Shown here piece by piece: positions 1 through 64,000 of a stretch of 64,000 nt of DNA. The translations under genes and the position numbers were made by a program. Origin of the DNA: an uncultured candidate division WWE3 bacterium (GTDB lineage Bacteria; Patescibacteriota; WWE3; UBA101185; UBA10185); the NCBI GenBank assembly GCA_963765125.1, contig CAVXUZ010000005.1:177816-241815 (forward strand), read 5' to 3'. The notes beneath the pieces were generated by a model. It did no database searches, was not told the origin of the DNA, and was given only the letters and a program-made list of their open reading frames with translations. Within the stretch, counting starts at the first letter, position 1. The number at the start of each line of letters is the position of its first letter.

Positions 1-178
1 TTACATATAGTCAAGCAAAAAAATACCTAGAAGAATTAACGCTAGAATCTAACCATGAACGAAAATATACAAAATATTCTCGAGGAATTAAAAGCAAAAG
101 AACCAGTTTTTTAAACTCTTTAGATAATTGTTCAACAAAAGAAAGACTTAAAAATATCAATAAGCTTTTTATTGTTAT

Positions 179-1693
179 CTACTTTACTTGTTTTAGCTCG
201 TTACCATCCCACTCAATCACAGGCCCGTTTCCATAATCTGCATTTATTTCTACTGAATGGTTTTGCCACGTTCCATAATCAATTGTTTTGTTCTCGGGAC
301 CTTCAAAAGGTACTATTGCAAAATAAAGTTTTATTTTATAGCTATTTGATGATGTCTCCTCCAATGTTCCACTTTCTTTAAACTGTGCTACCCGAAACTC
401 TCTTCTAAAGCTTTCACCATTATCAAAAACTTTACCCAAAGTATAAATACCACCAAGATCTATGTCCTCTTCAGGTTTAGCTGCTAAATCATCCCAGCAT
501 GTTGGTGAATAGCAAGTATCCATCATAAAAGAAGACCCGCTCACGTTTACCACTTTAATAATCTGATTTGGAATATCTTCTATCTTATTTTCAGTTATTT
601 CTTCTTTTACAACATCACCTGTTCTTTCAGTTTCTTTAGTTGAAATTGCCAAGAAATCCTCTACTTCTGCCTGTGTCATTGGCTTATATTCCTTGTTTAG
701 ACTCTTTAACCAAGCTTCGACTTCAACCATTTCCATTTCTGTAGCGGTGACGGTCTCTGGGTATTTAGCTTGTCTAATACGTTGAAAAGGTTTCTGATAT
801 TCAAAATTTCTAAGATCTACACCGATTACCTTACCTTCTTGAGCAGCGTCTCTAGCCTGCTCTAACCCGATCATCACGCTGTCGAATTTACCAAACGCAT
901 TACCAAGATTGCTGGGTACATTGGCAATAGTCAAAATATTGGCAATTGGCTCGGTTACAGTTCTTACATTTCCAACAAATGAAGATACTTTGTTTCTATC
1001 ACCCATAGCTATTTGAGCACCATCCTCGGTCACTTCTAGCGCCAAATCAACTCCTACAATAACCACAGATGCCTGAGTTAGTGTTCCAGCAGTAGCTAAT
1101 CCTGCAACGCCTCCGGTCAAGACAACTCCTCCAACGAAACCAACAACCTTACAACCATCCTTGACCACAATGGCGGTATTTTCTAATGTTTCAAAAGAAT
1201 CTCCTTCTTCTGTAAAGACATCAGAATTTATTTGAGCCTGAGCTTGATCTAGAATGATTTGAGCTCTTTTGGCATCCACACCCAAATGATTCGCTAAAGT
1301 TGAAATTCCTTTAAATCTTGGCGCTTTATCGTAGATAGCTGAGATTTCCTTAGCTGTATAAGCATTGACTATTTGAATTAATTGATAATTGGCAGCGGCT
1401 TTTTCTGCAGTGATAGTAGCAGAAGTCTCAAGTTTTTGTGATTCCTTTTCCAGGCTGTTCCAATCTTTAATCAACTCTGCCATATCGTTTTTCCATGTTG
1501 AGTAATCAGCATATTCTTCTGCGTTCACTAAGATATTATCGGTTCGATAGCGCAATATTAAATATGCTTTAGAGACGTCATACGTTGATCCTATGACTTT
1601 TTGCTCATTTTGATTACGATTATTAATAAGTAAAGCTACAACTATAACCAACACAATAATCGCAAAGAATATAAGTAGTTTTTTGTTTATCAT
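179..1693 (-). CDS. hypothetical membrane-anchored protein (single N-terminal TM, large extracytoplasmic domain)
   Basis: 504-aa ORF with a hydrophobic N-terminus (LLIFFAIIVLVIVVALLI). No recognised catalytic motif. Co-oriented immediately downstream of the giant surface protein. Confidence 0.5.
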   Translation of the reverse strand: MINKKLLIFFAIIVLVIVVALLINNRNQNEQKVIGSTYDVSKAYLILRYRTDNILVNAEEYADYSTWKNDMAELIKDWNSLEKESQKLETSATITAEKAAANYQLIQIVNAYTAKEISAIYDKAPRFKGISTLANHLGVDAKRAQIILDQAQAQINSDVFTEEGDSFETLENTAIVVKDGCKVVGFVGGVVLTGGVAGLATAGTLTQASVVIVGVDLALEVTEDGAQIAMGDRNKVSSFVGNVRTVTEPIANILTIANVPSNLGNAFGKFDSVMIGLEQARDAAQEGKVIGVDLRNFEYQKPFQRIRQAKYPETVTATEMEMVEVEAWLKSLNKEYKPMTQAEVEDFLAISTKETERTGDVVKEEITENKIEDIPNQIIKVVNVSGSSFMMDTCYSPTCWDDLAAKPEEDIDLGGIYTLGKVFDNGESFRREFRVAQFKESGTLEETSSNSYKIKLYFAIVPFEGPENKTIDYGTWQNHSVEINADYGNGPVIEWDGNELKQVK

Positions 1694-1762
1694 AAAGCAA
1701 TATTACTAGATTTAATTATTCTTACAAGCAAAAAAGATTTGATAGAAATTAATTTGTGATAG

Positions 1763-4700
1763 TTATAAATTAGGTGTAACAGTAAAATAAACAATATCTG
1801 TATATTCTCCCGCTATTGTGTTTGGGGACATCGTTGCTTTAAATAACAACGTTGCAGTTTCGTCTGCAACTCCTACAGTATTTGAAAAAATAGGATTTGT
1901 TGAGATTTCTAATCCACCTACAGTATTTCCACTTACATTATATTTTGAGTCAACCACAGCTGTAGCAGAACTTGCCTGGACACCGTAGCCTTCTACACCT
2001 GGTGTTAAAACCATGTCAGCTGACATAATTGTGCTACCAGAGCCGTTAAATAATCCACCAACATAACCATTGCCATCATCATTTATATAAACTTGGTATC
2101 CTGTATACCCGTTGGTATTAACTGCTACGTTCATAGTGGTAGTTTGAGAGATACTATTAATATTTAAGGTGCCCAATGTTAGAGATGCTTTTGAAACTGA
2201 CATGTTTACATAGGGTACAGTAGTAGTAGACGCATTAGATTCAGGGCTATACTCTGTCTCAGTAAAATCCCCTTGCAGTGCCTTTACTCTCGCTTTGTAT
2301 GTACTTTTTGGCATTAAATCAAGAATATAAGAGCCCGAACTTCCTCCCCACGAATCATAAGTTCTATAATCTTCTATTCCCAAAGTGTCTCCTACAGTAC
2401 CGTCGTTTTGTACATACTGATAAGAGCTGAAGTCGTTTGATGATACTTTGACTGCATATAAAGTGTCCGTAGGATTGCCCGCAGTGCTCAACGTTATGGT
2501 TAACCTACTATAAGAATTATCTGAATTTATTAAAGCCGGCGCATACGGTGTGTTAACTTCAATTCTTGAGTTATATCCAATCTTAGTTCTGAAACTAGCA
2601 GAGTCGTCAATTCCTGCAAACGGGTTTATTTCACCAAGTATGCCAAAGTTTGTACTAGACCCAGAGGCTGAGCCTGCAGAAAGAGCGTCACCTCTTATTC
2701 TAAAACTGGGGCTGTACATTTCATCTGACGTAAACTCTTGCTCATCCTCCCAACTACCGTAGGCGGGTTCGTTGTTAGTGTAACTCCTAATCCAAATTGC
2801 GTCATAGTTTGAATACGTTGTTGAGTAGGTAAAAACACCTGTTCTTCCGGTACTGTATGTGGTTTCACTTGATCTTGTTGTTGTACTTGTGGGTGTACCT
2901 GTATAAACAGCTGACTCGGTGTATAGTTCCGAGATAAGTGAATTACTATTTGCTCTATATAAATTAACCAGATACCAAGTATCTAAAGAAACTAAATAAG
3001 ATCCATTAGTAATAAGAGTGTATGAAGTGTCAACTCTAATTTGTGGAGAAACAGCGCCTCTACCATCTAATGTTGCCTGGTATCCGCTGTTTGCGGACGA
3101 CGCACCGGCTGTATGCAACCCTGGACCAAGTGTATCTACATCGATTGCGCCAGACTCAATACGAAGCCACCCCTCTTGAACATAGTTGTCAACGCTAAAA
3201 TTATTAACGTCCTGCATCTGAATTCTATAATCATTAGACGCATGATTTACGTCACCACAGCCGCTACCTTCTTTACACGAATTGGTACTAGTAGAAAATG
3301 TAATTCCCGAAGCACCCGCAGTATCAAAAAGAATGTTACTATCATCAAAATCCTCAAAATGATCAAACGTAGCAGAGCCATTGGATGTCGTTGATGCTGA
3401 GGAATTACCATAATAAATTAGAATACCAGCACCCCCTGATAAAGGAATAGAATCAATCTCAACATAAAAAACAGCCTTGTCACTATCAATTTTTTGTATA
3501 AGGTAATAGTCGAGCTCAACTCCATCGAGACTTGTAAATCTAATATCTCCAAAATCAGTTTTGCATTTGGAATCTAGGTATACATTCATGCCACTGTCAG
3601 TTCCACTGCCGTAATTTACAACTATCTTTTTTTCGTAGTTTAATAGTGTCCCGTCTACTGATGACTCAATATTTAATGGTTTTCTATATTGCCAAGAGCT
3701 ATTAAGCCAACCAGTAATCTCAATAATTGGCGCAACCTCTTCCTCTAAGCTCCAAAAGCCAAAAGTGGGTTCATCTTCTGTACGATTTCTAATCCATATT
3801 GCATCAAAATTTGAATATGCTGTTGAATATGCAAACACACCGTGTCTACCTGTATTGCGCGTGGTTTCACTTGAACGTACCGTTGTAGTTGTTGGTGTAT
3901 TCGTATATGCTGCTCCTTCAGTAAACAACTCAGACTTAATGTCACTACCATTATCCCTATAAAGGTTAATAAGATACCAGGTGTTCAATGCTATTTGATA
4001 CGCGCCATTCGTTCTCCCAGTATTGCTAGTATCTTCTCTTATTTGTGGTGATTCTGCACTCCTATAGTCTATTATTGCCTGGTAACCGTTCAGTGAAGAA
4101 GCTGCGCCTGCCATGTGCAAACCAGGTCCGAATTGATCGTTACCTGTAGCACCAGATTCAATCCTTAACCATCCCTCTTCAATATACTCGTCGACATCAA
4201 AATCTGTAGTGTTTTGCATTTGTGTTCTATACGCCATAGATGGATTATTTACATCACCGCACCCACCCCCTTCCTTACATGAAGTAGTACTTGCAACAAA
4301 AGTTACACCAGCAGATCCAGCTGTGTCGAAAAGCCAGCTACTGTCATCAAAGTCCTCAAAGTGATCAAAGGTAGCAGATCCGTTTGATGTAGTTGATGCA
4401 GCGACATTGCCATAATATATATATACGTCGGTTCCTCCAGAGGCTGGAATTGAATTAATTTCTACAAAAAAAGTTGCTTTATCACTATCAGTTTTTTGTA
4501 ATAGGTAATAGTCTAGTTCTGTTCCATTTTCTGTGGCAAACCTAATATCTCCAAAATCTATATTACTTTTTGAGTTTAAATACACGTCCATGTCGCTGTC
4601 AGTACCAGCACCATAATTTACAGTTATTTTTTTTTCGTAATTTGTTAACACACCATCCGCAGAAGAATTAATATGTATTGATTTTCTGTACTGCCAAGCG

Positions 4701-4849
4701 CTGCTAAACCAAGCAGCCTCAACAACAGGAGGGTTTATGATGAAGGTGAGAAAAATAGCTCCTACAGTTAAACAACAAAACAAGCCATAACGTATCTGAC
4801 AAAGTACTCTAAAACAAATACCTAATGTTTTTCTTAAATAGCGAAGCAT
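1763..4849 (-). CDS. large secreted/surface protein with two tandem DUF2341-like + concanavalin/LamG-like modules and a C-terminal Ig-like region
   Basis: 1028-aa ORF with an N-terminal signal/TM. Two ~330-aa internal copies each start with WQYRK..I.I.S..DG.L.NYEKKI.VNYG.GTDS, which matches my memory of the DUF2341 N-terminal signature. Each copy continues through FGDIRF...LDYYL and CKEG.GCGDVN. The C-terminal third has a beta-rich, Ig-like composition. Confidence 0.6.
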   Translation of the reverse strand: MLRYLRKTLGICFRVLCQIRYGLFCCLTVGAIFLTFIINPPVVEAAWFSSAWQYRKSIHINSSADGVLTNYEKKITVNYGAGTDSDMDVYLNSKSNIDFGDIRFATENGTELDYYLLQKTDSDKATFFVEINSIPASGGTDVYIYYGNVAASTTSNGSATFDHFEDFDDSSWLFDTAGSAGVTFVASTTSCKEGGGCGDVNNPSMAYRTQMQNTTDFDVDEYIEEGWLRIESGATGNDQFGPGLHMAGAASSLNGYQAIIDYRSAESPQIREDTSNTGRTNGAYQIALNTWYLINLYRDNGSDIKSELFTEGAAYTNTPTTTTVRSSETTRNTGRHGVFAYSTAYSNFDAIWIRNRTEDEPTFGFWSLEEEVAPIIEITGWLNSSWQYRKPLNIESSVDGTLLNYEKKIVVNYGSGTDSGMNVYLDSKCKTDFGDIRFTSLDGVELDYYLIQKIDSDKAVFYVEIDSIPLSGGAGILIYYGNSSASTTSNGSATFDHFEDFDDSNILFDTAGASGITFSTSTNSCKEGSGCGDVNHASNDYRIQMQDVNNFSVDNYVQEGWLRIESGAIDVDTLGPGLHTAGASSANSGYQATLDGRGAVSPQIRVDTSYTLITNGSYLVSLDTWYLVNLYRANSNSLISELYTESAVYTGTPTSTTTRSSETTYSTGRTGVFTYSTTYSNYDAIWIRSYTNNEPAYGSWEDEQEFTSDEMYSPSFRIRGDALSAGSASGSSTNFGILGEINPFAGIDDSASFRTKIGYNSRIEVNTPYAPALINSDNSYSRLTITLSTAGNPTDTLYAVKVSSNDFSSYQYVQNDGTVGDTLGIEDYRTYDSWGGSSGSYILDLMPKSTYKARVKALQGDFTETEYSPESNASTTTVPYVNMSVSKASLTLGTLNINSISQTTTMNVAVNTNGYTGYQVYINDDGNGYVGGLFNGSGSTIMSADMVLTPGVEGYGVQASSATAVVDSKYNVSGNTVGGLEISTNPIFSNTVGVADETATLLFKATMSPNTIAGEYTDIVYFTVTPNL
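2750..4711 (-). repeat. tandem duplication of a ~990-nt coding module (two copies, about 4711-3725 and 3724-2750) inside the surface-protein gene
   Basis: The protein copies are ~60-70% identical over ~325 aa. DNA-level similarity is also visible, e.g. ccaagagctattaagccaacc versus ctgccaagcgctgctaaaccaagc. Confidence 0.7.
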
Positions 4850-5551
4850 TGGTTTAATTTTAGCAGATATATATTAAGTAAATGAGGGGTTTGTCTTACT
4901 ACAAGGGATAAAACCAGTTTATATTTTCACTATGAGCTCCAAAAAGGTTTTTATGTGTAGTCTAGTTAAAATTTAATTATTTTGTAATTATCTATTTATG
5001 CATCAAAAGGTTTTTGTGGCTGACCATCGCCATCGATGTTAGAACTGCTATTTTAATTTAAAAGCACTCAGTAAGCCTTACAAACTCCAGAATTTCCACT
5101 CTCATATATACCCACCTCTTTTACCGCAATCTTTTTAAGTGTAGATGTTATTTCTTTCGTATCAACCTTTTGAGAGACTTTACCAAGCGTTACGTGTGAA
5201 TTGTAGGTTGTGAATACCCAAGGAGTGCTATATTTAAAGCCATTCGTTTTTCGTCTTTGTTGAGTTCATTCATATAATTACTATCATAGTATTTCTCCCT
5301 AACAAACCCATCTCTTTGAATACCTATCTTCTCAATAATTGTTTTCTGTAATTTTCTTAACTCGCCACTTAACTTGAAATTGAGATATCGATACATTGAT
5401 AAAGGTCACAAAAAAGGAAATGAAGTTATTACCGTTTCCAATAATCATAGCTAAAAGTCCTTGTATGTTTAATGTTTATATCCCAATTGAAAGACAATTA
5501 TGGTTTGGTGATTTTGCATGACGCTACACTCATAATCTGTATAATTAAAGT

Positions 5552-6157
5552 ATGAAAAATAATAAACTAATCTCAATTCTGATAATAATCTTAGTTTGTA
5601 TGGGTTATTTACTATATAAAAATAATCAAAGTGAATCACCAAATAAATCCCCTGAAATTACAACAATGGAACAAACTGAACCTAAAGACGAAAAACACCA
5701 AATAGGATTAAGCAACCCTGCATCGACCTATTGCGCACAGAACAATGGTGAGTTGGAAATAATTACCGATGCTGATGGAAGCCAATTTGGTCTATGCAAA
5801 TTTAAGGATTTCTCTTGCGAGGAGTGGACTTACTTTAGAGGCGAGTGCGACATTACAGGAGATGCTGAGAGTATTAGACAGGAACTAATTAAAAAAGGGT
5901 TAGATCTTTCAAAAATGAAAGTGGTTATAAACAAGCATTTAGGTAAATATATTGGAGCGTCTGTCGTACCTGTAGACATCAGTGAGGGTGGTGGCGGTGG
6001 TTACGTGTTTGCGGTAAAAGATGAGGGCGTAATTAAAGTACTAGCTGACGGTAACGGGATAATTTCATGTGAGTCGTTTAAGGATTATCCTGAATACCCA
6101 GCATATTTAGTATCTGGATGTGTGGATTCTGTTACGGGCGATGTTGTGAAAAGATAG
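5552..6157 (+). CDS. secreted DUF333 (putative hemolysin/YoaF-like) domain protein with an extra C-terminal domain
   Basis: N-terminal TM/signal, then NPASTYCAQNNGELEI...DGSQFGLCKF.DFSCEEWTYFRGEC, the characteristic Cys-rich DUF333 motif. Good SD/AT-rich upstream. Confidence 0.55.
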   Translation: MKNNKLISILIIILVCMGYLLYKNNQSESPNKSPEITTMEQTEPKDEKHQIGLSNPASTYCAQNNGELEIITDADGSQFGLCKFKDFSCEEWTYFRGECDITGDAESIRQELIKKGLDLSKMKVVINKHLGKYIGASVVPVDISEGGGGGYVFAVKDEGVIKVLADGNGIISCESFKDYPEYPAYLVSGCVDSVTGDVVKR

Positions 6158-6400
6158 TGATTTTCTATTTGGCTGGAACATTGTGCTTTAGTCGGAACAT
6201 TATTAAAGTTAAATATCACTAACTATCTTTAAAAATAATCACGAAACTGTTAATCAGTCTCTACAATGGTTCGAACTGGAAGATAAGTTGTTGTTAGAGG
6301 AAAATCAACCTATTTTATATTCATGCCTGGCCGTCTGGTCTCAGATTGGAACTTTTTCTAGTGTATTTTAGCGGCAAGTACTGAAATATATGCTAGATTT

Positions 6401-6874
6401 TTAAGGCATAAAACCATTTAGTATTTGGATATATTTTTCTTGAATCTCTTTTGGCACCAAAAAATCTTCTAAAAGCTCCATTTTGCCTTTGTTTATAATT
6501 ATTCGGTTACAAGGAGAATAGTAAAACTCATTTTTAGTAGCAACAAAAAGAAATGATGGATCCCATGATTTAACAGCTTCCAGAGCTAAATCATTTATTT
6601 CCTTGTAATTAATTGTGTTTCTATATTTTACTTCCACTAAATATGCTTCAGATTTATCATTTTTTATTAAAACAAAATCTGGCATTTTATTAAAATTACT
6701 AACTACTTTTGGGAGAATAAGATTATGATACTGGGCTAGTTCAGGAATTGTATTCTCGTAACCAAAGGGAATTACAGTGAAATTTCCAACTTCAGAGAAC
6801 ATTTGTTGAAAAATAACTTCGGTGATTTTACCCTTTATTAATTGTGTAACAAAATATGTATGATCCTTTTCCAC
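6401..6874 (-). CDS. hypothetical protein with a PD-(D/E)xK nuclease-like motif
   Basis: 157 aa. PDFVLIK...AYLVEVKYR fits the D-x(n)-E-x-K core of restriction-endonuclease-fold proteins. No other family signal. Confidence 0.35.
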   Translation of the reverse strand: MEKDHTYFVTQLIKGKITEVIFQQMFSEVGNFTVIPFGYENTIPELAQYHNLILPKVVSNFNKMPDFVLIKNDKSEAYLVEVKYRNTINYKEINDLALEAVKSWDPSFLFVATKNEFYYSPCNRIIINKGKMELLEDFLVPKEIQEKYIQILNGFMP

Positions 6875-6951
6875 ATATAAATCATACCCTACATTTGTAG
6901 TTAATGAAAAAATTGTTAATTGGATATGTTGTTGCTATAGAAAGAAAACTC

Positions 6952-7025
6952 TGGCTGGGGAACAGGGACTCGAACCCCAATTTTCGGGACCAAAACCCGA
7001 CGTGCTGCCATTACACCATTCCCCA
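6952..7025 (-). tRNA. tRNA-Gln (anticodon UUG)
   Basis: The reverse complement folds as a canonical cloverleaf: acceptor TGGGGAA/TTCCCCA, anticodon stem TCGGG/CCCGA with loop TTTTGGT, T-loop GGTTCGAGTCC, 3' CCA encoded. Confidence 0.8.
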
Positions 7026-7069
7026 ATGGTTTACTAAAACTCAAAAAATCACCAAACCAAAAATATATT

Positions 7070-7147
7070 TGGTGGGCCTGCATGGGACTCGAACCAAGGA
7101 CCTCTCGGATGTAAACCGAACGCTCTAACCAGCTGAGCTACAGGCCC
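7070..7147 (-). tRNA. tRNA-Val (anticodon UAC), T-arm imperfect
   Basis: Reverse complement GGGCCTGTAGCTCAGCTGGTTAGAGCG...TTTACAT...GGTTCGAGTCC...CAGGCCCACCA. Acceptor, D-arm and anticodon arm are canonical. The T-stem has mismatches or one extra nt (78 nt including CCA). Confidence 0.55.
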
Positions 7148-7225
7148 AAAAGAAATTTACCTCTTAGGCTTACGTATTTTAACAATATTTTTAGGTTTTA
7201 TCATCAATTAATCTATAATGTACTT

Positions 7226-8122
7226 ATGAGATTGAAGCTACTTTTACTATTTACGATTATTATCGTTTGCACGCTACTTCTATATTTTGTAGCCGATTTA
7301 GATAATCACAATGTTTTAGGCCTAAAAAACGACGAGTCATCGGTTTTTGAAAAGTTTTTACCGAAGTTTAATACTCTTCAAAGAAGTTCACGATTTAAAA
7401 ATCTAACTGATGTAACTAAAGGTAAAGAAGGAACATTTGGAATTTATATTAAAGATTTAGATTCTGGTGCTACTTTCGCTTTTAATGAGACAGAGTTATT
7501 TTATGCGGCGTCTCTATTTAAAACTCCCCTAGCAGCGTCTGTGCTAAAACTCGTAGATGAGGGCGCTCTTAAATTAGATAACGAAAATATTTACACGCAG
7601 TCAGATTATTCTGACGGTACTGGTTCAATTGCTTACAACTCTTACGGTTTAACTTACACCTATGACCAACTACTAGACCTATTACTAAAAGAATCTGATA
7701 ATTCTGCACAAAATATAATTATGAGAACAATAGGTGCTCCAAACGCTGAAAATGCATTTAAACTAATTCCACTAAAAAATCACTTTTTTGAGAATAATAC
7801 TGCCACTCCTGAACAAATCGCTATTTTTTATGAAAAGCTTGTAATGAGCAACTATTTAAAGAAAGACAGCTTAGATAGCCTTTTGGAGCGTATGAAGAGC
7901 ACTTTGTTTGATGATAGGGTGCATTTAGGTCTTGAAGAAAACGTTGAATTTGCGCATAAAATTGGCAATTGGCCAGATACTTCAACTTGGCATGACTGTG
8001 GTTTGGTGATTGACGAAAATAATACAATAGTCGTTTGCTTGATGAGTAGATACACTACGCTTGAAGATTTTAATATAGTAGCTAAGAGTACAGGTGAATT
8101 TGTTAATTACCTGCTAGACTAA
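7226..8122 (+). CDS. class A beta-lactamase-related serine hydrolase (PBP-like), membrane-anchored
   Basis: SxxK (AASLFKTP), SDN (ESDNSAQN) and a KTG-like HKIGNW in the correct order and spacing. N-terminal TM. Confidence 0.55.
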   Translation: MRLKLLLLFTIIIVCTLLLYFVADLDNHNVLGLKNDESSVFEKFLPKFNTLQRSSRFKNLTDVTKGKEGTFGIYIKDLDSGATFAFNETELFYAASLFKTPLAASVLKLVDEGALKLDNENIYTQSDYSDGTGSIAYNSYGLTYTYDQLLDLLLKESDNSAQNIIMRTIGAPNAENAFKLIPLKNHFFENNTATPEQIAIFYEKLVMSNYLKKDSLDSLLERMKSTLFDDRVHLGLEENVEFAHKIGNWPDTSTWHDCGLVIDENNTIVVCLMSRYTTLEDFNIVAKSTGEFVNYLLD

Positions 8123-8126
8123 ATAT

Positions 8127-8621
8127 ATGTATTGGTATAAAGAGACAAACACCGACCAGTTTAAAGAATATTACGCAAAAAGAAATTCAATAGTAGCAAA
8201 AATGAAGCGTGCATTTGTTATTTACACATTTTTTACTATTTTAGCAATTGGAGGATTTCTACTATTTTCAGGAATAAATTATTTTGACGTACCAAATCTA
8301 TGTTTTTTAAAAATTAAATATGATAATAAAAATGGCGACGCAGGCACTATAAAGCAAGCAATAGAAAAGATAAAAGTGGAGGATTTTACAAAATATCGAG
8401 AACTATGTACTTATGTAGATAAAATATTTGAAAAACCCTGCACACTAGCCTCACCTAAAAATGGAAACCTCTTTGTCGCAAACTCTGATGGTTGCTATAT
8501 TTACGGCTCAAAAATAATTATGATAGAGCCAGAAGTTGCAGAAGATGGGTTGGTAAGTAGGCGCGCTAATCTGATTAAGAATTACACAGAAAAATCAAAA
8601 ACGTTTTGGGTATCTCAATAA
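8127..8621 (+). CDS. hypothetical membrane protein
   Basis: 164-aa ORF with one TM segment. No recognisable motif. Confidence 0.4.
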   Translation: MYWYKETNTDQFKEYYAKRNSIVAKMKRAFVIYTFFTILAIGGFLLFSGINYFDVPNLCFLKIKYDNKNGDAGTIKQAIEKIKVEDFTKYRELCTYVDKIFEKPCTLASPKNGNLFVANSDGCYIYGSKIIMIEPEVAEDGLVSRRANLIKNYTEKSKTFWVSQ

Positions 8622-8622
8622 T

Positions 8623-9057
8623 TTATAATTTTGTAACACTGTCTAAAAACACTGTACTTTTCTCATAGCATTCGACTTCATCAAGGTATCTACCCTCTCT
8701 CGCCTGCATAGCGTGGCACATTTCGTGAATAATAATCGCTGAGCCAACAGCAGGGTTTGATTGATCATTTCCGACATATATCTTTTGAGGTTTACTTGCT
8801 CTAAAACAACCTCCGTCAAAACCACCGCAGCTTGGATTCATATCAATTACTTCAATATTTGTACAAAGTTTTTGATAATTATCTGGCGTGGCGTATTTAA
8901 TGATTCTAATTGCTTCTTTAGTATCTAGATTACTTGGAAGATATGAGGGAATGATTGTAATAAAACACTTGTTATCTTTGTCGAAATATATGAAGAAATG
9001 GTATACAAATAATCCAAAAAGAACAAACAAAAAAATAAATTTCAAAATCTTCTTCAT
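8623..9057 (-). CDS. small secreted Cys-rich protein with an HExxH motif (putative Zn-metallopeptidase-like)
   Basis: Signal/TM N-terminus. IIIHEMCHAMQ contains HExxH. Family not identified. Confidence 0.35.
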   Translation of the reverse strand: MKKILKFIFLFVLFGLFVYHFFIYFDKDNKCFITIIPSYLPSNLDTKEAIRIIKYATPDNYQKLCTNIEVIDMNPSCGGFDGGCFRASKPQKIYVGNDQSNPAVGSAIIIHEMCHAMQAREGRYLDEVECYEKSTVFLDSVTKL

Positions 9058-9132
9058 ACAATAAGAGTAGATGATTTATCGTAAAAGAGCAAAGAAAGAC
9101 CCGAACTAAATATATAATTCGGGTCTTTGAGA

Positions 9133-10041
9133 CTATATGTACCTATATAACTTATTCACAATAATCAAGCCATAGTGCTTAGTACCTGCGCAAACGACCG
9201 GTGTTTGATGATTCCAGTCGTAAGTGCCTGCTCGTTTGTTGTAAGACGCCCAGATATTCACACAGAATGGTTTATCAACTTTATATGGATTAATAACAAA
9301 CCCACCTGCGCCGGAGATCAACTTATATGCTGCTCCGAGCTCATGGTGTTTTTGAGACAAACTAATCTGAGCATTGACTGAGCCGTCTGACACACACGCC
9401 ATTTCGTATGCAGCCGATCCGGGATTTCGTAAATATCCTTTTTCCATTCCAAACGCGTTCATAACTGCTGATCTTGTTTGAGGATAGTACATGTCTGCAA
9501 CGATGATTTGCGATCCTAAATTGACTAAATCTTCTTTTGCAGTAATTGCATACTCCTGTTTACTATCCAGTGTTCTAGCGACTCTTGTTCTACGGTTTTT
9601 ATCAGCAACCCAATTAGCGCCAGTTCTGTAATCCATAACACCCGCGGCAAGAATATCATTAAAAAAGATATCATCTCCAGCAGTTACTAGGGCAATTGTA
9701 ATTGCAACTGAATATGGAAATCCATCTGTGGCTTTTGCTTTTTCAAAATCAAGGGAAGCATCAAGAGGATCAATTGCAACAAGTACAAATTTACTATTTG
9801 CAGTATTGCAGTGATATTCAGGATCAAGTCCCTCAATAATTGTTGCACCACACCATTTTAATGAAGAAAAGTACTCTAAATAAAGTTCACCAAGAATACG
9901 GTCTGCTTTAATTTCACGATCATTGTGAAGATCGCCTGAAGCAACACCTTTCTTAATGACGTTCCTTCCTTCATCATTTTTTAATTCGCGTATTTTGCTG
10001 TATCCCAGCCGGAAAGCTTGTTGTAAAGCTTCTGTATACAT
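9133..10041 (-). CDS. inositol monophosphatase / FBPase (FIG) superfamily phosphatase
   Basis: DLHNDREIKADRIL (the DLVTxxDRxxE-like metal-binding motif), VLVAIDPLDASLDF (DPxDGT-like), GSAAYEMACVSDG and HELGAAYKLISGAGG (WDxAAG/EAGG-like region) in canonical order. The coding DNA is visibly GC-richer than its flanks. Confidence 0.55.
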   Translation of the reverse strand: MYTEALQQAFRLGYSKIRELKNDEGRNVIKKGVASGDLHNDREIKADRILGELYLEYFSSLKWCGATIIEGLDPEYHCNTANSKFVLVAIDPLDASLDFEKAKATDGFPYSVAITIALVTAGDDIFFNDILAAGVMDYRTGANWVADKNRRTRVARTLDSKQEYAITAKEDLVNLGSQIIVADMYYPQTRSAVMNAFGMEKGYLRNPGSAAYEMACVSDGSVNAQISLSQKHHELGAAYKLISGAGGFVINPYKVDKPFCVNIWASYNKRAGTYDWNHQTPVVCAGTKHYGLIIVNKLYRYI

Positions 10042-10082
10042 GATTTCGTCTCCTTATATGCGTATTTGTGTGAGATTATACC

Positions 10083-10118
10083 ACAAAAAATGAGCACCCC
10101 CTGCCAGGGTGCTCATCT
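10083..10118 (-). terminator. rho-independent terminator of the two-component/Spy-like operon
   Basis: Perfect 9-10-bp stem atgagcacc/ggtgctcat with a 9-nt loop, followed by a U-run on the minus strand (aaaaaa on the plus strand at 10085-10090). Confidence 0.5.
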
Positions 10119-10144
10119 TAAGCCTGCCAAGACTTGTTCTGCTG

Positions 10145-10594
10145 TTAGAATCCTTTCGGACCCATACCGTTTAAATCTCCCCTTCCGTTACCCATTCCTC
10201 TTGGTGCACCCATGATGTTTCTTAGGTCAAGGTTTTCAGAATCTGCCCAATTCTGCATTTCTTCTCTAATTGATGTCATTTCGTCTCTTTTTTCTTGTAT
10301 ACGATTGTGATACTCAAGGATTTTTGTTTTTTGATCTTCTGTTATGCTCCCCTCGGTAGCAGCCTTGTTTAATCTTTCGTTAAACGTGTTTTGCATCTCT
10401 TGCTGTCTTTCAGCTCTTAGTTCGGTAAAAGTTGTGTTTACATCTTCTTTCTTGATGTTAAATTTTGTCATCAATCTATTTACGAATGGTGAGAAAATAT
10501 TATCTTCCTCAGCGTAAACTGACTTTGTACCAACTAGCGATACTGTGAGAACTAGAGCAGCGAGTGAGCCTAGTATAATTGTTGTTTTTTTCAT
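10145..10594 (-). CDS. secreted Spy/CpxP/ZraP-like periplasmic protein (putative envelope-stress chaperone or TCS accessory)
   Basis: Signal peptide, charged helical coiled-coil-like body (TFTELRAERQQEMQNTFNERL...) and a Gly-rich C-terminus (GMGNGRGDLNGMGPKGF). Last gene of the RR-HK operon, as cpxP/zraP-type genes are arranged. Confidence 0.35.
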   Translation of the reverse strand: MKKTTIILGSLAALVLTVSLVGTKSVYAEEDNIFSPFVNRLMTKFNIKKEDVNTTFTELRAERQQEMQNTFNERLNKAATEGSITEDQKTKILEYHNRIQEKRDEMTSIREEMQNWADSENLDLRNIMGAPRGMGNGRGDLNGMGPKGF

Positions 10595-10660
10595 AACTAC
10601 ACCTCCTTATAAATTAATTATTTACTTCACAAATAATATAAGTATTGTCTGAGATATAGC

Positions 10661-11692
10661 TTAAGAAAGCGGTAGGATAACTGTAAAAGTTGAACCTTTA
10701 TTGATAGTAGATTCTGCTTTAATACATCCACGATGTAATTCAACAATATTTTTAGCAATGGAAAGTCCCAAACCAAACCCTTTGTATTCATTTTTTGATC
10801 TTGATTTGTCTGCGCGGTAAAACCTTTCGAATATGTGCTCGAGTTGCGATTTTTCTATACCTACACCGCTGTCAGTTACTGTAATGACGGCGTTTTTACC
10901 CCTCTGTATGAGTTTAATATCAATCTCTGAGTTTTCTTTACTGTATTTAACAGCATTATCTAACAACACAGTTGCAAGTTCTCCAATACTTCTCTCATTT
11001 GCTTTAATTTGTAAGTCAGCTAAATTAGAAATGAGTTTAATATTTTTTACACTAGCTTGTTTATTTATCGAAGATATAGATTTCTCTAAAACTTCTCTCA
11101 AATTAATCACGCTTTTTTCAAGTTTAGAATTAATTCCTTGATAATAATTCTCTGCTAATAAATCTTCTGTTAGATTTTGAAGTTTGTTTACTTCATCTAG
11201 ATTACTTTGCAGTAATTCTCTATTTTGTATTTTTTTGTCCCTTAAGCTAACCTCAATTTCTGTTTTCAACGCGGTTACAGGTGTTTTTAATTCGTGTGCA
11301 GCATCTGAAATAAATTGTTTTTGAGAATTCAAAACTTTTTCAATTGGTTTTAATGTTTTACCGGCTAAAAAATAACCTAAGGCTGCTGAGCCAACAATAA
11401 TTGCTAAATTAATCTTTATGAGTGTATTTTTTAAATCACTGTGAATTTCCAAGAGCGTATTTTCTTCAAACATTGGGTTTCTAGGTTGTCTATTATCAAC
11501 AATTCCAGTAGATGGTGGAAATATCTTATCAAGTAGTTCTTTGCGCTGCTCCATACGCTCTTGCTGAAATAAAAGCGCTCTACGTGTAGACATCACGGTA
11601 TTGCTATAAATAAAGATGCTGAATATTAGTGAAACTGAAGAAATCACCAACACATACCAAACTGTTAATTTTAATTTAGCGTCTGTAAACAT
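10661..11692 (-). CDS. sensor histidine kinase (HisKA + HATPase_c), two TM segments
   Basis: H-box AAHELKTP. N, G1 and G2 boxes (DSGVGI...GFGLGLSI). The start overlaps the response-regulator stop. Confidence 0.85.
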   Translation of the reverse strand: MFTDAKLKLTVWYVLVISSVSLIFSIFIYSNTVMSTRRALLFQQERMEQRKELLDKIFPPSTGIVDNRQPRNPMFEENTLLEIHSDLKNTLIKINLAIIVGSAALGYFLAGKTLKPIEKVLNSQKQFISDAAHELKTPVTALKTEIEVSLRDKKIQNRELLQSNLDEVNKLQNLTEDLLAENYYQGINSKLEKSVINLREVLEKSISSINKQASVKNIKLISNLADLQIKANERSIGELATVLLDNAVKYSKENSEIDIKLIQRGKNAVITVTDSGVGIEKSQLEHIFERFYRADKSRSKNEYKGFGLGLSIAKNIVELHRGCIKAESTINKGSTFTVILPLS

Positions 11693-12360
11693 TATTCTGA
11701 TACCTTATAACCAAAACCACGAACTGTCTTAATATAATTTGTCTTAAACGGCCTGTCTATTTTTTGTCTTAAATATCTAATATATACCTCTACTGTATTT
11801 GGCAAAATATCTGATTCAAAACTCCAAACGCTCTCCATTATTTGATCTTTACTCATAACGTGATCTTTGTGTCGCATTAAATATTCAAGCAATGCAAACT
11901 CTTTTTTTGTAAGTAAAACGTCGAGACCATTTATTTTTACAGTTGAATTAGTTAAATCTAATGACAACTCTCCGATAGCAAGTAACTCATCTGTGTATTG
12001 ACGTGGCCTTCGCGAAATTGCTTTAACTCGCGCGAGCAGCTCCTCAAACTCAAATGGTTTTGTAAGATAATCGTCAGCACCAATATTTAAACCGTCTACT
12101 TTGTCTCTCAGCTGACTTTTAGCTGTAAGCATTAGTATTGGTGTGGTGATTTTATCTGCTCTTAGAGAAGTACAAATCTCTTCGCCGGGCATCGAAGGTA
12201 GCATTAAATCCAAAATTATAATGTCATAGGTTTCTGATGACGCTAAATCATAACCCTCTTCTCCGTCATAAGAAACATCAACTATATGGTTTTCTTGCTC
12301 AAGGCCTTTTTTAATAGAGTTCGCTATTTTAATGTCATCTTCAACTACTAAAATCTTCAT
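11692..12360 (-). CDS. OmpR-family response regulator
   Basis: Receiver domain (MKILVVEDD...ILDLMLP...K) plus a winged-helix C-terminus (ALLEYLMRH...RGFGYKV). Confidence 0.9.
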   Translation of the reverse strand: MKILVVEDDIKIANSIKKGLEQENHIVDVSYDGEEGYDLASSETYDIIILDLMLPSMPGEEICTSLRADKITTPILMLTAKSQLRDKVDGLNIGADDYLTKPFEFEELLARVKAISRRPRQYTDELLAIGELSLDLTNSTVKINGLDVLLTKKEFALLEYLMRHKDHVMSKDQIMESVWSFESDILPNTVEVYIRYLRQKIDRPFKTNYIKTVRGFGYKVSE

Positions 12361-12422
12361 AGCTACTATTATAGACGTAAAACTGAGTTTAATCTGAGAT
12401 TAGTCATTGAGCCCTATAGTGT

Positions 12423-12451
12423 TTGACGTAATACTAGTTATAGGTTATAAT
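12423..12451 (+). promoter_or_regulatory. candidate sigma70-type promoter (TTGACG - 17 nt - TATAAT)
   Basis: Consensus -35 at 12423-12428 and perfect -10 at 12446-12451 with a 17-nt spacer. It sits ~150 nt upstream of the 12603 start with a structured leader in between. Confidence 0.4.
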
Positions 12452-12602
12452 TCCACAGTTCTTTAAAAATATCTCCTGTCTGATGCGAAGAACGACAAGA
12501 GTATATCGTTTGTACTGATACTGGGCAGGATCAAGTATAAGCGGTATGCACTTGTCGTTTTTCTAGACAAATCAAAAATAATCAGACAAAAGGAGAGAAA
12601 TA

Positions 12603-13514
12603 ATGAGCGGCTATAATGATGACAGAAACAGTGCTTGGTTTAAAGCAAAGGGTCCGGCAATGCCGAGAGTTATTCAGTCACTTAGGGATCTACCAATTCC
12701 CCTGTTAAGAAAACTCGAGGATATTCGAATTAGTTCTGAATTAAAACAAAACTTTGCACCTGGGTATGTCCTTCGGCTTGGTGGAATGATCGAGCACCTA
12801 TTTGGTGTCAGCCAGGTGATGACGATGTGGAAGAAAAACGCTGATGAAAGCTATTCTCCATTCAGTCCTCAGCTAGTAACCAGCATTCCTCCAGCGCAGG
12901 CAATATTTTCGGTTGTCGACATTGAGACCGATCCAAAGATTATCTTTCTGAAAAAGGCAAGAGATCTCTGCCTGCAAGAAGAGTATGCCATGGTTTTTTG
13001 GAATGAGGGGTTAACACCCGAGCCAATGGCTGTTAAAGATTACATGGGAAGTGTCCACCCAGAGTTTCCAAGGGGCGCTCTTGCAGACGGTGTAGGTTTT
13101 AAAACTACCCCAGAAGCTGAACAGGAACTTGGATTAAAAACGAAATACTTTATCCGAATTCCAGGCGCAAATCCAGACCCCGGACAGATGATGTCACCTA
13201 TCCCTTACAGGATAGCTTTCATGAGTGCTGAAAAAGAGGCGCTGGATGTTGACGGCGAAGCCGATATGATCAAGGGTTTGTTAGTAGTAAAACCGGAAGC
13301 GTTGTTCAAACAATTGGACACGTATGACGGAATTACACAAAGCCAGGTCTTCGCTTCTATTAGGTACATTGTGTATGAGTTTAATAAAGACACAGAGGTA
13401 CTTGATGGCCAGGGTAACAAGATTGAACTATCTGATGAAGAAATTATGAAAATTCGCATGGTTTTCATCAGGATCCTGCAAGGCCCGCTTGACGATTTAA
13501 AAGCGGATTGTTAG
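12603..13514 (+). CDS. hypothetical protein (no recognised family), compositionally atypical (GC-richer)
   Basis: 303-aa ORF with a strong SD (aaaaggagagaaataATG). The coding DNA looks ~10 points higher in GC than neighbouring genes. No motif match. Confidence 0.5.
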   Translation: MSGYNDDRNSAWFKAKGPAMPRVIQSLRDLPIPLLRKLEDIRISSELKQNFAPGYVLRLGGMIEHLFGVSQVMTMWKKNADESYSPFSPQLVTSIPPAQAIFSVVDIETDPKIIFLKKARDLCLQEEYAMVFWNEGLTPEPMAVKDYMGSVHPEFPRGALADGVGFKTTPEAEQELGLKTKYFIRIPGANPDPGQMMSPIPYRIAFMSAEKEALDVDGEADMIKGLLVVKPEALFKQLDTYDGITQSQVFASIRYIVYEFNKDTEVLDGQGNKIELSDEEIMKIRMVFIRILQGPLDDLKADC

Positions 13515-13525
13515 GAAATAGCTAT

Positions 13526-13565
13526 AAACTCCCTATAAACAAAAAGTTTAAGGGAGTTTTTTTTG
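13526..13565 (+). terminator. rho-independent terminator
   Basis: aaactccct / agggagttt 9-bp stem followed by T7. Confidence 0.5.
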
Positions 13566-13629
13566 CTTAAAAACATGTCTAAAGTTATAATGAACATTGT
13601 TGTCGTAAGTATTTAGATTAAGGAGAATA

Positions 13630-14766
13630 ATGCCAAGTAAACTAAAAAAGATATATAAAGGTAGAAAAGTACTAGTAACAGGACATACAGGTTTTAAAGG
13701 AACTTGGCTAACTGTTTGGTTAACAAAACTTGGCGCCGATGTTGCAGGTTTTAGTTTAGACGAATTACCAACAGAACCTTCTAATTACGCGCTTTCTCAC
13801 GTTGCAGATAAGATTAAAGACTACAGAGGCGACATAAGAAATTTTAAAGATATTGACGCAGTTATTAAAAAACACAAACCAGAAATTATATTTCACTTAG
13901 CAGCACAGCCGATTTTATTAAAATCCTACGATGACCCTAAAACTACATTTGATACAAATGCAGGTGGTACTGTTAATGTTCTAGAAGCAGTAAGACAAAA
14001 CGAATGTGTTAAAGCATTAGTCAGCATTACAACAGACAAAGTATATAAAAATAAAGAATGGGTATGGGGATACAGAGAGACTGACCAGCTAGGCGATACT
14101 GATCCATACGCTGCAAGTAAAGCTATGGCAGAGCACGCAATAGAATCTTATAGATATTCATTTTTTAGAGATCAGGGTTTAGGAGATAGACGAGTTGCAG
14201 TCGCAGCTACTAGAGCAGGTAATGTTATTGGGGGTGGTGATTTTGCTGATTTTAGAATTATTCCAGATTGTATTAGAGCCTTATTAAACGGTAGTCCAAT
14301 AGAAATACGAAACCCAGAAAGCGTACGCCCATGGCAATTAGTACTCGAGCCGTTAAGCGGTTATCTTTGGGTGGGCGCAAAACTTCTAGAAGATCCACAG
14401 GGTGGTTATGACCGACCTTGGAACTTTGGACCATTAAGCACTCACGGAGTGAAGGTAAGAGATGTAGCCGATTTAATGGTAAAACTTTGGGAAAATGGTA
14501 AATGGGTTGATGTGAGTAAAGAAAATGCACCAAAAGAGTCTAAGCTTCTAATGTTAGATTGGTCGGCAGCGCATAACTATCTAAAATGGCGTCCTGTTTA
14601 CAATTATCAAGAGACAATGGAAGAAGTTGTAACTTGGTTTAAGGAATACGCAAAGCAAAAAGAAGCTAATGAAGACAAAATCGATATGTTTGACGTAACA
14701 AGCGCCCATATAGATAAATATGTGAAAAGAGCAAAAGAGCTTGATATTGAGTGGGCTGTAGATTAA
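13630..14766 (+). CDS. rfbG: CDP-glucose 4,6-dehydratase
   Basis: VLVTGHTGFKGTWL is the hallmark RfbG N-terminal Rossmann motif. YxxxK (YAASKAM). The length of 378 aa fits. Confidence 0.85.
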   Translation: MPSKLKKIYKGRKVLVTGHTGFKGTWLTVWLTKLGADVAGFSLDELPTEPSNYALSHVADKIKDYRGDIRNFKDIDAVIKKHKPEIIFHLAAQPILLKSYDDPKTTFDTNAGGTVNVLEAVRQNECVKALVSITTDKVYKNKEWVWGYRETDQLGDTDPYAASKAMAEHAIESYRYSFFRDQGLGDRRVAVAATRAGNVIGGGDFADFRIIPDCIRALLNGSPIEIRNPESVRPWQLVLEPLSGYLWVGAKLLEDPQGGYDRPWNFGPLSTHGVKVRDVADLMVKLWENGKWVDVSKENAPKESKLLMLDWSAAHNYLKWRPVYNYQETMEEVVTWFKEYAKQKEANEDKIDMFDVTSAHIDKYVKRAKELDIEWAVD

Positions 14767-14806
14767 AAAGAAAAAGCTCACATTTCTGTAAGCTTTTTTT
14801 GAACTA

Positions 14807-15211
14807 TTATTCTTCGGAAATCACTGTAGTAGAGCCACCGTTAGAAATACCAATCGCAAGATATGTGCAGGTATATTTGGAAATGTTCTTCATACTATGA
14901 ACTTCATAGGGTTCGACAATGATTAACATCCCAGGTTGGACTTTAAATTCTTTCTTATCCACCTCCATTAGTGATTCACCTGAGAGAATGTAAAAAATCT
15001 CAGTCATTCCGAGTTTCTTATTACCGTGTTTGTGTTTTGAGACGAATCCACCAGCTTTTAATTCTGCGTAGTTGACCATAGCAAGTTTTCCGGTGATTAG
15101 ATGATCCAGGTCTCTTGCGTGACTAAACAGTACCCTCTTCAGAATAGAATCGTTTCCTTGGTCGTGAGACGTAAGCTCGAGTGGCTGTTCATCAAAGATT
15201 TGAATGTGCAT
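14807..15211 (-). CDS. cupin-fold protein (possible sugar-nucleotide ketoisomerase, FdtA/WxcM-like)
   Basis: 134-aa cupin barrel (HKHGNKKLGMTEIFYILSGE...VQPGMLIIVEPYEVHS), convergent with rfbG inside the sugar-nucleotide cluster. Confidence 0.45.
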   Translation of the reverse strand: MHIQIFDEQPLELTSHDQGNDSILKRVLFSHARDLDHLITGKLAMVNYAELKAGGFVSKHKHGNKKLGMTEIFYILSGESLMEVDKKEFKVQPGMLIIVEPYEVHSMKNISKYTCTYLAIGISNGGSTTVISEE

Positions 15212-15306
15212 GTAATCCTCTCCTTTTTATGATTTTGCCCAATCTACCACATAAAATGGTGCTATTCAACTTTACTAACATAAATTACTGTGATAACGTC
15301 AATTAT

Positions 15307-16113
15307 ATGAAAACTATCATTCTTTGCGGTGGTAAAGGTACAAGGCTCAATGAAGAGACCGAGTTTAAGCCAAAACCCCTTGTCCAAGTCGGTGGAATCC
15401 CCATTTTAGTCCATATTATGAATATTTACGCGTTTTACGGGCATAAGGAGTTCATTTTAGCCCTTGGCTATAAGGGCGAGATGATTAAAGACTATTTTCT
15501 AACCCTTTCAAGATATGAGGATGATTTCGAATACGACATGAAAACCGGCAAAGTCACACATTTTGAAAAACGTATGAACTTTGACTACACGATTATTTTT
15601 GCCGAAACTGGGGCTGAAACGCAATCTGGCGAGCGAGTTAAAATTGCGGCTAAATATGTACCAGAAAATGATCAGAACTTTATGGTTACTTACGGGGATG
15701 GTCTTAGCAGTATTAACGTTAATAAATTAATTGAATTTCATAAAGATCAAGAAAAGCGACACGGTGTGTATGCAACAATTTCAGCTGTTCATCCTACTTC
15801 TACTTTTGGTAGGGTGAGCTACAACAATGATGAGGTTGTTACAGTTTTTCAAGAAAAACAACCGATTTTTGAAGATTACATTAACGGTGGATTTCAGGTT
15901 TTTAATCGTAAAGCACTTGATTACATTAAAGAAGGCGAGATGCTTGAAGGTGGGTGCTTGAGCAGACTTACAAAAGAAAAGAAGCTTGCATTGTATAGAC
16001 ATGCAGGTTATTGGAAGAGTATGGACACAATGAAGGATTATCTTGAACTGAACGAGGAGTGGAAAAAAGAAAAACCTTGGGCCGTATGGGAAAAAGGTCG
16101 CGGAGTTAAGTAG
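15307..16113 (+). CDS. rfbF: glucose-1-phosphate cytidylyltransferase
   Basis: MKTIILCGGKGTRLNEETEFKPKPLVQVGGIPILVHIM matches the RfbF N-terminus. The start is trimmed from the track ORF (15181) to the first ATG after the upstream cupin gene. Confidence 0.85.
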   Translation: MKTIILCGGKGTRLNEETEFKPKPLVQVGGIPILVHIMNIYAFYGHKEFILALGYKGEMIKDYFLTLSRYEDDFEYDMKTGKVTHFEKRMNFDYTIIFAETGAETQSGERVKIAAKYVPENDQNFMVTYGDGLSSINVNKLIEFHKDQEKRHGVYATISAVHPTSTFGRVSYNNDEVVTVFQEKQPIFEDYINGGFQVFNRKALDYIKEGEMLEGGCLSRLTKEKKLALYRHAGYWKSMDTMKDYLELNEEWKKEKPWAVWEKGRGVK

Positions 16114-16114
16114 C

Positions 16115-16681
16115 ATGATATTTACAGAAACATTTATAAAGGGGTTGTATACGATAGAACTCGATAAACGCGGTGATGACCGCGGTTTTTTTGCGAGAGC
16201 ATTTTGCGTAAATGAATACAACGCCAACAATTTAGATCCCAAGATTGTTCAGATGAATAACTCGTTTACAGGAGAAAAACTCACTTTACGAGGGATGCAT
16301 TATCAGTTAGCTCCTAAATGCGAGGTACGAATAGTGCGATGTTTGAAAGGTAGACTATTTGATATGTCTTTAGATTTAAGACCTAACTCCCCTACTTTTG
16401 GACAATCTTTTGGCACAGAGCTTAACGCTGAAAATAGAAAAATGATGTATATACCAAAAGGTTTTGCACATGGATTTTTAACACTCGATAACGATACGGA
16501 GATGTTTTACATGGTTACTGAGTTTTATGCGCCAGAATTTGAAAGAGTAATAAGATGGGATGATCCCAAATTCAATATGGGCTGGCCAGAAAAACCACTT
16601 CATATCTCAGAAAAAGATGCAAAAGCAGTTGATTTTAATCCGGGCTACCATTTAGAAGGAATGGAGGCATATAACTTATGA
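16115..16681 (+). CDS. RmlC-family sugar-nucleotide 3,5-epimerase
   Basis: 188 aa. The RmlC-fold motifs are present (GFFARAF, LRGMHYQ, KGFAHGF). Confidence 0.75.
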   Translation: MIFTETFIKGLYTIELDKRGDDRGFFARAFCVNEYNANNLDPKIVQMNNSFTGEKLTLRGMHYQLAPKCEVRIVRCLKGRLFDMSLDLRPNSPTFGQSFGTELNAENRKMMYIPKGFAHGFLTLDNDTEMFYMVTEFYAPEFERVIRWDDPKFNMGWPEKPLHISEKDAKAVDFNPGYHLEGMEAYNL

Positions 16682-17464
16682 AAATATTAATTACAGGCGG
16701 TAGTTCATTCACAGGATATTGGTTTATAAAAGAACTTTCGTCAGCGGGACACAAAGTCTATGCAACGTTCACAAAAAAGTTAGATGACTACACAGGCATA
16801 AGAAAACTTAGAGTTGATGAGCTTAAGAAATATTTGTACACCACTAGAAGAATGCGAATTTGGCGATACTAATTTCATTGATTCTATTAAACAAAATAAA
16901 TACGATCTTCTTTGCCACCATATGGCAATGGTCTCTGATTTTAGCTACAGAGCTATGGACTACAATATTCCTAGTGCACTTGAAGAGAGCACAAAGAATA
17001 TCGACCTCGTTATGCAGGCGTTAAAGGACAACGGATGTAAAGCAGTTTTAGTAACAGGTTCAATTTTCGAAGCAGGAGAAGGAAAAGGGCAAGGTTCAGA
17101 TAAGCCAGCCTATCCTTACGCGCTTTCAAAGACATTTACATACGAGGTTGTTAAGTATTATGCAGAGCATTATGGTTTAAATCATGGAAAATTTGTTATT
17201 TCTAATCCATTTGGTCCTATGGAAGAGCCCAAATTCACTTCATACTTGATGCAGACTTGGATTAAAAAAGAAGAAGCGGCTGTAAAAACACCTGAGTATA
17301 TAAGAGACAATATACACGTATCACTATTAGCAAAGATTTATAAAGAATTTGCAGAAGATGTATACAAAAGTAAATCACCACTCAAAATTAATCCCTCTGG
17401 TTACGTTGGAAAACAGGGAGAATTTGCAGAAAGATTTAGGGATGAGATTAAAGAAAAGGTTTGA
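16678..17464 (+). pseudogene. NAD-dependent sugar epimerase/reductase (RmlD/SDR-like) interrupted by a frameshift near 16802-16872
   Basis: Fragment 1 (16678-16872) carries the Rossmann motif ITGGSSFTGYW. Fragment 2 (16814-17464, other frame) carries the catalytic YPYALSK. Together they give a ~280-aa SDR. A third frame at 17349-17618 may hold a displaced C-terminus. Confidence 0.6.
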
Positions 17465-17621
17465 TCTTGAATGTAAATTGGCTTTACTTGAGCAAACAGA
17501 GTTTAGTGAGCCTAAAGAACTTGTAAATACAGACGTACCAAATACGTCAAAATTTAATTTTATTGAAGTAAAGGCTTGGGATGACCTTGCTGACTTCTAT
17601 AGAAAGGTGTATTTTTAAAAA

Positions 17622-18596
17622 ATGGAAGGTAAAAATATAGACAATCACCCATCAGTGGGGATTGCAATTATCACGTATTGGGACAAGAAGCATTTAGAAA
17701 AATGTATTCCCCCACTCTTAAATTCGCCGTTGAAACCAAGAGTAATGGTTTTTAATTCTACCTCAAACGATGGAACCGTCGAAGAGGCTGAGAGGTTGGG
17801 AGCGGAGACATTTGTAATACCACGTAAAAATATGAACCACGGTTCCGCAAGAGAAGCCTGTAGAAAAAGGCTTGGTACAGACATTGTAGTTATGATGACT
17901 CCTGACGCATATGCAGTGGATGAGTTTGCCATAGAAAAACTTGTCAAACCAATTGTAGAAGGAAAGGCATCAGTAGCGTATGGAAGACAGTTACCTCATG
18001 ACGACGCAAATGAGATTGCAAGATTTGGAAGAATGTTTAGTTATCCTGAACAAAGCAACATAAGAGGAATCGAACACGCAGACAAATACGGTTCTTATAC
18101 AGTATTTTGTTCTGACGCGTTTGCAGCATGGTCACAAAAAGCATTAGACGAAGTTGGAGGATTTAGATGGGTTTTAGCAGGTGAAGACACAATTGCAACC
18201 GCGATGCTTCTTAAAAAAGGGCACAAAATCGCATATGTTGCAGAGGCACAAGTAAAACATTCTCATAACTACACGGTAAAGAAAGAATTCTTTAGACACT
18301 TTGATACAGGTATTTATCGAAAACAGTGGGAAAAAGTACTAAACGTAGGTAAGGGAAGCGATCAGGGACGAGGAGTATTATACGCAAAGGGCCTTTTTAA
18401 ATACCTCTGGGGAGTTAATAAAAATATGATACCTAGAGCGTTTGCACAACTCGCAGCAGGATATCTGGGATTCTTGCTTGGTAGATTTGGTTACAAATTG
18501 ATACCAAATGACATTAAGAAAAAGATAAGCCACTCAGAATTCTTTTGGAAATCAGAAGAGTATGCAAATGGTAAGTGGAATGAACCCGCTGAATAG
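17622..18596 (+). CDS. glycosyltransferase, GT2-like (GT-A fold)
   Basis: N-terminal GIAIITYWDKKHLEKCI...NSTSNDGT and a downstream acidic motif are typical of family-2 glycosyltransferases. Confidence 0.5.
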   Translation: MEGKNIDNHPSVGIAIITYWDKKHLEKCIPPLLNSPLKPRVMVFNSTSNDGTVEEAERLGAETFVIPRKNMNHGSAREACRKRLGTDIVVMMTPDAYAVDEFAIEKLVKPIVEGKASVAYGRQLPHDDANEIARFGRMFSYPEQSNIRGIEHADKYGSYTVFCSDAFAAWSQKALDEVGGFRWVLAGEDTIATAMLLKKGHKIAYVAEAQVKHSHNYTVKKEFFRHFDTGIYRKQWEKVLNVGKGSDQGRGVLYAKGLFKYLWGVNKNMIPRAFAQLAAGYLGFLLGRFGYKLIPNDIKKKISHSEFFWKSEEYANGKWNEPAE

Positions 18597-19686
18597 TTAG
18601 TCGGTTCCATTAAAATCAACAGGGTTTGCTCGCGAAGTATTTAAGATAAGTCTTTTTAGAATTTCTGTAAAACTTACTCCATAAAGAGTTTCTAAAATGG
18701 TACCAAGTGCGACCTGCATTTCTTTTGGGCCAAATGCGCAGTTTGTGTTGTTATCAATTACATAGTATCTACCTGAACTATCGATTCTAATTTCAACTTT
18801 GCCGTAATCTTCCATCTTTGTAGCGTCAAAAGCCTTTTTAACAAGTGCTTTGAGTGTTTCATCATTATACTTTTCGTAGTGGTAACTACCGTGTGAATAG
18901 TCGTCTCTCCATTGATAGTCAAAATTAGAAAAATTATATTTTTCTGTAGAATCTTCAAATACTTTTTCAGCCATATAAACTTTTGTATGAACGCCCTGTA
19001 GAACTATTGCAGATATTTCTCTTCCGACAATAAACTCCTGCACTAAAACGGGCTGTTTGTATGTTCCTATTAAAAACTTCAATCTTTCTTGAAGCTCTTT
19101 CTCGTTTTCTACAATTGATGCTCTTGTGATCTCCACGCCTCCATGAATTGCATTTAGTTTCGTAATCAATGGATACTGCAAGCTCGTTATTTAAATGATC
19201 GTTATGCGTGTAAAAAAGCTGTGTATGAGGTACGGGAACTCCTGCTTGTTGTAAAAGCTTAGTTGTAAGAAATTTATTGTAGGTGATGGACAAACCTAAT
19301 ATATCTGCACCAGTATATGGTATATTAAGCATTTCTAAAACGCCAGGGATAGCGGGCGCAAGATCTTCGTGGCCTTTAACTGACTCAACAAGGTTAATAG
19401 CCATTTCAGGACCTTTTATTTTTAGAACCTCTGTTAAATTTTCATCGCCCGGAATAAGAATTGGCTCAATACCTAATTTTTGCAAATAGCTACCTACAAC
19501 GCCTGCTTCGTACTCTGCGCTTTTTTCTGTAATATATTGTTCTTCGGTTGGAAAATATTCGCGCTTTGCTTCACTATAAATAACCGCAACTTTCTTTGGA
19601 AGATAATCTAGTATTGGATGGTCGGCACCAGAAGGAGGTTCATCTATTTTTGAATTACCATTTATTGCAACAGGCGTTGTATCCAT
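18597..19686 (-). pseudogene. ATP-grasp enzyme (D-Ala-D-Ala ligase-like) interrupted by a frameshift near 19182-19192
   Basis: The N-terminal domain (KKVAVIYSE...GIEPILIPGDE...LNIPYTGADIL) is in the 18967-19686 frame. The central/C-terminal ATP-grasp domain (LQYPLITKLNAIHGG...PVLVQEFIVGREIS...KVEIRIDSSGRYYVIDNNTN) is in the 18597-19181 frame. The junction has no homopolymer. Confidence 0.6.
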
Positions 19687-19848
19687 ATCAAATATATATG
19701 TTAATGAATGTTATAAAAATATCAATAGTTATTTAAAATAATAAGCATGAAAAAACCACCTTTTGGGTGGTTTCTTCGTTGTCCCGATAAGAGTTGCCTC
19801 TTGGTGGGACAAAGAGTAATTTACTAAATTTTGCGATTTGTGTCAACA

Positions 19849-20406
19849 CTATTTTTGGAAAGATATTTTTAATGGGAGTTTTACAAATTCCATCAGGAAT
19901 AATCCAATAGGATATAGAATTCCCCAAAATAGTATTGTTTGTGGAACTGCAAAGAATAAACCTCCATTAGAATTAATAAATTGTTTAGGTATTGGAATTA
20001 GCGCACTTAAAAGAGGGCTGGTAACAACAACTATAAATAAAGACAAGACGTAAACAGCAATGTTTTTTGCAAACCTATATACATCTGGCTTCTCTTTTGA
20101 AATAAAATATTTTGTAAATATGCTAACAACTAAATAAAAGAATACAAATGGCGAAGTTGTTGCTTTCATCAACGCACTGCAAAAAGTAGTGATCAACATA
20201 AGAGCTAAAATTCGTCTTGTTGTAGATCGTGGGGATTTATCAAACAATATAGCGTATGACAATATTGAAATAAATTCGGCTAAAAACAACATAATGCTTG
20301 TATCACGAATAAAATTAATATTTTTCAATGGAAACATCAAAGCGTATATAAATGGTAAAGCAAGAAAAAGAACACTCACGTTTGTTATATATTTATTAAT
20401 ATTCAC
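19849..20406 (-). CDS. hypothetical polytopic membrane protein
   Basis: 185 aa with ~5 TM helices. No motif recognised. Confidence 0.4.
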   Translation of the reverse strand: MNINKYITNVSVLFLALPFIYALMFPLKNINFIRDTSIMLFLAEFISILSYAILFDKSPRSTTRRILALMLITTFCSALMKATTSPFVFFYLVVSIFTKYFISKEKPDVYRFAKNIAVYVLSLFIVVVTSPLLSALIPIPKQFINSNGGLFFAVPQTILFWGILYPIGLFLMEFVKLPLKISFQK

Positions 20407-20457
20407 AGAATTATTGTATCAAATAAAAATATTGAACTGATATGTTGGGAAAAAGAT

Positions 20458-20532
20458 GGTGGGGAGGGTGGGGATCGAACCCACATAGCCGGTTTTTCAG
20501 ACCGGTGCCTTGACCAACTTGGCTACCGCCCC
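20458..20532 (-). tRNA. tRNA-Phe (anticodon GAA)
   Basis: Reverse complement GGGGCGGTAGCC...CTGAAAA...GTGGGTTCGATCCCCAC...CCTCCCCACCA. Canonical except for one C:U mismatch in the acceptor stem. Confidence 0.75.
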
Positions 20533-20541
20533 ATTACAATT

Positions 20542-20616
20542 GGAGCGAGAGACGGGACTCGAACCCGCGGCCTCTTCCTTGGCAAGGAAGCGTTCTACCA
20601 CTGAACTACTCTCGCG
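20542..20616 (-). tRNA. tRNA-Gly (anticodon GCC)
   Basis: Reverse complement GCGAGAGTAGTTCAGTGGTAGAACG CTTCC TTGCCAA GGAAG...GGTTCGAGTCC...CTCTCGCTCCA. All stems pair. Confidence 0.85.
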
Positions 20617-20747
20617 TATGCACTATCAAGAAATTAATCCCCTAAAATAGTCAGGTTCTTACTCTCGCAAACTCTTATGCCTAACACTGCCTAGGCGTAA
20701 CCTATTATAAAAGAACTTTAGTTATAAGAAAAGGGCATTTTGGCGTC

Positions 20748-22433
20748 TTACCAACTTCCACCGCCACCGCCACCGCCCCCACCGCCTGAGAATCCTCCAC
20801 CGCCTGAAAACCCGCTAGAGAAGCCGCTAGAGCTTCTGGATGAGCTATAATGGCTCATTGAGGATGAAACAGCGCTGTTTATGTTGTGTGTAAGTCCAGA
20901 AAATACAGCAGCATTTGCAAGATCTCCAGAGTACCAATCAGTTTTTAGTTCTCCTAAATCTTTGAATCGTTTAATCCATACATCTTCTACGCCAAAGGCT
21001 GCAGCGTAAGGAAGGAGTTTTTCAAAGAACATCATCGCCTCTGCTTGAAAATCTAATTGCGCATCTTGACTTACTAGAAAGTTTTTTAATGAGGCAGTTT
21101 TTGAATACTTATCTATTCCCTTGTCTGTAAATTTTATAAAGTGTCGATGATAGTAGAAAAGTACTAAAAGCAATGGGATGTTAGCTGTGAAGAGAGCAAG
21201 CCCTACTAGTACCCAATGTTTTGCTTTTTCGTTTGATAAATCACCAACAAAAAGATTTTTCTTTTCTAATGCTTCGACCGATTTTTCCATAAATTTCTGA
21301 ATATTTTCTCCTAGTGTTATAGATTTCTTCAATTCCACAAAACTTGCCATGTCAGAGTTCTCAAATATTGCATCATAGAGGAGCTTTTCGTAATCCTCTA
21401 AACCTGTTGCAGCTTGTTTAGTATTTTTTACAAAATATAATTTCTTTTCCTGCTGTTCAATTTTAAAATAACCTCTTTGCGCAAGATGTATGATTGTTGC
21501 TGATACTTCTTTTTGGTCAGGTTTTTTATCAATGAGTACTCCAGTCTCTGCTGGTGTATAAAAAGTTCCGTTATCATTTGTTGGCGGTTCAAACCAAGCA
21601 GCAACCTCTTGCTTATTATTCTTAAAGAACTTCTTAAAACCATGCCTTTTAATTATAATTTTTACTGGAAGAACTATTACCCAGAAAAAATAACCTAAAC
21701 CTAAGATAATAGGTAGTATTGTTTCCCATATACTTTTCTTTACTTCAACAGGCTCGAGTTGTGCTACAAAGCCTTTTGGAAATCCAACTACACCGGTGAT
21801 GCCCTCGTTCATTCCAAGTAATTCTGCAGTGATCAGCGCGCCTTTTTCAGTAACTAATTTATTGCATGATTGATCGGTAGACCCCTTTATCCCTCGATAG
21901 CACATCGCATTTATTTCGGAGCCTATAACACTATCCGGCAGAATTACATTGTTTTTAGATGAATAAATTGGCACATTCCATTCGTTTCCTGTGAAGTTCC
22001 AAAACATTTCATCATGGTCTTCGTAGTATGTTACGGCACCAGATACAACGTAGTTTATTTTATATATTTTAGTACCTGTTATAAGTTTGTCGGCGTCCCC
22101 AATTTTAATTGTAAGTTTTCCTGAAGAGTTATCGCTAGACTCAACAAATGTATATGCCGTACCAATATCATCTGTAACCGAAACATCCGAAATCAACATT
22201 TTAAATGTCTTACCATCCTGGTTTGTTTTAAAGTAAGGAATTATTCTAAAAATCCCATGTCTCTGCTCTTCACCAAAATTATATTTTATTGTCTCGTTAA
22301 CAAATATCTGACCGTCAGATTCAACTCTTACGGTGCTATCAAAAGACTCAATTACCTCCCCTGCAAAAACATGAGTCGAAAATATCATTAAAAGTAGTGA
22401 AAATATTAAAGATTTTAAAGTTATGCTTTGCAT
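20748..22433 (-). CDS. DUF2207-family membrane protein
   Basis: Signal peptide, extracytoplasmic N-domain, TM helices, and a C-terminal Ser/Gly tail (SSSRSSSGFSSGFSGGGGFSGGGGGGGGGGSW) characteristic of DUF2207 proteins. Confidence 0.55.
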   Translation of the reverse strand: MQSITLKSLIFSLLLMIFSTHVFAGEVIESFDSTVRVESDGQIFVNETIKYNFGEEQRHGIFRIIPYFKTNQDGKTFKMLISDVSVTDDIGTAYTFVESSDNSSGKLTIKIGDADKLITGTKIYKINYVVSGAVTYYEDHDEMFWNFTGNEWNVPIYSSKNNVILPDSVIGSEINAMCYRGIKGSTDQSCNKLVTEKGALITAELLGMNEGITGVVGFPKGFVAQLEPVEVKKSIWETILPIILGLGYFFWVIVLPVKIIIKRHGFKKFFKNNKQEVAAWFEPPTNDNGTFYTPAETGVLIDKKPDQKEVSATIIHLAQRGYFKIEQQEKKLYFVKNTKQAATGLEDYEKLLYDAIFENSDMASFVELKKSITLGENIQKFMEKSVEALEKKNLFVGDLSNEKAKHWVLVGLALFTANIPLLLVLFYYHRHFIKFTDKGIDKYSKTASLKNFLVSQDAQLDFQAEAMMFFEKLLPYAAAFGVEDVWIKRFKDLGELKTDWYSGDLANAAVFSGLTHNINSAVSSSMSHYSSSRSSSGFSSGFSGGGGFSGGGGGGGGGGSW

Positions 22434-22437
22434 ATAA

Positions 22438-22524
22438 TGGTGGGCGAGACAGGACTTGAACCTGCACCGGTTTTACCCGACAACGACCTCAACGTTGCGC
22501 GTATACCAATTCCGCCACTCGCCC
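22438..22524 (-). tRNA. tRNA-Leu (anticodon GAG)
   Basis: 87 nt with a long variable arm. Reverse complement GGGCGAGTGGCGGAATTGG...CAACG TTGAGGT CGTTG...GGTTCAAGTCC...CTCGCCCACCA. Confidence 0.8.
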
Positions 22525-22551
22525 GAGTACATGCAACATTATAACAGCTAG

Positions 22552-22914
22552 GTGTTAACTTGTTTACTAGATTTCGGGATGGTATACTATGGGGCAATAC
22601 TAGAGAAAGGATCAGAGATGGGCACGCCAGGTTTAGTAGTAATCGACTGTCTTTTTGTAGACGATGTCGCTGCTGTTTTAAAACATGTTGAAAATACAGC
22701 TGGGGTTTGTTTTACCCTAAACCAGAGCGGCTACCACAGTTCGGGAGCAGTTGCAGTGGCTACAGGCACACGATATCTGAGATTTTATGGGTTAACCCCT
22801 GAAGAGGAAACAAATGTCAGAAAAGTGGCCGATGAGTTCATTGCAACACTTGTAGAAAAACGTGGTGGTTTATTATCAAAAAATGAAAACTTATCAGAAA
22901 TGTATATGCACTAG
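22552..22914 (+). CDS. hypothetical protein (start probably at the MGTPGLVV... Met near 22618); GC-richer than flanks
   Basis: 120-aa ORF between two tRNA genes, followed by a terminator. No family recognised. Confidence 0.4.
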   Translation: MLTCLLDFGMVYYGAILEKGSEMGTPGLVVIDCLFVDDVAAVLKHVENTAGVCFTLNQSGYHSSGAVAVATGTRYLRFYGLTPEEETNVRKVADEFIATLVEKRGGLLSKNENLSEMYMH

Positions 22915-22926
22915 GTTCTATTTGAA

Positions 22927-22971
22927 GAGCTGAGTAAATATCCAACAAAGGATAACTCAGCTTCTTTTTTT
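22927..22971 (+). terminator. rho-independent terminator
   Basis: gagctgagt ... actcagct stem followed by tcttttttt. The loop is long (~19 nt). Confidence 0.4.
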
Positions 22972-22974
22972 GCA

Positions 22975-23061
22975 TGGTGCCAGAGAAGGGATTTGAACCC
23001 ATATTCTCTTTCGAGAACAGCCTTCTGAAGACTGCGTGTCTACCAATTTCACCACTCTGGC
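22975..23061 (-). tRNA. tRNA-Leu (anticodon CAG)
   Basis: 87 nt. Reverse complement GCCAGAGTGGTGAAATTGGTAGACACG CAGTC TTCAGAA GGCTG, long variable arm, GGTTCAAATCC, CTCTGGCACCA. Confidence 0.8.
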
Positions 23062-23066
23062 TTAGT

Positions 23067-23141
23067 TGGTGAGGGCGGAGGGATTCGAACCCTCGACAAA
23101 CTGGTTAAGAGCCAGCTACTCTACCACTGAGCTACGCCCCC
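23067..23141 (-). tRNA. tRNA-Lys (anticodon CUU)
   Basis: Reverse complement GGGGGCGTAGCTCAGTGGTAGAGTA GCTGG CTCTTAA CCAGT...GGTTCGAATCC...CGCCCTCACCA. Confidence 0.8.
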
Positions 23142-23195
23142 AAATCACCAAGCCATTTAATGCTTTAAGATATTATTTCAAGTATAAGGTAATGA

Positions 23196-23648
23196 TTAAT
23201 ATCCGCCAAACCTATTATCTTTTATTTTTTTAATCTCTTTTTCTAAATTAAGAATGTATTCTGATCGTTTTAAACTCAACATGATAAAGATAATTAAACC
23301 GATTATGATCAGGACAAACATTATATAAGGACCAGCTTTATTCTCAATATTACCTATTGAAGGCTCAGTTGTGCCATAAACTTGCTGCAGCATCTCTGAT
23401 TTAGTATCTAAAGCAGCTTGATCATCTTTGACCTGAACTTGTTTACCATCTAAATTAAGTACCACGTCACCCTGAGGGCTAAATTGCTGAGGTTTGTTAA
23501 TGTCAAAGTAAGTTTTTACAGCGTTATCTTCAGGCGGTGTTTGAATCTTTTTTGGCTCTTCTGCAGGTGTATTTAAAACCGCCTCGTCTATCTTTTTTAC
23601 GTTTTCTAAAGAACTAAAATCTTCTTGTTGTATATTTTGATTATCCAT
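23196..23648 (-). CDS. hypothetical protein with a C-terminal TM anchor
   Basis: 150 aa. Acidic/proline-rich N-terminal part and one TM helix (YIMFVLIIIGLIIFIMLSL). Confidence 0.4.
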   Translation of the reverse strand: MDNQNIQQEDFSSLENVKKIDEAVLNTPAEEPKKIQTPPEDNAVKTYFDINKPQQFSPQGDVVLNLDGKQVQVKDDQAALDTKSEMLQQVYGTTEPSIGNIENKAGPYIMFVLIIIGLIIFIMLSLKRSEYILNLEKEIKKIKDNRFGGY

Positions 23649-23666
23649 AATAGTTTTTTAATTTAA

Positions 23667-23742
23667 TGGCGCCCCCAAAGAGATTCGAACTCCCAACCCC
23701 TCGGTCCGAAGCCGAGTGCTCTATCCATTGAGCTATGGGGGC
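23667..23742 (-). tRNA. tRNA-Arg (anticodon UCG)
   Basis: Reverse complement GCCCCCATAGCTCAATGGATAGAGCA CTCGG CTTCGGA CCGAG...GAGTTCGAATCTC...TGGGGGCGCCA. Confidence 0.85.
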
Positions 23743-23793
23743 ATCCCAAAGATTATACTACAAACAACAGTTCTTTTTTGCTATTATTTCTTT

Positions 23794-24147
23794 ATGGGTA
23801 AATTAAGGCTTTTAGTTCTGGCTATAGTACTAGGAACAGTATTAATACCTGCAGCGTTCTACCTTAAAATGTTTACTAAAATTGATGCCAGCACAAGACC
23901 AAGCGTTTCTTTTAACCCGTACACTTGTTATGAGTGTCAGGATTGCTTTTGCACATTTACTTTAGATGATAACAAGGAGTACACGCTAAACAGTTTTGAC
24001 AAGAAATTGTGCGAATTAGACACAAACTATATTAAAGAGGGCATACAAAAGCTAGTTAATGAGCATAAAGCGTATTTAAGTTTGAGCGAATACAAAAATT
24101 TCTCTGACTGCGTTGTGTGGCATTCAAAGCATCCGTCAACTTATTAA
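23794..24147 (+). CDS. small secreted/membrane-anchored Cys-rich protein
   Basis: Start trimmed to MGKLRLLVLAIVLG. The track ORF's N-terminal extension overlaps tRNA-Arg. Six Cys residues in the mature part. Confidence 0.4.
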   Translation: MGKLRLLVLAIVLGTVLIPAAFYLKMFTKIDASTRPSVSFNPYTCYECQDCFCTFTLDDNKEYTLNSFDKKLCELDTNYIKEGIQKLVNEHKAYLSLSEYKNFSDCVVWHSKHPSTY

Positions 24148-24148
24148 A

Positions 24149-24598
24149 ATGATTTTGCAAAAAGTTAAAAAATACTTTCCGTTTTTTTATATATTATTGT
24201 TGATTTTATCCACCTACTACGTATACGATGCTTTAAAATCCAATGATTTAGATGTCTCTATTTTTGAAAAATCTGAAAACCAGAAAGAAATTGAAGTAAA
24301 ACCAGTTAAAGTTACTTTAGAGATTGTATCTTCGAGAGGTAGCGAGAACTTTGAAAAGAGTTTACTCAATACAAGTACAGTCGAGGATCTTGTTTTGAAA
24401 ATTAAAAATGAAAACGGTTTGGTGTATGAAAGGATTGGTTATGTTTATGGTTATGAGTTTGATTTAGTAAACGGCGAAAAAGCACCGGATGGCTATCTAT
24501 GGAAAATTTACGAAAATGGTACCGACGTCACCTTTGAAGCTGAAAACAGAAAACTTGTTGATGGTTATAATTATAAAATCTCTTTAGAAAAGAGGTAA
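24149..24598 (+). CDS. small membrane-anchored protein, DUF4430-like (beta-grasp) C-terminal domain
   Basis: Start trimmed to MILQKVKK. The C-terminal pattern DLVLKIKNENGLVYERIGYVYGYEFDLVNGEKAPDGYLWKIYENGTDV resembles DUF4430 from memory. Weak. Confidence 0.3.
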   Translation: MILQKVKKYFPFFYILLLILSTYYVYDALKSNDLDVSIFEKSENQKEIEVKPVKVTLEIVSSRGSENFEKSLLNTSTVEDLVLKIKNENGLVYERIGYVYGYEFDLVNGEKAPDGYLWKIYENGTDVTFEAENRKLVDGYNYKISLEKR

Positions 24599-24599
24599 T

Positions 24600-25784
24600 T
24601 TATTCAAATCGTAACGCCTCTATAGGATCTTTTTTACTTGCTTTTATTGCAGGGTATGTGCCAAAGATAACTCCCACTAAAACAGAAAAACCAAACGCTA
24701 GTAATACAGCCCAAAAAGGTACTTCGGTTCTTACAAACGCTCGTCCTGCAAAAGATGCAAGCCAGCCAAGTAATAACCCAACAGAACCACCACCTACGCC
24801 AATCATGACAGACTCGAACAAAAACTGTAGCGCAATGTCTCTAGAAGTTGCTCCTAAAGCTTTTCTTAAGCCTATTTCCTTTATTCTCTCCGTCACCGAA
24901 ACTAGCATTATATTCATAATACCGATGCCTCCTACTAACAATGAGATGCCTGCGATTGCACCAATTGCCGCAGTGAGCATACCAAGAACATTTTGAATCG
25001 ATGAAAGTACATCTTCTGCGGACACGACAGAGAAATCTTCTTCTTTCAAATCTCTAAGTAAAGCAAATTTTGCCTCTTTTATTGCAAGTTCTATAACGTC
25101 ACTACTTTTTGCGCTCATTGTTATACTGGATAATACTGCAGTATTAAAATCTTCCGTCACTCTTTTATAAGGGATGTAGACAATTTCATCCCAATCCTGA
25201 CCTTTTTTACTAGTTATCCCAACTATCTCATAATCATTGTCTTCAATCTTTATTTTTTTACCGATTGGGTTTGCGTTAGAGAAAAGCTCTTTAACTATAT
25301 TTGGTGATATTACAGCAACTTTGGCTTTGCTCTTATCTTCTGTATCAGAAAAGAATCTTCCTTTTTCAATCTTAATATTAAATATTTCTTTTGTATTTGA
25401 TGTTACGCCGTAGACAGTTCCGTAAAACTTATTTGTACGATATTCGATATTTTTACCAAATGTAATATTCGGGGCTATTTCGTCAATATAATCGGTGGCA
25501 AATGTTCTTAGAAGCTCAACATGTTTATCTTCAAATTTAATATTACCAAATGTTTTTGATGGATCATCAGTGAAACCAACCTTACCAGGAATAACAAATA
25601 CAACATTTGCTCCAAGTGATTCAAATTGGTCTTGCACATAATTTTGAATACCGATTCCCACCGATACGAGGCTTACAACTGCAAATACGCCAATTATTAC
25701 GCCAAGCATTGTTAGCGCAGTACGGCCTTTATGAAGTACCAACGCCCTATGTGATGATTTTATTGTTTCGATAATGCTTATCAT
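24600..25784 (-). CDS. ABC transporter permease, FtsX/MacB family
   Basis: MacB_PCD-like periplasmic domain between TM1 and three C-terminal TMs. Typical C-terminal GxxPAxKAxxxDPIEALRYE. Confidence 0.8.
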   Translation of the reverse strand: MISIIETIKSSHRALVLHKGRTALTMLGVIIGVFAVVSLVSVGIGIQNYVQDQFESLGANVVFVIPGKVGFTDDPSKTFGNIKFEDKHVELLRTFATDYIDEIAPNITFGKNIEYRTNKFYGTVYGVTSNTKEIFNIKIEKGRFFSDTEDKSKAKVAVISPNIVKELFSNANPIGKKIKIEDNDYEIVGITSKKGQDWDEIVYIPYKRVTEDFNTAVLSSITMSAKSSDVIELAIKEAKFALLRDLKEEDFSVVSAEDVLSSIQNVLGMLTAAIGAIAGISLLVGGIGIMNIMLVSVTERIKEIGLRKALGATSRDIALQFLFESVMIGVGGGSVGLLLGWLASFAGRAFVRTEVPFWAVLLAFGFSVLVGVIFGTYPAIKASKKDPIEALRFE

Positions 25785-26449
25785 TTCGTTATCTTTCCGT
25801 CAGATATAATTATTCTTCTGTCTGCAATCTTTGCGAGATCTTCGTCGTGCGTGACAATCACGATTGTTTTTCCCTCAACGTGAAGTTTATGAAAAAGCTT
25901 TTCAATTTCTGTTCCAGTTTTTGTATCTAAATTACCAGTCGGCTCATCTGCAAATATAATTGATGGATCTGTTACAAGTGCGCGTGCTATTGCAACTCTT
26001 TGTTTTTGTCCACCAGATAGTTCATTTGATTTGTTATTTAATCTATCACTGAGCTCTACCGCTTCTAAACTTTTTAAAGCCTTTTCTTTCCAAAATCGCT
26101 TTGGTAAATCGCTGTATTGTAAAGGAAGCGTTACGTTGTCTAGTGATGTTGTTCTGGGCAACAAATTGAAAAATTGAAAGATAAATCCTATTTCTTTATT
26201 TCTGATTCTCGCTTGTTCTTTTTCGGTGATATTACTAACATCTTTTCCATTTAGATAAAGTTTTCCTGATGATGGCGTGTCTAGTAATCCTAGTATATGC
26301 ATGAGCGTTGACTTGCCTGATCCTGATTTGCCTACAATTGCAACAAACTCGCCTTTTTCAATATCGAGTGATATTTTATCTAAAGCAATTATTTCTTCTT
26401 CATCTACGTGATAGATTTTTGATAGATTTTTAGCTTGGAGTACGAGCAT
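25781..26449 (-). CDS. ABC transporter ATP-binding protein (MacB/LolD-type)
   Basis: Walker [10 protein letters not shown], signature [15 protein letters not shown], Walker [13 protein letters not shown]. The stop overlaps the permease start. Confidence 0.9.
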
Positions 26450-26460
26450 TTCTTACAGGA

Positions 26461-27510
26461 TTAGTTGTTTATAATCCTCACTTTAATACCTTCTTTAAGC
26501 TCATTTTTCGTGTCCGAAACCTTAACTATTTTGTTTGTTGGAATTGTTTTGATCTCTGTAAAAATATCCCCCTGTAAGCCAATTTCGATATATTCTTTTT
26601 TAACCTTGTTGTTGTCACTTACGTATAAAAACGGTTTATCTTCAATGTCATAATATATATCGTCAAAAGTTAATGAGGGTACTTCTTTTTCTGAAGACGC
26701 AAGAATTATATAGGCATCTCCGTTCATTCCTAAAAGTACCTTATCTTTGTTTTCACCAGAAAACTTAATTTTAACTATAAAATCAGAGCCATTACCCGCG
26801 TCAACATACTGAGGTAGAGCTTCTACGACCCCTAAAAACTTTTCACCATCGTATGCGTCTAGAGCAATTTCAACATTCTGGCCGACTGATAGGTAACCAT
26901 AATCTTCTTGATCAATTTCAATTTCAAACAAAAGATTATCTACATCAGCAATTTTGACTATGGTTTCACCGGGTGACGCAATTTCGCCTTCTTCTTTAAA
27001 AGTATCTATAACAGTTCCTTCAATTGGCGAATAAATATACTTTGTGCCTACACTTGCTAACTGTGAATTATATGTAGCTTGAGCTTGGCTGATTAACTCG
27101 TCATATTTTCTTAATTCCATGTAATACTCGTCTTCGCCACCTGCAGCTGATACGTTGGAGCTGTATTGTTTTATAAACATTTCTTTATTTCTTATAGCTA
27201 TATCTCTAGCGTCTTTATACGCCTTTGCTGACTGTGAATCGGCATATGCGTCAATCATTGCAACATATTGATTTGTAGTAACATTTTCTCCTTCTTTTAT
27301 TGAAATATCAGTTATTTTGCCAAATCCAGAAAAAGACAAATTGACATCGTTGTTTGAAATGACTTTTCCGCTTGCGCTCACAGTCTTTTTTATAATTTTG
27401 TTGTCAACTTTTACTTCTGTAACCTCAATTACCTTACCTCTAGTGAATAGAAATATTCCTCCAATGGCAACTACTGCAATTAAGATTAAATACCACTTTT
27501 TTCTTATCAT
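26461..27510 (-). CDS. HlyD/MFP-family periplasmic adaptor
   Basis: N-terminal TM, coiled-coil middle, beta-barrel/lipoyl-like ends. First gene of the adaptor / ABC ATPase / permease triplet. Confidence 0.65.
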   Translation of the reverse strand: MIRKKWYLILIAVVAIGGIFLFTRGKVIEVTEVKVDNKIIKKTVSASGKVISNNDVNLSFSGFGKITDISIKEGENVTTNQYVAMIDAYADSQSAKAYKDARDIAIRNKEMFIKQYSSNVSAAGGEDEYYMELRKYDELISQAQATYNSQLASVGTKYIYSPIEGTVIDTFKEEGEIASPGETIVKIADVDNLLFEIEIDQEDYGYLSVGQNVEIALDAYDGEKFLGVVEALPQYVDAGNGSDFIVKIKFSGENKDKVLLGMNGDAYIILASSEKEVPSLTFDDIYYDIEDKPFLYVSDNNKVKKEYIEIGLQGDIFTEIKTIPTNKIVKVSDTKNELKEGIKVRIINN

Positions 27511-27593
27511 ATCCGTATAATATTAGCATAGCAAAGGCTCGCTTAAAAGCGTATTTGGTTGAATATGCACTTATTTAAGAATAGAATTACTGT

Positions 27594-27980
27594 ATGGGAA
27601 GTATATTTAGATCGCACCACCCTCTTAGACACACAAAAAGTTTTAAATACGCTTTTGAAGGTCTATTTTTTACATTTGCTAACGAGCCAAATTTTAGAGT
27701 TCAAACAATTCTTACAATATTAGTGTTAATTTTGGGTTTAGTGTTAAAAATAGGATTTTACGATTGGTTATTTTTAATAATTTCGCTTGGTATACTTTTA
27801 TCTGCTGAATTGATAAATACCGCATTAGAAAATTTAATGGATCTTATTTACGTCGAATACCATGAGGGAGTAAAAAAAATAAAAGATATTTCTGCTGCTT
27901 TTGTACTTGTTTCAGCGCTTTGTGCGCTTGCTGTTATTCTTTTTGTCTTTGGAAAGATCTTTATCAAGTTTATAATCTAG
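27594..27980 (+). CDS. dgkA: diacylglycerol/undecaprenol kinase (DgkA family)
   Basis: 128 aa, three TMs. SAELINTALENLMD matches the DgkA active-site motif (AEExNTAIE..D). Confidence 0.75.
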   Translation: MGSIFRSHHPLRHTKSFKYAFEGLFFTFANEPNFRVQTILTILVLILGLVLKIGFYDWLFLIISLGILLSAELINTALENLMDLIYVEYHEGVKKIKDISAAFVLVSALCALAVILFVFGKIFIKFII

Positions 27981-28454
27981 CCAGATTAAAATCCCCAAAA
28001 ATATAATTCCAAACGCGTAGCCGCCGATTACATCCCTGACGTAATGTTCTCCAAGCGCAACTCTTGATATGCCAACCATTGATATAAAGTAAATTGAGAG
28101 CACGCGAATCACATGTAGAATTAGGTTTGACTCTTTGATGTACTTGTACGACAGATAAATTACAAAACCCCAAAACACAGTGTAAAAAACAACGTGAGAA
28201 CTGGGAAAGCTATAAACGTCATAACTTAAATATCTACTAATTTCAGCTGTCGCCGGCCTTGAAACTCTATAAACGCTTTTTAAATACAGTGAGTAAGCAT
28301 AACTTACAATCGTCATCAGTGTTAGAAAGGCTGACTTCTCGTGACCTTTTTTGTATAAATAGACCATAAACATACCCACAACAAAAGAAATAACAATAAT
28401 GTTATCTCCAAAAGCGCTAACAAACTTGAGTTGATTGAAAATAAATTCTCCCAT
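27912..28454 (-). CDS. PAP2-family lipid phosphatase
   Basis: KxxxxxxRP (KSVYRVSRP), PSSH (PSGH-like) and SRVALGEHYVRD (SRxxxxxHxxxD) motifs in order. Convergent with dgkA and overlapping its 3' end by 69 nt. Confidence 0.75.
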   Translation of the reverse strand: MGEFIFNQLKFVSAFGDNIIVISFVVGMFMVYLYKKGHEKSAFLTLMTIVSYAYSLYLKSVYRVSRPATAEISRYLSYDVYSFPSSHVVFYTVFWGFVIYLSYKYIKESNLILHVIRVLSIYFISMVGISRVALGEHYVRDVIGGYAFGIIFLGILIWLDYKLDKDLSKDKKNNSKRTKR

Positions 28455-30031
28455 TAGTATCCCTTTGATTTTATTTCGTCTAAAGTTCCAGGTTCCATTT
28501 TATACACACGAACAAGCTCTGTATTGGTCCTTCCGAAAGTAAATATTGGTGGGTATCTATCAAACCAGTACCTTGCCTTTTCTTGTGTTGGCTTATCGGT
28601 AAAACTTTGAGAATTGAGTATGTGAATATAATGACCAGCCGAGTCAGTATCTTTTTTAAATGGCACATAGTGTCTTGCGATGCTTTCTCTCTCATTGGTA
28701 GAGTAAAAACCATTATTGTCAGAGTATATAATGGCGTCTCTAATCCCCTCCCAATTTCTATAATATGGAAAACCAAAAAGGCTTAAGTGATAGATTGGAG
28801 TTGGTTGATGAAATTCCCAGATAAGAAACTTTTTAGACTCCCAAGGATATTCCTTGCTATGATTAACAAATATTGAATACGATTGAGCGAAAATGAAAAG
28901 AAATACTATAAAGACATATGTATAAGAAATTGCTTGAGGAACAATAAACTTTTTAAATTTCATTAAAAACTTTTCAATTAAAACAATGCCCAATGCGAGA
29001 AATATAAAAAGCGGTATTAAATAGACGTAAATATGCGTACCGGGAATATAAATAAACTGCTCCATGACTATAACTGGTAATAATAACCAAATAAGTAATA
29101 CCATAATAAACTTTTTGTCATATTCATATTTTGGAAAAAACGAAAAGATTGTTAAGAAAATTTTAAATCTTTTAAGCTTGTCTATTAAAACGTAAGCTGC
29201 TCCTGAAATAAACAAAGCTAGGTACATATGAATGACGTAAATTGGTTGATAAACAGTGAATAGATATTTTGAGCTTGATATTTTTGATGAAACGTCGCCT
29301 ATGATTCTCCCTGACCAATAATTAAGAGTTGATTGCCCGAGCTTTAGAATAAATGGTATGTAAAAAAGTGACAGCAATATTATATTTAACAAAATCACAT
29401 TTCTAAGTATTTTGAATCCAGCATCGCCGCTCTTGTACTTCTTAATGTATTTTTTGCCCCACATGTAGATGTAATATAAAGCGACTGGAGCAATAAAAAC
29501 CGCGTCATAGTGAAAAAGTGCAGATAGCGACCAGTATAATACACCAAGAAATAAACCCTTATTCTTGTATAAATCGTTTCTGACTGCTCTTTCGAGCGAA
29601 TACAGTGCAAGTACCATAAAAAGCATTACAAAAGGTTGATACTGCACAATTCTTGATAGAGCAACAAAAAATCCATTTGTTGCAAAGAAAAATGCAGCGT
29701 AAAAGGCAACTTTTTCGTCAAATACATTTTTAATTAGCTTATAAAAGAAAAATACGGCCAGTATACCCGCAATAGCAAAAGGCAATCTTGCAAGTAACTC
29801 ACTGCTGTATGTTGGGTCTATCAATTTTATTAAAAATGTTATAAAAAATTGTCCTGGACCTTTTCGCTGTGTTAGTAGAAAGTCTCCGATATTTTCAGCG
29901 CCCGTAGGGTCAAAAAATGCTTTAATCTCATCACCTTGATAGTCAGAGTAGCCCAAATTTTGAAGTCGTAAAACCGCCGAGATTAGAATAATTATCGATA
30001 TTGGAATTAGTTTGACGATTCTTTTCAGCAT
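28454..30031 (-). CDS. GT-C fold membrane glycosyltransferase (ArnT/PMT-like, GT39/83-type)
   Basis: 525 aa with ~11-13 TMs. N-terminal-loop DE motif (YQGDEIKAFF) as in ArnT/PMT. Adjacent to PAP2 and DgkA. Confidence 0.55.
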   Translation of the reverse strand: MLKRIVKLIPISIIILISAVLRLQNLGYSDYQGDEIKAFFDPTGAENIGDFLLTQRKGPGQFFITFLIKLIDPTYSSELLARLPFAIAGILAVFFFYKLIKNVFDEKVAFYAAFFFATNGFFVALSRIVQYQPFVMLFMVLALYSLERAVRNDLYKNKGLFLGVLYWSLSALFHYDAVFIAPVALYYIYMWGKKYIKKYKSGDAGFKILRNVILLNIILLSLFYIPFILKLGQSTLNYWSGRIIGDVSSKISSSKYLFTVYQPIYVIHMYLALFISGAAYVLIDKLKRFKIFLTIFSFFPKYEYDKKFIMVLLIWLLLPVIVMEQFIYIPGTHIYVYLIPLFIFLALGIVLIEKFLMKFKKFIVPQAISYTYVFIVFLFIFAQSYSIFVNHSKEYPWESKKFLIWEFHQPTPIYHLSLFGFPYYRNWEGIRDAIIYSDNNGFYSTNERESIARHYVPFKKDTDSAGHYIHILNSQSFTDKPTQEKARYWFDRYPPIFTFGRTNTELVRVYKMEPGTLDEIKSKGY

Positions 30032-30033
30032 TT

Positions 30034-32076
30034 CTATTTTATATAATACACTGCCAAATCATTCATTGCTCTTGTAATTGCAACAAAAGCTTTTTTTGCA
30101 TCAACAAATGAATTTAACTTATCAATATTTAATCCTACGACATACAGTTTTGAGAATTCTAAGCCTTTGCAATTTTCAAATTTGGTGAAATACACACCCT
30201 TTGGAAGATAAGATATTCTCTGGTTTGGTATTAACTCGACCAGTCTGTCGTCCTCGAGATTTTGTTTCATAAGTATGTTTTTAATATCTTCGTAATAAGT
30301 TTCATCCATGCAGATTAAGCCAATGCTTTTATCTAAATGTTTAATATCGTTTTCTATATTAGTCGAAAGGTCAGCTAGCATCTGGCTACTATCAGAATAA
30401 TCCTTTAATTTAGGCTCTTTTCCTATACGATTGATGGATTTTGGTAAAAACCTATCTGTGTATGGTGACAAAATCTTATTGGCGAGGTCGATGATTTGCT
30501 TAGTACTTCTGTAGTTAGTATCTAAACTAAAAAACTTTGTTTTCTTTCCCCCACTGATTGTTTCTGAAATGTCTTCCCACTTTTCAACACCCTCCTCTAC
30601 GTAACCCTGGTTAAGATCACCAAAAATACACATTCGTCCGTGAAGAACTATTTTTTGCAGCACGATGTACTCTAAAAGATTAAAGTCTTGCCCCTCGTCA
30701 ACAACACAATATTCATATTTCTTGAATTTGGTAAAACCTACAATCTCCAAATATGCAAAAACGTATATCAGTGCGTCTTTGTAACTCAAATCCTTACTGA
30801 CGTCTATATTATTATGTTTTATAAATCTTACGTAATCGACATTAAACAACTCAAGCTTTATTTTTCTCAATTTTGTAATAATTCTTCTGATAGTTCTAAT
30901 GTTGTCGCGGTAAAAAACAGCTCGAATAGATTTAGGATTATCCTTGATTAAGTCTTGCTGGTTATTTAGCTCTTCTTCTAAATCAGACATTATGTCGTTT
31001 ATGTTTTCATAAGGAGTGTAGTTTTGGCTGTACTTATAACCTCCATACGACTCGAAATCTTCGTTGTTAAAAAGCTTCGTTAACTGGTTCTCAACTTTGC
31101 TGTGTATTTTGTTTAATTGATTTCTAATTGAAAATAAATCCTTTTCGCTAAAACCGTTCAGACTTTGTGTATCTAAATTATCGATTCTAATTTGTAATTC
31201 TTCACGAAAAACAATGTTTATTAGTACCTCTCTAAGAGTTTTATAATTAATATCAAAAATACCTAGTTTTGGAAAAAGTGTGGACAAATAACCCACTAGA
31301 ATTTGATTCTTTGCAATTAGAATTGAGCGCTCTGGATGTATTAAATCTGGATGATTAAAAAATATATGAGAAAGTTTGTGTATTGCGACTGTACTTTTTC
31401 CGCTTCCTACGCAACCTTGAACAATTGTCAGATGCCTTGGGTCCGATTCAATAATATCAAGTTGAGATTCTTGAATTGTTTCGACAATGTCTTCAAGTAC
31501 TCCCCCGGTTCTTTTTTCAATTTTTTCTGAAATAATTTCACTTTCGTCCAAATTTAAATCATTATTAAAATATTTTACGAGTACACCCGAATCTACTTCA
31601 AAGGTTCGTTTTAGATTTAAATCAGAAATCACCAAACCATCGGGTGTATCGTATTTAATGCCTTTTTGCGGGTATCTGTACCTATAAAACACTGATGCAA
31701 CTTTTGCTCTCCAGTCGGTAATAATTGGTACTTTCTCAGTAAAACCAAATTTCCCAATATAAAAAGATTTTTCGTCACCCTCTTGCTGAAGATCAATTCT
31801 TGCAAAATAAGGCTCCTTCACTAAAAAGCTAATTTCTTCAAGCCTTTTAAACTTATCTTTTACATTGAAATTCTGATTCTCTTGGTGAAGCTGTTCAATA
31901 AAGGTATTAAAATCAAGTCCACTAGTTTCAGGGTCTTCTCTTAGGTCTTTAAGTTTATCTAAATTATCTTTTCCTAATGCCGCAAGCTTTTCAGTTATTA
32001 CATTGTTAGCGTCATTGAGCTTATCGACGATTGATTTAAGATGAATACTCTCTGTTTCAAATATTTCTTTGTTCAT
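30034..32076 (-). CDS. superfamily-1 DNA helicase, HelD/helicase IV-like (UvrD family)
   Basis: N-terminal HelD-like region, Walker A GCVGSGKST, DExx (VVDEGQD), C-terminal UvrD_C-like motifs (YRSTKQII, VAITRAMNDLAVYY). Confidence 0.65.
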   Translation of the reverse strand: MNKEIFETESIHLKSIVDKLNDANNVITEKLAALGKDNLDKLKDLREDPETSGLDFNTFIEQLHQENQNFNVKDKFKRLEEISFLVKEPYFARIDLQQEGDEKSFYIGKFGFTEKVPIITDWRAKVASVFYRYRYPQKGIKYDTPDGLVISDLNLKRTFEVDSGVLVKYFNNDLNLDESEIISEKIEKRTGGVLEDIVETIQESQLDIIESDPRHLTIVQGCVGSGKSTVAIHKLSHIFFNHPDLIHPERSILIAKNQILVGYLSTLFPKLGIFDINYKTLREVLINIVFREELQIRIDNLDTQSLNGFSEKDLFSIRNQLNKIHSKVENQLTKLFNNEDFESYGGYKYSQNYTPYENINDIMSDLEEELNNQQDLIKDNPKSIRAVFYRDNIRTIRRIITKLRKIKLELFNVDYVRFIKHNNIDVSKDLSYKDALIYVFAYLEIVGFTKFKKYEYCVVDEGQDFNLLEYIVLQKIVLHGRMCIFGDLNQGYVEEGVEKWEDISETISGGKKTKFFSLDTNYRSTKQIIDLANKILSPYTDRFLPKSINRIGKEPKLKDYSDSSQMLADLSTNIENDIKHLDKSIGLICMDETYYEDIKNILMKQNLEDDRLVELIPNQRISYLPKGVYFTKFENCKGLEFSKLYVVGLNIDKLNSFVDAKKAFVAITRAMNDLAVYYIK

Positions 32077-32762
32077 AAGTAAAAACCCTCTTTTGCGATT
32101 AAGACAACATATTCTCCTTTATTTACAATTTTTGATTTTAACACCTTCTCAACAGTTCCTCTGATTATTTTTTCAAACATTTTGGTTTGGTCATTTACAA
32201 GGCATACTTGTCTGTTTCCAAGTGTGACAAAGACTTCATTTAACAGCTTTTCAACCCTGTAAGGAGATTCGTAGATAACTAAAGTTGCGTCCATTTTTCC
32301 ATAAATACTCAGAAGTTCAGAAACTTTTGATTTTTGTTTTGGTAAAAAGCCCATAAATATAAACTTATCTGTTGGTAACCCAGACACAGCTAGAGCAGAT
32401 ATTACCGCGCTAGGCCCAGGAACAGATATAATATTTATTCCATTCTTTATAACTTCAACTATCAGCTTGTATCCAGGGTCTGAAATCACCGGCGTCCCGC
32501 TGTCGGAGACTAACGCAATGTTTTTTCCATCTTTGAGAAGGTCAATTATAGATTTACAAACTGCTGTGTGTTTCTGATCAGTGTATATAAGTTGAGATTT
32601 ACCAGTAATGTTGTACTTTTGTAAGATTTTTTGTGTTTCGCGAGTATCTTCAGAAAGTATATAATCTACACTTTTTAGAACCTCAATCGCTCTAAAGGTA
32701 ATATCATCTAAATTTCCTATTGGGGTCGCAATAACGTACAAAGCTCCACAGATACTATCCAT
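32073..32762 (-). CDS. rsmI: 16S rRNA (cytidine1402-2'-O)-methyltransferase
   Basis: LYVIATPIGNLDDITFRAIEVLKSVDYILSEDTRET is the conserved tetrapyrrole-methylase-fold RsmI N-terminus. Confidence 0.8.
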   Translation of the reverse strand: MDSICGALYVIATPIGNLDDITFRAIEVLKSVDYILSEDTRETQKILQKYNITGKSQLIYTDQKHTAVCKSIIDLLKDGKNIALVSDSGTPVISDPGYKLIVEVIKNGINIISVPGPSAVISALAVSGLPTDKFIFMGFLPKQKSKVSELLSIYGKMDATLVIYESPYRVEKLLNEVFVTLGNRQVCLVNDQTKMFEKIIRGTVEKVLKSKIVNKGEYVVLIAKEGFYL

Positions 32763-32789
32763 AAAAGCTATTTTATCACTTTATGGTAT

Positions 32790-33539
32790 TTATTGTTCTT
32801 TTAGAATATCGAAAGCGCCATTAATTGTTTCTGCTGGTACAGCACCAAACAATGTTAATGCCTCGCCTGTTTCAACATTCATTACAAAGTTACCTGGGGT
32901 ACCTGTAACACCTGCGCTGGTTGCACTTGCAATATCATCATTAAGTCTCTGTGCGGCTTCGTCACTAGATATACACTCGGTGTATTTGGTCTTATCTAAG
33001 CCTGCGATTGTGTTTAGTACTGGATTTAAGTCGCTAATTACCTCACTGTTACCATAAAGTGCGTCTGTGAACTTCCAAAATCCTTCATTTCCTGTCTGTT
33101 CACCGATACAGATAGCGGCTAATGCTTTTGGTTCAGCTCCTGGATGTAGCTGCGTTAAAGGAAAGTGCCTGTAAATCCACATTATCTCACCGTTAGAGCT
33201 ATCTACTACTTGTCGGGCTGTTTCGTGAAATCTTTGGCAAAAGGGACATTCATAGTCTGAGTACTCGATCAGCGCAAATTTTGCGTCTTTATTTCCATAA
33301 ATGTAATCTTGCGCGGTTGGTCCTTGAACGTTAGCTGGAGCTAAAAGTCCTGGATCTTCGTCTGGTGCAGCGCCAAGTTCTTGTTTTTGTCCTATGCCTG
33401 TACCTTCTTTAAGATACTTTACTTCGGTGCTTAATTTTCCAATATAGAATGCAGCACCTAAACCAAATAGAAATAAAATGACTGTGATAATAGAAGGCTT
33501 TAAAGACTTAATATTTGAGGATTCGTTTTGTATTGACAT
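32790..33539 (-). CDS. DsbA-like thiol:disulfide oxidoreductase, membrane-anchored
   Basis: N-terminal TM. Thioredoxin fold with CPFC active site (YECPFCQRFH). Confidence 0.75.
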   Translation of the reverse strand: MSIQNESSNIKSLKPSIITVILFLFGLGAAFYIGKLSTEVKYLKEGTGIGQKQELGAAPDEDPGLLAPANVQGPTAQDYIYGNKDAKFALIEYSDYECPFCQRFHETARQVVDSSNGEIMWIYRHFPLTQLHPGAEPKALAAICIGEQTGNEGFWKFTDALYGNSEVISDLNPVLNTIAGLDKTKYTECISSDEAAQRLNDDIASATSAGVTGTPGNFVMNVETGEALTLFGAVPAETINGAFDILKEQ

Positions 33540-33584
33540 AACAACTATTTATACTTGATTGGGGCAAAAAGTCAACCAACCGTA

Positions 33585-33770
33585 TTATTTAAGCGCTCTA
33601 AATAGCTCTTTTACGTTATCGACAACCCGTTCTCTAAAAGTAGATTTATCAACCATACCAAGCTCACTCTCGGTATGTCTTACTGAGTAGATGGTTAATA
33701 CAGTACTAGCTATAAGGGATATAACGGTAATATAAAAAATTAACGAAAACTTGAATTTCGTTTTAATCAC
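33585..33770 (-). CDS. small hypothetical membrane protein
   Basis: 61 aa with one TM helix. May not be expressed. Confidence 0.25.
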   Translation of the reverse strand: MIKTKFKFSLIFYITVISLIASTVLTIYSVRHTESELGMVDKSTFRERVVDNVKELFRALK

Positions 33771-33791
33771 ACAATGATTTTAGCAGATTTA

Positions 33792-33971
33792 TTACTTTAA
33801 ACGCGCGACTTCTTTATGAAGAGTATATTTTCTTAGTTTTGGGTTATATTTCATCAACTCAAGCTTTTCTGCAGAATTTAGCTTATTTTTTTGAGTTACG
33901 TAGGTTCTTATACCTGTTTCAGTGCACTCAAGACCTATTAATATTCTATTTCCCTTTTTCTTCTTCGCCAT
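33792..33971 (-). CDS. rpmG: 50S ribosomal protein L33
   Basis: Not in the ORF track (59 aa). Manual translation gives [59 protein letters not shown], which matches the L33 consensus (YxTxKNK...KLEL.KY.P.LRK..LH.E). Confidence 0.8.
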
Positions 33972-34052
33972 AACAGAGGAATACTAATATAGAAAGGGGA
34001 CAAAAGCAAGTTCTTTTAAGGTTTGGTGATGAATATTTGTTAAAATATCTTC

Positions 34053-35450
34053 GTGACGGAATTAACAAAAAAAGCCGAAAAACTGGCAACAGAGCTATAT
34101 AAAAGAAAAGAACGTTTAAATGGTGAAAGCTACTTAAATCACGCCAAAAAGGTTGCCGATCGCCTTAAGGGAATAGGAATAAGAAATGAAAACGTTTTGG
34201 CAGCAGCCATGCTTCATGACGTCAATAAAGATGTTGATATAGAAAACACTTTAAAAATCATCAAAAAGAAAATGCCAACAGAAGTTTATGAAATTCTTGA
34301 ATCATACGTCAAAACATCAAACTCGATGGTACTTCACGAAAGCGCAACAGAAGGAAACACACGTCTTGTAATTCAAGCTTTTCTTGGTTTAGCTAAAAAC
34401 CTAGACGTCTTACTAATAGTACTTGCAGATAAGTTAGAGAATTCACGATCATTGCATATGTTAGAGCCTGATAAAAGAATAAGGTCAGCAAAACGCGCAT
34501 TAAATATTTATGCACCTCTTTGCAGATTTGTTGGATTGCAACCATTTGCTGTAGAAATTGAAAAGAATAGTTTTAGAGTTTTATTTCCTGGTGAGTACAG
34601 CAAGATAAGAAATATACTGACTGAAATTAGCTCATTCTCAAATGTCTATCTCAAAGAAATTTCTGAGATGATAAAAAAATATCTCGATGACAATAGAATT
34701 CATTCAACCGTCTCTTACAGAATTAAATCAGAATATTCAATATATAAGAAATATAAACTACACAGTGAAAAAGATGATTCTTACGATTATTCTAGCGTTG
34801 CTGACATCGCTGCATTGAGAATCTTAGTAAACACAGTTGATGAGTGCTACAAGGTTGAGGACCTTCTTAAAGAAGTGTGGGATGAAGACTATAAACATCG
34901 TGACGATTACATAGAAAATAAGAAACAAAGCGGTTACCAGTCTTTACATTGCTATTTTTATATAGAGAAAGATTATCCACTTGAAATTCAGATTAGAACT
35001 TACGATATGCACGAACAAAATGAATATGGAAAATCCAGTCATTTATTTTACAAGATGGGAGATATTTTCAAAAAACATGGAGTAAAAGAATCCTTTTGGT
35101 TAAAAGAAATAAAGTTTGGTAATGACTATCAAGATCAAAATATTAATTTATTTAAGGATTATGTTTATGTGTTCACACCTAAAGGAGATATTATCGAGTT
35201 GCCTAAAGGGTCTTCAGTTTTGGATTTTGCTTACGCAATCCATGACGACATAGGAAATAAATGTGCTGGTGCCTTAGTTAACGATGAGATGAAGAAACTT
35301 ACGCAAATTGTTGAAAATGGAGACAGAGTACTAATAAAAACAGGCAATAAAGTAAATGTAAGTAGAGACTGGTTAACGAGCGTAAAAACTCCAAGAGCAA
35401 GAAGCAATATAAGAAAAGCACTACGCGCCCAGATATCAAAGGCAAGATAA
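34053..35450 (+). CDS. rel: short Rel/SpoT-homolog (HD hydrolase + (p)ppGpp synthetase + TGS), lacking the C-terminal regulatory domains
   Basis: HD motif (AMLHDVNKD), synthetase motifs (DIAALRILV...GYQSLHCYF...EIQIRT..MH..EYG) and TGS (VYVFTPKGDIIELPKGSSVLDFAYAIHDDIGNKCAGALVN). GTG start. 465 aa versus ~730 for full-length Rel. Confidence 0.75.
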   Translation: MTELTKKAEKLATELYKRKERLNGESYLNHAKKVADRLKGIGIRNENVLAAAMLHDVNKDVDIENTLKIIKKKMPTEVYEILESYVKTSNSMVLHESATEGNTRLVIQAFLGLAKNLDVLLIVLADKLENSRSLHMLEPDKRIRSAKRALNIYAPLCRFVGLQPFAVEIEKNSFRVLFPGEYSKIRNILTEISSFSNVYLKEISEMIKKYLDDNRIHSTVSYRIKSEYSIYKKYKLHSEKDDSYDYSSVADIAALRILVNTVDECYKVEDLLKEVWDEDYKHRDDYIENKKQSGYQSLHCYFYIEKDYPLEIQIRTYDMHEQNEYGKSSHLFYKMGDIFKKHGVKESFWLKEIKFGNDYQDQNINLFKDYVYVFTPKGDIIELPKGSSVLDFAYAIHDDIGNKCAGALVNDEMKKLTQIVENGDRVLIKTGNKVNVSRDWLTSVKTPRARSNIRKALRAQISKAR

Positions 35451-35451
35451 G

Positions 35452-37929
35452 TTGACACAACAAAGTATTATTTCTATCATCAATCCAATGAATGATTATG
35501 ATCACATTAAAATAGAAGCTAAGTGGAAAAAGAAATGGTTTGACGACAACATTTACGAGGCTGTAGATTTTTCAGAAAAACCCAAAAAATATATACTTGC
35601 AGAACTCCCCTATCCATCAGGAAAATATCTTCATGTCGGGCATATGATGCGTTATACGGTACCTGAAATATATTCTAGGTACCTTAGAATGTGTGGTTAC
35701 AACGTAATGTACCCGATGGGATGGGACTCTTTTGGTCTTCCTACCGAAACATTCGCTATTAAGGATAAGAAAACTCCGCAAGAGGTTACACGCGATGCAA
35801 CAAATAATTTTAAAATTGCAATGCAGGACATGGGGTACGCAATTGATTGGAATCGCGAAATCAATACATCAGACCCTGAATACTACAAATGGACACAATG
35901 GATATTTTTGAAATTATTCGAAAAGGGTCTTGTAGAACAAAAAGATTTACCGGTGTGGTGGTGTAAAGAATTAGGTGTTTTAGCAGATGAAGAAGTATTA
36001 TCAGACCCAAAAAGTCCATCAGGAAAAAAATCAGAAAGAGATGGTTACCCTGTTTATAGAAAAAATCTAAAACAATGGATTTTGAAAATTACTAATTATG
36101 CAGATAAACTCCTTGAAGGATTAGAAGATGTAGATTACTTTGACTCGGTTAAAAATGGACAACGAAATTGGATTGGTAGAAAAGAAGGCCTTTGCATAAG
36201 ATACCCCCTCGAAAATAATCCAGAAATAGAAATAAGATGTTTTACTACTAGAGCAGATACAAATTACGGTGCAACATTTATTGCGTTAGCTCCAGAGCAC
36301 GACTTCGCCAAAAAAATTGCAGAAGAAAATCCAGACGTTAACGCATATATTGTGAAATCTTTAGAAAAACCTGATATTGAAAGAATAGACGAGGGTAAAG
36401 AAAAAACAGGCGTTTTCACAGGTAAGTACGCGATTAATCGATTAAACAATAGAGTACTTCCTATTTGGGTATCAGACTTTGTGCTTGGTGATTATGGAAC
36501 AGGCTCGGTAGTTGGTGTACCAGCGCACGATAAGCGCGATTTTGCATTTGCGTCCAAGTATGGAATTGATATCGTGCGTGTAGTTGATAACCCTGCTGAA
36601 AGTACTCAACATGCGATATTAAAGATTGATGATGTTTTTGAAGATTATGGTATCGCGGTAAATTCAGAAATTATAAATGGTAAAGATTCAGAAACAGCAC
36701 TGAAAGCTATTTCAGAGTACTTAATAGAAAAGGGTTACGCAGAAAAAATTAAGACGTACAAACTTAGAGATCAGATATGGTCGAGACAGAGATATTGGGG
36801 AGATCCGATTCCTTTAATGTACACAGAAGACGGCAAAATTGTCGCCGATTATGATTTACCAGTAAAACTTCCTATCCTAAAAGATTTTTTACCAGAAGAA
36901 GGTAAAGCTCCATTAGAAAAAGTGCCGGCATGGTTCAATGTAAAAACAAAAGATGGAAAAAAAGCAAAGCGCGAAACGGACACAATGCCAACTTGGGCGG
37001 GTTCAAATTGGTATTTTATGAGGTACATTGATCCAAAAAATAATGAGGCATTTGCTGATTTTGAAAAGTTAAAGTACTGGATGCCGGTTGATAAATACTT
37101 CGGTGACGCCGGGCACACCACAGCGCATTTAATGTACTCGAGATTTTGGTACAAGGTCCTTTATGAGGATGGTCTAGTTCCAACACCAGAACCTTTTCAA
37201 TGGAGAATGAGCGGCGGATTACTTTTGGGAGGTGACCGTAGAAAAATGTCGAAGTCAAGACCAGAATTTGTCGTAAACCCTGAAGACGTTTTAGCCAGTT
37301 ATGGAGCTGACGCAGCACGTGTTTACCTCTCTTTTATTGGACCCTACGAAGAAACATATCCTTGGAACGAAAATGGAATAAAAGCGTGCTATCGATTTAT
37401 AAACAATGTATTTCAACTGAGCACAAAAGTTTCAAAAGAAGACGACAACAAAGAACTTGTGATTTTACTGAATAAGATGATTAAAAACATTACTAAAATG
37501 CTTGAAGATTTAAAAATGAACACGGCAGTTTCTGAATTGATGATTTATGTAAATGAGGCGAAAAAGCAAAAGCATCTCAATAAACAAAACTTTTTAGTTT
37601 TCTTAAAAGTCTTAGCGCCATTTGCGCCATTTATTACTGAACATTTGTGGCAAGAATTTAATGAATTTAAAATATGGAAAAAAGAAAATAGCATCCATCT
37701 TCATGATTGGCCACTTTTTGATAAAACTCTAGTCACTGACGACACGGTAAGGTTGCCAATTCAAATAAATGGAAAATTGAGACATGAAATTGAAGTTAAA
37801 GTTGACACACCTGAAGAAGAAATAAAAACCCTCGTGTTTTCAGAATCTGCGGTGCAAAAGTACGCAACAAAAGAAACCGTAAAGAAATTTATTTATGTGA
37901 AAAATAAAATTGTAAATTTGGTTGTTTAA
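35452..37929 (+). CDS. leuS: leucyl-tRNA synthetase
   Basis: HIGH motif (LHVGHM) and KMSKS (RKMSKSR). CP1 editing and anticodon-binding regions present. 825 aa. The true start may be the MNDYDH Met about 36 nt downstream. Confidence 0.9.
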   Translation: MTQQSIISIINPMNDYDHIKIEAKWKKKWFDDNIYEAVDFSEKPKKYILAELPYPSGKYLHVGHMMRYTVPEIYSRYLRMCGYNVMYPMGWDSFGLPTETFAIKDKKTPQEVTRDATNNFKIAMQDMGYAIDWNREINTSDPEYYKWTQWIFLKLFEKGLVEQKDLPVWWCKELGVLADEEVLSDPKSPSGKKSERDGYPVYRKNLKQWILKITNYADKLLEGLEDVDYFDSVKNGQRNWIGRKEGLCIRYPLENNPEIEIRCFTTRADTNYGATFIALAPEHDFAKKIAEENPDVNAYIVKSLEKPDIERIDEGKEKTGVFTGKYAINRLNNRVLPIWVSDFVLGDYGTGSVVGVPAHDKRDFAFASKYGIDIVRVVDNPAESTQHAILKIDDVFEDYGIAVNSEIINGKDSETALKAISEYLIEKGYAEKIKTYKLRDQIWSRQRYWGDPIPLMYTEDGKIVADYDLPVKLPILKDFLPEEGKAPLEKVPAWFNVKTKDGKKAKRETDTMPTWAGSNWYFMRYIDPKNNEAFADFEKLKYWMPVDKYFGDAGHTTAHLMYSRFWYKVLYEDGLVPTPEPFQWRMSGGLLLGGDRRKMSKSRPEFVVNPEDVLASYGADAARVYLSFIGPYEETYPWNENGIKACYRFINNVFQLSTKVSKEDDNKELVILLNKMIKNITKMLEDLKMNTAVSELMIYVNEAKKQKHLNKQNFLVFLKVLAPFAPFITEHLWQEFNEFKIWKKENSIHLHDWPLFDKTLVTDDTVRLPIQINGKLRHEIEVKVDTPEEEIKTLVFSESAVQKYATKETVKKFIYVKNKIVNLVV

Positions 37930-38754
37930 CTATCTCAACTCGAATTTTACTTGCACTGTTTTTGTAATCTTTGTACTACCGGGTTGAAATTCATCTCCCT
38001 CACCACCGCTACCCATTCCTAAAATATTGCCGTTAAATACTGAAGATGATCTACCAAGCTCTTCGATACTAATTATTTTACCTAAAGACTTACCCTTGTT
38101 TTTAGCTATAAACAGCGCTTTATCTTCTGCCGCGTCGATAGCGTTAGCCAGCATTCTTGCCTCATCGATTTTCTCCTCGTCTAGATAATAGTCTGGTCCA
38201 AACACCTCTACGTTTGGTTGAGAAGATATAAGCGCAGATAACTCTGAAACTCTATTAATATCTTTGAGTTTTATTTCAAGACTATTGCTTGCTCGCCAAA
38301 GTTTTGGCTGTGCCAACCCTTTTTGATTTACTACCGGCGCTACCTGATCATCAAGTTGATAGACATAGCTGCTTGTAGTTTTTATATCTAATGGGTCAAT
38401 TCCAAAGTTTTTCACAAGCTCAGTCATTGATTTTATATCACCAGAAAGTTCACCTGTGACAACATCCTTATTTTGACCAGTTCGTGATACGGTGACCACA
38501 TAGGTAGCAATTTGATTATTTTCAACTGATGTATAAGTTCCTATGACGTTTATAAATTTTTCTTGTGATAGTGTGACTGGGCCGAGTCTTAGTAAACTTA
38601 AATTTGTAAAAATAGCAAATGCAACTAGAGCGATTAGAACATTTCTTAAAATAGGGTCTGATTTTAAAAATAACCAGATTTTTTGTGTATGTTTATTTTT
38701 GATTTTTTCTTGAATTTTTAATAAAAAGTTGATTTTAGATTTTTTTCCTGCCAT
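37930..38754 (-). CDS. SIMPL-domain (DUF541/BP26-like) secreted protein
   Basis: N-terminal TM. The overall SIMPL-like pattern ends in TKITKTVQVKFEL. Confidence 0.5.
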   Translation of the reverse strand: MAGKKSKINFLLKIQEKIKNKHTQKIWLFLKSDPILRNVLIALVAFAIFTNLSLLRLGPVTLSQEKFINVIGTYTSVENNQIATYVVTVSRTGQNKDVVTGELSGDIKSMTELVKNFGIDPLDIKTTSSYVYQLDDQVAPVVNQKGLAQPKLWRASNSLEIKLKDINRVSELSALISSQPNVEVFGPDYYLDEEKIDEARMLANAIDAAEDKALFIAKNKGKSLGKIISIEELGRSSSVFNGNILGMGSGGEGDEFQPGSTKITKTVQVKFELR

Positions 38755-38848
38755 AAACCGATTATGGCATGTTTTTATTAAAAGTCAAAGCTAGAGGTTA
38801 GTTTATTATATATTCGCATTTTCTTCGGTATTTGGTAAAATAAATATC

Positions 38849-39109
38849 ATGGTACAGCCTATTAAAGACCCTATTTCAGTATGTTCCTTTTATGATAATA
38901 CCAAGAGAAAAACCATCATTACAGCTGTTAAGTGGCATGGCAAGGTCTACAAAATCACCAAACAAGGTCTTTACCATACATTCAAAAAAGGCTCCGAAAC
39001 AATACACGTGTTTTCAGTATCCAGTGAAACTATAAGCTTTAGATTATTACTCTATGCGAACTCACTAAATTGGTTTTTAGAAGACACAGACGATGAGAAT
39101 TTTAGCTAA
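38849..39109 (+). CDS. small hypothetical protein
   Basis: 86-aa ORF just upstream of dinB. No motif. Confidence 0.3.
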   Translation: MVQPIKDPISVCSFYDNTKRKTIITAVKWHGKVYKITKQGLYHTFKKGSETIHVFSVSSETISFRLLLYANSLNWFLEDTDDENFS

Positions 39110-40319
39110 TCTAGACTTTAATATTGCTCCTGCATATTTTATGCACATAGACTTGAATTCTTGTTTTGCGACAATTGAACAACAAGCAAATCCCCTACTT
39201 AGATATAAACCCATCGCAGTCGCAGCCTACGATTCGCCAAAAGGAATTATTCTTGCCCCGTCGGTTGAAGCAAAAAGGCTAGGGATAAAATTAGGCTTTA
39301 GAGTTGAAGAGGCAAAAAAGATTTGTCCCCAGATTGTTATACTCACCCCAGATCCTAATAAGTATAGATATATTCATCACCAACTAAAAAAACTTCTTTT
39401 AGAATACACAGACGACGTAGTACCAAAATCTGTTGACGAGTTTGTGCTTAACTTTGAAAACACTCCAAAGTATAAACTTGGGCTGATGAACATCGGTGCG
39501 GAAATTAAAAAAAGAATTAAAGATGAAGTTGGTGATTACATTACAGTCTCGATAGGAATTTCAAAGAATAAGTTTTTAGCCAAAATGGCATCAAACCTTA
39601 AAAAACCTGATGGCCTTGAGGAAATAAATGAACATAACTACCTAGAAATTTATAAAAACTTAACTCTGATAGATATAACAGGCATAGGTGAAAAATCTGC
39701 AGTTAGACTAAATAGTCACGATATATTTACAATGTTGGATTTTTACAACTCACCTTCTTACAAATTAAAGACTGTTTTTGAATCGGTCGTTGGGCATTAC
39801 TGGTATTTAAAACTAAGAGGCTACGAAATAGAAAATTATAAAGATCAGCGTAAGAGTTTTGGTCATCAGTATGCTCTACCCAAACCAATGACTACACTTG
39901 GAGAGATAAAACCTATTTTAATTAAACTCGTTGAAAAAATGGGGCTCAGACTTAGAAACTCTGGGTATAAGACGCAAGGTCTCTGTCTCTACTTGGTTTA
40001 TAGAGACCATACATCGTGGCATCAGAGTAGAAAAACAAAAAGAATTATTTTCGACTCAAGGGACATTTATAAGGAGATCATAAACCTTTTTAACCTATCT
40101 CCAAGAAAACCTATAAGACTTTTGGGGATTTCATGCTTCAACCTTGTAAGCGTAGCTACTGTGCAGTTAGGACTTTTTGAGGATGTTAAAAAAAGCGAAA
40201 ATCTAACTCACATGTTAGATAAGATAAATAACAGGTGGGGAAGGTTTGTAATTGCACCAGCGAGCATGCTTAGTAAAGAAAAGTATGTTCCGGATAGAAT
40301 TGGCTTTGGGAGCGTCTAA
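39093..40319 (+). CDS. dinB: DNA polymerase IV (Y-family)
   Basis: MHIDLNSCFATIEQ (the DxDxFFASVE-type catalytic motif), the palm/fingers pattern and the little-finger domain. Start possibly at the Met 48 nt downstream. Confidence 0.85.
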   Translation: MRILANLDFNIAPAYFMHIDLNSCFATIEQQANPLLRYKPIAVAAYDSPKGIILAPSVEAKRLGIKLGFRVEEAKKICPQIVILTPDPNKYRYIHHQLKKLLLEYTDDVVPKSVDEFVLNFENTPKYKLGLMNIGAEIKKRIKDEVGDYITVSIGISKNKFLAKMASNLKKPDGLEEINEHNYLEIYKNLTLIDITGIGEKSAVRLNSHDIFTMLDFYNSPSYKLKTVFESVVGHYWYLKLRGYEIENYKDQRKSFGHQYALPKPMTTLGEIKPILIKLVEKMGLRLRNSGYKTQGLCLYLVYRDHTSWHQSRKTKRIIFDSRDIYKEIINLFNLSPRKPIRLLGISCFNLVSVATVQLGLFEDVKKSENLTHMLDKINNRWGRFVIAPASMLSKEKYVPDRIGFGSV

Positions 40320-40380
40320 AGACTAAAAAGGTTGTAAAATCGACGAAAACACACATTTATTGGTATAATGTCTAGGTTTT

Positions 40381-41154
40381 ATGGATAAAATACCAATAAA
40401 AACAACTGAAGAAATTAAATTAATGCGCGAAGCTGGATTTATTTTAGGAACAATACTAAATAAGCTTAGAACGCAGGTAAAACCCGGAGTTGACTCCTTT
40501 GACCTAGAAGATTCATTCATTAAACTGTGTACCGATTACAGCGTTATTGCAGCCTGTAAAGGCTACGCACCAAGTGGATTTACTCCTTATCCAACCGGGC
40601 TATGCTTAAGTTTAAACGAAGAATCAGTTCATTGCTTTCCTGTTAAAGGCAGAAAGCTTAAAAACGGCGACCTTCTTACTATCGACACGGTTATCGGTTA
40701 TAGGGGGGTATTTGTTGATAGCGCAATAACATTAGGTGTGGGTCAAATATCAGAAGATAAGGATAGAATTATGAGAACTGCACAAAAAGCTCTCTATAAT
40801 GCCATAGAATGCGTTAAACCGGGTGCTAGGATTGGTGATTTATCGAATATTATACAAAAAACAGCCTATAAAGAGGGCTACTCGGTGCTTAAAGAGTATG
40901 CGGGCCACGGAATAGGTAAAGCTATGCATGAGGCACCCGAAATACCTTGTTTTGGTAAGCCTAACATTGGGCCTATTCTTCAAGCAGGTATGACACTTGC
41001 TATTGAACCTCTAGTATGTGAAAATAGCAACGTTCTTGAGCATAGCAACTTTTGGCATACAAAAACTGTAGACGGAGGCTTATTTGCTCAAGAAGAGCAC
41101 ACAGTTCTTGTAACGCCCGATGGTTATGAAATTCTAACTAAAGTAAATGACTGA
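40381..41154 (+). CDS. map: methionine aminopeptidase type I
   Basis: Conserved metal ligands (D...D...H...E...E) and GHGIG motif (YAGHGIGKAMHEAPEIP). 257 aa. Confidence 0.9.
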   Translation: MDKIPIKTTEEIKLMREAGFILGTILNKLRTQVKPGVDSFDLEDSFIKLCTDYSVIAACKGYAPSGFTPYPTGLCLSLNEESVHCFPVKGRKLKNGDLLTIDTVIGYRGVFVDSAITLGVGQISEDKDRIMRTAQKALYNAIECVKPGARIGDLSNIIQKTAYKEGYSVLKEYAGHGIGKAMHEAPEIPCFGKPNIGPILQAGMTLAIEPLVCENSNVLEHSNFWHTKTVDGGLFAQEEHTVLVTPDGYEILTKVND

Positions 41155-42211
41155 AAATACATATAACCCACCAAAAATTAATAGCAAAGCATTTAAGACA
41201 TTGGCAACGCTGTTTATTATTGGCGCGTTGTTAACGGCAATTGCCTTCTTACACCCAGCTATTTTTACTGCGTTTTTAAATTTCTTTTGGATAATGATGT
41301 TAATAATTGTTGCGGTATTTCTTGTTTTAGGCTTTTTAGTAATAGTAGGAATGAAATCAGAAGTAGGTTCCTTCTTAGATGTCGTTCTTGAGGGATCTCT
41401 AACAATATTGGACGCAATTAATATTCTAAAGAAACTATACGAAAGATTTATCACATTGCTGAAGGATTTTATTTATTTCATAACTCCGATTATTGCCATA
41501 TGGATTGCAATTATAATTTATATTGGTCTGATTATTTTGTACAAAAGTGTAGGTATGGAAAATGATGTAACTTTACTTACCATAGTTCTAACAGTCGCGC
41601 TTGTTGTTGCAGTTGGTATATTAAATAAACCAGTAGAAAATGTAACTCTTATTACGTGGGCAGACTCGGTAAGACTAAGATTTAAAGGTTACTTCGCAGA
41701 TGCGTTCGAAGTTGTAATCTTTCTGTTCTTCTTAACAATGGATTTAAAAAATCTCTTCTTTTTACCCGACAATTTAAAGGTACCTATCAACGCATTTATT
41801 GGTAACTATGACCTTATGCTAAGAGGCACAAATTATTCTCACCAGATTATGGTCACTATCTACCTAGTCGCTTTCAGTATTCTTTTTGAAATAATAAGAA
41901 ACCTTATTAGGCTCATTGCGGTAGCTACAAAACACTACAGACAAGCAGATGTTGAGATTTCAAAAATTCAAAGAATGAAGAGCGCCATAAGAATGAGTTT
42001 CTCTGAATCAAAAGACTATCTCGTTAAATTCATTACTTTCACAACAGTGTTGATTTTGGTCTTTCTTTTCTTTCCAAGACTTAAATTATTCGCAATGTTT
42101 ATCACAAGCATTACCAACCTAATGCTAGATTTGTTGATGAATGAAAGATTGTTTTTTAGAAAAGGAACCGATCTTATATCTAGAATACTTAATAAACTGT
42201 TCAACGTTTAA
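41147..42211 (+). CDS. hypothetical polytopic membrane protein
   Basis: 354 aa with ~8 TMs. No motif. Confidence 0.4.
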   Translation: MTENTYNPPKINSKAFKTLATLFIIGALLTAIAFLHPAIFTAFLNFFWIMMLIIVAVFLVLGFLVIVGMKSEVGSFLDVVLEGSLTILDAINILKKLYERFITLLKDFIYFITPIIAIWIAIIIYIGLIILYKSVGMENDVTLLTIVLTVALVVAVGILNKPVENVTLITWADSVRLRFKGYFADAFEVVIFLFFLTMDLKNLFFLPDNLKVPINAFIGNYDLMLRGTNYSHQIMVTIYLVAFSILFEIIRNLIRLIAVATKHYRQADVEISKIQRMKSAIRMSFSESKDYLVKFITFTTVLILVFLFFPRLKLFAMFITSITNLMLDLLMNERLFFRKGTDLISRILNKLFNV

Positions 42212-42774
42212 ATTAGCAATAAATAATCGTAGCCTCTTAACTCTTTTCTTCTCTCTTTATAATCTGGCATCACGATCGATATGTATTTCCAAAATGATTT
42301 TGAGTGATTTAGATGCACTGTATGTGCGAGCTCATGAAAAACAACATACTCAAGTACTTTGTCTGATACGAAATACAATCTCCAATTTAATCTAATTCCC
42401 TTTTGTGCTGTACAAGAACCCCATCTCCTTTTAGCGCCAGAAAGTTTTACTGAAGACACTTTAATTCCTAGCGTCTGCTCGTATTGTCTCACCATCTTAA
42501 GTAGTTTTGTTCGTGAATCCTCTTTATAGAAATTTATTTTAGATTCATCGAAGTTCAGTGAGTTTAACTTTGTCCTTTTATCTTGTTGAAGTTTTTGTCT
42601 CTTAAAAATCCAGTCTTGATTTGAAATAACAAACTTTTCAATATCTTTTACGCACGAGTGTAGTGGCGCTTTGATAATAATATCACCCTCATTGTTTACT
42701 GTTATTGCTATTGTTTTTCTTTTTGAATATTTGATTAAAGGTTTTCTCAACTCTGTCCTTTCCTCTTCTAACAT
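42208..42774 (-). CDS. DUF45/YgjP-family metal-dependent hydrolase
   Basis: RRWGSC...LNWRL...YVVFHELAHTVHLNHSKSFW is the YgjP/DUF45 HExxH signature. Confidence 0.65.
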   Translation of the reverse strand: MLEEERTELRKPLIKYSKRKTIAITVNNEGDIIIKAPLHSCVKDIEKFVISNQDWIFKRQKLQQDKRTKLNSLNFDESKINFYKEDSRTKLLKMVRQYEQTLGIKVSSVKLSGAKRRWGSCTAQKGIRLNWRLYFVSDKVLEYVVFHELAHTVHLNHSKSFWKYISIVMPDYKERRKELRGYDYLLLI

Positions 42775-43597
42775 TTTTAGATTCTATCAGACTAAGTATT
42801 CTATCAAAATCCTTTAAAAGAGCTGTGTAACGTTTATAAAATTTACGTTCTTCATAACTGCCGATAAGAAGTGCAACCTTTTCGCGCCTCTTAGTATCAA
42901 AACTTTCTTTTATAGCATGCATGAAATTTAGTAGGCTTCCTGTAGATGTACTATTTTTGTTGATAATAAACACTGTAAATTCTTCATTAACTAAAAATGG
43001 CATAGACTTTTTAAGCATTCTTAGCCAAAGTCTGTATTCAACTGTAATTTCGTTTGTCTCTTCAAAACCACCGCATTTAATTAATTCTTTTGTTTTAATA
43101 AAAGTATTTTCATGAGACATCATGTTTGTAATCGACATAATTACTTTTGGATTTATACTTATTATTTGTACAAGATTTATATTTATTCTAGTGCCACCAA
43201 CTTCTAAAGGTAGATTACCTGTAATCCAAAGTAGTTTAGGATCCTTTTTAAAGTATTTTGCTGCTCTTTCTAACGCATCGTCTGAAATATAGTAATCGTC
43301 AGAATGTAAAAAATGAATAACATCACCGGTTGCATGCGGTGTTGCCATATTTAATGCGTTTGCAACACCCTTTGCAGGTGTTTTAATAACTTTTATTGGA
43401 TATCTGTCCTTGTTGCGTTCAATATAATCATCAATTATCTTCTGCGTACCATCTGTAGAGTGGCTGTCGTTAAAAATGTGCTCTATATTGGTGTAAGTTT
43501 GGTTTTCAACGCTATCTAAAGCCTTTTTTAGGTATTTTTCGCTGTTATAAGTACAAGTAACAACTGTGATTTTAGGATAATCTTTCTTCATCATCAC
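42689..43597 (-). CDS. family-2 glycosyltransferase
   Basis: ITVVTCTYNSEKYLKKALDSVENQTY is the GT2 N-terminus. DxD region (HSDDY). Confidence 0.75.
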   Translation of the reverse strand: MMMKKDYPKITVVTCTYNSEKYLKKALDSVENQTYTNIEHIFNDSHSTDGTQKIIDDYIERNKDRYPIKVIKTPAKGVANALNMATPHATGDVIHFLHSDDYYISDDALERAAKYFKKDPKLLWITGNLPLEVGGTRININLVQIISINPKVIMSITNMMSHENTFIKTKELIKCGGFEETNEITVEYRLWLRMLKKSMPFLVNEEFTVFIINKNSTSTGSLLNFMHAIKESFDTKRREKVALLIGSYEERKFYKRYTALLKDFDRILSLIESKNVRRGKDRVEKTFNQIFKKKNNSNNSKQ

Positions 43598-43648
43598 ACC
43601 TGATTATATAATCCTTTATTAAAACATCAACTTTGATAAGATTACCCT

Positions 43649-44659
43649 ATGGAAAATAATGATCTATATGAAATCGCAAAAAAGGCAATGACGCCAGGTA
43701 AAGGAATTCTCGCATCGGATGAGAGTGTAGGCTCTGCTAACAAAAATTTAGAAAAAGCTGGTATTACACCAACTGACGAGTTAAGGAGAAAATATCGAGA
43801 GCTTTTTATAAGCACTCCGGATTTGGAAAAATATATCACAGGCATAATTTTATTTGACGAAACATTTTGGCAAAACGATTCTAATGGTAAACCCTTTAGG
43901 CAAATACTAATTGAGAAAGGTATTATTCCAATAATTAAAGTAGATGAGGGAACTGTTGAATTACCAGAATTTCCGGGAGAAAAAATTACACTAGGTTTAG
44001 ATAATCTTGAACCACGTTTAGCTAAATATTATGAGAATGGTGCGAGAATGGCTAAATGGAGATCTGTCATTAAAATAAACGAGAGTTTAGGTTTACCAAC
44101 CGATGAATGTATCGAGGCTAACGCCGTGGGTCTCGCCGAATATGCACTGTTTTGCCAAAAATACGGTATTGTACCTATGATTGAGCCAGAAGTTCTTCTT
44201 GACGGGCCACATACGATTGAAAAGGCCGAAGAGATTACAAAAAGAGTACTACGAAAGGTTTTTGAGGTTTTGGGTGAATATAAAGTAGATCTTAAAGGGA
44301 TCATATTAAAAACAAGCATGGTTGTACCAGGTAGCGAGAGTAAACAAGAAATAACACCTGAGCAAATAGCTGACGCAACGGTAAGAACTTTAACCTACAC
44401 TGTGCCTGCAGAAGTACCCGGCATCGTGTTTTTATCTGGAGGGCAAGAACCAGAAGAAGCAACCCAAAACTTAAACGAAATTGCAAAAAGAGAACCTCTT
44501 CCTTGGGAAATTGCCTTTTCATACCTTAGAGCTATTGAAGGTCCTCCGGGGGTTATTTGGGCTGGTAAAGATGAGAATGTTGACGCCGCTCGAGAAGAAT
44601 TTGTAAAAAGGCTTAAAATGAATACCCTTGCAGATAGTGGAAAATATCAAGGCGAATAA
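43649..44659 (+). CDS. fba: fructose-bisphosphate aldolase, class I
   Basis: GKGILASDES (GILAADES Schiff-base-family motif), the E187-like region and the active-site Lys region. 336 aa. Confidence 0.85.
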   Translation: MENNDLYEIAKKAMTPGKGILASDESVGSANKNLEKAGITPTDELRRKYRELFISTPDLEKYITGIILFDETFWQNDSNGKPFRQILIEKGIIPIIKVDEGTVELPEFPGEKITLGLDNLEPRLAKYYENGARMAKWRSVIKINESLGLPTDECIEANAVGLAEYALFCQKYGIVPMIEPEVLLDGPHTIEKAEEITKRVLRKVFEVLGEYKVDLKGIILKTSMVVPGSESKQEITPEQIADATVRTLTYTVPAEVPGIVFLSGGQEPEEATQNLNEIAKREPLPWEIAFSYLRAIEGPPGVIWAGKDENVDAAREEFVKRLKMNTLADSGKYQGE

Positions 44660-45373
44660 TTATTTTTTAAAGTTTTCGTAAAGCACAATTGAAACCGCAA
44701 CCGAAAGATTAAGTGAATCCACTTTATTTGTGTGTTTTATTGCCACAGTATTTTCCATTTGCTCAAAATAAGGATCTAAACCACTGCCCTCATTACCAAA
44801 TATAAGTGTTGCGGGATTTTTAAACTGTACTTTACCTAATTCAAATTTACCGCCAAGAACAAAAGGATACATAATATGTTTTTGGTATTTATCTGCGTAT
44901 TGTCTGTAAGTATCAAAATATTCAAAGTTCAAATCGAAAAATGAGCCCATTGAGGATCTGACAACTTTTGGGTCAAAAATATCAATTGCAGGTCTAACCA
45001 TCGCAAGATTTTTAATTCCAAAAGCCGCCATCGCGCGAATTATGGTACCAACGTTACCCATATCAGATGGATTTACTAATAAAATATGTGTTTCATCAGC
45101 GTTTAATTCTTTTTTATATTTTCTAAAAACGCCAACCGCATGAGTATTTTCTTTCTTTGCAATCTTTGAGATTGCTCTTGGCCCATTATCAAATGTGATC
45201 CTGTGTTTTATGCACAACTCTCTAATCTTTTTTACACCATCTGATTTTTCAGAAGTATCATTAATTAGCACTGCCATAACCTTTTCAGGTGCTTTTTCAA
45301 GAAGTTCTATTGTTGGAAAAATGCCAAATGCATATGTATAGTCCAGTTGTTTCTTATAAATTCGCAAGCTCAT
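44660..45373 (-). CDS. SpoU/TrmH-family RNA 2'-O-methyltransferase
   Basis: SPOUT motifs NPSDMGNVGTIIRAMAAFG and LIFGNEGSGL. Confidence 0.8.
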   Translation of the reverse strand: MSLRIYKKQLDYTYAFGIFPTIELLEKAPEKVMAVLINDTSEKSDGVKKIRELCIKHRITFDNGPRAISKIAKKENTHAVGVFRKYKKELNADETHILLVNPSDMGNVGTIIRAMAAFGIKNLAMVRPAIDIFDPKVVRSSMGSFFDLNFEYFDTYRQYADKYQKHIMYPFVLGGKFELGKVQFKNPATLIFGNEGSGLDPYFEQMENTVAIKHTNKVDSLNLSVAVSIVLYENFKK

Positions 45374-45396
45374 GGTGTGATAATAGCATATAATGG

Positions 45397-46635
45397 CTAT
45401 TCATATCTCAATGCGTCGATAGGGTTTAATTTTGCAGCTTTGTTTGCGGGATAAAGTCCAAAAACTATACCGATAAGAGCAGAGACAAAAAACGCAATAA
45501 AAATTGAACTAACTGATAGGGTTTGCGGAAGACTCATTACTTTTGTCATTATTAAAGATACTGCAACACCTACAATTACTCCGATGATTCCCCCAGAGAG
45601 CGTCAGAATTATAGCCTCAATTAAAAACTGTGATGTAATGGCGCGTCTTTTTGCACCTAAGGCTTTACGTATGCCAATTTCTCTAGTTCGTTCAGTAACA
45701 GTAACGAGCATTATGTTCATAATCCCTATACCACCGACTACTAAAGATATTGCGGCAATTCCTGTTAGTAAGGTTGTAAATGTTTGTGTAACTTCTGTTA
45801 CAGTTTCTAAAATATCCGCCTGCGAGCTTATAGAGAAATCTGCCTCAGATACTTGCTTAAAACCATGTCTTTCTAATAAAAAGAATCCAAGTTGATTTTC
45901 TGCTGCCTCCATCATACTTTCATCAGAGGCACCTACGTAAATGTTTGATACATGGTTTACACCAAATAGAGCTTTTTGTGCCGTGAGTAGTGGGATGTAT
46001 ACAGTTTCGTCAGAATTTGCACCACCTCCACTGAATCCTTTACTTTCTAAAACTCCAATTACTTTATAGTTTCCCCCGTTTATTTTTATATTATTTCCAA
46101 GAGGTTCTTCGTTTTCAAATAAATCTTCTACCACGGATGCGCCGATTACTGCAACTTTATTCTTTAATAGGTTGTCTTGTTCTGTTATATACAAACCGTA
46201 TTCAGTATTAAGATTTCTTAAACTAAAATAGTCTTCTGTTACACCAGATACTGAGTAATTCTCGTTATTTGAACCATATGAAACCTGCATTCTTCCTGAA
46301 TATTCTGCTGCTACACTATCTACAGTTGTAAATCGGTTTGATGATTCGATTGCGAGCATATCGTCGTATGTTAAGGTAGTTGCATTTGAGGAACTTCTTA
46401 AAAATCCCTGTTGGCTTGAACCTGGCCTAACAATTAGCAGATTAGATCCTAATGCCTGGATTTGTGATTTTACGCTGACCTGGCTTGCGTAACCTAACGA
46501 CATAAGAGCAATCACTGAGCCTATCCCAATAACTATTCCTAAAATAGAAAGCCCTGTTCTTAGTTTATTTACTCTTAAAACGTCTATGCTTTCTTCAAAT
46601 AGCTCATTTATTGTCATTTTTATTCTTTCTATCAC
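45397..46635 (-). CDS. ABC transporter permease, FtsX/MacB family (paralog 2)
   Basis: Same architecture as 24600-25784. The C-terminus ends ...NPIDALRYE. Confidence 0.8.
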   Translation of the reverse strand: MIERIKMTINELFEESIDVLRVNKLRTGLSILGIVIGIGSVIALMSLGYASQVSVKSQIQALGSNLLIVRPGSSQQGFLRSSSNATTLTYDDMLAIESSNRFTTVDSVAAEYSGRMQVSYGSNNENYSVSGVTEDYFSLRNLNTEYGLYITEQDNLLKNKVAVIGASVVEDLFENEEPLGNNIKINGGNYKVIGVLESKGFSGGGANSDETVYIPLLTAQKALFGVNHVSNIYVGASDESMMEAAENQLGFFLLERHGFKQVSEADFSISSQADILETVTEVTQTFTTLLTGIAAISLVVGGIGIMNIMLVTVTERTREIGIRKALGAKRRAITSQFLIEAIILTLSGGIIGVIVGVAVSLIMTKVMSLPQTLSVSSIFIAFFVSALIGIVFGLYPANKAAKLNPIDALRYE

Positions 46636-47293
46636 TTTTTATTTTTCCATCTACAATAGTAATAATTCGCTTTGCTCGTGATGCAATTTCTTCTTCGTGA
46701 GTAATTACAATGATTGTGTGACCCTTTTTGTTTAGATCAGAAAATAAATCCATTATTTCTGCGCCCTGTTTTGTAGGAAGATTACCAGTTGGCTCGTCTG
46801 CGAGAATAATACTTGGACTTACTGCAAGCGCTCGAGCGATAGCAACTCTTTGCTTTTGACCACCAGAAAGTTGATTTGGAGTATTTTGCAATTTATCACC
46901 AAGCCCAACCGATTCTAAAAGTTTTTTACCTTTCTCAAATCGTTCTATTTTTGATATACCCGCGTATGCCATAGGCAAAGCAACATTCTTAATTGCAGAT
47001 GTTCTTGCTAAAAGGTTATACGCTTGAAATACAAAGCCAATCTCTTTGTTTCTTATTTCCGATAGTTCATCGTCTGACAAAATGCCAACATCTTTTCCAT
47101 TTAAAATATATTTTCCTAATGTTGGGGTATCTAGAGCACCTAGAATATGCATAAGTGTTGATTTACCGGATCCAGATGGTCCCATAATCGCTACAAACTC
47201 ACCCTTTTTTATGTTAAACGAAATATCATCGAGCGCTTTTGTCTCAACATCACCATTTTCATAAACCTTTGATATGTTGGAAACTTCGATCAT
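46604..47293 (-). CDS. ABC transporter ATP-binding protein (MacB/LolD-type, paralog 2)
   Basis: Walker A GPSGSGKST, signature [15 protein letters not shown], Walker [11 protein letters not shown]. Confidence 0.9.
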   Translation of the reverse strand: MIEVSNISKVYENGDVETKALDDISFNIKKGEFVAIMGPSGSGKSTLMHILGALDTPTLGKYILNGKDVGILSDDELSEIRNKEIGFVFQAYNLLARTSAIKNVALPMAYAGISKIERFEKGKKLLESVGLGDKLQNTPNQLSGGQKQRVAIARALAVSPSIILADEPTGNLPTKQGAEIMDLFSDLNKKGHTIIVITHEEEIASRAKRIITIVDGKIKSDRKNKNDNK

Positions 47294-47294
47294 T

Positions 47295-48512
47295 TTATCT
47301 TCCTGGACCCATTATAAAGCTGCCACTGGGTCTAAAACTGCTACCTTGTCCTGAACTGAAACCGCTTGTTGGAAGTGATTTAACGTAAACTTCTTGACCT
47401 TCGGATATTCCACTTACTATTTCGATGTAGTCTGCTGTTTTTATACCAGTATTAACTTCTTTTTTTCCATCCGGTGTGTCTACAGAAAGTTTTCCACTTT
47501 TTCCTCCAGATATTGCCGAAGTTGGTACGTAAGTAACATCATTCTTTTCTTCTAATATTATTTCTGCGTCTACACCCATATTTGGTAATACCAAATCTGA
47601 TTTTTCCTCAAACTTAACGATGACAGGATAATTTGTTACGCCACTAGATATTGAACCAATCTTGTCGATACCCGCAACACTTCCTATAAATACTTTTTCT
47701 TCGATACTGTTTAATGTGATTTCAACTTTTTGCCCAACACTTATTTTATTAATGTCTACTTCGCTTACGTTTAATGACGCGATCGGTGTGCCGTCTTGTT
47801 TTATTGACGCAACTGTCGCTGATGTTCTTTCTGAAAGTGAATTTGTTATGTCCATACCTTCAACAACTACAATATTTGCAATAACACCGCTACCGGGTGC
47901 GACTATGGATGGTGATTGAGCTTGGTACGACAACCACGCCTTATTTAAGTTTACTTGCGTCTGTGAAATACTAGCTTTTTGCAATTCATATTCGTTTTTA
48001 GTTGATAAATATGAATTCTCAGCTATTTTATACGATTCACGTTCGTCTTCAGACTGGTAGCTATTGTCCTCTTTTTCAGTATCAAATGAGTTTTCTGCCT
48101 CAATCACTGCACTTTCTTTTGCGTAAAGTCCATTTTTTGCGCTCTCTAACGAATTTTTAGCCGAAAGATACGATGACCACGCTTGAGCTAAACTCTCTTC
48201 ACCTGCAGCGTTTAAAGTTATCTCCATTAGCTTCTGTCCCTTAACAACAGTATCTCCCTCTTTAACAAAAACTTCTTTTACGATTCCATTTACGCTGGTT
48301 GTTACAGTTAAATAATTTGCAGTTTCAACTTGGCCAGAAACAGACACAGTAGATTTTAAATTGCCTTTCTCTGCCTTAGCTATGACTTGTGTCTCTTGTG
48401 CACCTTTTGCTTTATCGTCTGTGATTTTTTTATATATAAAAAATCCTCCAACGACAAATATTACAAAAACAGTGATTATCAATATTTTCTTGTGTTTTAA
48501 AACTTTCTTCAT
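47295..48512 (-). CDS. HlyD/MFP-family periplasmic adaptor (paralog 2)
   Basis: N-terminal TM, long coiled-coil, beta-barrel C-terminus. First gene of the second triplet. Confidence 0.65.
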   Translation of the reverse strand: MKKVLKHKKILIITVFVIFVVGGFFIYKKITDDKAKGAQETQVIAKAEKGNLKSTVSVSGQVETANYLTVTTSVNGIVKEVFVKEGDTVVKGQKLMEITLNAAGEESLAQAWSSYLSAKNSLESAKNGLYAKESAVIEAENSFDTEKEDNSYQSEDERESYKIAENSYLSTKNEYELQKASISQTQVNLNKAWLSYQAQSPSIVAPGSGVIANIVVVEGMDITNSLSERTSATVASIKQDGTPIASLNVSEVDINKISVGQKVEITLNSIEEKVFIGSVAGIDKIGSISSGVTNYPVIVKFEEKSDLVLPNMGVDAEIILEEKNDVTYVPTSAISGGKSGKLSVDTPDGKKEVNTGIKTADYIEIVSGISEGQEVYVKSLPTSGFSSGQGSSFRPSGSFIMGPGR

Positions 48513-48559
48513 ATACGAATTAGATTAAATATCTCTATTCTGAGAATAAACTGAGACCG

Positions 48560-49306
48560 TCATCTTTCTACTAAATTTTTAAGACCCTTAATTTCTTCGG
48601 CTGTAAGCGCACGCGACTCACCAAGCTCTAAATCACCTAGTGACAAATTACCCATACTGACGCGCCTTAGAGACACGGTTTCGTAGCCCAAAACACGACA
48701 CATTTCTCTAATTTGTCGCTTTTTTCCTTCAAAAAGCGTGATTTCAAACTCTCGGTTATTATTTTTCTTGACAATTGTAGGCATCGTTAAACTATCGTAA
48801 ATCTCCACACCATTTTTTAATGATTTAAGAAAATCCTCAGTAATATTTTTATCCACAACAACAACGTATTTCTTTTCAACATGATATCTTGGGTGGGTAA
48901 TTTTTAGGGCTAAATCACCGTCGTTAGTTAAAAGTATGAGCCCAGTACTGTTGTAGTCCAGCCTACCAACAGGATAAAGTCTGTTTTTTGTTTTCACAAA
49001 ATCTAGTACTGTCCTTCGTCCTCTAGTGTCTATAGTCGTACTTAAAACGTTTATTGGTTTATTAAGCAAGATATATTCAATATTTATATTTTTCTTTATG
49101 TCTTTGTTTCCTACTTTCACTACGTCTTTATCTTGTTTTATTCGCATCATAGACTTTGCAACAATGCCGTTAACAGTAATCTGCCTTTTTTCAAGCAATT
49201 CTTTTACTTTTCGGCGTGAACAAAATCCGTGTTGAGAAATAAAAGAGTCAAGTCTAATTTCTTCATCCGAGTTGTTTTTCTTATTATCTAGGCTTTTTTC
49301 CACCAT
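48560..49306 (-). CDS. pseudouridine synthase, RsuA/RluB family (S4 + catalytic domain)
   Basis: S4 domain (RLDSFISQHGFCSRRKVKELL..ITVNG) and catalytic motif VGRLDYNSTGLILLTNDGDL. Confidence 0.8.
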   Translation of the reverse strand: MVEKSLDNKKNNSDEEIRLDSFISQHGFCSRRKVKELLEKRQITVNGIVAKSMMRIKQDKDVVKVGNKDIKKNINIEYILLNKPINVLSTTIDTRGRRTVLDFVKTKNRLYPVGRLDYNSTGLILLTNDGDLALKITHPRYHVEKKYVVVVDKNITEDFLKSLKNGVEIYDSLTMPTIVKKNNNREFEITLFEGKKRQIREMCRVLGYETVSLRRVSMGNLSLGDLELGESRALTAEEIKGLKNLVER

Positions 49307-49335
49307 AACATTATAATATACTTTGTAAATTACTT

Positions 49336-50517
49336 ATGAAGATTCTATATATTATTAACGGATTAGGTTTTTCCCTAAATACAGGAATTGGTGGCTCTGA
49401 TAAGCGCGCCATTGAAACAATAAGAGGTATGCAAAAAATCGCGCCAGATGATACTTACGGAATTCTAACAACAGACACGGGATTTAATCTTTTTAAAGAT
49501 AAAGAGAGTTTAGACGCAACCTACCATGTAATCAATGAACCTAACTGGTGGCCAAACATTTTTAAAAGCTCAATACTTGGAAGATCCCTTTCGTATCTGT
49601 ATGCTCTTATAAAATCAATAAAGCTAATTAATGAATTTAAAGAATACGATATTTGCTTTTCTACCTCTGATTTCATATACGATTTAATTCCAGCCGTTAT
49701 TTATAAAAAAAGATTTAATAAAAAGCTAGTTTCAATGATCCATCACAGAATAAAATCACCGTTTAGAAGAAATGGAAATGCGCTGATAAATACCATGATG
49801 TACATATCACAAAATATTGGAATATGTTTAATTAAAAAATATTCTGACAAAATATTTTTGTACGACACACCAGAAGGCAAATTAATTGCAAACAGCATTT
49901 TAAAAAATGACAAAAGAATTGTTTTTGTGAAAAACGGTATTGACACAGATTTAATCGATTCTGCTCGTCAGGGTTCAAAACAATACGAAGCTTGCTTTCT
50001 AGGAGGAATAAGGCAAAGCAAAGGGATTGATGAATTTATACCAATCTGGAAAAAAGTAGTAGCAAAAAATCACCACGCCAGGTTCTTAATCATTGGCGGA
50101 GGCAGCAAAGATCAGGTTGATAGTCTAAAACGTAGAGTTAAAGTAAGTAATTTAGAAAACAATATAGTATTTGCAGGACCTCTATCGGGTAAAGAGCTCT
50201 ACGAAAGCATCAAAGGCTCATACCTATTTGTATTTCCTAGCCACGAAGAGGGGTGGGGAATTTCAATATGTGAGGCGATGTATTGCGGTTTACCTATAAT
50301 ATGCTACGACTTGCCAGCCTACAGTGTATTTGGAATCATATTAGATAAAGTGCCTGTTGGTGATGTCGACGCGCTAGTTTATAACGTTCATCGCTATTTA
50401 GACAATGTTAATCTCATTAATCAAAAGTTTGAAGCTCTTCGTGCGACTGCGTTAAAATTTAGCTGGAATACTGTGTCTGCGAATGAGCATGAGCTATTTC
50501 AAAGTCTTGTTGAATAA
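49336..50517 (+). CDS. family-4 (GT-B) glycosyltransferase
   Basis: EX7E motif region (FPSHEEGWGISICEAMYCGLPII). Confidence 0.7.
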   Translation: MKILYIINGLGFSLNTGIGGSDKRAIETIRGMQKIAPDDTYGILTTDTGFNLFKDKESLDATYHVINEPNWWPNIFKSSILGRSLSYLYALIKSIKLINEFKEYDICFSTSDFIYDLIPAVIYKKRFNKKLVSMIHHRIKSPFRRNGNALINTMMYISQNIGICLIKKYSDKIFLYDTPEGKLIANSILKNDKRIVFVKNGIDTDLIDSARQGSKQYEACFLGGIRQSKGIDEFIPIWKKVVAKNHHARFLIIGGGSKDQVDSLKRRVKVSNLENNIVFAGPLSGKELYESIKGSYLFVFPSHEEGWGISICEAMYCGLPIICYDLPAYSVFGIILDKVPVGDVDALVYNVHRYLDNVNLINQKFEALRATALKFSWNTVSANEHELFQSLVE

Positions 50518-50553
50518 AAAAGCACCCTATTTTATTCATAAGGTGCTTAATAT

Positions 50554-51252
50554 TTACAACTTTGCTTTTTCAATCTGGCGCATTCTAAGTTTCAAACCGT
50601 TTGCAGCTGCAATCAAATAAGCAATTGGAACAAGAAACAACGCCCAAGGTGACCACGCATACGCAGCGTCCATCATCCATCCAGTAAGCCACACATTTTT
50701 TGGAATCTTGTTTTTCTCTTTTTTCAGTGAGTACTTAAGATCAGCGTATTCGATCCTTGTCCATTTGCGTATTTCATCTTTTGAATCACCTTCCTGAATA
50801 AGAATCTTTACAATCCCATGTGAGAACCAAACTTTATCGGCAGGAGGATTATCCATTTTATTAATCTCGGTCCAAGCCTCTTTGGATCTAATTATGGCCT
50901 TCATAAGTTCACCCTCTTTTAGATAAACCGATGCCATATGTCTCAAGCACCTTGCTTTTGCGGTTATGTTGTTATCTAAAAGTGCTTCTTCAATTGCACT
51001 TTGGTAGCAACTGTGCGCCTCGTAAAACTGGCTAAGATGCTCGTACGCAAGTCCTTTGTGCCTTAATGCCTCAGACGACTGCGAATGCGTTATTCCTTTA
51101 GCATGGGCCTCCTGAAAGATAGGTATTGAAGCTGATGGATCGCCATGTTCTCTTATTTCTACACCCTGCTCAATGAGTTCCTTAAAAGATTTTTCTGGCA
51201 TACCAAACTCTCCTTTATTGCTATGTTTAGTTTCTTTGCAGTATTTTACCAC
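50554..51252 (-). CDS. hypothetical TPR-like protein with C-terminal TM anchor
   Basis: Helical-repeat composition and a C-terminal hydrophobic segment (WALFLVPIAYLIAAANGL). Confidence 0.35.
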   Translation of the reverse strand: MVKYCKETKHSNKGEFGMPEKSFKELIEQGVEIREHGDPSASIPIFQEAHAKGITHSQSSEALRHKGLAYEHLSQFYEAHSCYQSAIEEALLDNNITAKARCLRHMASVYLKEGELMKAIIRSKEAWTEINKMDNPPADKVWFSHGIVKILIQEGDSKDEIRKWTRIEYADLKYSLKKEKNKIPKNVWLTGWMMDAAYAWSPWALFLVPIAYLIAAANGLKLRMRQIEKAKL

Positions 51253-51298
51253 TCACAAAATATATTTCAATTGCTCTAGGTTATTGGGTAAGTTTAAT

Positions 51299-52474
51299 TT
51301 ATGGTTTGATGATTTTTAACAACTTGCCTTTACCATATTTAACGATGCATTCAGACTTAATAAGAAAATCAACATTCTCAACTTTTTCTTCGCCAACGTA
51401 CACCCCTCCCTGCTGTATCCTTCTTTTTGCCTCGCTGTTTGATGGTAAACATCCTGATGAAACAAGCACTTCGACAATGTTTAAACCACTGTCTTTGAGT
51501 TTAGCTTCTGGTATATTCTCGGCGTTCTGTGCCTCTTTTGCAGCGGCATCGCCGTGAATGAGCTTTGTTACTTCATACGCCAATCTTTTTTGCGCTTCTT
51601 TTGGTGATTTTATAATCAAATCAATTTCTTCGAGAGGTAAAAATGTAAAAAGCTTAAATAGTGTTGGCACCATATCATCTGGTGTTTTTACAATGTATTG
51701 ATAAAAATCAAATGCTGAGGTTCTATTTACATCCAACCAAACAGGACCTTTCTCTGTTTTTCCCATCTTCACACCGTCTGCAGTAGTTAATAGTGGAAAT
51801 GTCAAAGCAAATACGTTAGCTCCATCTTCTGATTTTCGTATAAGGTCTACTCCTGCAAGAATATTCGCCCACTGGTCCTGACCGCCCGCCTGAAGTTTAC
51901 ATTTGTGTCTTTTATAAAGTTCTAGATAATCCCATGCCTGAAGAGCTGGGTAACAAAATTCTAAAAGTGAAAGTGGTCTATTTTCAGAAAGTCTATCTGA
52001 GAAAGTTCTCATAGAAACGAGCTCGTTAACACTAAAGTATCTTGCAATTTTGATAAGAAAATCATCTAAAAACTTAAACTCTCCTAACCACTCAACATTG
52101 TTTACCATCGTAGCAGCATTTTCACCAGAAAATCGTAATAAACCTAGGTCTTCAACCTGTTTTTTAAGAACTACGGCGTTTTCTTCGATGAATTCGCGTG
52201 TTACAAGGTTTCTTTGTGTACTTTTACCAGAAGGATCTCCCACAAGGCCTGTTCCCCCTCCGATCAAAAAAATGACTTTGTGACCATATTCTTGAAAATA
52301 ATGCATTGCCATAAGCAAAAGAAGGTGTCCAAGATGCAATGACTGCGCTGAAGGGTCAAAGCCTATGTACATCGCAACAGGCTGCTCTAGGGCTAATTTT
52401 AATCCAACCTCATCGCTTGTATCGTATACGTAACCTCTTTGCTTTAATATTTCGAATACATTTTGTTTTTTCAT
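51299..52474 (-). CDS. tyrS: tyrosyl-tRNA synthetase
   Basis: HIGH (LHLGHLL), KMSKS variant (KMGKTE) and a C-terminal S4 domain. Start trimmed to MKKQNVFEIL, since the track's N-terminal extension would overlap the upstream gene. Confidence 0.9.
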   Translation of the reverse strand: MKKQNVFEILKQRGYVYDTSDEVGLKLALEQPVAMYIGFDPSAQSLHLGHLLLLMAMHYFQEYGHKVIFLIGGGTGLVGDPSGKSTQRNLVTREFIEENAVVLKKQVEDLGLLRFSGENAATMVNNVEWLGEFKFLDDFLIKIARYFSVNELVSMRTFSDRLSENRPLSLLEFCYPALQAWDYLELYKRHKCKLQAGGQDQWANILAGVDLIRKSEDGANVFALTFPLLTTADGVKMGKTEKGPVWLDVNRTSAFDFYQYIVKTPDDMVPTLFKLFTFLPLEEIDLIIKSPKEAQKRLAYEVTKLIHGDAAAKEAQNAENIPEAKLKDSGLNIVEVLVSSGCLPSNSEAKRRIQQGGVYVGEEKVENVDFLIKSECIVKYGKGKLLKIIKP

Positions 52475-52475
52475 A

Positions 52476-53090
52476 TTATTTTGTTGGCATCCACCCGCAG
52501 GAAATTTTATTCTCTGCTGAATATATAATACACATTGCAGACTTAAATCTATAGTCCTCATCTTTTGGGGCAATATATCCAATCCCACCTCTGCCATCCT
52601 TGCTCACGTAATTAAAATCACCCAGCTCATTCACCCAACCATCATTCTCAAAAAACTTTTCAATCTTCTTCTTGCTCTCATAACTTATACGTATAGTTTT
52701 TGCATTTGAAAGTGTTAGTGTTGCATCTTGCGCTGTCCATAATGTTTGTTCTTGCGTTATTGCAAGATCGCTTAATCCTGCAACTTCTGCAAAAGTGATC
52801 ATCAGACTATCTGTTGTGTCTGGTTTAGCTGTCTCAACAATATTTTCATCTTCTTTTACTGAAATTGTAAAAACAGCAATCGCTAATCCTATTAAAACAA
52901 CAAATAGAAATATTATCATTTTTAGAGAAAGCAACTTAAACAAAATATTTCTTTTGTTGTCTTTTTTTGTTTCGTCGTAAATATTGGTCATAAATACAAC
53001 ATCTTCTTTTTGCTTATGCTTATTTTGATAAATTTTAATAAATTCGATATTTTGTGAAATTAATTTCTTAATATATGTGATTAATTCCAT
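52476..53090 (-). CDS. hypothetical membrane-anchored protein
   Basis: 204 aa with one TM after a basic N-terminus. Confidence 0.4.
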   Translation of the reverse strand: MELITYIKKLISQNIEFIKIYQNKHKQKEDVVFMTNIYDETKKDNKRNILFKLLSLKMIIFLFVVLIGLAIAVFTISVKEDENIVETAKPDTTDSLMITFAEVAGLSDLAITQEQTLWTAQDATLTLSNAKTIRISYESKKKIEKFFENDGWVNELGDFNYVSKDGRGGIGYIAPKDEDYRFKSAMCIIYSAENKISCGWMPTK

Positions 53091-53732
53091 ACATTATTTA
53101 TATCATATTGTGTAAAAGCTTCTTTTGAGAAAGTGGCAAATTAAAAACAGCCGCGTTGTTAATACTTGCGACTGTTTAAGTAATTTGTGGAAAGCAAAAT
53201 ACCTTATTCGTAGGCTCAAACGGTATAGGAATATACTTTAAACCCTTTCCTTTTCTTACTGTTGTAGCAATTTTACAGTATTTTTGTACAATTTATAAAA
53301 GTAGGATTTATACGTACATATGCCATTTTTCAACAAAAAATGATTTGACCCCAGATTATTCTATTTCTCTGAGGTCTATAGTTTATAAGAATTCTTTTTA
53401 ACTGGTTACTGTTCTTATTTGTTTAAATAACATCATACTGAGTTTTTAATGCATACCTCTTCGCTCGCCAGTGACGCCAAAATGGTAGCCCAAAAAAGAG
53501 CTTTGCATCCTTTAACGTGCTATACAAAAATCCGTCAGTACCAACATAACCTTTATATCTACCACAGTCTTGTAAAACAGATACACTCTTTTTGTTAACT
53601 ATTAAATCAATCACATACACGTACCCACGCATTGTTACTGCCTCCTTCTCAGAATTGGTTTAAGATCAGGCGTTAAATATAATTGCTGGAATTATATGCA
53701 GTTTTACCATACGAGTCAAACGCTACAGGATA

Positions 53733-53748
53733 TTGGGGTGGCTGACCG
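53733..53748. repeat. 16-nt direct repeat of the tRNA-His 3' end (att-like)
   Basis: ttggggtggctgaccg occurs identically at 53733-53748 and again at 53900-53915, where it is the tRNA-His 3' end. Confidence 0.6.
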
Positions 53749-53850
53749 AACTCGGTCACGTGTCTTTTGTCTGTAGCTCACTTTGGTGCACAACATACAA
53801 AAGCACTCGACCCCGCCTCCTTCGCTTCGCTCAGTCCGGCATTCGATCCC

Positions 53851-53900
53851 TGTAAACACAAAGAAAGCTGTCATCCACCTTCGGTGAATACCAGCTTTCT
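53851..53900 (-). terminator. rho-independent terminator immediately after tRNA-His
   Basis: agaaagctg / cagctttct 9-bp stem. On the minus strand it is followed by TTTGTGTTT. Confidence 0.45.
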
Positions 53901-53976
53901 TGGGGTGGCTGACCGGGCTCGAACCGGCGACATCCTCTTCCACAGAGAGGCGCTCTACCACTGAACTACAGCCACC
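53901..53976 (-). tRNA. tRNA-His (anticodon GUG) with genome-encoded G-1
   Basis: Reverse complement G|GTGGCTGTAGTTCAGTGGTAGAGCG CCTCT CTGTGGA AGAGG...GGTTCGAGCCCGG TCAGCCAC C CCA. There is an extra 5' G opposite discriminator C73. Confidence 0.8.
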
Positions 53977-54005
53977 GCGCACAATTACAGGGGAATTATA
54001 ACATT

Positions 54006-55427
54006 TTAATTAGTCTTTACGTGTTTCCAGTTTATAAAGTCTAAAAATCTATCGCCGGTGGTAAAGGTGTATTTATCACCAACCCCCTCTATATATTTTG
54101 AGATGTAATGCTTACTGAATGGGTGATACAAAAATATAGCAGGTGTCGTTTCAACTACTACTTTTTGAAATTCGTTGTAGTGTGTAACCCTCTTTGCCTG
54201 ATCAGGCTCATTTCGACCCTCTTCTAACGCCCTGTCTGCACGAACTTGCTCAAATCCGCTTAAATTAAGCCCTGGAGCATCTTTTTGTGTTGAATGCCAA
54301 TTTATATACCTATCCGGATCTCTATCAACTTCTTGCCCGTAAAACAATATTTCAAAATTTCTAGGGTTTATTGCCTCGTCAACGATTTTGTCTGATGCTA
54401 TTTCGATAGTTTTAACCTCTAAACCAAATTTGTCTTCCCAAATATGCGCGATATTCTCTGCCATTTTTTTATGTGCTTTAATATCAGGAACTGTGATTCT
54501 TAATGTCAAATCTTTATAATCAGCGCTTATATCGGCAGAGCCATCAAAATCGATGGACTTATCGGTAAATGAACTTCGACTAATGGGTCCTTGAACTCTG
54601 ATGCCTTTTTCGTAAATTAGTTGATCGATGTCTAGAGCTGCTAAAAGGTTATCTCTAAGTTTAACGTCTTGATACTTTTCATCGCGTAAATTAAAAAATA
54701 GCGCATAGTAAACACCTTGCAGAGGTAAGTTAAACTTTTCAAAATTGTCTATTGAATATTCTTGGTCTGACACAAATCCATCAATCTCACCTAATTTTGC
54801 TGCTGTAAGAATCTCGTTTTCATTTGCGTAACATCTGAAACTTAAACGTCTTATATCAAGTTCTGGTTTTTCGTGAACTAGAACAATCTGTTTAATTACT
54901 GGGCCACTTCTTTCAACGCGTGCCACCTTAAACGGTCCGCTACTGATTGGATTTAATTGATCCATTTTTTCTTCTGACTCATCCGGCATAACGCCGACTG
55001 TTAAAAGATTTAGAAAGGGAGAGTATTTGTTTGGTAATGTATAACGTACTGTTAAATCGTCAACTCGATCTGTTGCCACACCCGCAAGATTACTAACCTT
55101 ATAAGAGGTATAAATTAAATCGTCTGCGTTAATTTGTTTTCCGTTTGACCAATACTGCTTATCTTTTAGTTTTATTGTGTAAACAAGACCATCCTCTGAA
55201 ATACTCCAAGTTTCGGCGAGATCAGGTATTAAAGTACCGTATATGTCATATTCGAACAATCCTCTGTAGATCATTCTTGAAATAGTGTTATCGATTTTAT
55301 TTACGGTTTGGCTGGGTAAAAATGAGTTTGGCTGGCCGACAACGCCCTCTGTGTAATCATTGACCGTTGGCGATATTCCTAACCAAAATGTGTTTATGAC
55401 AAAAATTATATGTGTTAAGAAATTCAC
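54006..55427 (-). CDS. ABC-type solute-binding protein, family 5 (peptide/nickel SBP), membrane-anchored
   Basis: 473 aa. N-terminal TM, then SBP_bac_5-like domain order. No cognate permease or ATPase genes adjacent. Confidence 0.55.
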   Translation of the reverse strand: MNFLTHIIFVINTFWLGISPTVNDYTEGVVGQPNSFLPSQTVNKIDNTISRMIYRGLFEYDIYGTLIPDLAETWSISEDGLVYTIKLKDKQYWSNGKQINADDLIYTSYKVSNLAGVATDRVDDLTVRYTLPNKYSPFLNLLTVGVMPDESEEKMDQLNPISSGPFKVARVERSGPVIKQIVLVHEKPELDIRRLSFRCYANENEILTAAKLGEIDGFVSDQEYSIDNFEKFNLPLQGVYYALFFNLRDEKYQDVKLRDNLLAALDIDQLIYEKGIRVQGPISRSSFTDKSIDFDGSADISADYKDLTLRITVPDIKAHKKMAENIAHIWEDKFGLEVKTIEIASDKIVDEAINPRNFEILFYGQEVDRDPDRYINWHSTQKDAPGLNLSGFEQVRADRALEEGRNEPDQAKRVTHYNEFQKVVVETTPAIFLYHPFSKHYISKYIEGVGDKYTFTTGDRFLDFINWKHVKTN

Positions 55428-55431
55428 GTTG

Positions 55432-56598
55432 TTATTTTAACAAAATTTGCTGATAAATATCTCTATGTTGCTCTGCAATCTTTTTCCAGCTTCTTGCTAC
55501 AGCCTTTTTAGCAACGTTTGTCTCTATCTCTTTTACCAACTGTGGGTTTTCAGCAATCTCTAGAAATGCTTTATCCCAGTCGCTATTTGATGTTAAATAG
55601 CCATCAACCTTGTGAGTAATCTCTTCATTATAATTTCCTATTTTCGAAGCAATTACACATTTTTTAAATCCGAAAGCCTGTGCTAAAGGTCCGCTTGCTG
55701 AAATACTTATTACTGCCGGTATAACGCAACAATACGCACGACTAAACTGTTTTTCGATTTGTTCTTTTTCTAAAAAGCCTAAAATGTTTACGTTGTTAGT
55801 TAATTTAAGTTTTTTAATCAGATTTTTTATTTCTTCAAACGCAAATTCCTGGCCTTTAATAACTCCTCCGCCCATAATTAGTTTTGTATTTTTATACTTT
55901 GGATTTTGAATAAACTTTGCAAACCCTCTCAAAATATTTTCTATTCCTTTGCGTCTTGCAAAATAACCAAAATAAAAAAAGTCCTTTGACCTTTCTTTTG
56001 TAGACGAATTTATGATTTTTACACCGTGACTTAAAACCTCAACTTTTTCTTTTTTTACACCATAATCATTTGTTAACCACTTTTTTAATAAATTGGTATG
56101 AACAATAACTTTTTCTACAAGCAGACCTGTTACAAGCGCAAAATAATTAAAGAAACTAATGAGAAGTTCTGGTTTGATGATTGATTTGCCTCCTCTAAAC
56201 ATTCCAACAAAATTCTGGTCAATTATCTTTTTGGGTACAACAGCGTGCTGGGTAATAACAATTTTAAATCCGTAGATTCTTAAAATCATAAAAAACAGAG
56301 GTAAAAAAGAGTTTGTAAGTGCTCCACCAAACATATTAGTTTCATATTGAAAATGCACGATTTTTGGACGATCGATGAAGAGTTCGCTTAAAATAGATAC
56401 AAAAAATAATACCCCCTTTTGCCAAACGGGCTTAACTTTGCCAAAACCACTGGTTTGTCTACTCCTCGTTGAAGTTGGTGCATACACAACTAGCTCTGGT
56501 TTATCTGATTTTGACAGCTTTTCGTACTCTTGAACCAAAAAACTCGAATAGTTAGAATACGGCTCCAAACTGGTAATCATCACAACTATATTTTTCAT
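55432..56598 (-). CDS. family-4 (GT-B) glycosyltransferase
   Basis: C-terminal GT4 fold features (EGFGLP-like region reduced). 388 aa. Confidence 0.6.
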   Translation of the reverse strand: MKNIVVMITSLEPYSNYSSFLVQEYEKLSKSDKPELVVYAPTSTRSRQTSGFGKVKPVWQKGVLFFVSILSELFIDRPKIVHFQYETNMFGGALTNSFLPLFFMILRIYGFKIVITQHAVVPKKIIDQNFVGMFRGGKSIIKPELLISFFNYFALVTGLLVEKVIVHTNLLKKWLTNDYGVKKEKVEVLSHGVKIINSSTKERSKDFFYFGYFARRKGIENILRGFAKFIQNPKYKNTKLIMGGGVIKGQEFAFEEIKNLIKKLKLTNNVNILGFLEKEQIEKQFSRAYCCVIPAVISISASGPLAQAFGFKKCVIASKIGNYNEEITHKVDGYLTSNSDWDKAFLEIAENPQLVKEIETNVAKKAVARSWKKIAEQHRDIYQQILLK

Positions 56599-56716
56599 TG
56601 AGTAGAATATATCATAACAACAGCCTGCTTATCTAAGTTGTAATTACAACAACTAGCTGTTAAAATCTTGAGGGAATTTTTGTATAATACAAAATACAAC
56701 TTTCTCTTTTAAGAAT

Positions 56717-56791
56717 GGCCCCATCGTCTAACGGTTAGGACATCAGGTTTTCATCCTGGAAATCGGAGTTCGATTCTCCGTGGGGTCACCA
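56717..56791 (+). tRNA. tRNA-Glu (anticodon UUC)
   Basis: GGCCCCATCGTCTAACGGTTAGGACA TCAGG TTTTCAT CCTGG...GGAGTTCGATTCTCC GTGGGGTC A CCA. Confidence 0.85.
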
Positions 56792-56792
56792 A

Positions 56793-56830
56793 AAGCGCAG
56801 ATATCACCTAGCGTGATAGTTGCGCTTTTG
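56793..56830 (+). terminator. rho-independent terminator immediately after tRNA-Glu
   Basis: aagcgca(gatatcac ctagc gtgatagt)tgcgctt long hairpin followed by TTTG. Confidence 0.5.
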
Positions 56831-56914
56831 TGATTTCGGAGGGGACGTACTAGCGTAAGCGTGTTCGACAATTTGAACAAAGTGAGAATTGGTAGCGAAC
56901 ATAGTGAGCGTGTT

Positions 56915-56932
56915 TCTCCGTGGGGTCACCAT
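56915..56932. repeat. 18-nt direct repeat of the tRNA-Glu 3' end (att-like)
   Basis: ttctccgtggggtcacca occurs identically at 56774-56791 (inside tRNA-Glu) and at 56915-56932. Confidence 0.6.
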
Positions 56933-56998
56933 AATCTTGAATTATGCGTAAAAAAACACCACATTTGGATATACCGTGAATGTGGTGTTTGTTTTTTT

Positions 56999-57316
56999 TT
57001 AGTGCCTATCTAAATTGTGTAACCCGTTGTAGTATCTCATGGCCTTTTCGTACCCCTGGTTATCGAATATTGCTTTTACAAAACCTGGAATAAGTGCGTC
57101 AACTTTCCTGATTTCAAGTCCAGTACCTGGCGTTTTGATGTAATCCCAAATTGTTATGGACATTAGAAGAACAAACTCTTCGGGGGTCATCTCTTGTCCA
57201 GACCAACAAAGTAAGACAGGATATACATTTTTCTCTATCGCCTCTTCTGAACAGACGTCTCTTAGTTTGCTCAAAAGTTCAACCTGCCTCGGTAAAACAA
57301 CTGTTTCGTTGTCCAT
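56999..57316 (-). CDS. hypothetical protein
   Basis: 105 aa. No motif. Confidence 0.35.
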   Translation of the reverse strand: MDNETVVLPRQVELLSKLRDVCSEEAIEKNVYPVLLCWSGQEMTPEEFVLLMSITIWDYIKTPGTGLEIRKVDALIPGFVKAIFDNQGYEKAMRYYNGLHNLDRH

Positions 57317-57387
57317 TAGCCTCTCCTTAGGTTATTTAGATGTTATGATTATACCTCACAAAGCCTATAGCGTCTAATGCTGTCTAC

Positions 57388-59475
57388 TTACCTTAATTTG
57401 TATAAGTAAAACATCATCTCTCTCGTGTAGTATTTGTGCGGAGGAAGTAAACAACCAATTTCACCATTAATGTCCATACCCTTAACACTTGCTAGTTTTA
57501 AAAACGAGTAGGTGTGAAAAGTACATTCATCACTTACATTGTAGTAACTATATTTTTGTTTATAAACATCTACTTCACTCAATGACTGGATTTTTTCATT
57601 TGATAGTACATACGTATTCTTGTAGTTTTTACTCAACAGTTTAATATCTTCACCAAACAAATTATCAACATTTTCAACTGAAAATACGTTCATGTCGTAA
57701 TAGTACTTAAATGGTGCGACACTAAACGTTGCAAAGTTATTAAAATATTTTTGCGGCTTTTCATTTGTTTGTTCTCTAAATAAGATCAATAAGTCATTTG
57801 TCTTAACAACGTTTCTTACGTCATCATAAAATTTAATTGATTGCCCTTCAGTTCCTAATGTTTGTACAAATGAAAATATTAAGAAATAGATTGTGATTAA
57901 CGATAGAGCGCTGTACGTAATGTAGCGCAGTTTAGAACCTAGCGATAAATATGAAAATATTGCCAGAATGATTATTGTGAAATTTACAATCTCTAAAAAT
58001 ATGTACCTCGCAGTGTAATATTGGTATCTCACAATATCACCAAATGTAACTTGTATTAATAAAAAGTACAGAGTCGTAATCAGCAAAGTAACAATTTTTG
58101 CATCTTTCTCTTTTTTAAATCCGTACAGTACAGTGCCAGTAAACAAAGCAATTAATCCAATTAGTGAAATGTGCTGTGACAATACAAAAAGGTTTGTGTG
58201 TTTCAATGCTTCAACTCTGTTAACACCCGTATACCAGTATCTTTCGGTGTTCGTTGCTACCGATATGTCTTTAAGGTTTATTGATTGATATTGTTTAATA
58301 CTGAAGTAAGCGATTATTAAAATTAGGATTACAAAGATTACCCAAATATATTTTTCAAACAACTCTTTTGTCTTCTTTAAAATCTTTTGCCCGTTAAACC
58401 TGTTTATCAATAAGATTACTGCCGCCGTAACAGCAACAATCGCCAACAGTTTAATATCAGACGCGCTACCTAATAGTTTTTGCATAGTCGTTGGATAAAT
58501 TCTGTTAAACGTTATTGGTAAGAATTTAAAATAAAAAACAAATGAAACAAAAAATGTAACTGTTAAAGAACCTAAATATATTAGTATTGCTTTCTTTTTC
58601 ACTTTATTTTTTATATACAAAACTGACAGTACCCCAATAAGCGCAAAAATAGGAAGATACATAAATGAGCTCATTCTTGTGTAGTAAAATCCATTAAATA
58701 AAAGTATTGAAAGAAAAAGTTCAAATATATTTTGTTTGGTGATTTTTTCTGCATTTAGAACCCGTATTAATAGGTAAAAACCCATCGCAATATAGGTAAG
58801 TGCGGTAATTTCACCAACAGGAAACTTAGAATAAAACACATGCATTGGGTTTATTGCTGCCAATCCCATCGCGATTAACCCTGCTGTTTTCTTCTTGCCT
58901 ACTAATTCGTAAGTAATTAAATATATCGCAACTAGTGAAATGGTTGAGAAAAATGTTAATGAGTAAGTAGAATTGTTTTGCCCGAAAATAACCTCAAAGA
59001 TTGCAATCCACGATGGATGCATAGGATAAAAAACCATTTCTAAAATAGATGCATCTCTATCGTAATACTCAAAACTCGGCATTAGATTACTCATATTCTT
59101 GTCGTATATTTCTTTTTGAGCTTCTGAAAGTGTTTCTCTGAAATAATCTTTATATTTAAGACTTCCCTGTTTTACATACTGGTGCGCAATGTTTACATAG
59201 GTACCTTGGTCTTGGCCACCCATTATGTATTGTGACGGCGGTAATCTTAAAATTAGGGCAAGTACCAAAATTAAAATAAAAAATAAAGTTTCAAGCTTTG
59301 GAATTTTTATACTTCGCAATTTTTGAATATAACCAGTTTTGTAAATATAGATAATAGTTGCGATAATCCCCATACTTAATGAGTAAAGCGCGTTAAAGTG
59401 GCTTACAGTTAGAGAACCTACTGAAAATAGGCCTGTAACTGCAATAAAAACTAACAATGGTATGATCATCACCAT
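57388..59475 (-). CDS. large polytopic membrane protein, GT-C-like glycosyltransferase candidate
   Basis: 695 aa with ~13 TMs and a ~200-aa C-terminal soluble domain. Divergent from the wzm/wzt export genes. No sharp motif. Confidence 0.4.
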   Translation of the reverse strand: MVMIIPLLVFIAVTGLFSVGSLTVSHFNALYSLSMGIIATIIYIYKTGYIQKLRSIKIPKLETLFFILILVLALILRLPPSQYIMGGQDQGTYVNIAHQYVKQGSLKYKDYFRETLSEAQKEIYDKNMSNLMPSFEYYDRDASILEMVFYPMHPSWIAIFEVIFGQNNSTYSLTFFSTISLVAIYLITYELVGKKKTAGLIAMGLAAINPMHVFYSKFPVGEITALTYIAMGFYLLIRVLNAEKITKQNIFELFLSILLFNGFYYTRMSSFMYLPIFALIGVLSVLYIKNKVKKKAILIYLGSLTVTFFVSFVFYFKFLPITFNRIYPTTMQKLLGSASDIKLLAIVAVTAAVILLINRFNGQKILKKTKELFEKYIWVIFVILILIIAYFSIKQYQSINLKDISVATNTERYWYTGVNRVEALKHTNLFVLSQHISLIGLIALFTGTVLYGFKKEKDAKIVTLLITTLYFLLIQVTFGDIVRYQYYTARYIFLEIVNFTIIILAIFSYLSLGSKLRYITYSALSLITIYFLIFSFVQTLGTEGQSIKFYDDVRNVVKTNDLLILFREQTNEKPQKYFNNFATFSVAPFKYYYDMNVFSVENVDNLFGEDIKLLSKNYKNTYVLSNEKIQSLSEVDVYKQKYSYYNVSDECTFHTYSFLKLASVKGMDINGEIGCLLPPHKYYTREMMFYLYKLR

Positions 59476-59508
59476 AATAATAGCTTATTTTAGTTTTCTC
59501 GTGTAGAA

Positions 59509-60357
59509 ATGTATAATTACAGCGGTTATATGCAAAAAACGTATTATGAGATAAATCCACCAAAATCTCTTCTTTCTTTGGATTTTAAAGAGATTTGGCG
59601 TTATAAAGAATTACTTTTTGTTTTCAGTTGGCGAGACATAAAACTGAGGTATAAACAAACTTTTTTAGGTGTTGCGTGGGCTGTCTTTCAACCATTTCTT
59701 ACAATGGTAATATTTAGTATATTTTTCGGAAGACTCGCTAAAATTCCGTCTGACGGTGCACCATATCCAATATTTGTTTATTCAGGTTTACTTTTCTGGA
59801 CATATTTTTCAAACTCTTTAACAAACGCTAGTAATTCTTTGGTAAGCGAAGAAAATATTATTAAAAAAGTTTATTTTCCGAGATTGATCTTGCCAATTTC
59901 TGCGTCGGTAACACCAATTATAGACTTTGTATGTGCATTCTTTGTGCTTGCAGGTTTGATGATTTTTTATCATTTTGCTTTTAACATTTTGATTATTGTT
60001 CTTATACCGCTACTTCTACTTATATCTCTTCTTACAGCGTCGGGGATTGGTTTATTTCTCTCATCAGTAAATGTTAAATACCGCGATGTTCGATATATAT
60101 TACCGTTTTTTATACAAATACTTTTATACATAACGCCGGTAATTTACCCAACAAGTATTATCCCTGAAAACCTCAGGTTAGTTGCTTACATAAATCCTAT
60201 GGTGGCAGTAATAAATACAGCAAGGCACTTTATTATTGGAGGTGCCCCACTTGAGCCTATCGGATTAATAATATCTTTAGTTTGCTCAATATTGTTTTTT
60301 ACATTCGGAGTTTATTACTTTAAGAAGACAGAAAGATTCTTTGCCGACTTACTATGA
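59509..60357 (+). CDS. ABC-2-type polysaccharide/teichoic-acid export permease (Wzm/TagG family)
   Basis: Six TMs. ABC-2 signature region (FFGRLAKIPSDGAPYPIFVYSGLLFW). The stop overlaps the ATPase start (ATGA). Confidence 0.7.
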   Translation: MYNYSGYMQKTYYEINPPKSLLSLDFKEIWRYKELLFVFSWRDIKLRYKQTFLGVAWAVFQPFLTMVIFSIFFGRLAKIPSDGAPYPIFVYSGLLFWTYFSNSLTNASNSLVSEENIIKKVYFPRLILPISASVTPIIDFVCAFFVLAGLMIFYHFAFNILIIVLIPLLLLISLLTASGIGLFLSSVNVKYRDVRYILPFFIQILLYITPVIYPTSIIPENLRLVAYINPMVAVINTARHFIIGGAPLEPIGLIISLVCSILFFTFGVYYFKKTERFFADLL

Positions 60358-61565
60358 GCACACCAATTATAGAAGTAAATCACCTCACCAAAAAATATAA
60401 AATAGGTCATAAAGAGCCTTACTACTCGTTACGAGATTCTTTAGTCCAACATTTTTAAATCAAAAACAAACAGCGAAGAGTTTTTAGCACTCGATGACGT
60501 AAGTTTTGCCGTTAATGAGGGTGACGTCATCGGAATTATTGGTAAAAATGGAGCTGGTAAAAGTACATTGCTTAAAATATTGTCCAGAATTACACCACCT
60601 ACCGAGGGTAACATTATTATGCGCGGGCGTGTTGCGTCTTTACTTGAGGTTGGAACCGGGTTTAATCCGGAACTTACCGGCAGAGAAAACATTTTCTTAA
60701 ACGGTGCAATTATGGGTATGACGCGCGTTGAGATTAATAAAAAGTTTGACGAGATAGTAGATTTCTCTGGAATAGAAAAGTTTTTAGATACACCAGTAAA
60801 AAGATACTCATCAGGTATGTATGTGAGATTGGCCTTTGCTGTTGCAGCACATTTAGAGCCTGAAATATCTATTGATTGATGAGGTTTTAGCTGTGGGTGA
60901 TTCAGAGTTTCAAAGTAAATGCTTAAGAAAAATGGATGACGTATCTAAAAGTGGACGAACAATTTTGTTTGTTAGCCATAATATGGGTGCGATTCAGCAG
61001 CTATGCAATCGTACAATTCTACTTAATCAGGGTATGATTCAACTTCAAGGAGAAACAAAGTCGGTGATTGACGAATATTTTAAAGCAATAAGCGAGAGGA
61101 GCAAATCGCTGTCTATGGAGACAAGACACAGGTCAGGCGATGGCTTCTGCATCTATAGATAAAATTGAATTACCTAATATAATAAAATCAGGTTCAGAGT
61201 TCTTTATTAAAATATTCTTTCACTCAAATAATGATTCGATTTTAAAAAATTGTAGAATTGGTGTAGTTATCAAGGATTTTACTGGTAGAAAGCTAATTTT
61301 ATGTTCAACGGAAATGAAACACACGAACAGTATCAATCTAGGTAAAAGTGGGCAAGCCACTTGCCTTATTGATAGGCTTCCTTTACCAAGCGGAGACTAT
61401 TTAATAGACCTCTTCTTTGAAACTGACAAACAGGTTGCAGACTGGATTCAAGACGCTTACGTTCTTTCAATTAAAGATGGTAATTTTTATAGCGGTGCGA
61501 GACAACTTCCGGTAGGACATGAGAACACCGGCATAGTTCTTGTTGACCATTCCTGGACATTTTAA
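60354..61565 (+). pseudogene. ABC-2 export ATPase (Wzt/TagH family) with C-terminal carbohydrate-binding domain, disrupted by 2-3 frameshifts
   Basis: Reading across three frames reconstructs MSTPIIEVNHLTKKY...LVQHF|[45 protein letters not shown]...EPEI|[11 protein letters not shown]...GRTILFVSH. Shifts lie at the T5 run 60452-60456 and at ~60868. The C-terminal domain (61140-61565) is in a further frame. Confidence 0.7.
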
Positions 61566-61738
61566 AGTAGATATTTGCACAGAATATTCGTTTTTTACTG
61601 CAGTATATCTAAGGTAGTAATATAAAATATTAAAAAATGTAGTTAATTACTTTATCTGTGTAGAGTATTATTCTTTTAAATTGATTTTAGGCTCTTTTCT
61701 ATGTATTCTTGGTCTATACTGCCTTTTGTAATTAATTT

Positions 61739-62471
61739 TTGGGTTATACTTTGTTAAAAATTATATATTATGTTGACAAGGCAATAGAATATTTTTTAGC
61801 GGTTATACGTAAACTAAGATTCACATTGTTTTTTAACCTACATTACTCTCAAAACGGCGAGGACGCCGTATTGTATAGGGCATTTCCAAGGAAATATAAA
61901 GGTTTTTACGTTGATGTTGGCGCGCATCACCCGATGAGATTTTCAAACACATATTATTTTTACAAATTGGGATGGAGTGGAATAAATATTGATCCATCAT
62001 CGACTTTTTCCAATGACTTTTCAAAAATACGTTCTCGTGATATAAACCTAAATTTTGGAGTTTCAAACACCGAAGAGGTGCTTGATTACTTTATGTTTAA
62101 AGAGGCAGCATACAATAGTTTTAAGGTAGGTATAAAAGAAAAACCACAAATTTCTAAAAACACAGAATTTATTGGTGTAAAAAAAGTCGCATTACGAAGG
62201 TTAGACAATATTTTAGATGAATACCTACCAAAAAACACAAAAATTGACTTTTCTGAGCATTGACGTAGAAGAGTACGATCTCAATGTTCTTAAATCAAAT
62301 AACTGGAAACTATATAGACCTCTGTGCGTGCTTGTTGAAGACAATTCTTTTTCATTTTTGAAGATGGAACAAAGCGTTGTATATAACTTTCTTATAAGTA
62401 AGAACTATGAATTACGATTCAGAGTTGGAAATACATTAATTTTTTTCGATTCTAATGATAAAACCCTATAA
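61739..62471 (+). pseudogene. FkbM-family methyltransferase, frameshifted at a T-run (62249-62252)
   Basis: YSQNGEDAVL...GFYVDVGAHHP...SNT...GWSGINIDP in frame 1. The text continues ...KIDF|LSIDVEEYDLNVLKS in the +1 frame. Removing one T restores the canonical KIDxLSIDVEG motif. Confidence 0.6.
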
Positions 62472-63406
62472 AATACCTATATTATTTCTAATATATAACA
62501 GAGAGGATCTGTCACTTAGGGTGTTGGACGCAATTAGAAAAGTAAAACCAACCGCATTGTACATTTCAGCAGATGGCTATAAACCAGAGTTATTAAACGA
62601 TGAAGCTAATTGTAACAAAACACGTGACGCTGTTGTTAAGTCAATTGATTGGGAATGCAACGTAAAGACAATGTTTAATGACAGAAATTTAGGTTGCAGA
62701 AACTCTGTCGAAAAAGCTATTAATTGGTTCTTCGACAACGTAGAGGCTGGAATAATACTTGAGGACGATTGCTTACCAAATGAGAGTTTTTTTGTTTACT
62801 GTGAAACTCTTTTAGAAAAGTATGTGGATAATAACTCTATAATGCACATAGGAAGCGTAAATTATACTAATAGTATATTCCCTAAAAAAAATAGCTATTA
62901 CTTCTCTCGTTATCCTGATATCTGGGGCTGGGCTACCTGGAAAAGATCATGGAAACAATATTTAGGCAATATGGACTCATCTTGAATATTTTCTACATAA
63001 CGATTTAAATAGATATTTTAGTAGACCATCTGAAATTAGATATTGGCAAAACGTTTTTAAAAGGGTTAATGAGGAAGGAGTTGACTCGTGGGGGTATCGT
63101 TGGATTTACTCGGTTTGGCACGCAGGTGGAATATCTATTAAACCTTATAAGAATTTTGTTAAAAACATTGGTTTTGACAGCAGATCAACCCATACAAAAA
63201 CAGCTCCCTCTTTTATTGAGAACGCTAAGCTCGAGTCTCTTACTGGCGAAATTGAACATCCATTAAATATTAAGATAGACAAAAATCTAGACCAGAAGTT
63301 TTTTGATAAAGTATACATAAAGAAACCTGTATTTTTCTCAACTGCAAATTTATATTCAATTATTTCTGATTTTTGGAATAGGCTGAGGTTTTCTAATGAG
63401 CCTTAA
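62455..63406 (+). pseudogene. GT-A-like nucleotide-diphospho-sugar transferase, frameshifted near 62965-62985
   Basis: Frame 1 (62455-62985) ends ...WKQYLGNMDSS*. A clean protein-like continuation (THLEYFLHNDLNRYF...DSWGYRWIYSVWHAGGISIKPYKNFVKNIGFD...FSNEP) runs in the next frame to 63406. Confidence 0.5.
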
Positions 63407-64000
63407 GATATCTATCGTAACAACATGTCTAAACGAGTATTCAAAGATAGAAAATACTTTAAAAAGTGTTATTTTTCAGACTTATCCAAACTTTGAGTAC
63501 ATAGTGATCGACGGTGGCTCAACTGACGGCACTGCCAACCTTATTTCTAAGTATAAAAACAAATTATTTTACTATATTTCTGAAACAGACATTGGTATTT
63601 ATGACGCCATGAATAAAGGAGCAAAGATTGCTACGGGCGATTATCTATTATTTTTGAACGCAGGGTGATTATTTTATTAGTAAGAACAGCCTGTCTGACT
63701 TCTCTGTTAACCTTGGTAAACATAACATATTGATTGGGAATATTGTTAGTAAAGACTTTCAAAAAACCATCATCAAACGATCCAAGACTGTTAAATATTG
63801 ATACATACCTCAGTTACTCTACTCCCCCTCATCAAGCTTCATTTATAATGAGGTCGATGCTGGAAAAATGTAATTACTACGATACTTCATTTAAAATAGC
63901 TGGAGATTATGATTTCTTTCTTAAGGCAAGATTTATTCAACATGCAACTTTCTCTTATCATGACATAGACGTTTCTTATTTTGACAATAGTGGTTTAAGT
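63396..64000 (+). pseudogene. family-2 glycosyltransferase, at least two frameshifts, runs off the window end
   Basis: ISIVTTCLNEYSKIENTLKSVIFQTYPNFEYIVIDGGSTDGT...LFLNAG| then DYFISKNS... in the next frame after a GGG run (63663-65). A second shift near 63780-63800 leads into ...HQASFIMRSMLEKCNYYDTSFKIAGDYDFFL. Confidence 0.6.

Follow-up and report, generated by a model that had tools for sequence, protein, structure and literature searches.

Clustered +1 frameshifts split surface-glycan genes in a WWE3 contig and look more like local assembly error than biology

Results

Four neighbouring surface-glycan genes are split by frameshifts

Four neighbouring plus-strand genes for surface-glycan synthesis and export are each split by frameshifts at positions 60354-64000 of a 64,000-nucleotide stretch (hereafter the window) of contig CAVXUZ010000005.1 from an uncultured candidate division WWE3 bacterium, and the pattern resembles a local error of sequence assembly more than a biological feature. 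The frame layout was read from stop-to-stop segments, and the splits were tested by tblastn searches of intact homologs from 136 loci against the window. Exactly 7 shifts were counted across the Wzt ABC ATPase (3), an FkbM methyltransferase (1), a nucleotide-diphospho-sugar transferase (hereafter the GT-like transferase; 1) and a family-2 glycosyltransferase (GT2; 2), the pieces being colinear with uninterrupted homologs (Table 1). The broken genes carry the Pfam domains ABC_tran, Wzt_C, Methyltransf_21 and Glycos_transf_2. An earlier note on this DNA, which had proposed 6-7 frameshifts over consecutive Wzt/TagH ATPase, FkbM methyltransferase, GT-A-like and GT2 genes, thus agrees with the segment and tblastn count and with the Pfam and homolog assignments, and the short runs that it cited (T5 at 60452-60456, T4 at 62249-62252 and G3 at 63663-63665) are present.

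The uneven spread of the lesions, also proposed there, is borne out: 7 of the 10 shifts detected lie within 5.7% of the window (P = 2e-7, post hoc). The 60.4-64 kb locus is strongly enriched in shifts but not unique in having them: a block at 16.8-19.2 kb carries three more of the same kind, two of them in a sugar epimerase and one in an ATP-grasp ligase. Around 57 kb of the window is free of any shift, which speaks for a generally sound assembly with a local problem. The earlier statement that genes elsewhere are uninterrupted holds for the housekeeping genes that were named, among them leuS (35452-37929), and fails for the epimerase and ATP-grasp genes; both this second block and the common direction of the shifts had been overlooked.

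Table 1. Genes of the two affected blocks and the intervals in which the extra bases lie.
Feature	Position	Strand	Remarks
NAD-dependent sugar epimerase/dehydratase	16678..17618	+	two +1 shifts (S8, S10)
S8	within 16802-16869, best 16811-16835	+	epimerase
S10	17446-17453	+	epimerase
D-Ala-D-Ala-ligase-like ATP-grasp enzyme	18597..19686	-	one +1 shift (S9)
S9	about 19176-19189	-	GAGCTTGCAG on the coding strand; deletion scan
Wzm-type ABC-2 permease	59509..60357	+	intact, 282 aa; PF01061 ABC2_membrane, E=6.6e-21
Wzt/TagH-type ABC ATPase with C-terminal Wzt_C carbohydrate-binding domain	60354..61565	+	three +1 shifts (S1-S3)
S1	60443..60456	+	extra base, frame 2 -> 0; interval takes in T5 60452-60456
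S2	60867..60869	+	extra base, frame 0 -> 1, within GAAATATCTATTG; no homopolymer
S3	61144..61146	+	extra base, frame 1 -> 2, in GGCTTCTG; top HMM score 574.0
FkbM-family methyltransferase	61739..62471	+	one +1 shift (S4)
S4	62248..62253	+	extra base, frame 1 -> 2, in GACTTTTCTG (T4 run)
GT-A-like nucleotide-diphospho-sugar transferase	62455..63406	+	~316 aa corrected; one +1 shift (S5)
S5	62966..62985	+	extra base, frame 0 -> 1; permissible interval is the overlap of two open frames
Family-2 glycosyltransferase (GT2)	63396..64000, continues past window end	+	two +1 shifts (S6, S7)
S6	63662..63666	+	extra base, frame 2 -> 0, in GCAGGGTGAT; scan against two GT2 homologs
S7	63732..63798	+	extra base, frame 0 -> 1; interval is the open-frame overlap

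The Wzm/Wzt exporter genes

The intact Wzm gene lies directly 5' of the broken genes, its stop overlapping the Wzt start, and its homologs in Patescibacteria contigs are 57-58% identical. As deposited, Wzt has no uninterrupted reading frame: its four segments (60354-60455, 60445-60876, 60857-61159 and 61092-61562) are distributed over three frames and are colinear with intact homologs of 420-440 aa, with residues 14-43, 63-196, 197-289 and 307-428 of the homolog L009 matching frames 3, 1, 2 and 3 in order (tblastn). Pfam recognises ABC_tran (E=1e-21) and, on 61092-61562, Wzt_C (PF14524; E=8.2e-14). After the frames are joined, the Walker A, signature, Walker B and H-loop motifs (including VSHN) are all present, and the corrected protein of 402 aa is 56-58% identical to the database proteins P0001 and P0002 over 100% of its length. 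The features by which a Wzm/Wzt (TagG/TagH) exporter is recognised, namely an adjacent ABC-2 permease, the motifs of the nucleotide-binding domain and a C-terminal Wzt_C domain, were thus all found.

The sites in Wzt were mapped by a deletion scan scored against an HMM of 120 homologs. At S1, the open frame is regained at the top score only by deletions within the tabulated interval. At S2, deletion of A, T or C gives the top score (577.1) and regains the Walker B motif ILLIDE; consistently, the tblastn alignment to the homolog stops at 60867 and restarts at 60869, exactly one base being skipped. S3 falls at the junction between the ATPase and Wzt_C domains.

The methyltransferase and the two transferases

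The methyltransferase is divided into segments 61736-62260 and 62217-62468, which match residues 1-168 and then 164-237 of its counterpart in L004, a relative from the Paceibacterota, and the Methyltransf_21 profile is split between successive frames (positions 1-116, then 109-172). Removal of one base at S4 regains the motif IDFLSIDVEE, the peptide being identical whichever base of the interval is deleted, and the corrected protein aligns to L004 in a single frame over residues 34-240 (42% identity). The GT-like transferase consists of segments 62440-62982 and 62966-63403, corresponding to residues 3-175 and then 167-293 of the homolog L038. It is 44-48% identical to intact homologs of 300-320 aa across ~90% of the query, and once corrected it can be aligned to L004, L011 and L038 without a change of frame; its N-terminal fragment of 176 aa is P0121, a singleton in the protein collection that comes from a single contig of 482,252 bp. 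The S5 interval contains no run longer than 2. In GT2 (segments 63387-63665, 63658-63798 and 63734-64000; Glycos_transf_2 at E=3e-22 on the first fragment), correction of S6 regains LFLNAGDYF, and the deletion scan for S7 is flat over its interval, with A6 at 63761-63766 as one candidate.

A second block at 16.8-19.2 kb

The epimerase shifts were picked up by a dicodon scan, and positions 1-28 and 56-230 of the Pfam Epimerase profile are matched in different frames. Residues 1-311 of the corrected epimerase (312 aa) align to residues 1-314 of P0245 with 44% identity, through both junctions. For the ATP-grasp gene, the dicodon scan placed the switch of coding-signal frame at 19153-19160, and positions 34-203 of the Dala_Dala_lig_C profile lie within the downstream piece. 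Beside the broken genes stand intact ones: Wzm, a GT2 gene at 17622-18596 and four sugar-nucleotide genes at 13.6-16.7 kb. The remaining candidates, pairs of overlapping open reading frames at 23.7-24.6, 42.2-43.6, 51.3-53.1 and 27.9-28.5 kb, were rejected, each being two separate genes with their own starts.

All ten shifts are of one kind

Every one of the ten shifts is +1, a single extra base (two-sided P = 0.002 under equal odds for both directions), and once a base is taken out at each site, all six genes read through 1828 codons without an internal stop. The broken genes contain neither nonsense codons nor deletions, and neither larger deletions nor insertion elements. Given that 5.3% of substitutions in these genes would make a stop, 5.3 nonsense codons are expected if substitutions outnumber indels 10:1, a ratio that we assumed; none was observed (P(0) = 0.005). 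The shift sites coincide with runs of 5 or fewer bases or with no run. Of 48 runs in the region (at least 5 A/T or at least 4 G/C), one or two coincide with a shift, and the longest homopolymers, A8 (62884-62891), T7 (62440-62446 and 62787-62793) and A7 (62179-62185), are left in frame. A search for a motif common to the sites, of methylation or slippery type, returned nothing past trivial 3-mers. At 5 of the 6 well-mapped sites, the extra base adjoins a different base whose removal yields the same protein, as against 31% of random insertions (post hoc); this is the pattern expected if both alleles of a synonymous polymorphism were kept, and it is only suggestive. All six broken genes serve the synthesis of glycans or of the cell envelope, and the housekeeping genes are intact.

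Relatives and independent copies

Exact-protein look-ups returned no record for Wzm (with two alternative starts), the helicase, the 695-aa membrane protein, GT1, the GT2 at 17622 and two fragments. Among the queried proteins, only the aldolase at 43649-44659 had an exact match, in Logan runs ERR15459710 and ERR12035938, and a search for publications on these two runs found none. Protein searches gave no near-identical intact copy of the corrected Wzt or GT-like protein, and scans of genome and metagenome contig collections with Wzm yielded relatives no closer than 58% identity. These allowed the shifts to be mapped, but nucleotide comparison or dN/dS would need nearer ones. The collections contained no second copy of the locus. 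Orthologs in relatives are unsplit: among 107 homologs of the Wzt ATPase domain on other contigs, none is divided. Rfam searches, which covered the full window and in addition two gaps lacking open reading frames, gave tRNAs only; the window holds ten tRNAs, all called with ordinary three-base anticodons.

Discussion

Consensus or assembly errors as the best explanation

On balance, the ten shifts are probably insertion errors of the consensus or assembly, limited to two glycan islands that would be strain-variable or poorly covered. The extra bases may have entered at contig assembly or polishing, in blocks at 16.8-19.2 kb and 60.4-63.8+ kb. Both are surface-glycan loci, the type of region most variable among co-existing strains, where read support in metagenomes is lower or mixed; reads of a divergent haplotype could then be mis-aligned, so that both alleles of a polymorphic site are kept in the consensus and one base is added. 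An artefact of this sort should leave lesions of a single, indel-only type, each reversible by editing one base, in an assembly that is clean elsewhere, and this is the pattern found. The corrected Wzt keeps its nucleotide-binding motifs and stays within the range of its homologs, with 7 departures from 141 conserved columns (8% of the homologs have 7 or more), and its ATPase domain is unsplit in all 107 homologs. Furthermore, since Wzm, the GT2 at 17622-18596 and the four sugar-nucleotide genes are intact alongside, the shifts are grouped in blocks and not by pathway.

Collapsed alleles have been described as a source of INDEL errors and apparent frameshifts (PMC8445201), and genes broken by long-read consensus indels are also on record (PMC9262707). 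As here, single-base indels in the published cases truncate well-conserved genes, one-base corrections restore the gene models, and errors gather where haplotypes differ; however, the published artefacts are mostly homopolymer indels in both directions or differences in repeat length, whereas the present ones are ten insertions, mostly off long runs (PMC8445201; PMC9262707). Both the mechanism proposed here, be it collapsed heterogeneity or low coverage, and the sequencing platform are inferred. Long-read consensus errors typically fall at long homopolymers, and deletions are the commoner kind. Since the insertions sit at short runs or at none, unlike typical long-read errors, the retention of both alleles is conjecture, and clustered one-base insertions would be unusual if the assembly were a short-read one. 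It also counts against an artefact that the broken genes are all of glycan or envelope function, as they would also be if a surface polymer had genuinely been lost, and that truly cryptic O-antigen clusters with several lesions per gene are known.

Genuine inactivation as a rival reading

That the organism, or its dominant strain, has very recently ceased to make one surface polysaccharide is the main rival, possible but doubtful. Sugar modification (16.8-19.2 kb) and export with the transferases (60.4-64 kb) would then be gathering disabling mutations, as in Yersinia pestis. The restriction of the damage to six glycan and envelope genes, with housekeeping genes spared, is consistent with this, and surface-glycan loss is a common adaptive event, for instance in escape from phages or in host restriction. 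Ten shifts in six genes amount to several independent disabling mutations, as expected of a decaying cluster, and several hits per gene suggest that function was already lost before the later ones. The corrected Wzt, moreover, has somewhat more departures from conserved columns than its average homolog (7, against a mean of 2.6). Against this stands, first of all, the uniformity of the lesions: every one is a +1 insertion, and bacterial mutation is biased to deletions. The lack of nonsense codons (P about 0.005 at the 10:1 ratio) and of larger deletions or insertion elements points the same way, and the long homopolymers, natural hotspots of slippage, are untouched. Decay should also leave a mixed lesion spectrum and eroded motifs, but the lesions are of one type and the catalytic motifs are kept. 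Finally, the pattern tracks position rather than function, because intact genes of the same pathways stand next to the broken ones.

One of the closest precedents is the cryptic O-antigen cluster of Y. pestis, in which, as Skurnik et al. reportedly described in 2000, several genes were inactivated by small indels. The likeness is that adjacent surface-polysaccharide genes are each frameshifted in an otherwise intact genome. The lesions of the Y. pestis cluster comprise both insertions and deletions, including one of 62 bp, and were reportedly established from many isolates by comparison with a close relative in which the cluster is intact. By contrast, the present loci show one lesion type and no nonsense codons, in a sequence known from one copy.

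Unlikely alternatives: recoding and phase variation

It is very unlikely that the ten extra bases are both real and meaningful, through an insertion-specific, locally targeted process that silences glycan loci or through +1 recoding that keeps them expressed. The recoding scheme taken by itself, with expression by +1 ribosomal frameshifting or four-base decoding and the extra bases tolerated, is hardly credible. It would account for the shared direction of all ten shifts, and at S1 (TTT TAA A) and S6 (GGG TGA T) a stop directly follows a codon that allows +1 re-pairing of the tRNA, as in prfB. However, the sites are heterogeneous, without a common motif; S2, S4, S8 and S9 would have to shift several codons ahead of the in-frame stop; homologs have no frameshift at these positions, as the unsplit Wzt ATPase domains illustrate; and none of the tRNAs in the window departs from three-base anticodons.

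Equally hard to sustain is phase variation, in which slipped-strand mispairing at simple repeats would have left the genes in the off state when the consensus was taken: surface-glycan genes are classic contingency loci and short runs (T5, T4, G3) occur at three of the sites, but runs of 3-5 bases are far too short for useful switching rates, the long repeats on which switching depends (A8, T7, T7, A7) are all in frame, S2 lies in no run and S9 need not, one candidate base only extending T to TT, and three switches within one gene make no regulatory sense.

The earlier note had offered three explanations without choosing among them, of which consensus or assembly error, whether by collapsed heterogeneity or poor local coverage, fits the lesion pattern best and is, in our estimate, somewhat probable. 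Genuine decay fits poorly in its long-term form, given shifts in one direction, no nonsense codons or deletions and intact catalytic motifs, and the distribution of runs, with one or two of 48 at a shift, speaks against phase variation.

The underlying locus and its significance

If the insertions are consensus errors, the underlying locus would be an ordinary operon for ABC-transporter-dependent glycan export, predicted to encode the Wzm permease, a Wzt ATPase whose Wzt_C domain binds the cap, one methyltransferase and a pair of transferases. In the E. coli O9a type, Wzm/Wzt export O-polysaccharide with a chain-terminating methyl cap, and TagGH serves teichoic-acid export. The gene order here (ABC-2 permease, ATPase with Wzt_C, methyltransferase, glycosyltransferases) is shared with these systems, and the order Wzm, Wzt, FkbM and GT-like transferase is intact in L004. 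In place of WbdD, the methyltransferase of E. coli O9a, the locus has one of FkbM type, and the host is a candidate-phyla-radiation bacterium, which is not known to have an outer membrane. A further difference from the O9a and TagGH systems is that 4 of the 5 genes are untranslatable as deposited.

The main value of these observations is as a quality flag for the deposited contig. Taken as it stands, the contig would be given six pseudogenes, or some 16 fragments of genes, in annotation, and a metabolic reading would then wrongly infer that there is no glycan exporter; the fragments, P0121 and others, are already in protein databases as singleton 'proteins'. A uniform +1 direction together with a block-wise spread provides diagnostics that separate artefact from true inactivation elsewhere. 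Should the insertions be real, they would instead show that an uncultured lineage of episymbiont type stopped making a surface polymer very recently, a finding of moderate interest for the biology of phage-host relations and of host attachment.

Frameshifts in a glycan export locus

From 59.5 kb to the end of the window, the plus strand carries a single operon-like gene row encoding an intact ABC-2 permease (Wzm), its ATPase partner (Wzt), a methyltransferase and 2 transferases. If the genes were intact, this would be the standard layout for ABC-transporter-dependent glycan export; the same order is found unbroken in a Paceibacterota relative (locus L004), and there is nothing unusual in the gene content. 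In export of this type, as in E. coli O9a, the C-terminal domain of the ATPase recognizes the capped chain end. The Wzt_C-bearing Wzt is directly followed by the FkbM-type methyltransferase gene (60354-62471), which suggests that a methyl-capped glycan may be exported by this candidate-phyla-radiation bacterium, from a lineage in which we know of no outer membrane. One metagenome contig (L088:1664-3731) has two Wzt ATPase domains in tandem, each 55-56% identical to that of the window; the exporter ATPase appears to be duplicated there.

Each of the last 4 genes of the row is spread over overlapping reading frames. We counted 7 frame changes, in agreement with the 6 to 7 frameshifts that the earlier note had claimed for 60354-64000. 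Using the intact Wzm, we fetched 136 related loci and compared their ORFs with the window by tblastn: intact homologs of Wzt (420-440 aa), FkbM (240 aa) and the GT-A-like transferase (305-337 aa) gave ordered matches to the window pieces in successive frames, with zero residues lost. At S2, the homolog match stops at 60867 and restarts at 60869, so that exactly 1 base is skipped. To position the shifts, we scanned single-base deletions, scoring them with an HMM of 120 homologs or by pairwise comparison with homologs. After deletion of 1 base per mapped site, alignments of FkbM and the GT-A-like protein with their homologs cross the junctions in one frame; the repaired Wzt shares 56-58% identity over its full length with the best database proteins.

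Genes, reading-frame pieces and one-base frameshift sites (S1-S10), with the allele-like codon pairs at the sites
Feature	Position	Strand	Detail	Allele-like pair
Wzm, ABC-2 permease	59509-60357	+	intact; PF01061	
Wzt/TagH-type ATPase with C-terminal Wzt_C domain	60354-61565	+	pieces 60354-60455, 60445-60876, 60857-61159, 61092-61562	
FkbM-family methyltransferase	61739-62471	+	pieces 61736-62260, 62217-62468	
GT-A-like nucleotide-diphospho-sugar transferase	62455-63406	+	pieces 62440-62982, 62966-63403	
Family-2 glycosyltransferase (GT2)	63396 to beyond 64000	+	pieces 63387-63665, 63658-63798, 63734-64000; extends past window end	
NAD-dependent sugar epimerase	16678-17618			
D-Ala-D-Ala-ligase-like ATP-grasp gene	18597-19686	-		
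S1	60443-60456		T5 run included	
S2	60867-60869		ATC in GAAATATCTA, no run; Walker B ILLIDE restored	ATA/ATT
S3	61144-61146		CTT	GGC/GGT
S4	62248-62253		T4, then C; IDFLSIDVEE restored	TTG/CTG
S5	62966-62985		mapped to interval only	
S6	63662-63666		AGGGT; LFLNAGDYF restored	GGG/GGT
S7	63732-63798		mapped to interval only	
S8	within 16802-16869		in epimerase	
S9	about 19176-19189	-	in ATP-grasp gene	CTT/CTG
S10	17446-17453		in epimerase	

A second block of shifts and their distribution

A dicodon coding-potential scan of the entire window revealed 3 further shifts in the same direction at 16.8-19.2 kb, in an epimerase and an ATP-grasp gene, the halves of each Pfam domain falling in different frames. 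With both corrections made, the epimerase aligns along its whole length with P0245 (residues 1-311 to 1-314, 44% identity), a Logan protein of 650 aa with Pfam hits to GT2 and Epimerase, the first 314 residues of which match the window gene. If P0245, compared here over its epimerase part only, is a GT2-epimerase fusion, it would tie the broken epimerase functionally to the adjacent intact GT2 (17622-18596).

All shifts change the reading frame by +1, as 1 extra base does (10 of 10 in one direction, two-sided P = 0.002). They are grouped into 2 blocks, one spanning about 2.4 kb and the other about 3.4 kb, and each block lies in a sugar or envelope locus. The uneven distribution noticed earlier is borne out, with 7 of the 10 shifts lying within 5.7% of the window (P = 2e-7, post hoc) and none detected in the remaining ~57 kb by the dicodon scan, which is blind to fragments shorter than about 50 codons. 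The frameshift observation is real, and stronger than the earlier note had it. Intact genes (Wzm, the GT2 at 17622-18596 and 4 sugar-nucleotide genes within 13.6-16.7 kb) adjoin broken ones; the distribution follows position, not pathway.

Two gaps interrupt the otherwise tightly packed window. The first (53090-53900, 800 bp, beside tRNA-His) lacks ORFs of at least 90 aa, shows only weak traces of coding sequence on its minus strand and matches no Rfam family up to E<=1. The second (4850-5550, 700 bp) likewise lacks ORFs of at least 90 aa; its minus strand holds, one frame after the other, 3 short segments (5071-5265, 5193-5405 and 5335-5475; weak coding scores of 12-25), none with a Pfam or Rfam match. 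This gap may be a decayed gene or plain non-coding sequence.

Relatives and other copies

The best Wzm relatives are from Zambryskibacteria and Paceibacterota contigs (57-58% identity), which places the organism in the candidate phyla radiation (Patescibacteria). No near-identical unbroken Wzt or GT-A-like protein was found in a collection of about 15 billion proteins grouped into 5.8 billion clusters. Like the remaining gene fragments, the N-terminal GT-A-like fragment (P0121) is a singleton; all come from one contig of 482,252 bp in NCBI and ENA. Exact look-ups of the fragments and neighbouring proteins gave no match. The only recurring protein is an aldolase (43649-44659), identical in 2 Logan runs (ERR15459710 and ERR12035938); no independent sequence of either frameshifted block turned up. 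In the Logan assemblies, the 4 genes downstream of the aldolase agree exactly or closely in product length with those of the window (aldolase and neighbours, 43649-48512), one differing by start-site choice (406 versus 412 aa). Other public runs therefore contain this organism or a very close one.

Nature of the lesions

Removing 1 base per site opens all 6 genes, with 0 internal stops in 1828 codons, and the catalytic motifs are intact. As 5.3% of possible substitutions in these genes create a stop, ordinary neutral decay giving 10 indels should have left about 5 nonsense codons, assuming, after mutation-accumulation studies, roughly 10 substitutions per indel (P = 0.005 for none). Among the 48 homopolymers in 60354-64000 (at least 5 A/T or at least 4 G/C), a shift occurs only at the T5 of S1 and possibly the A6 of S7; the A8, A7 and two T7 runs are all in frame. 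No motif common to the shift sites was found. In the fetched loci, all 107 full-length Wzt ATPase domains are unsplit. A GT-A-like homolog on a low-coverage SPAdes contig of a Paceibacterota MAG (L007:14040-14130, JALNYL010000005.1) also carries a +1-type shift. It falls in an A8 run just 5' of the conserved NLGC motif and is a textbook homopolymer event, which cannot be said of most window sites.

Origin of the frameshifts

Among the 3 explanations considered earlier, a local consensus-calling failure in an otherwise accurate assembly fits best, and we lean towards it. Lesions consisting solely of inserted bases, the lack of nonsense or deletion damage, the sparing of slippage hotspots and the position-wise distribution are hard to square with natural decay or repeat-mediated switching. 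No part of a bacterial genome varies more between strains than its glycan loci, and in metagenomic data these receive lower or mixed read support; a consensus in which both alleles of a synonymous site were retained would gain 1 extra base. At 5 of the 6 well-mapped sites, the extra base adjoins a different base, and removing either restores the same protein, as retention of both synonymous alleles would give; this post hoc pattern, which arises in 31% of random insertions, is only suggestive. As a counterpoint, the usual long-read errors centre on homopolymers and are often deletions. In favour of the consensus-error reading, the literature documents INDEL errors and spurious frameshifts arising from collapsed alleles (PMC8445201), as well as genes disrupted by indels in long-read consensus sequences (PMC9262707).

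The serious rival, which we regard as possible but less probable, is a genuine and very recent loss of a surface polymer; it would be an ordinary pseudogene cluster. The broken genes are all glycan or envelope genes, and the repaired Wzt deviates a little more than its average homolog, departing at 7 of 141 columns conserved at 90% or more, which is high yet inside the homolog range. There are several lesions per gene, typical of cryptic clusters and shared with the Y. pestis O-antigen locus, reportedly such a cluster. The single lesion type and the intact genes beside broken ones speak against decay. Phase variation, the remaining earlier proposal, is very improbable, as the shift sites have no long repeats, its defining feature, and natural slippage hotspots are spared. 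Programmed +1 recoding, suggested by S1 (TTT TAA A) and S6 (GGG TGA T), is equally implausible, being conserved in no homolog and requiring a shift several codons ahead of the stop at S2, S4, S8 and S9. The most likely cause of the shifts is technical, and the finding is chiefly a caution for annotating contig CAVXUZ010000005.1.
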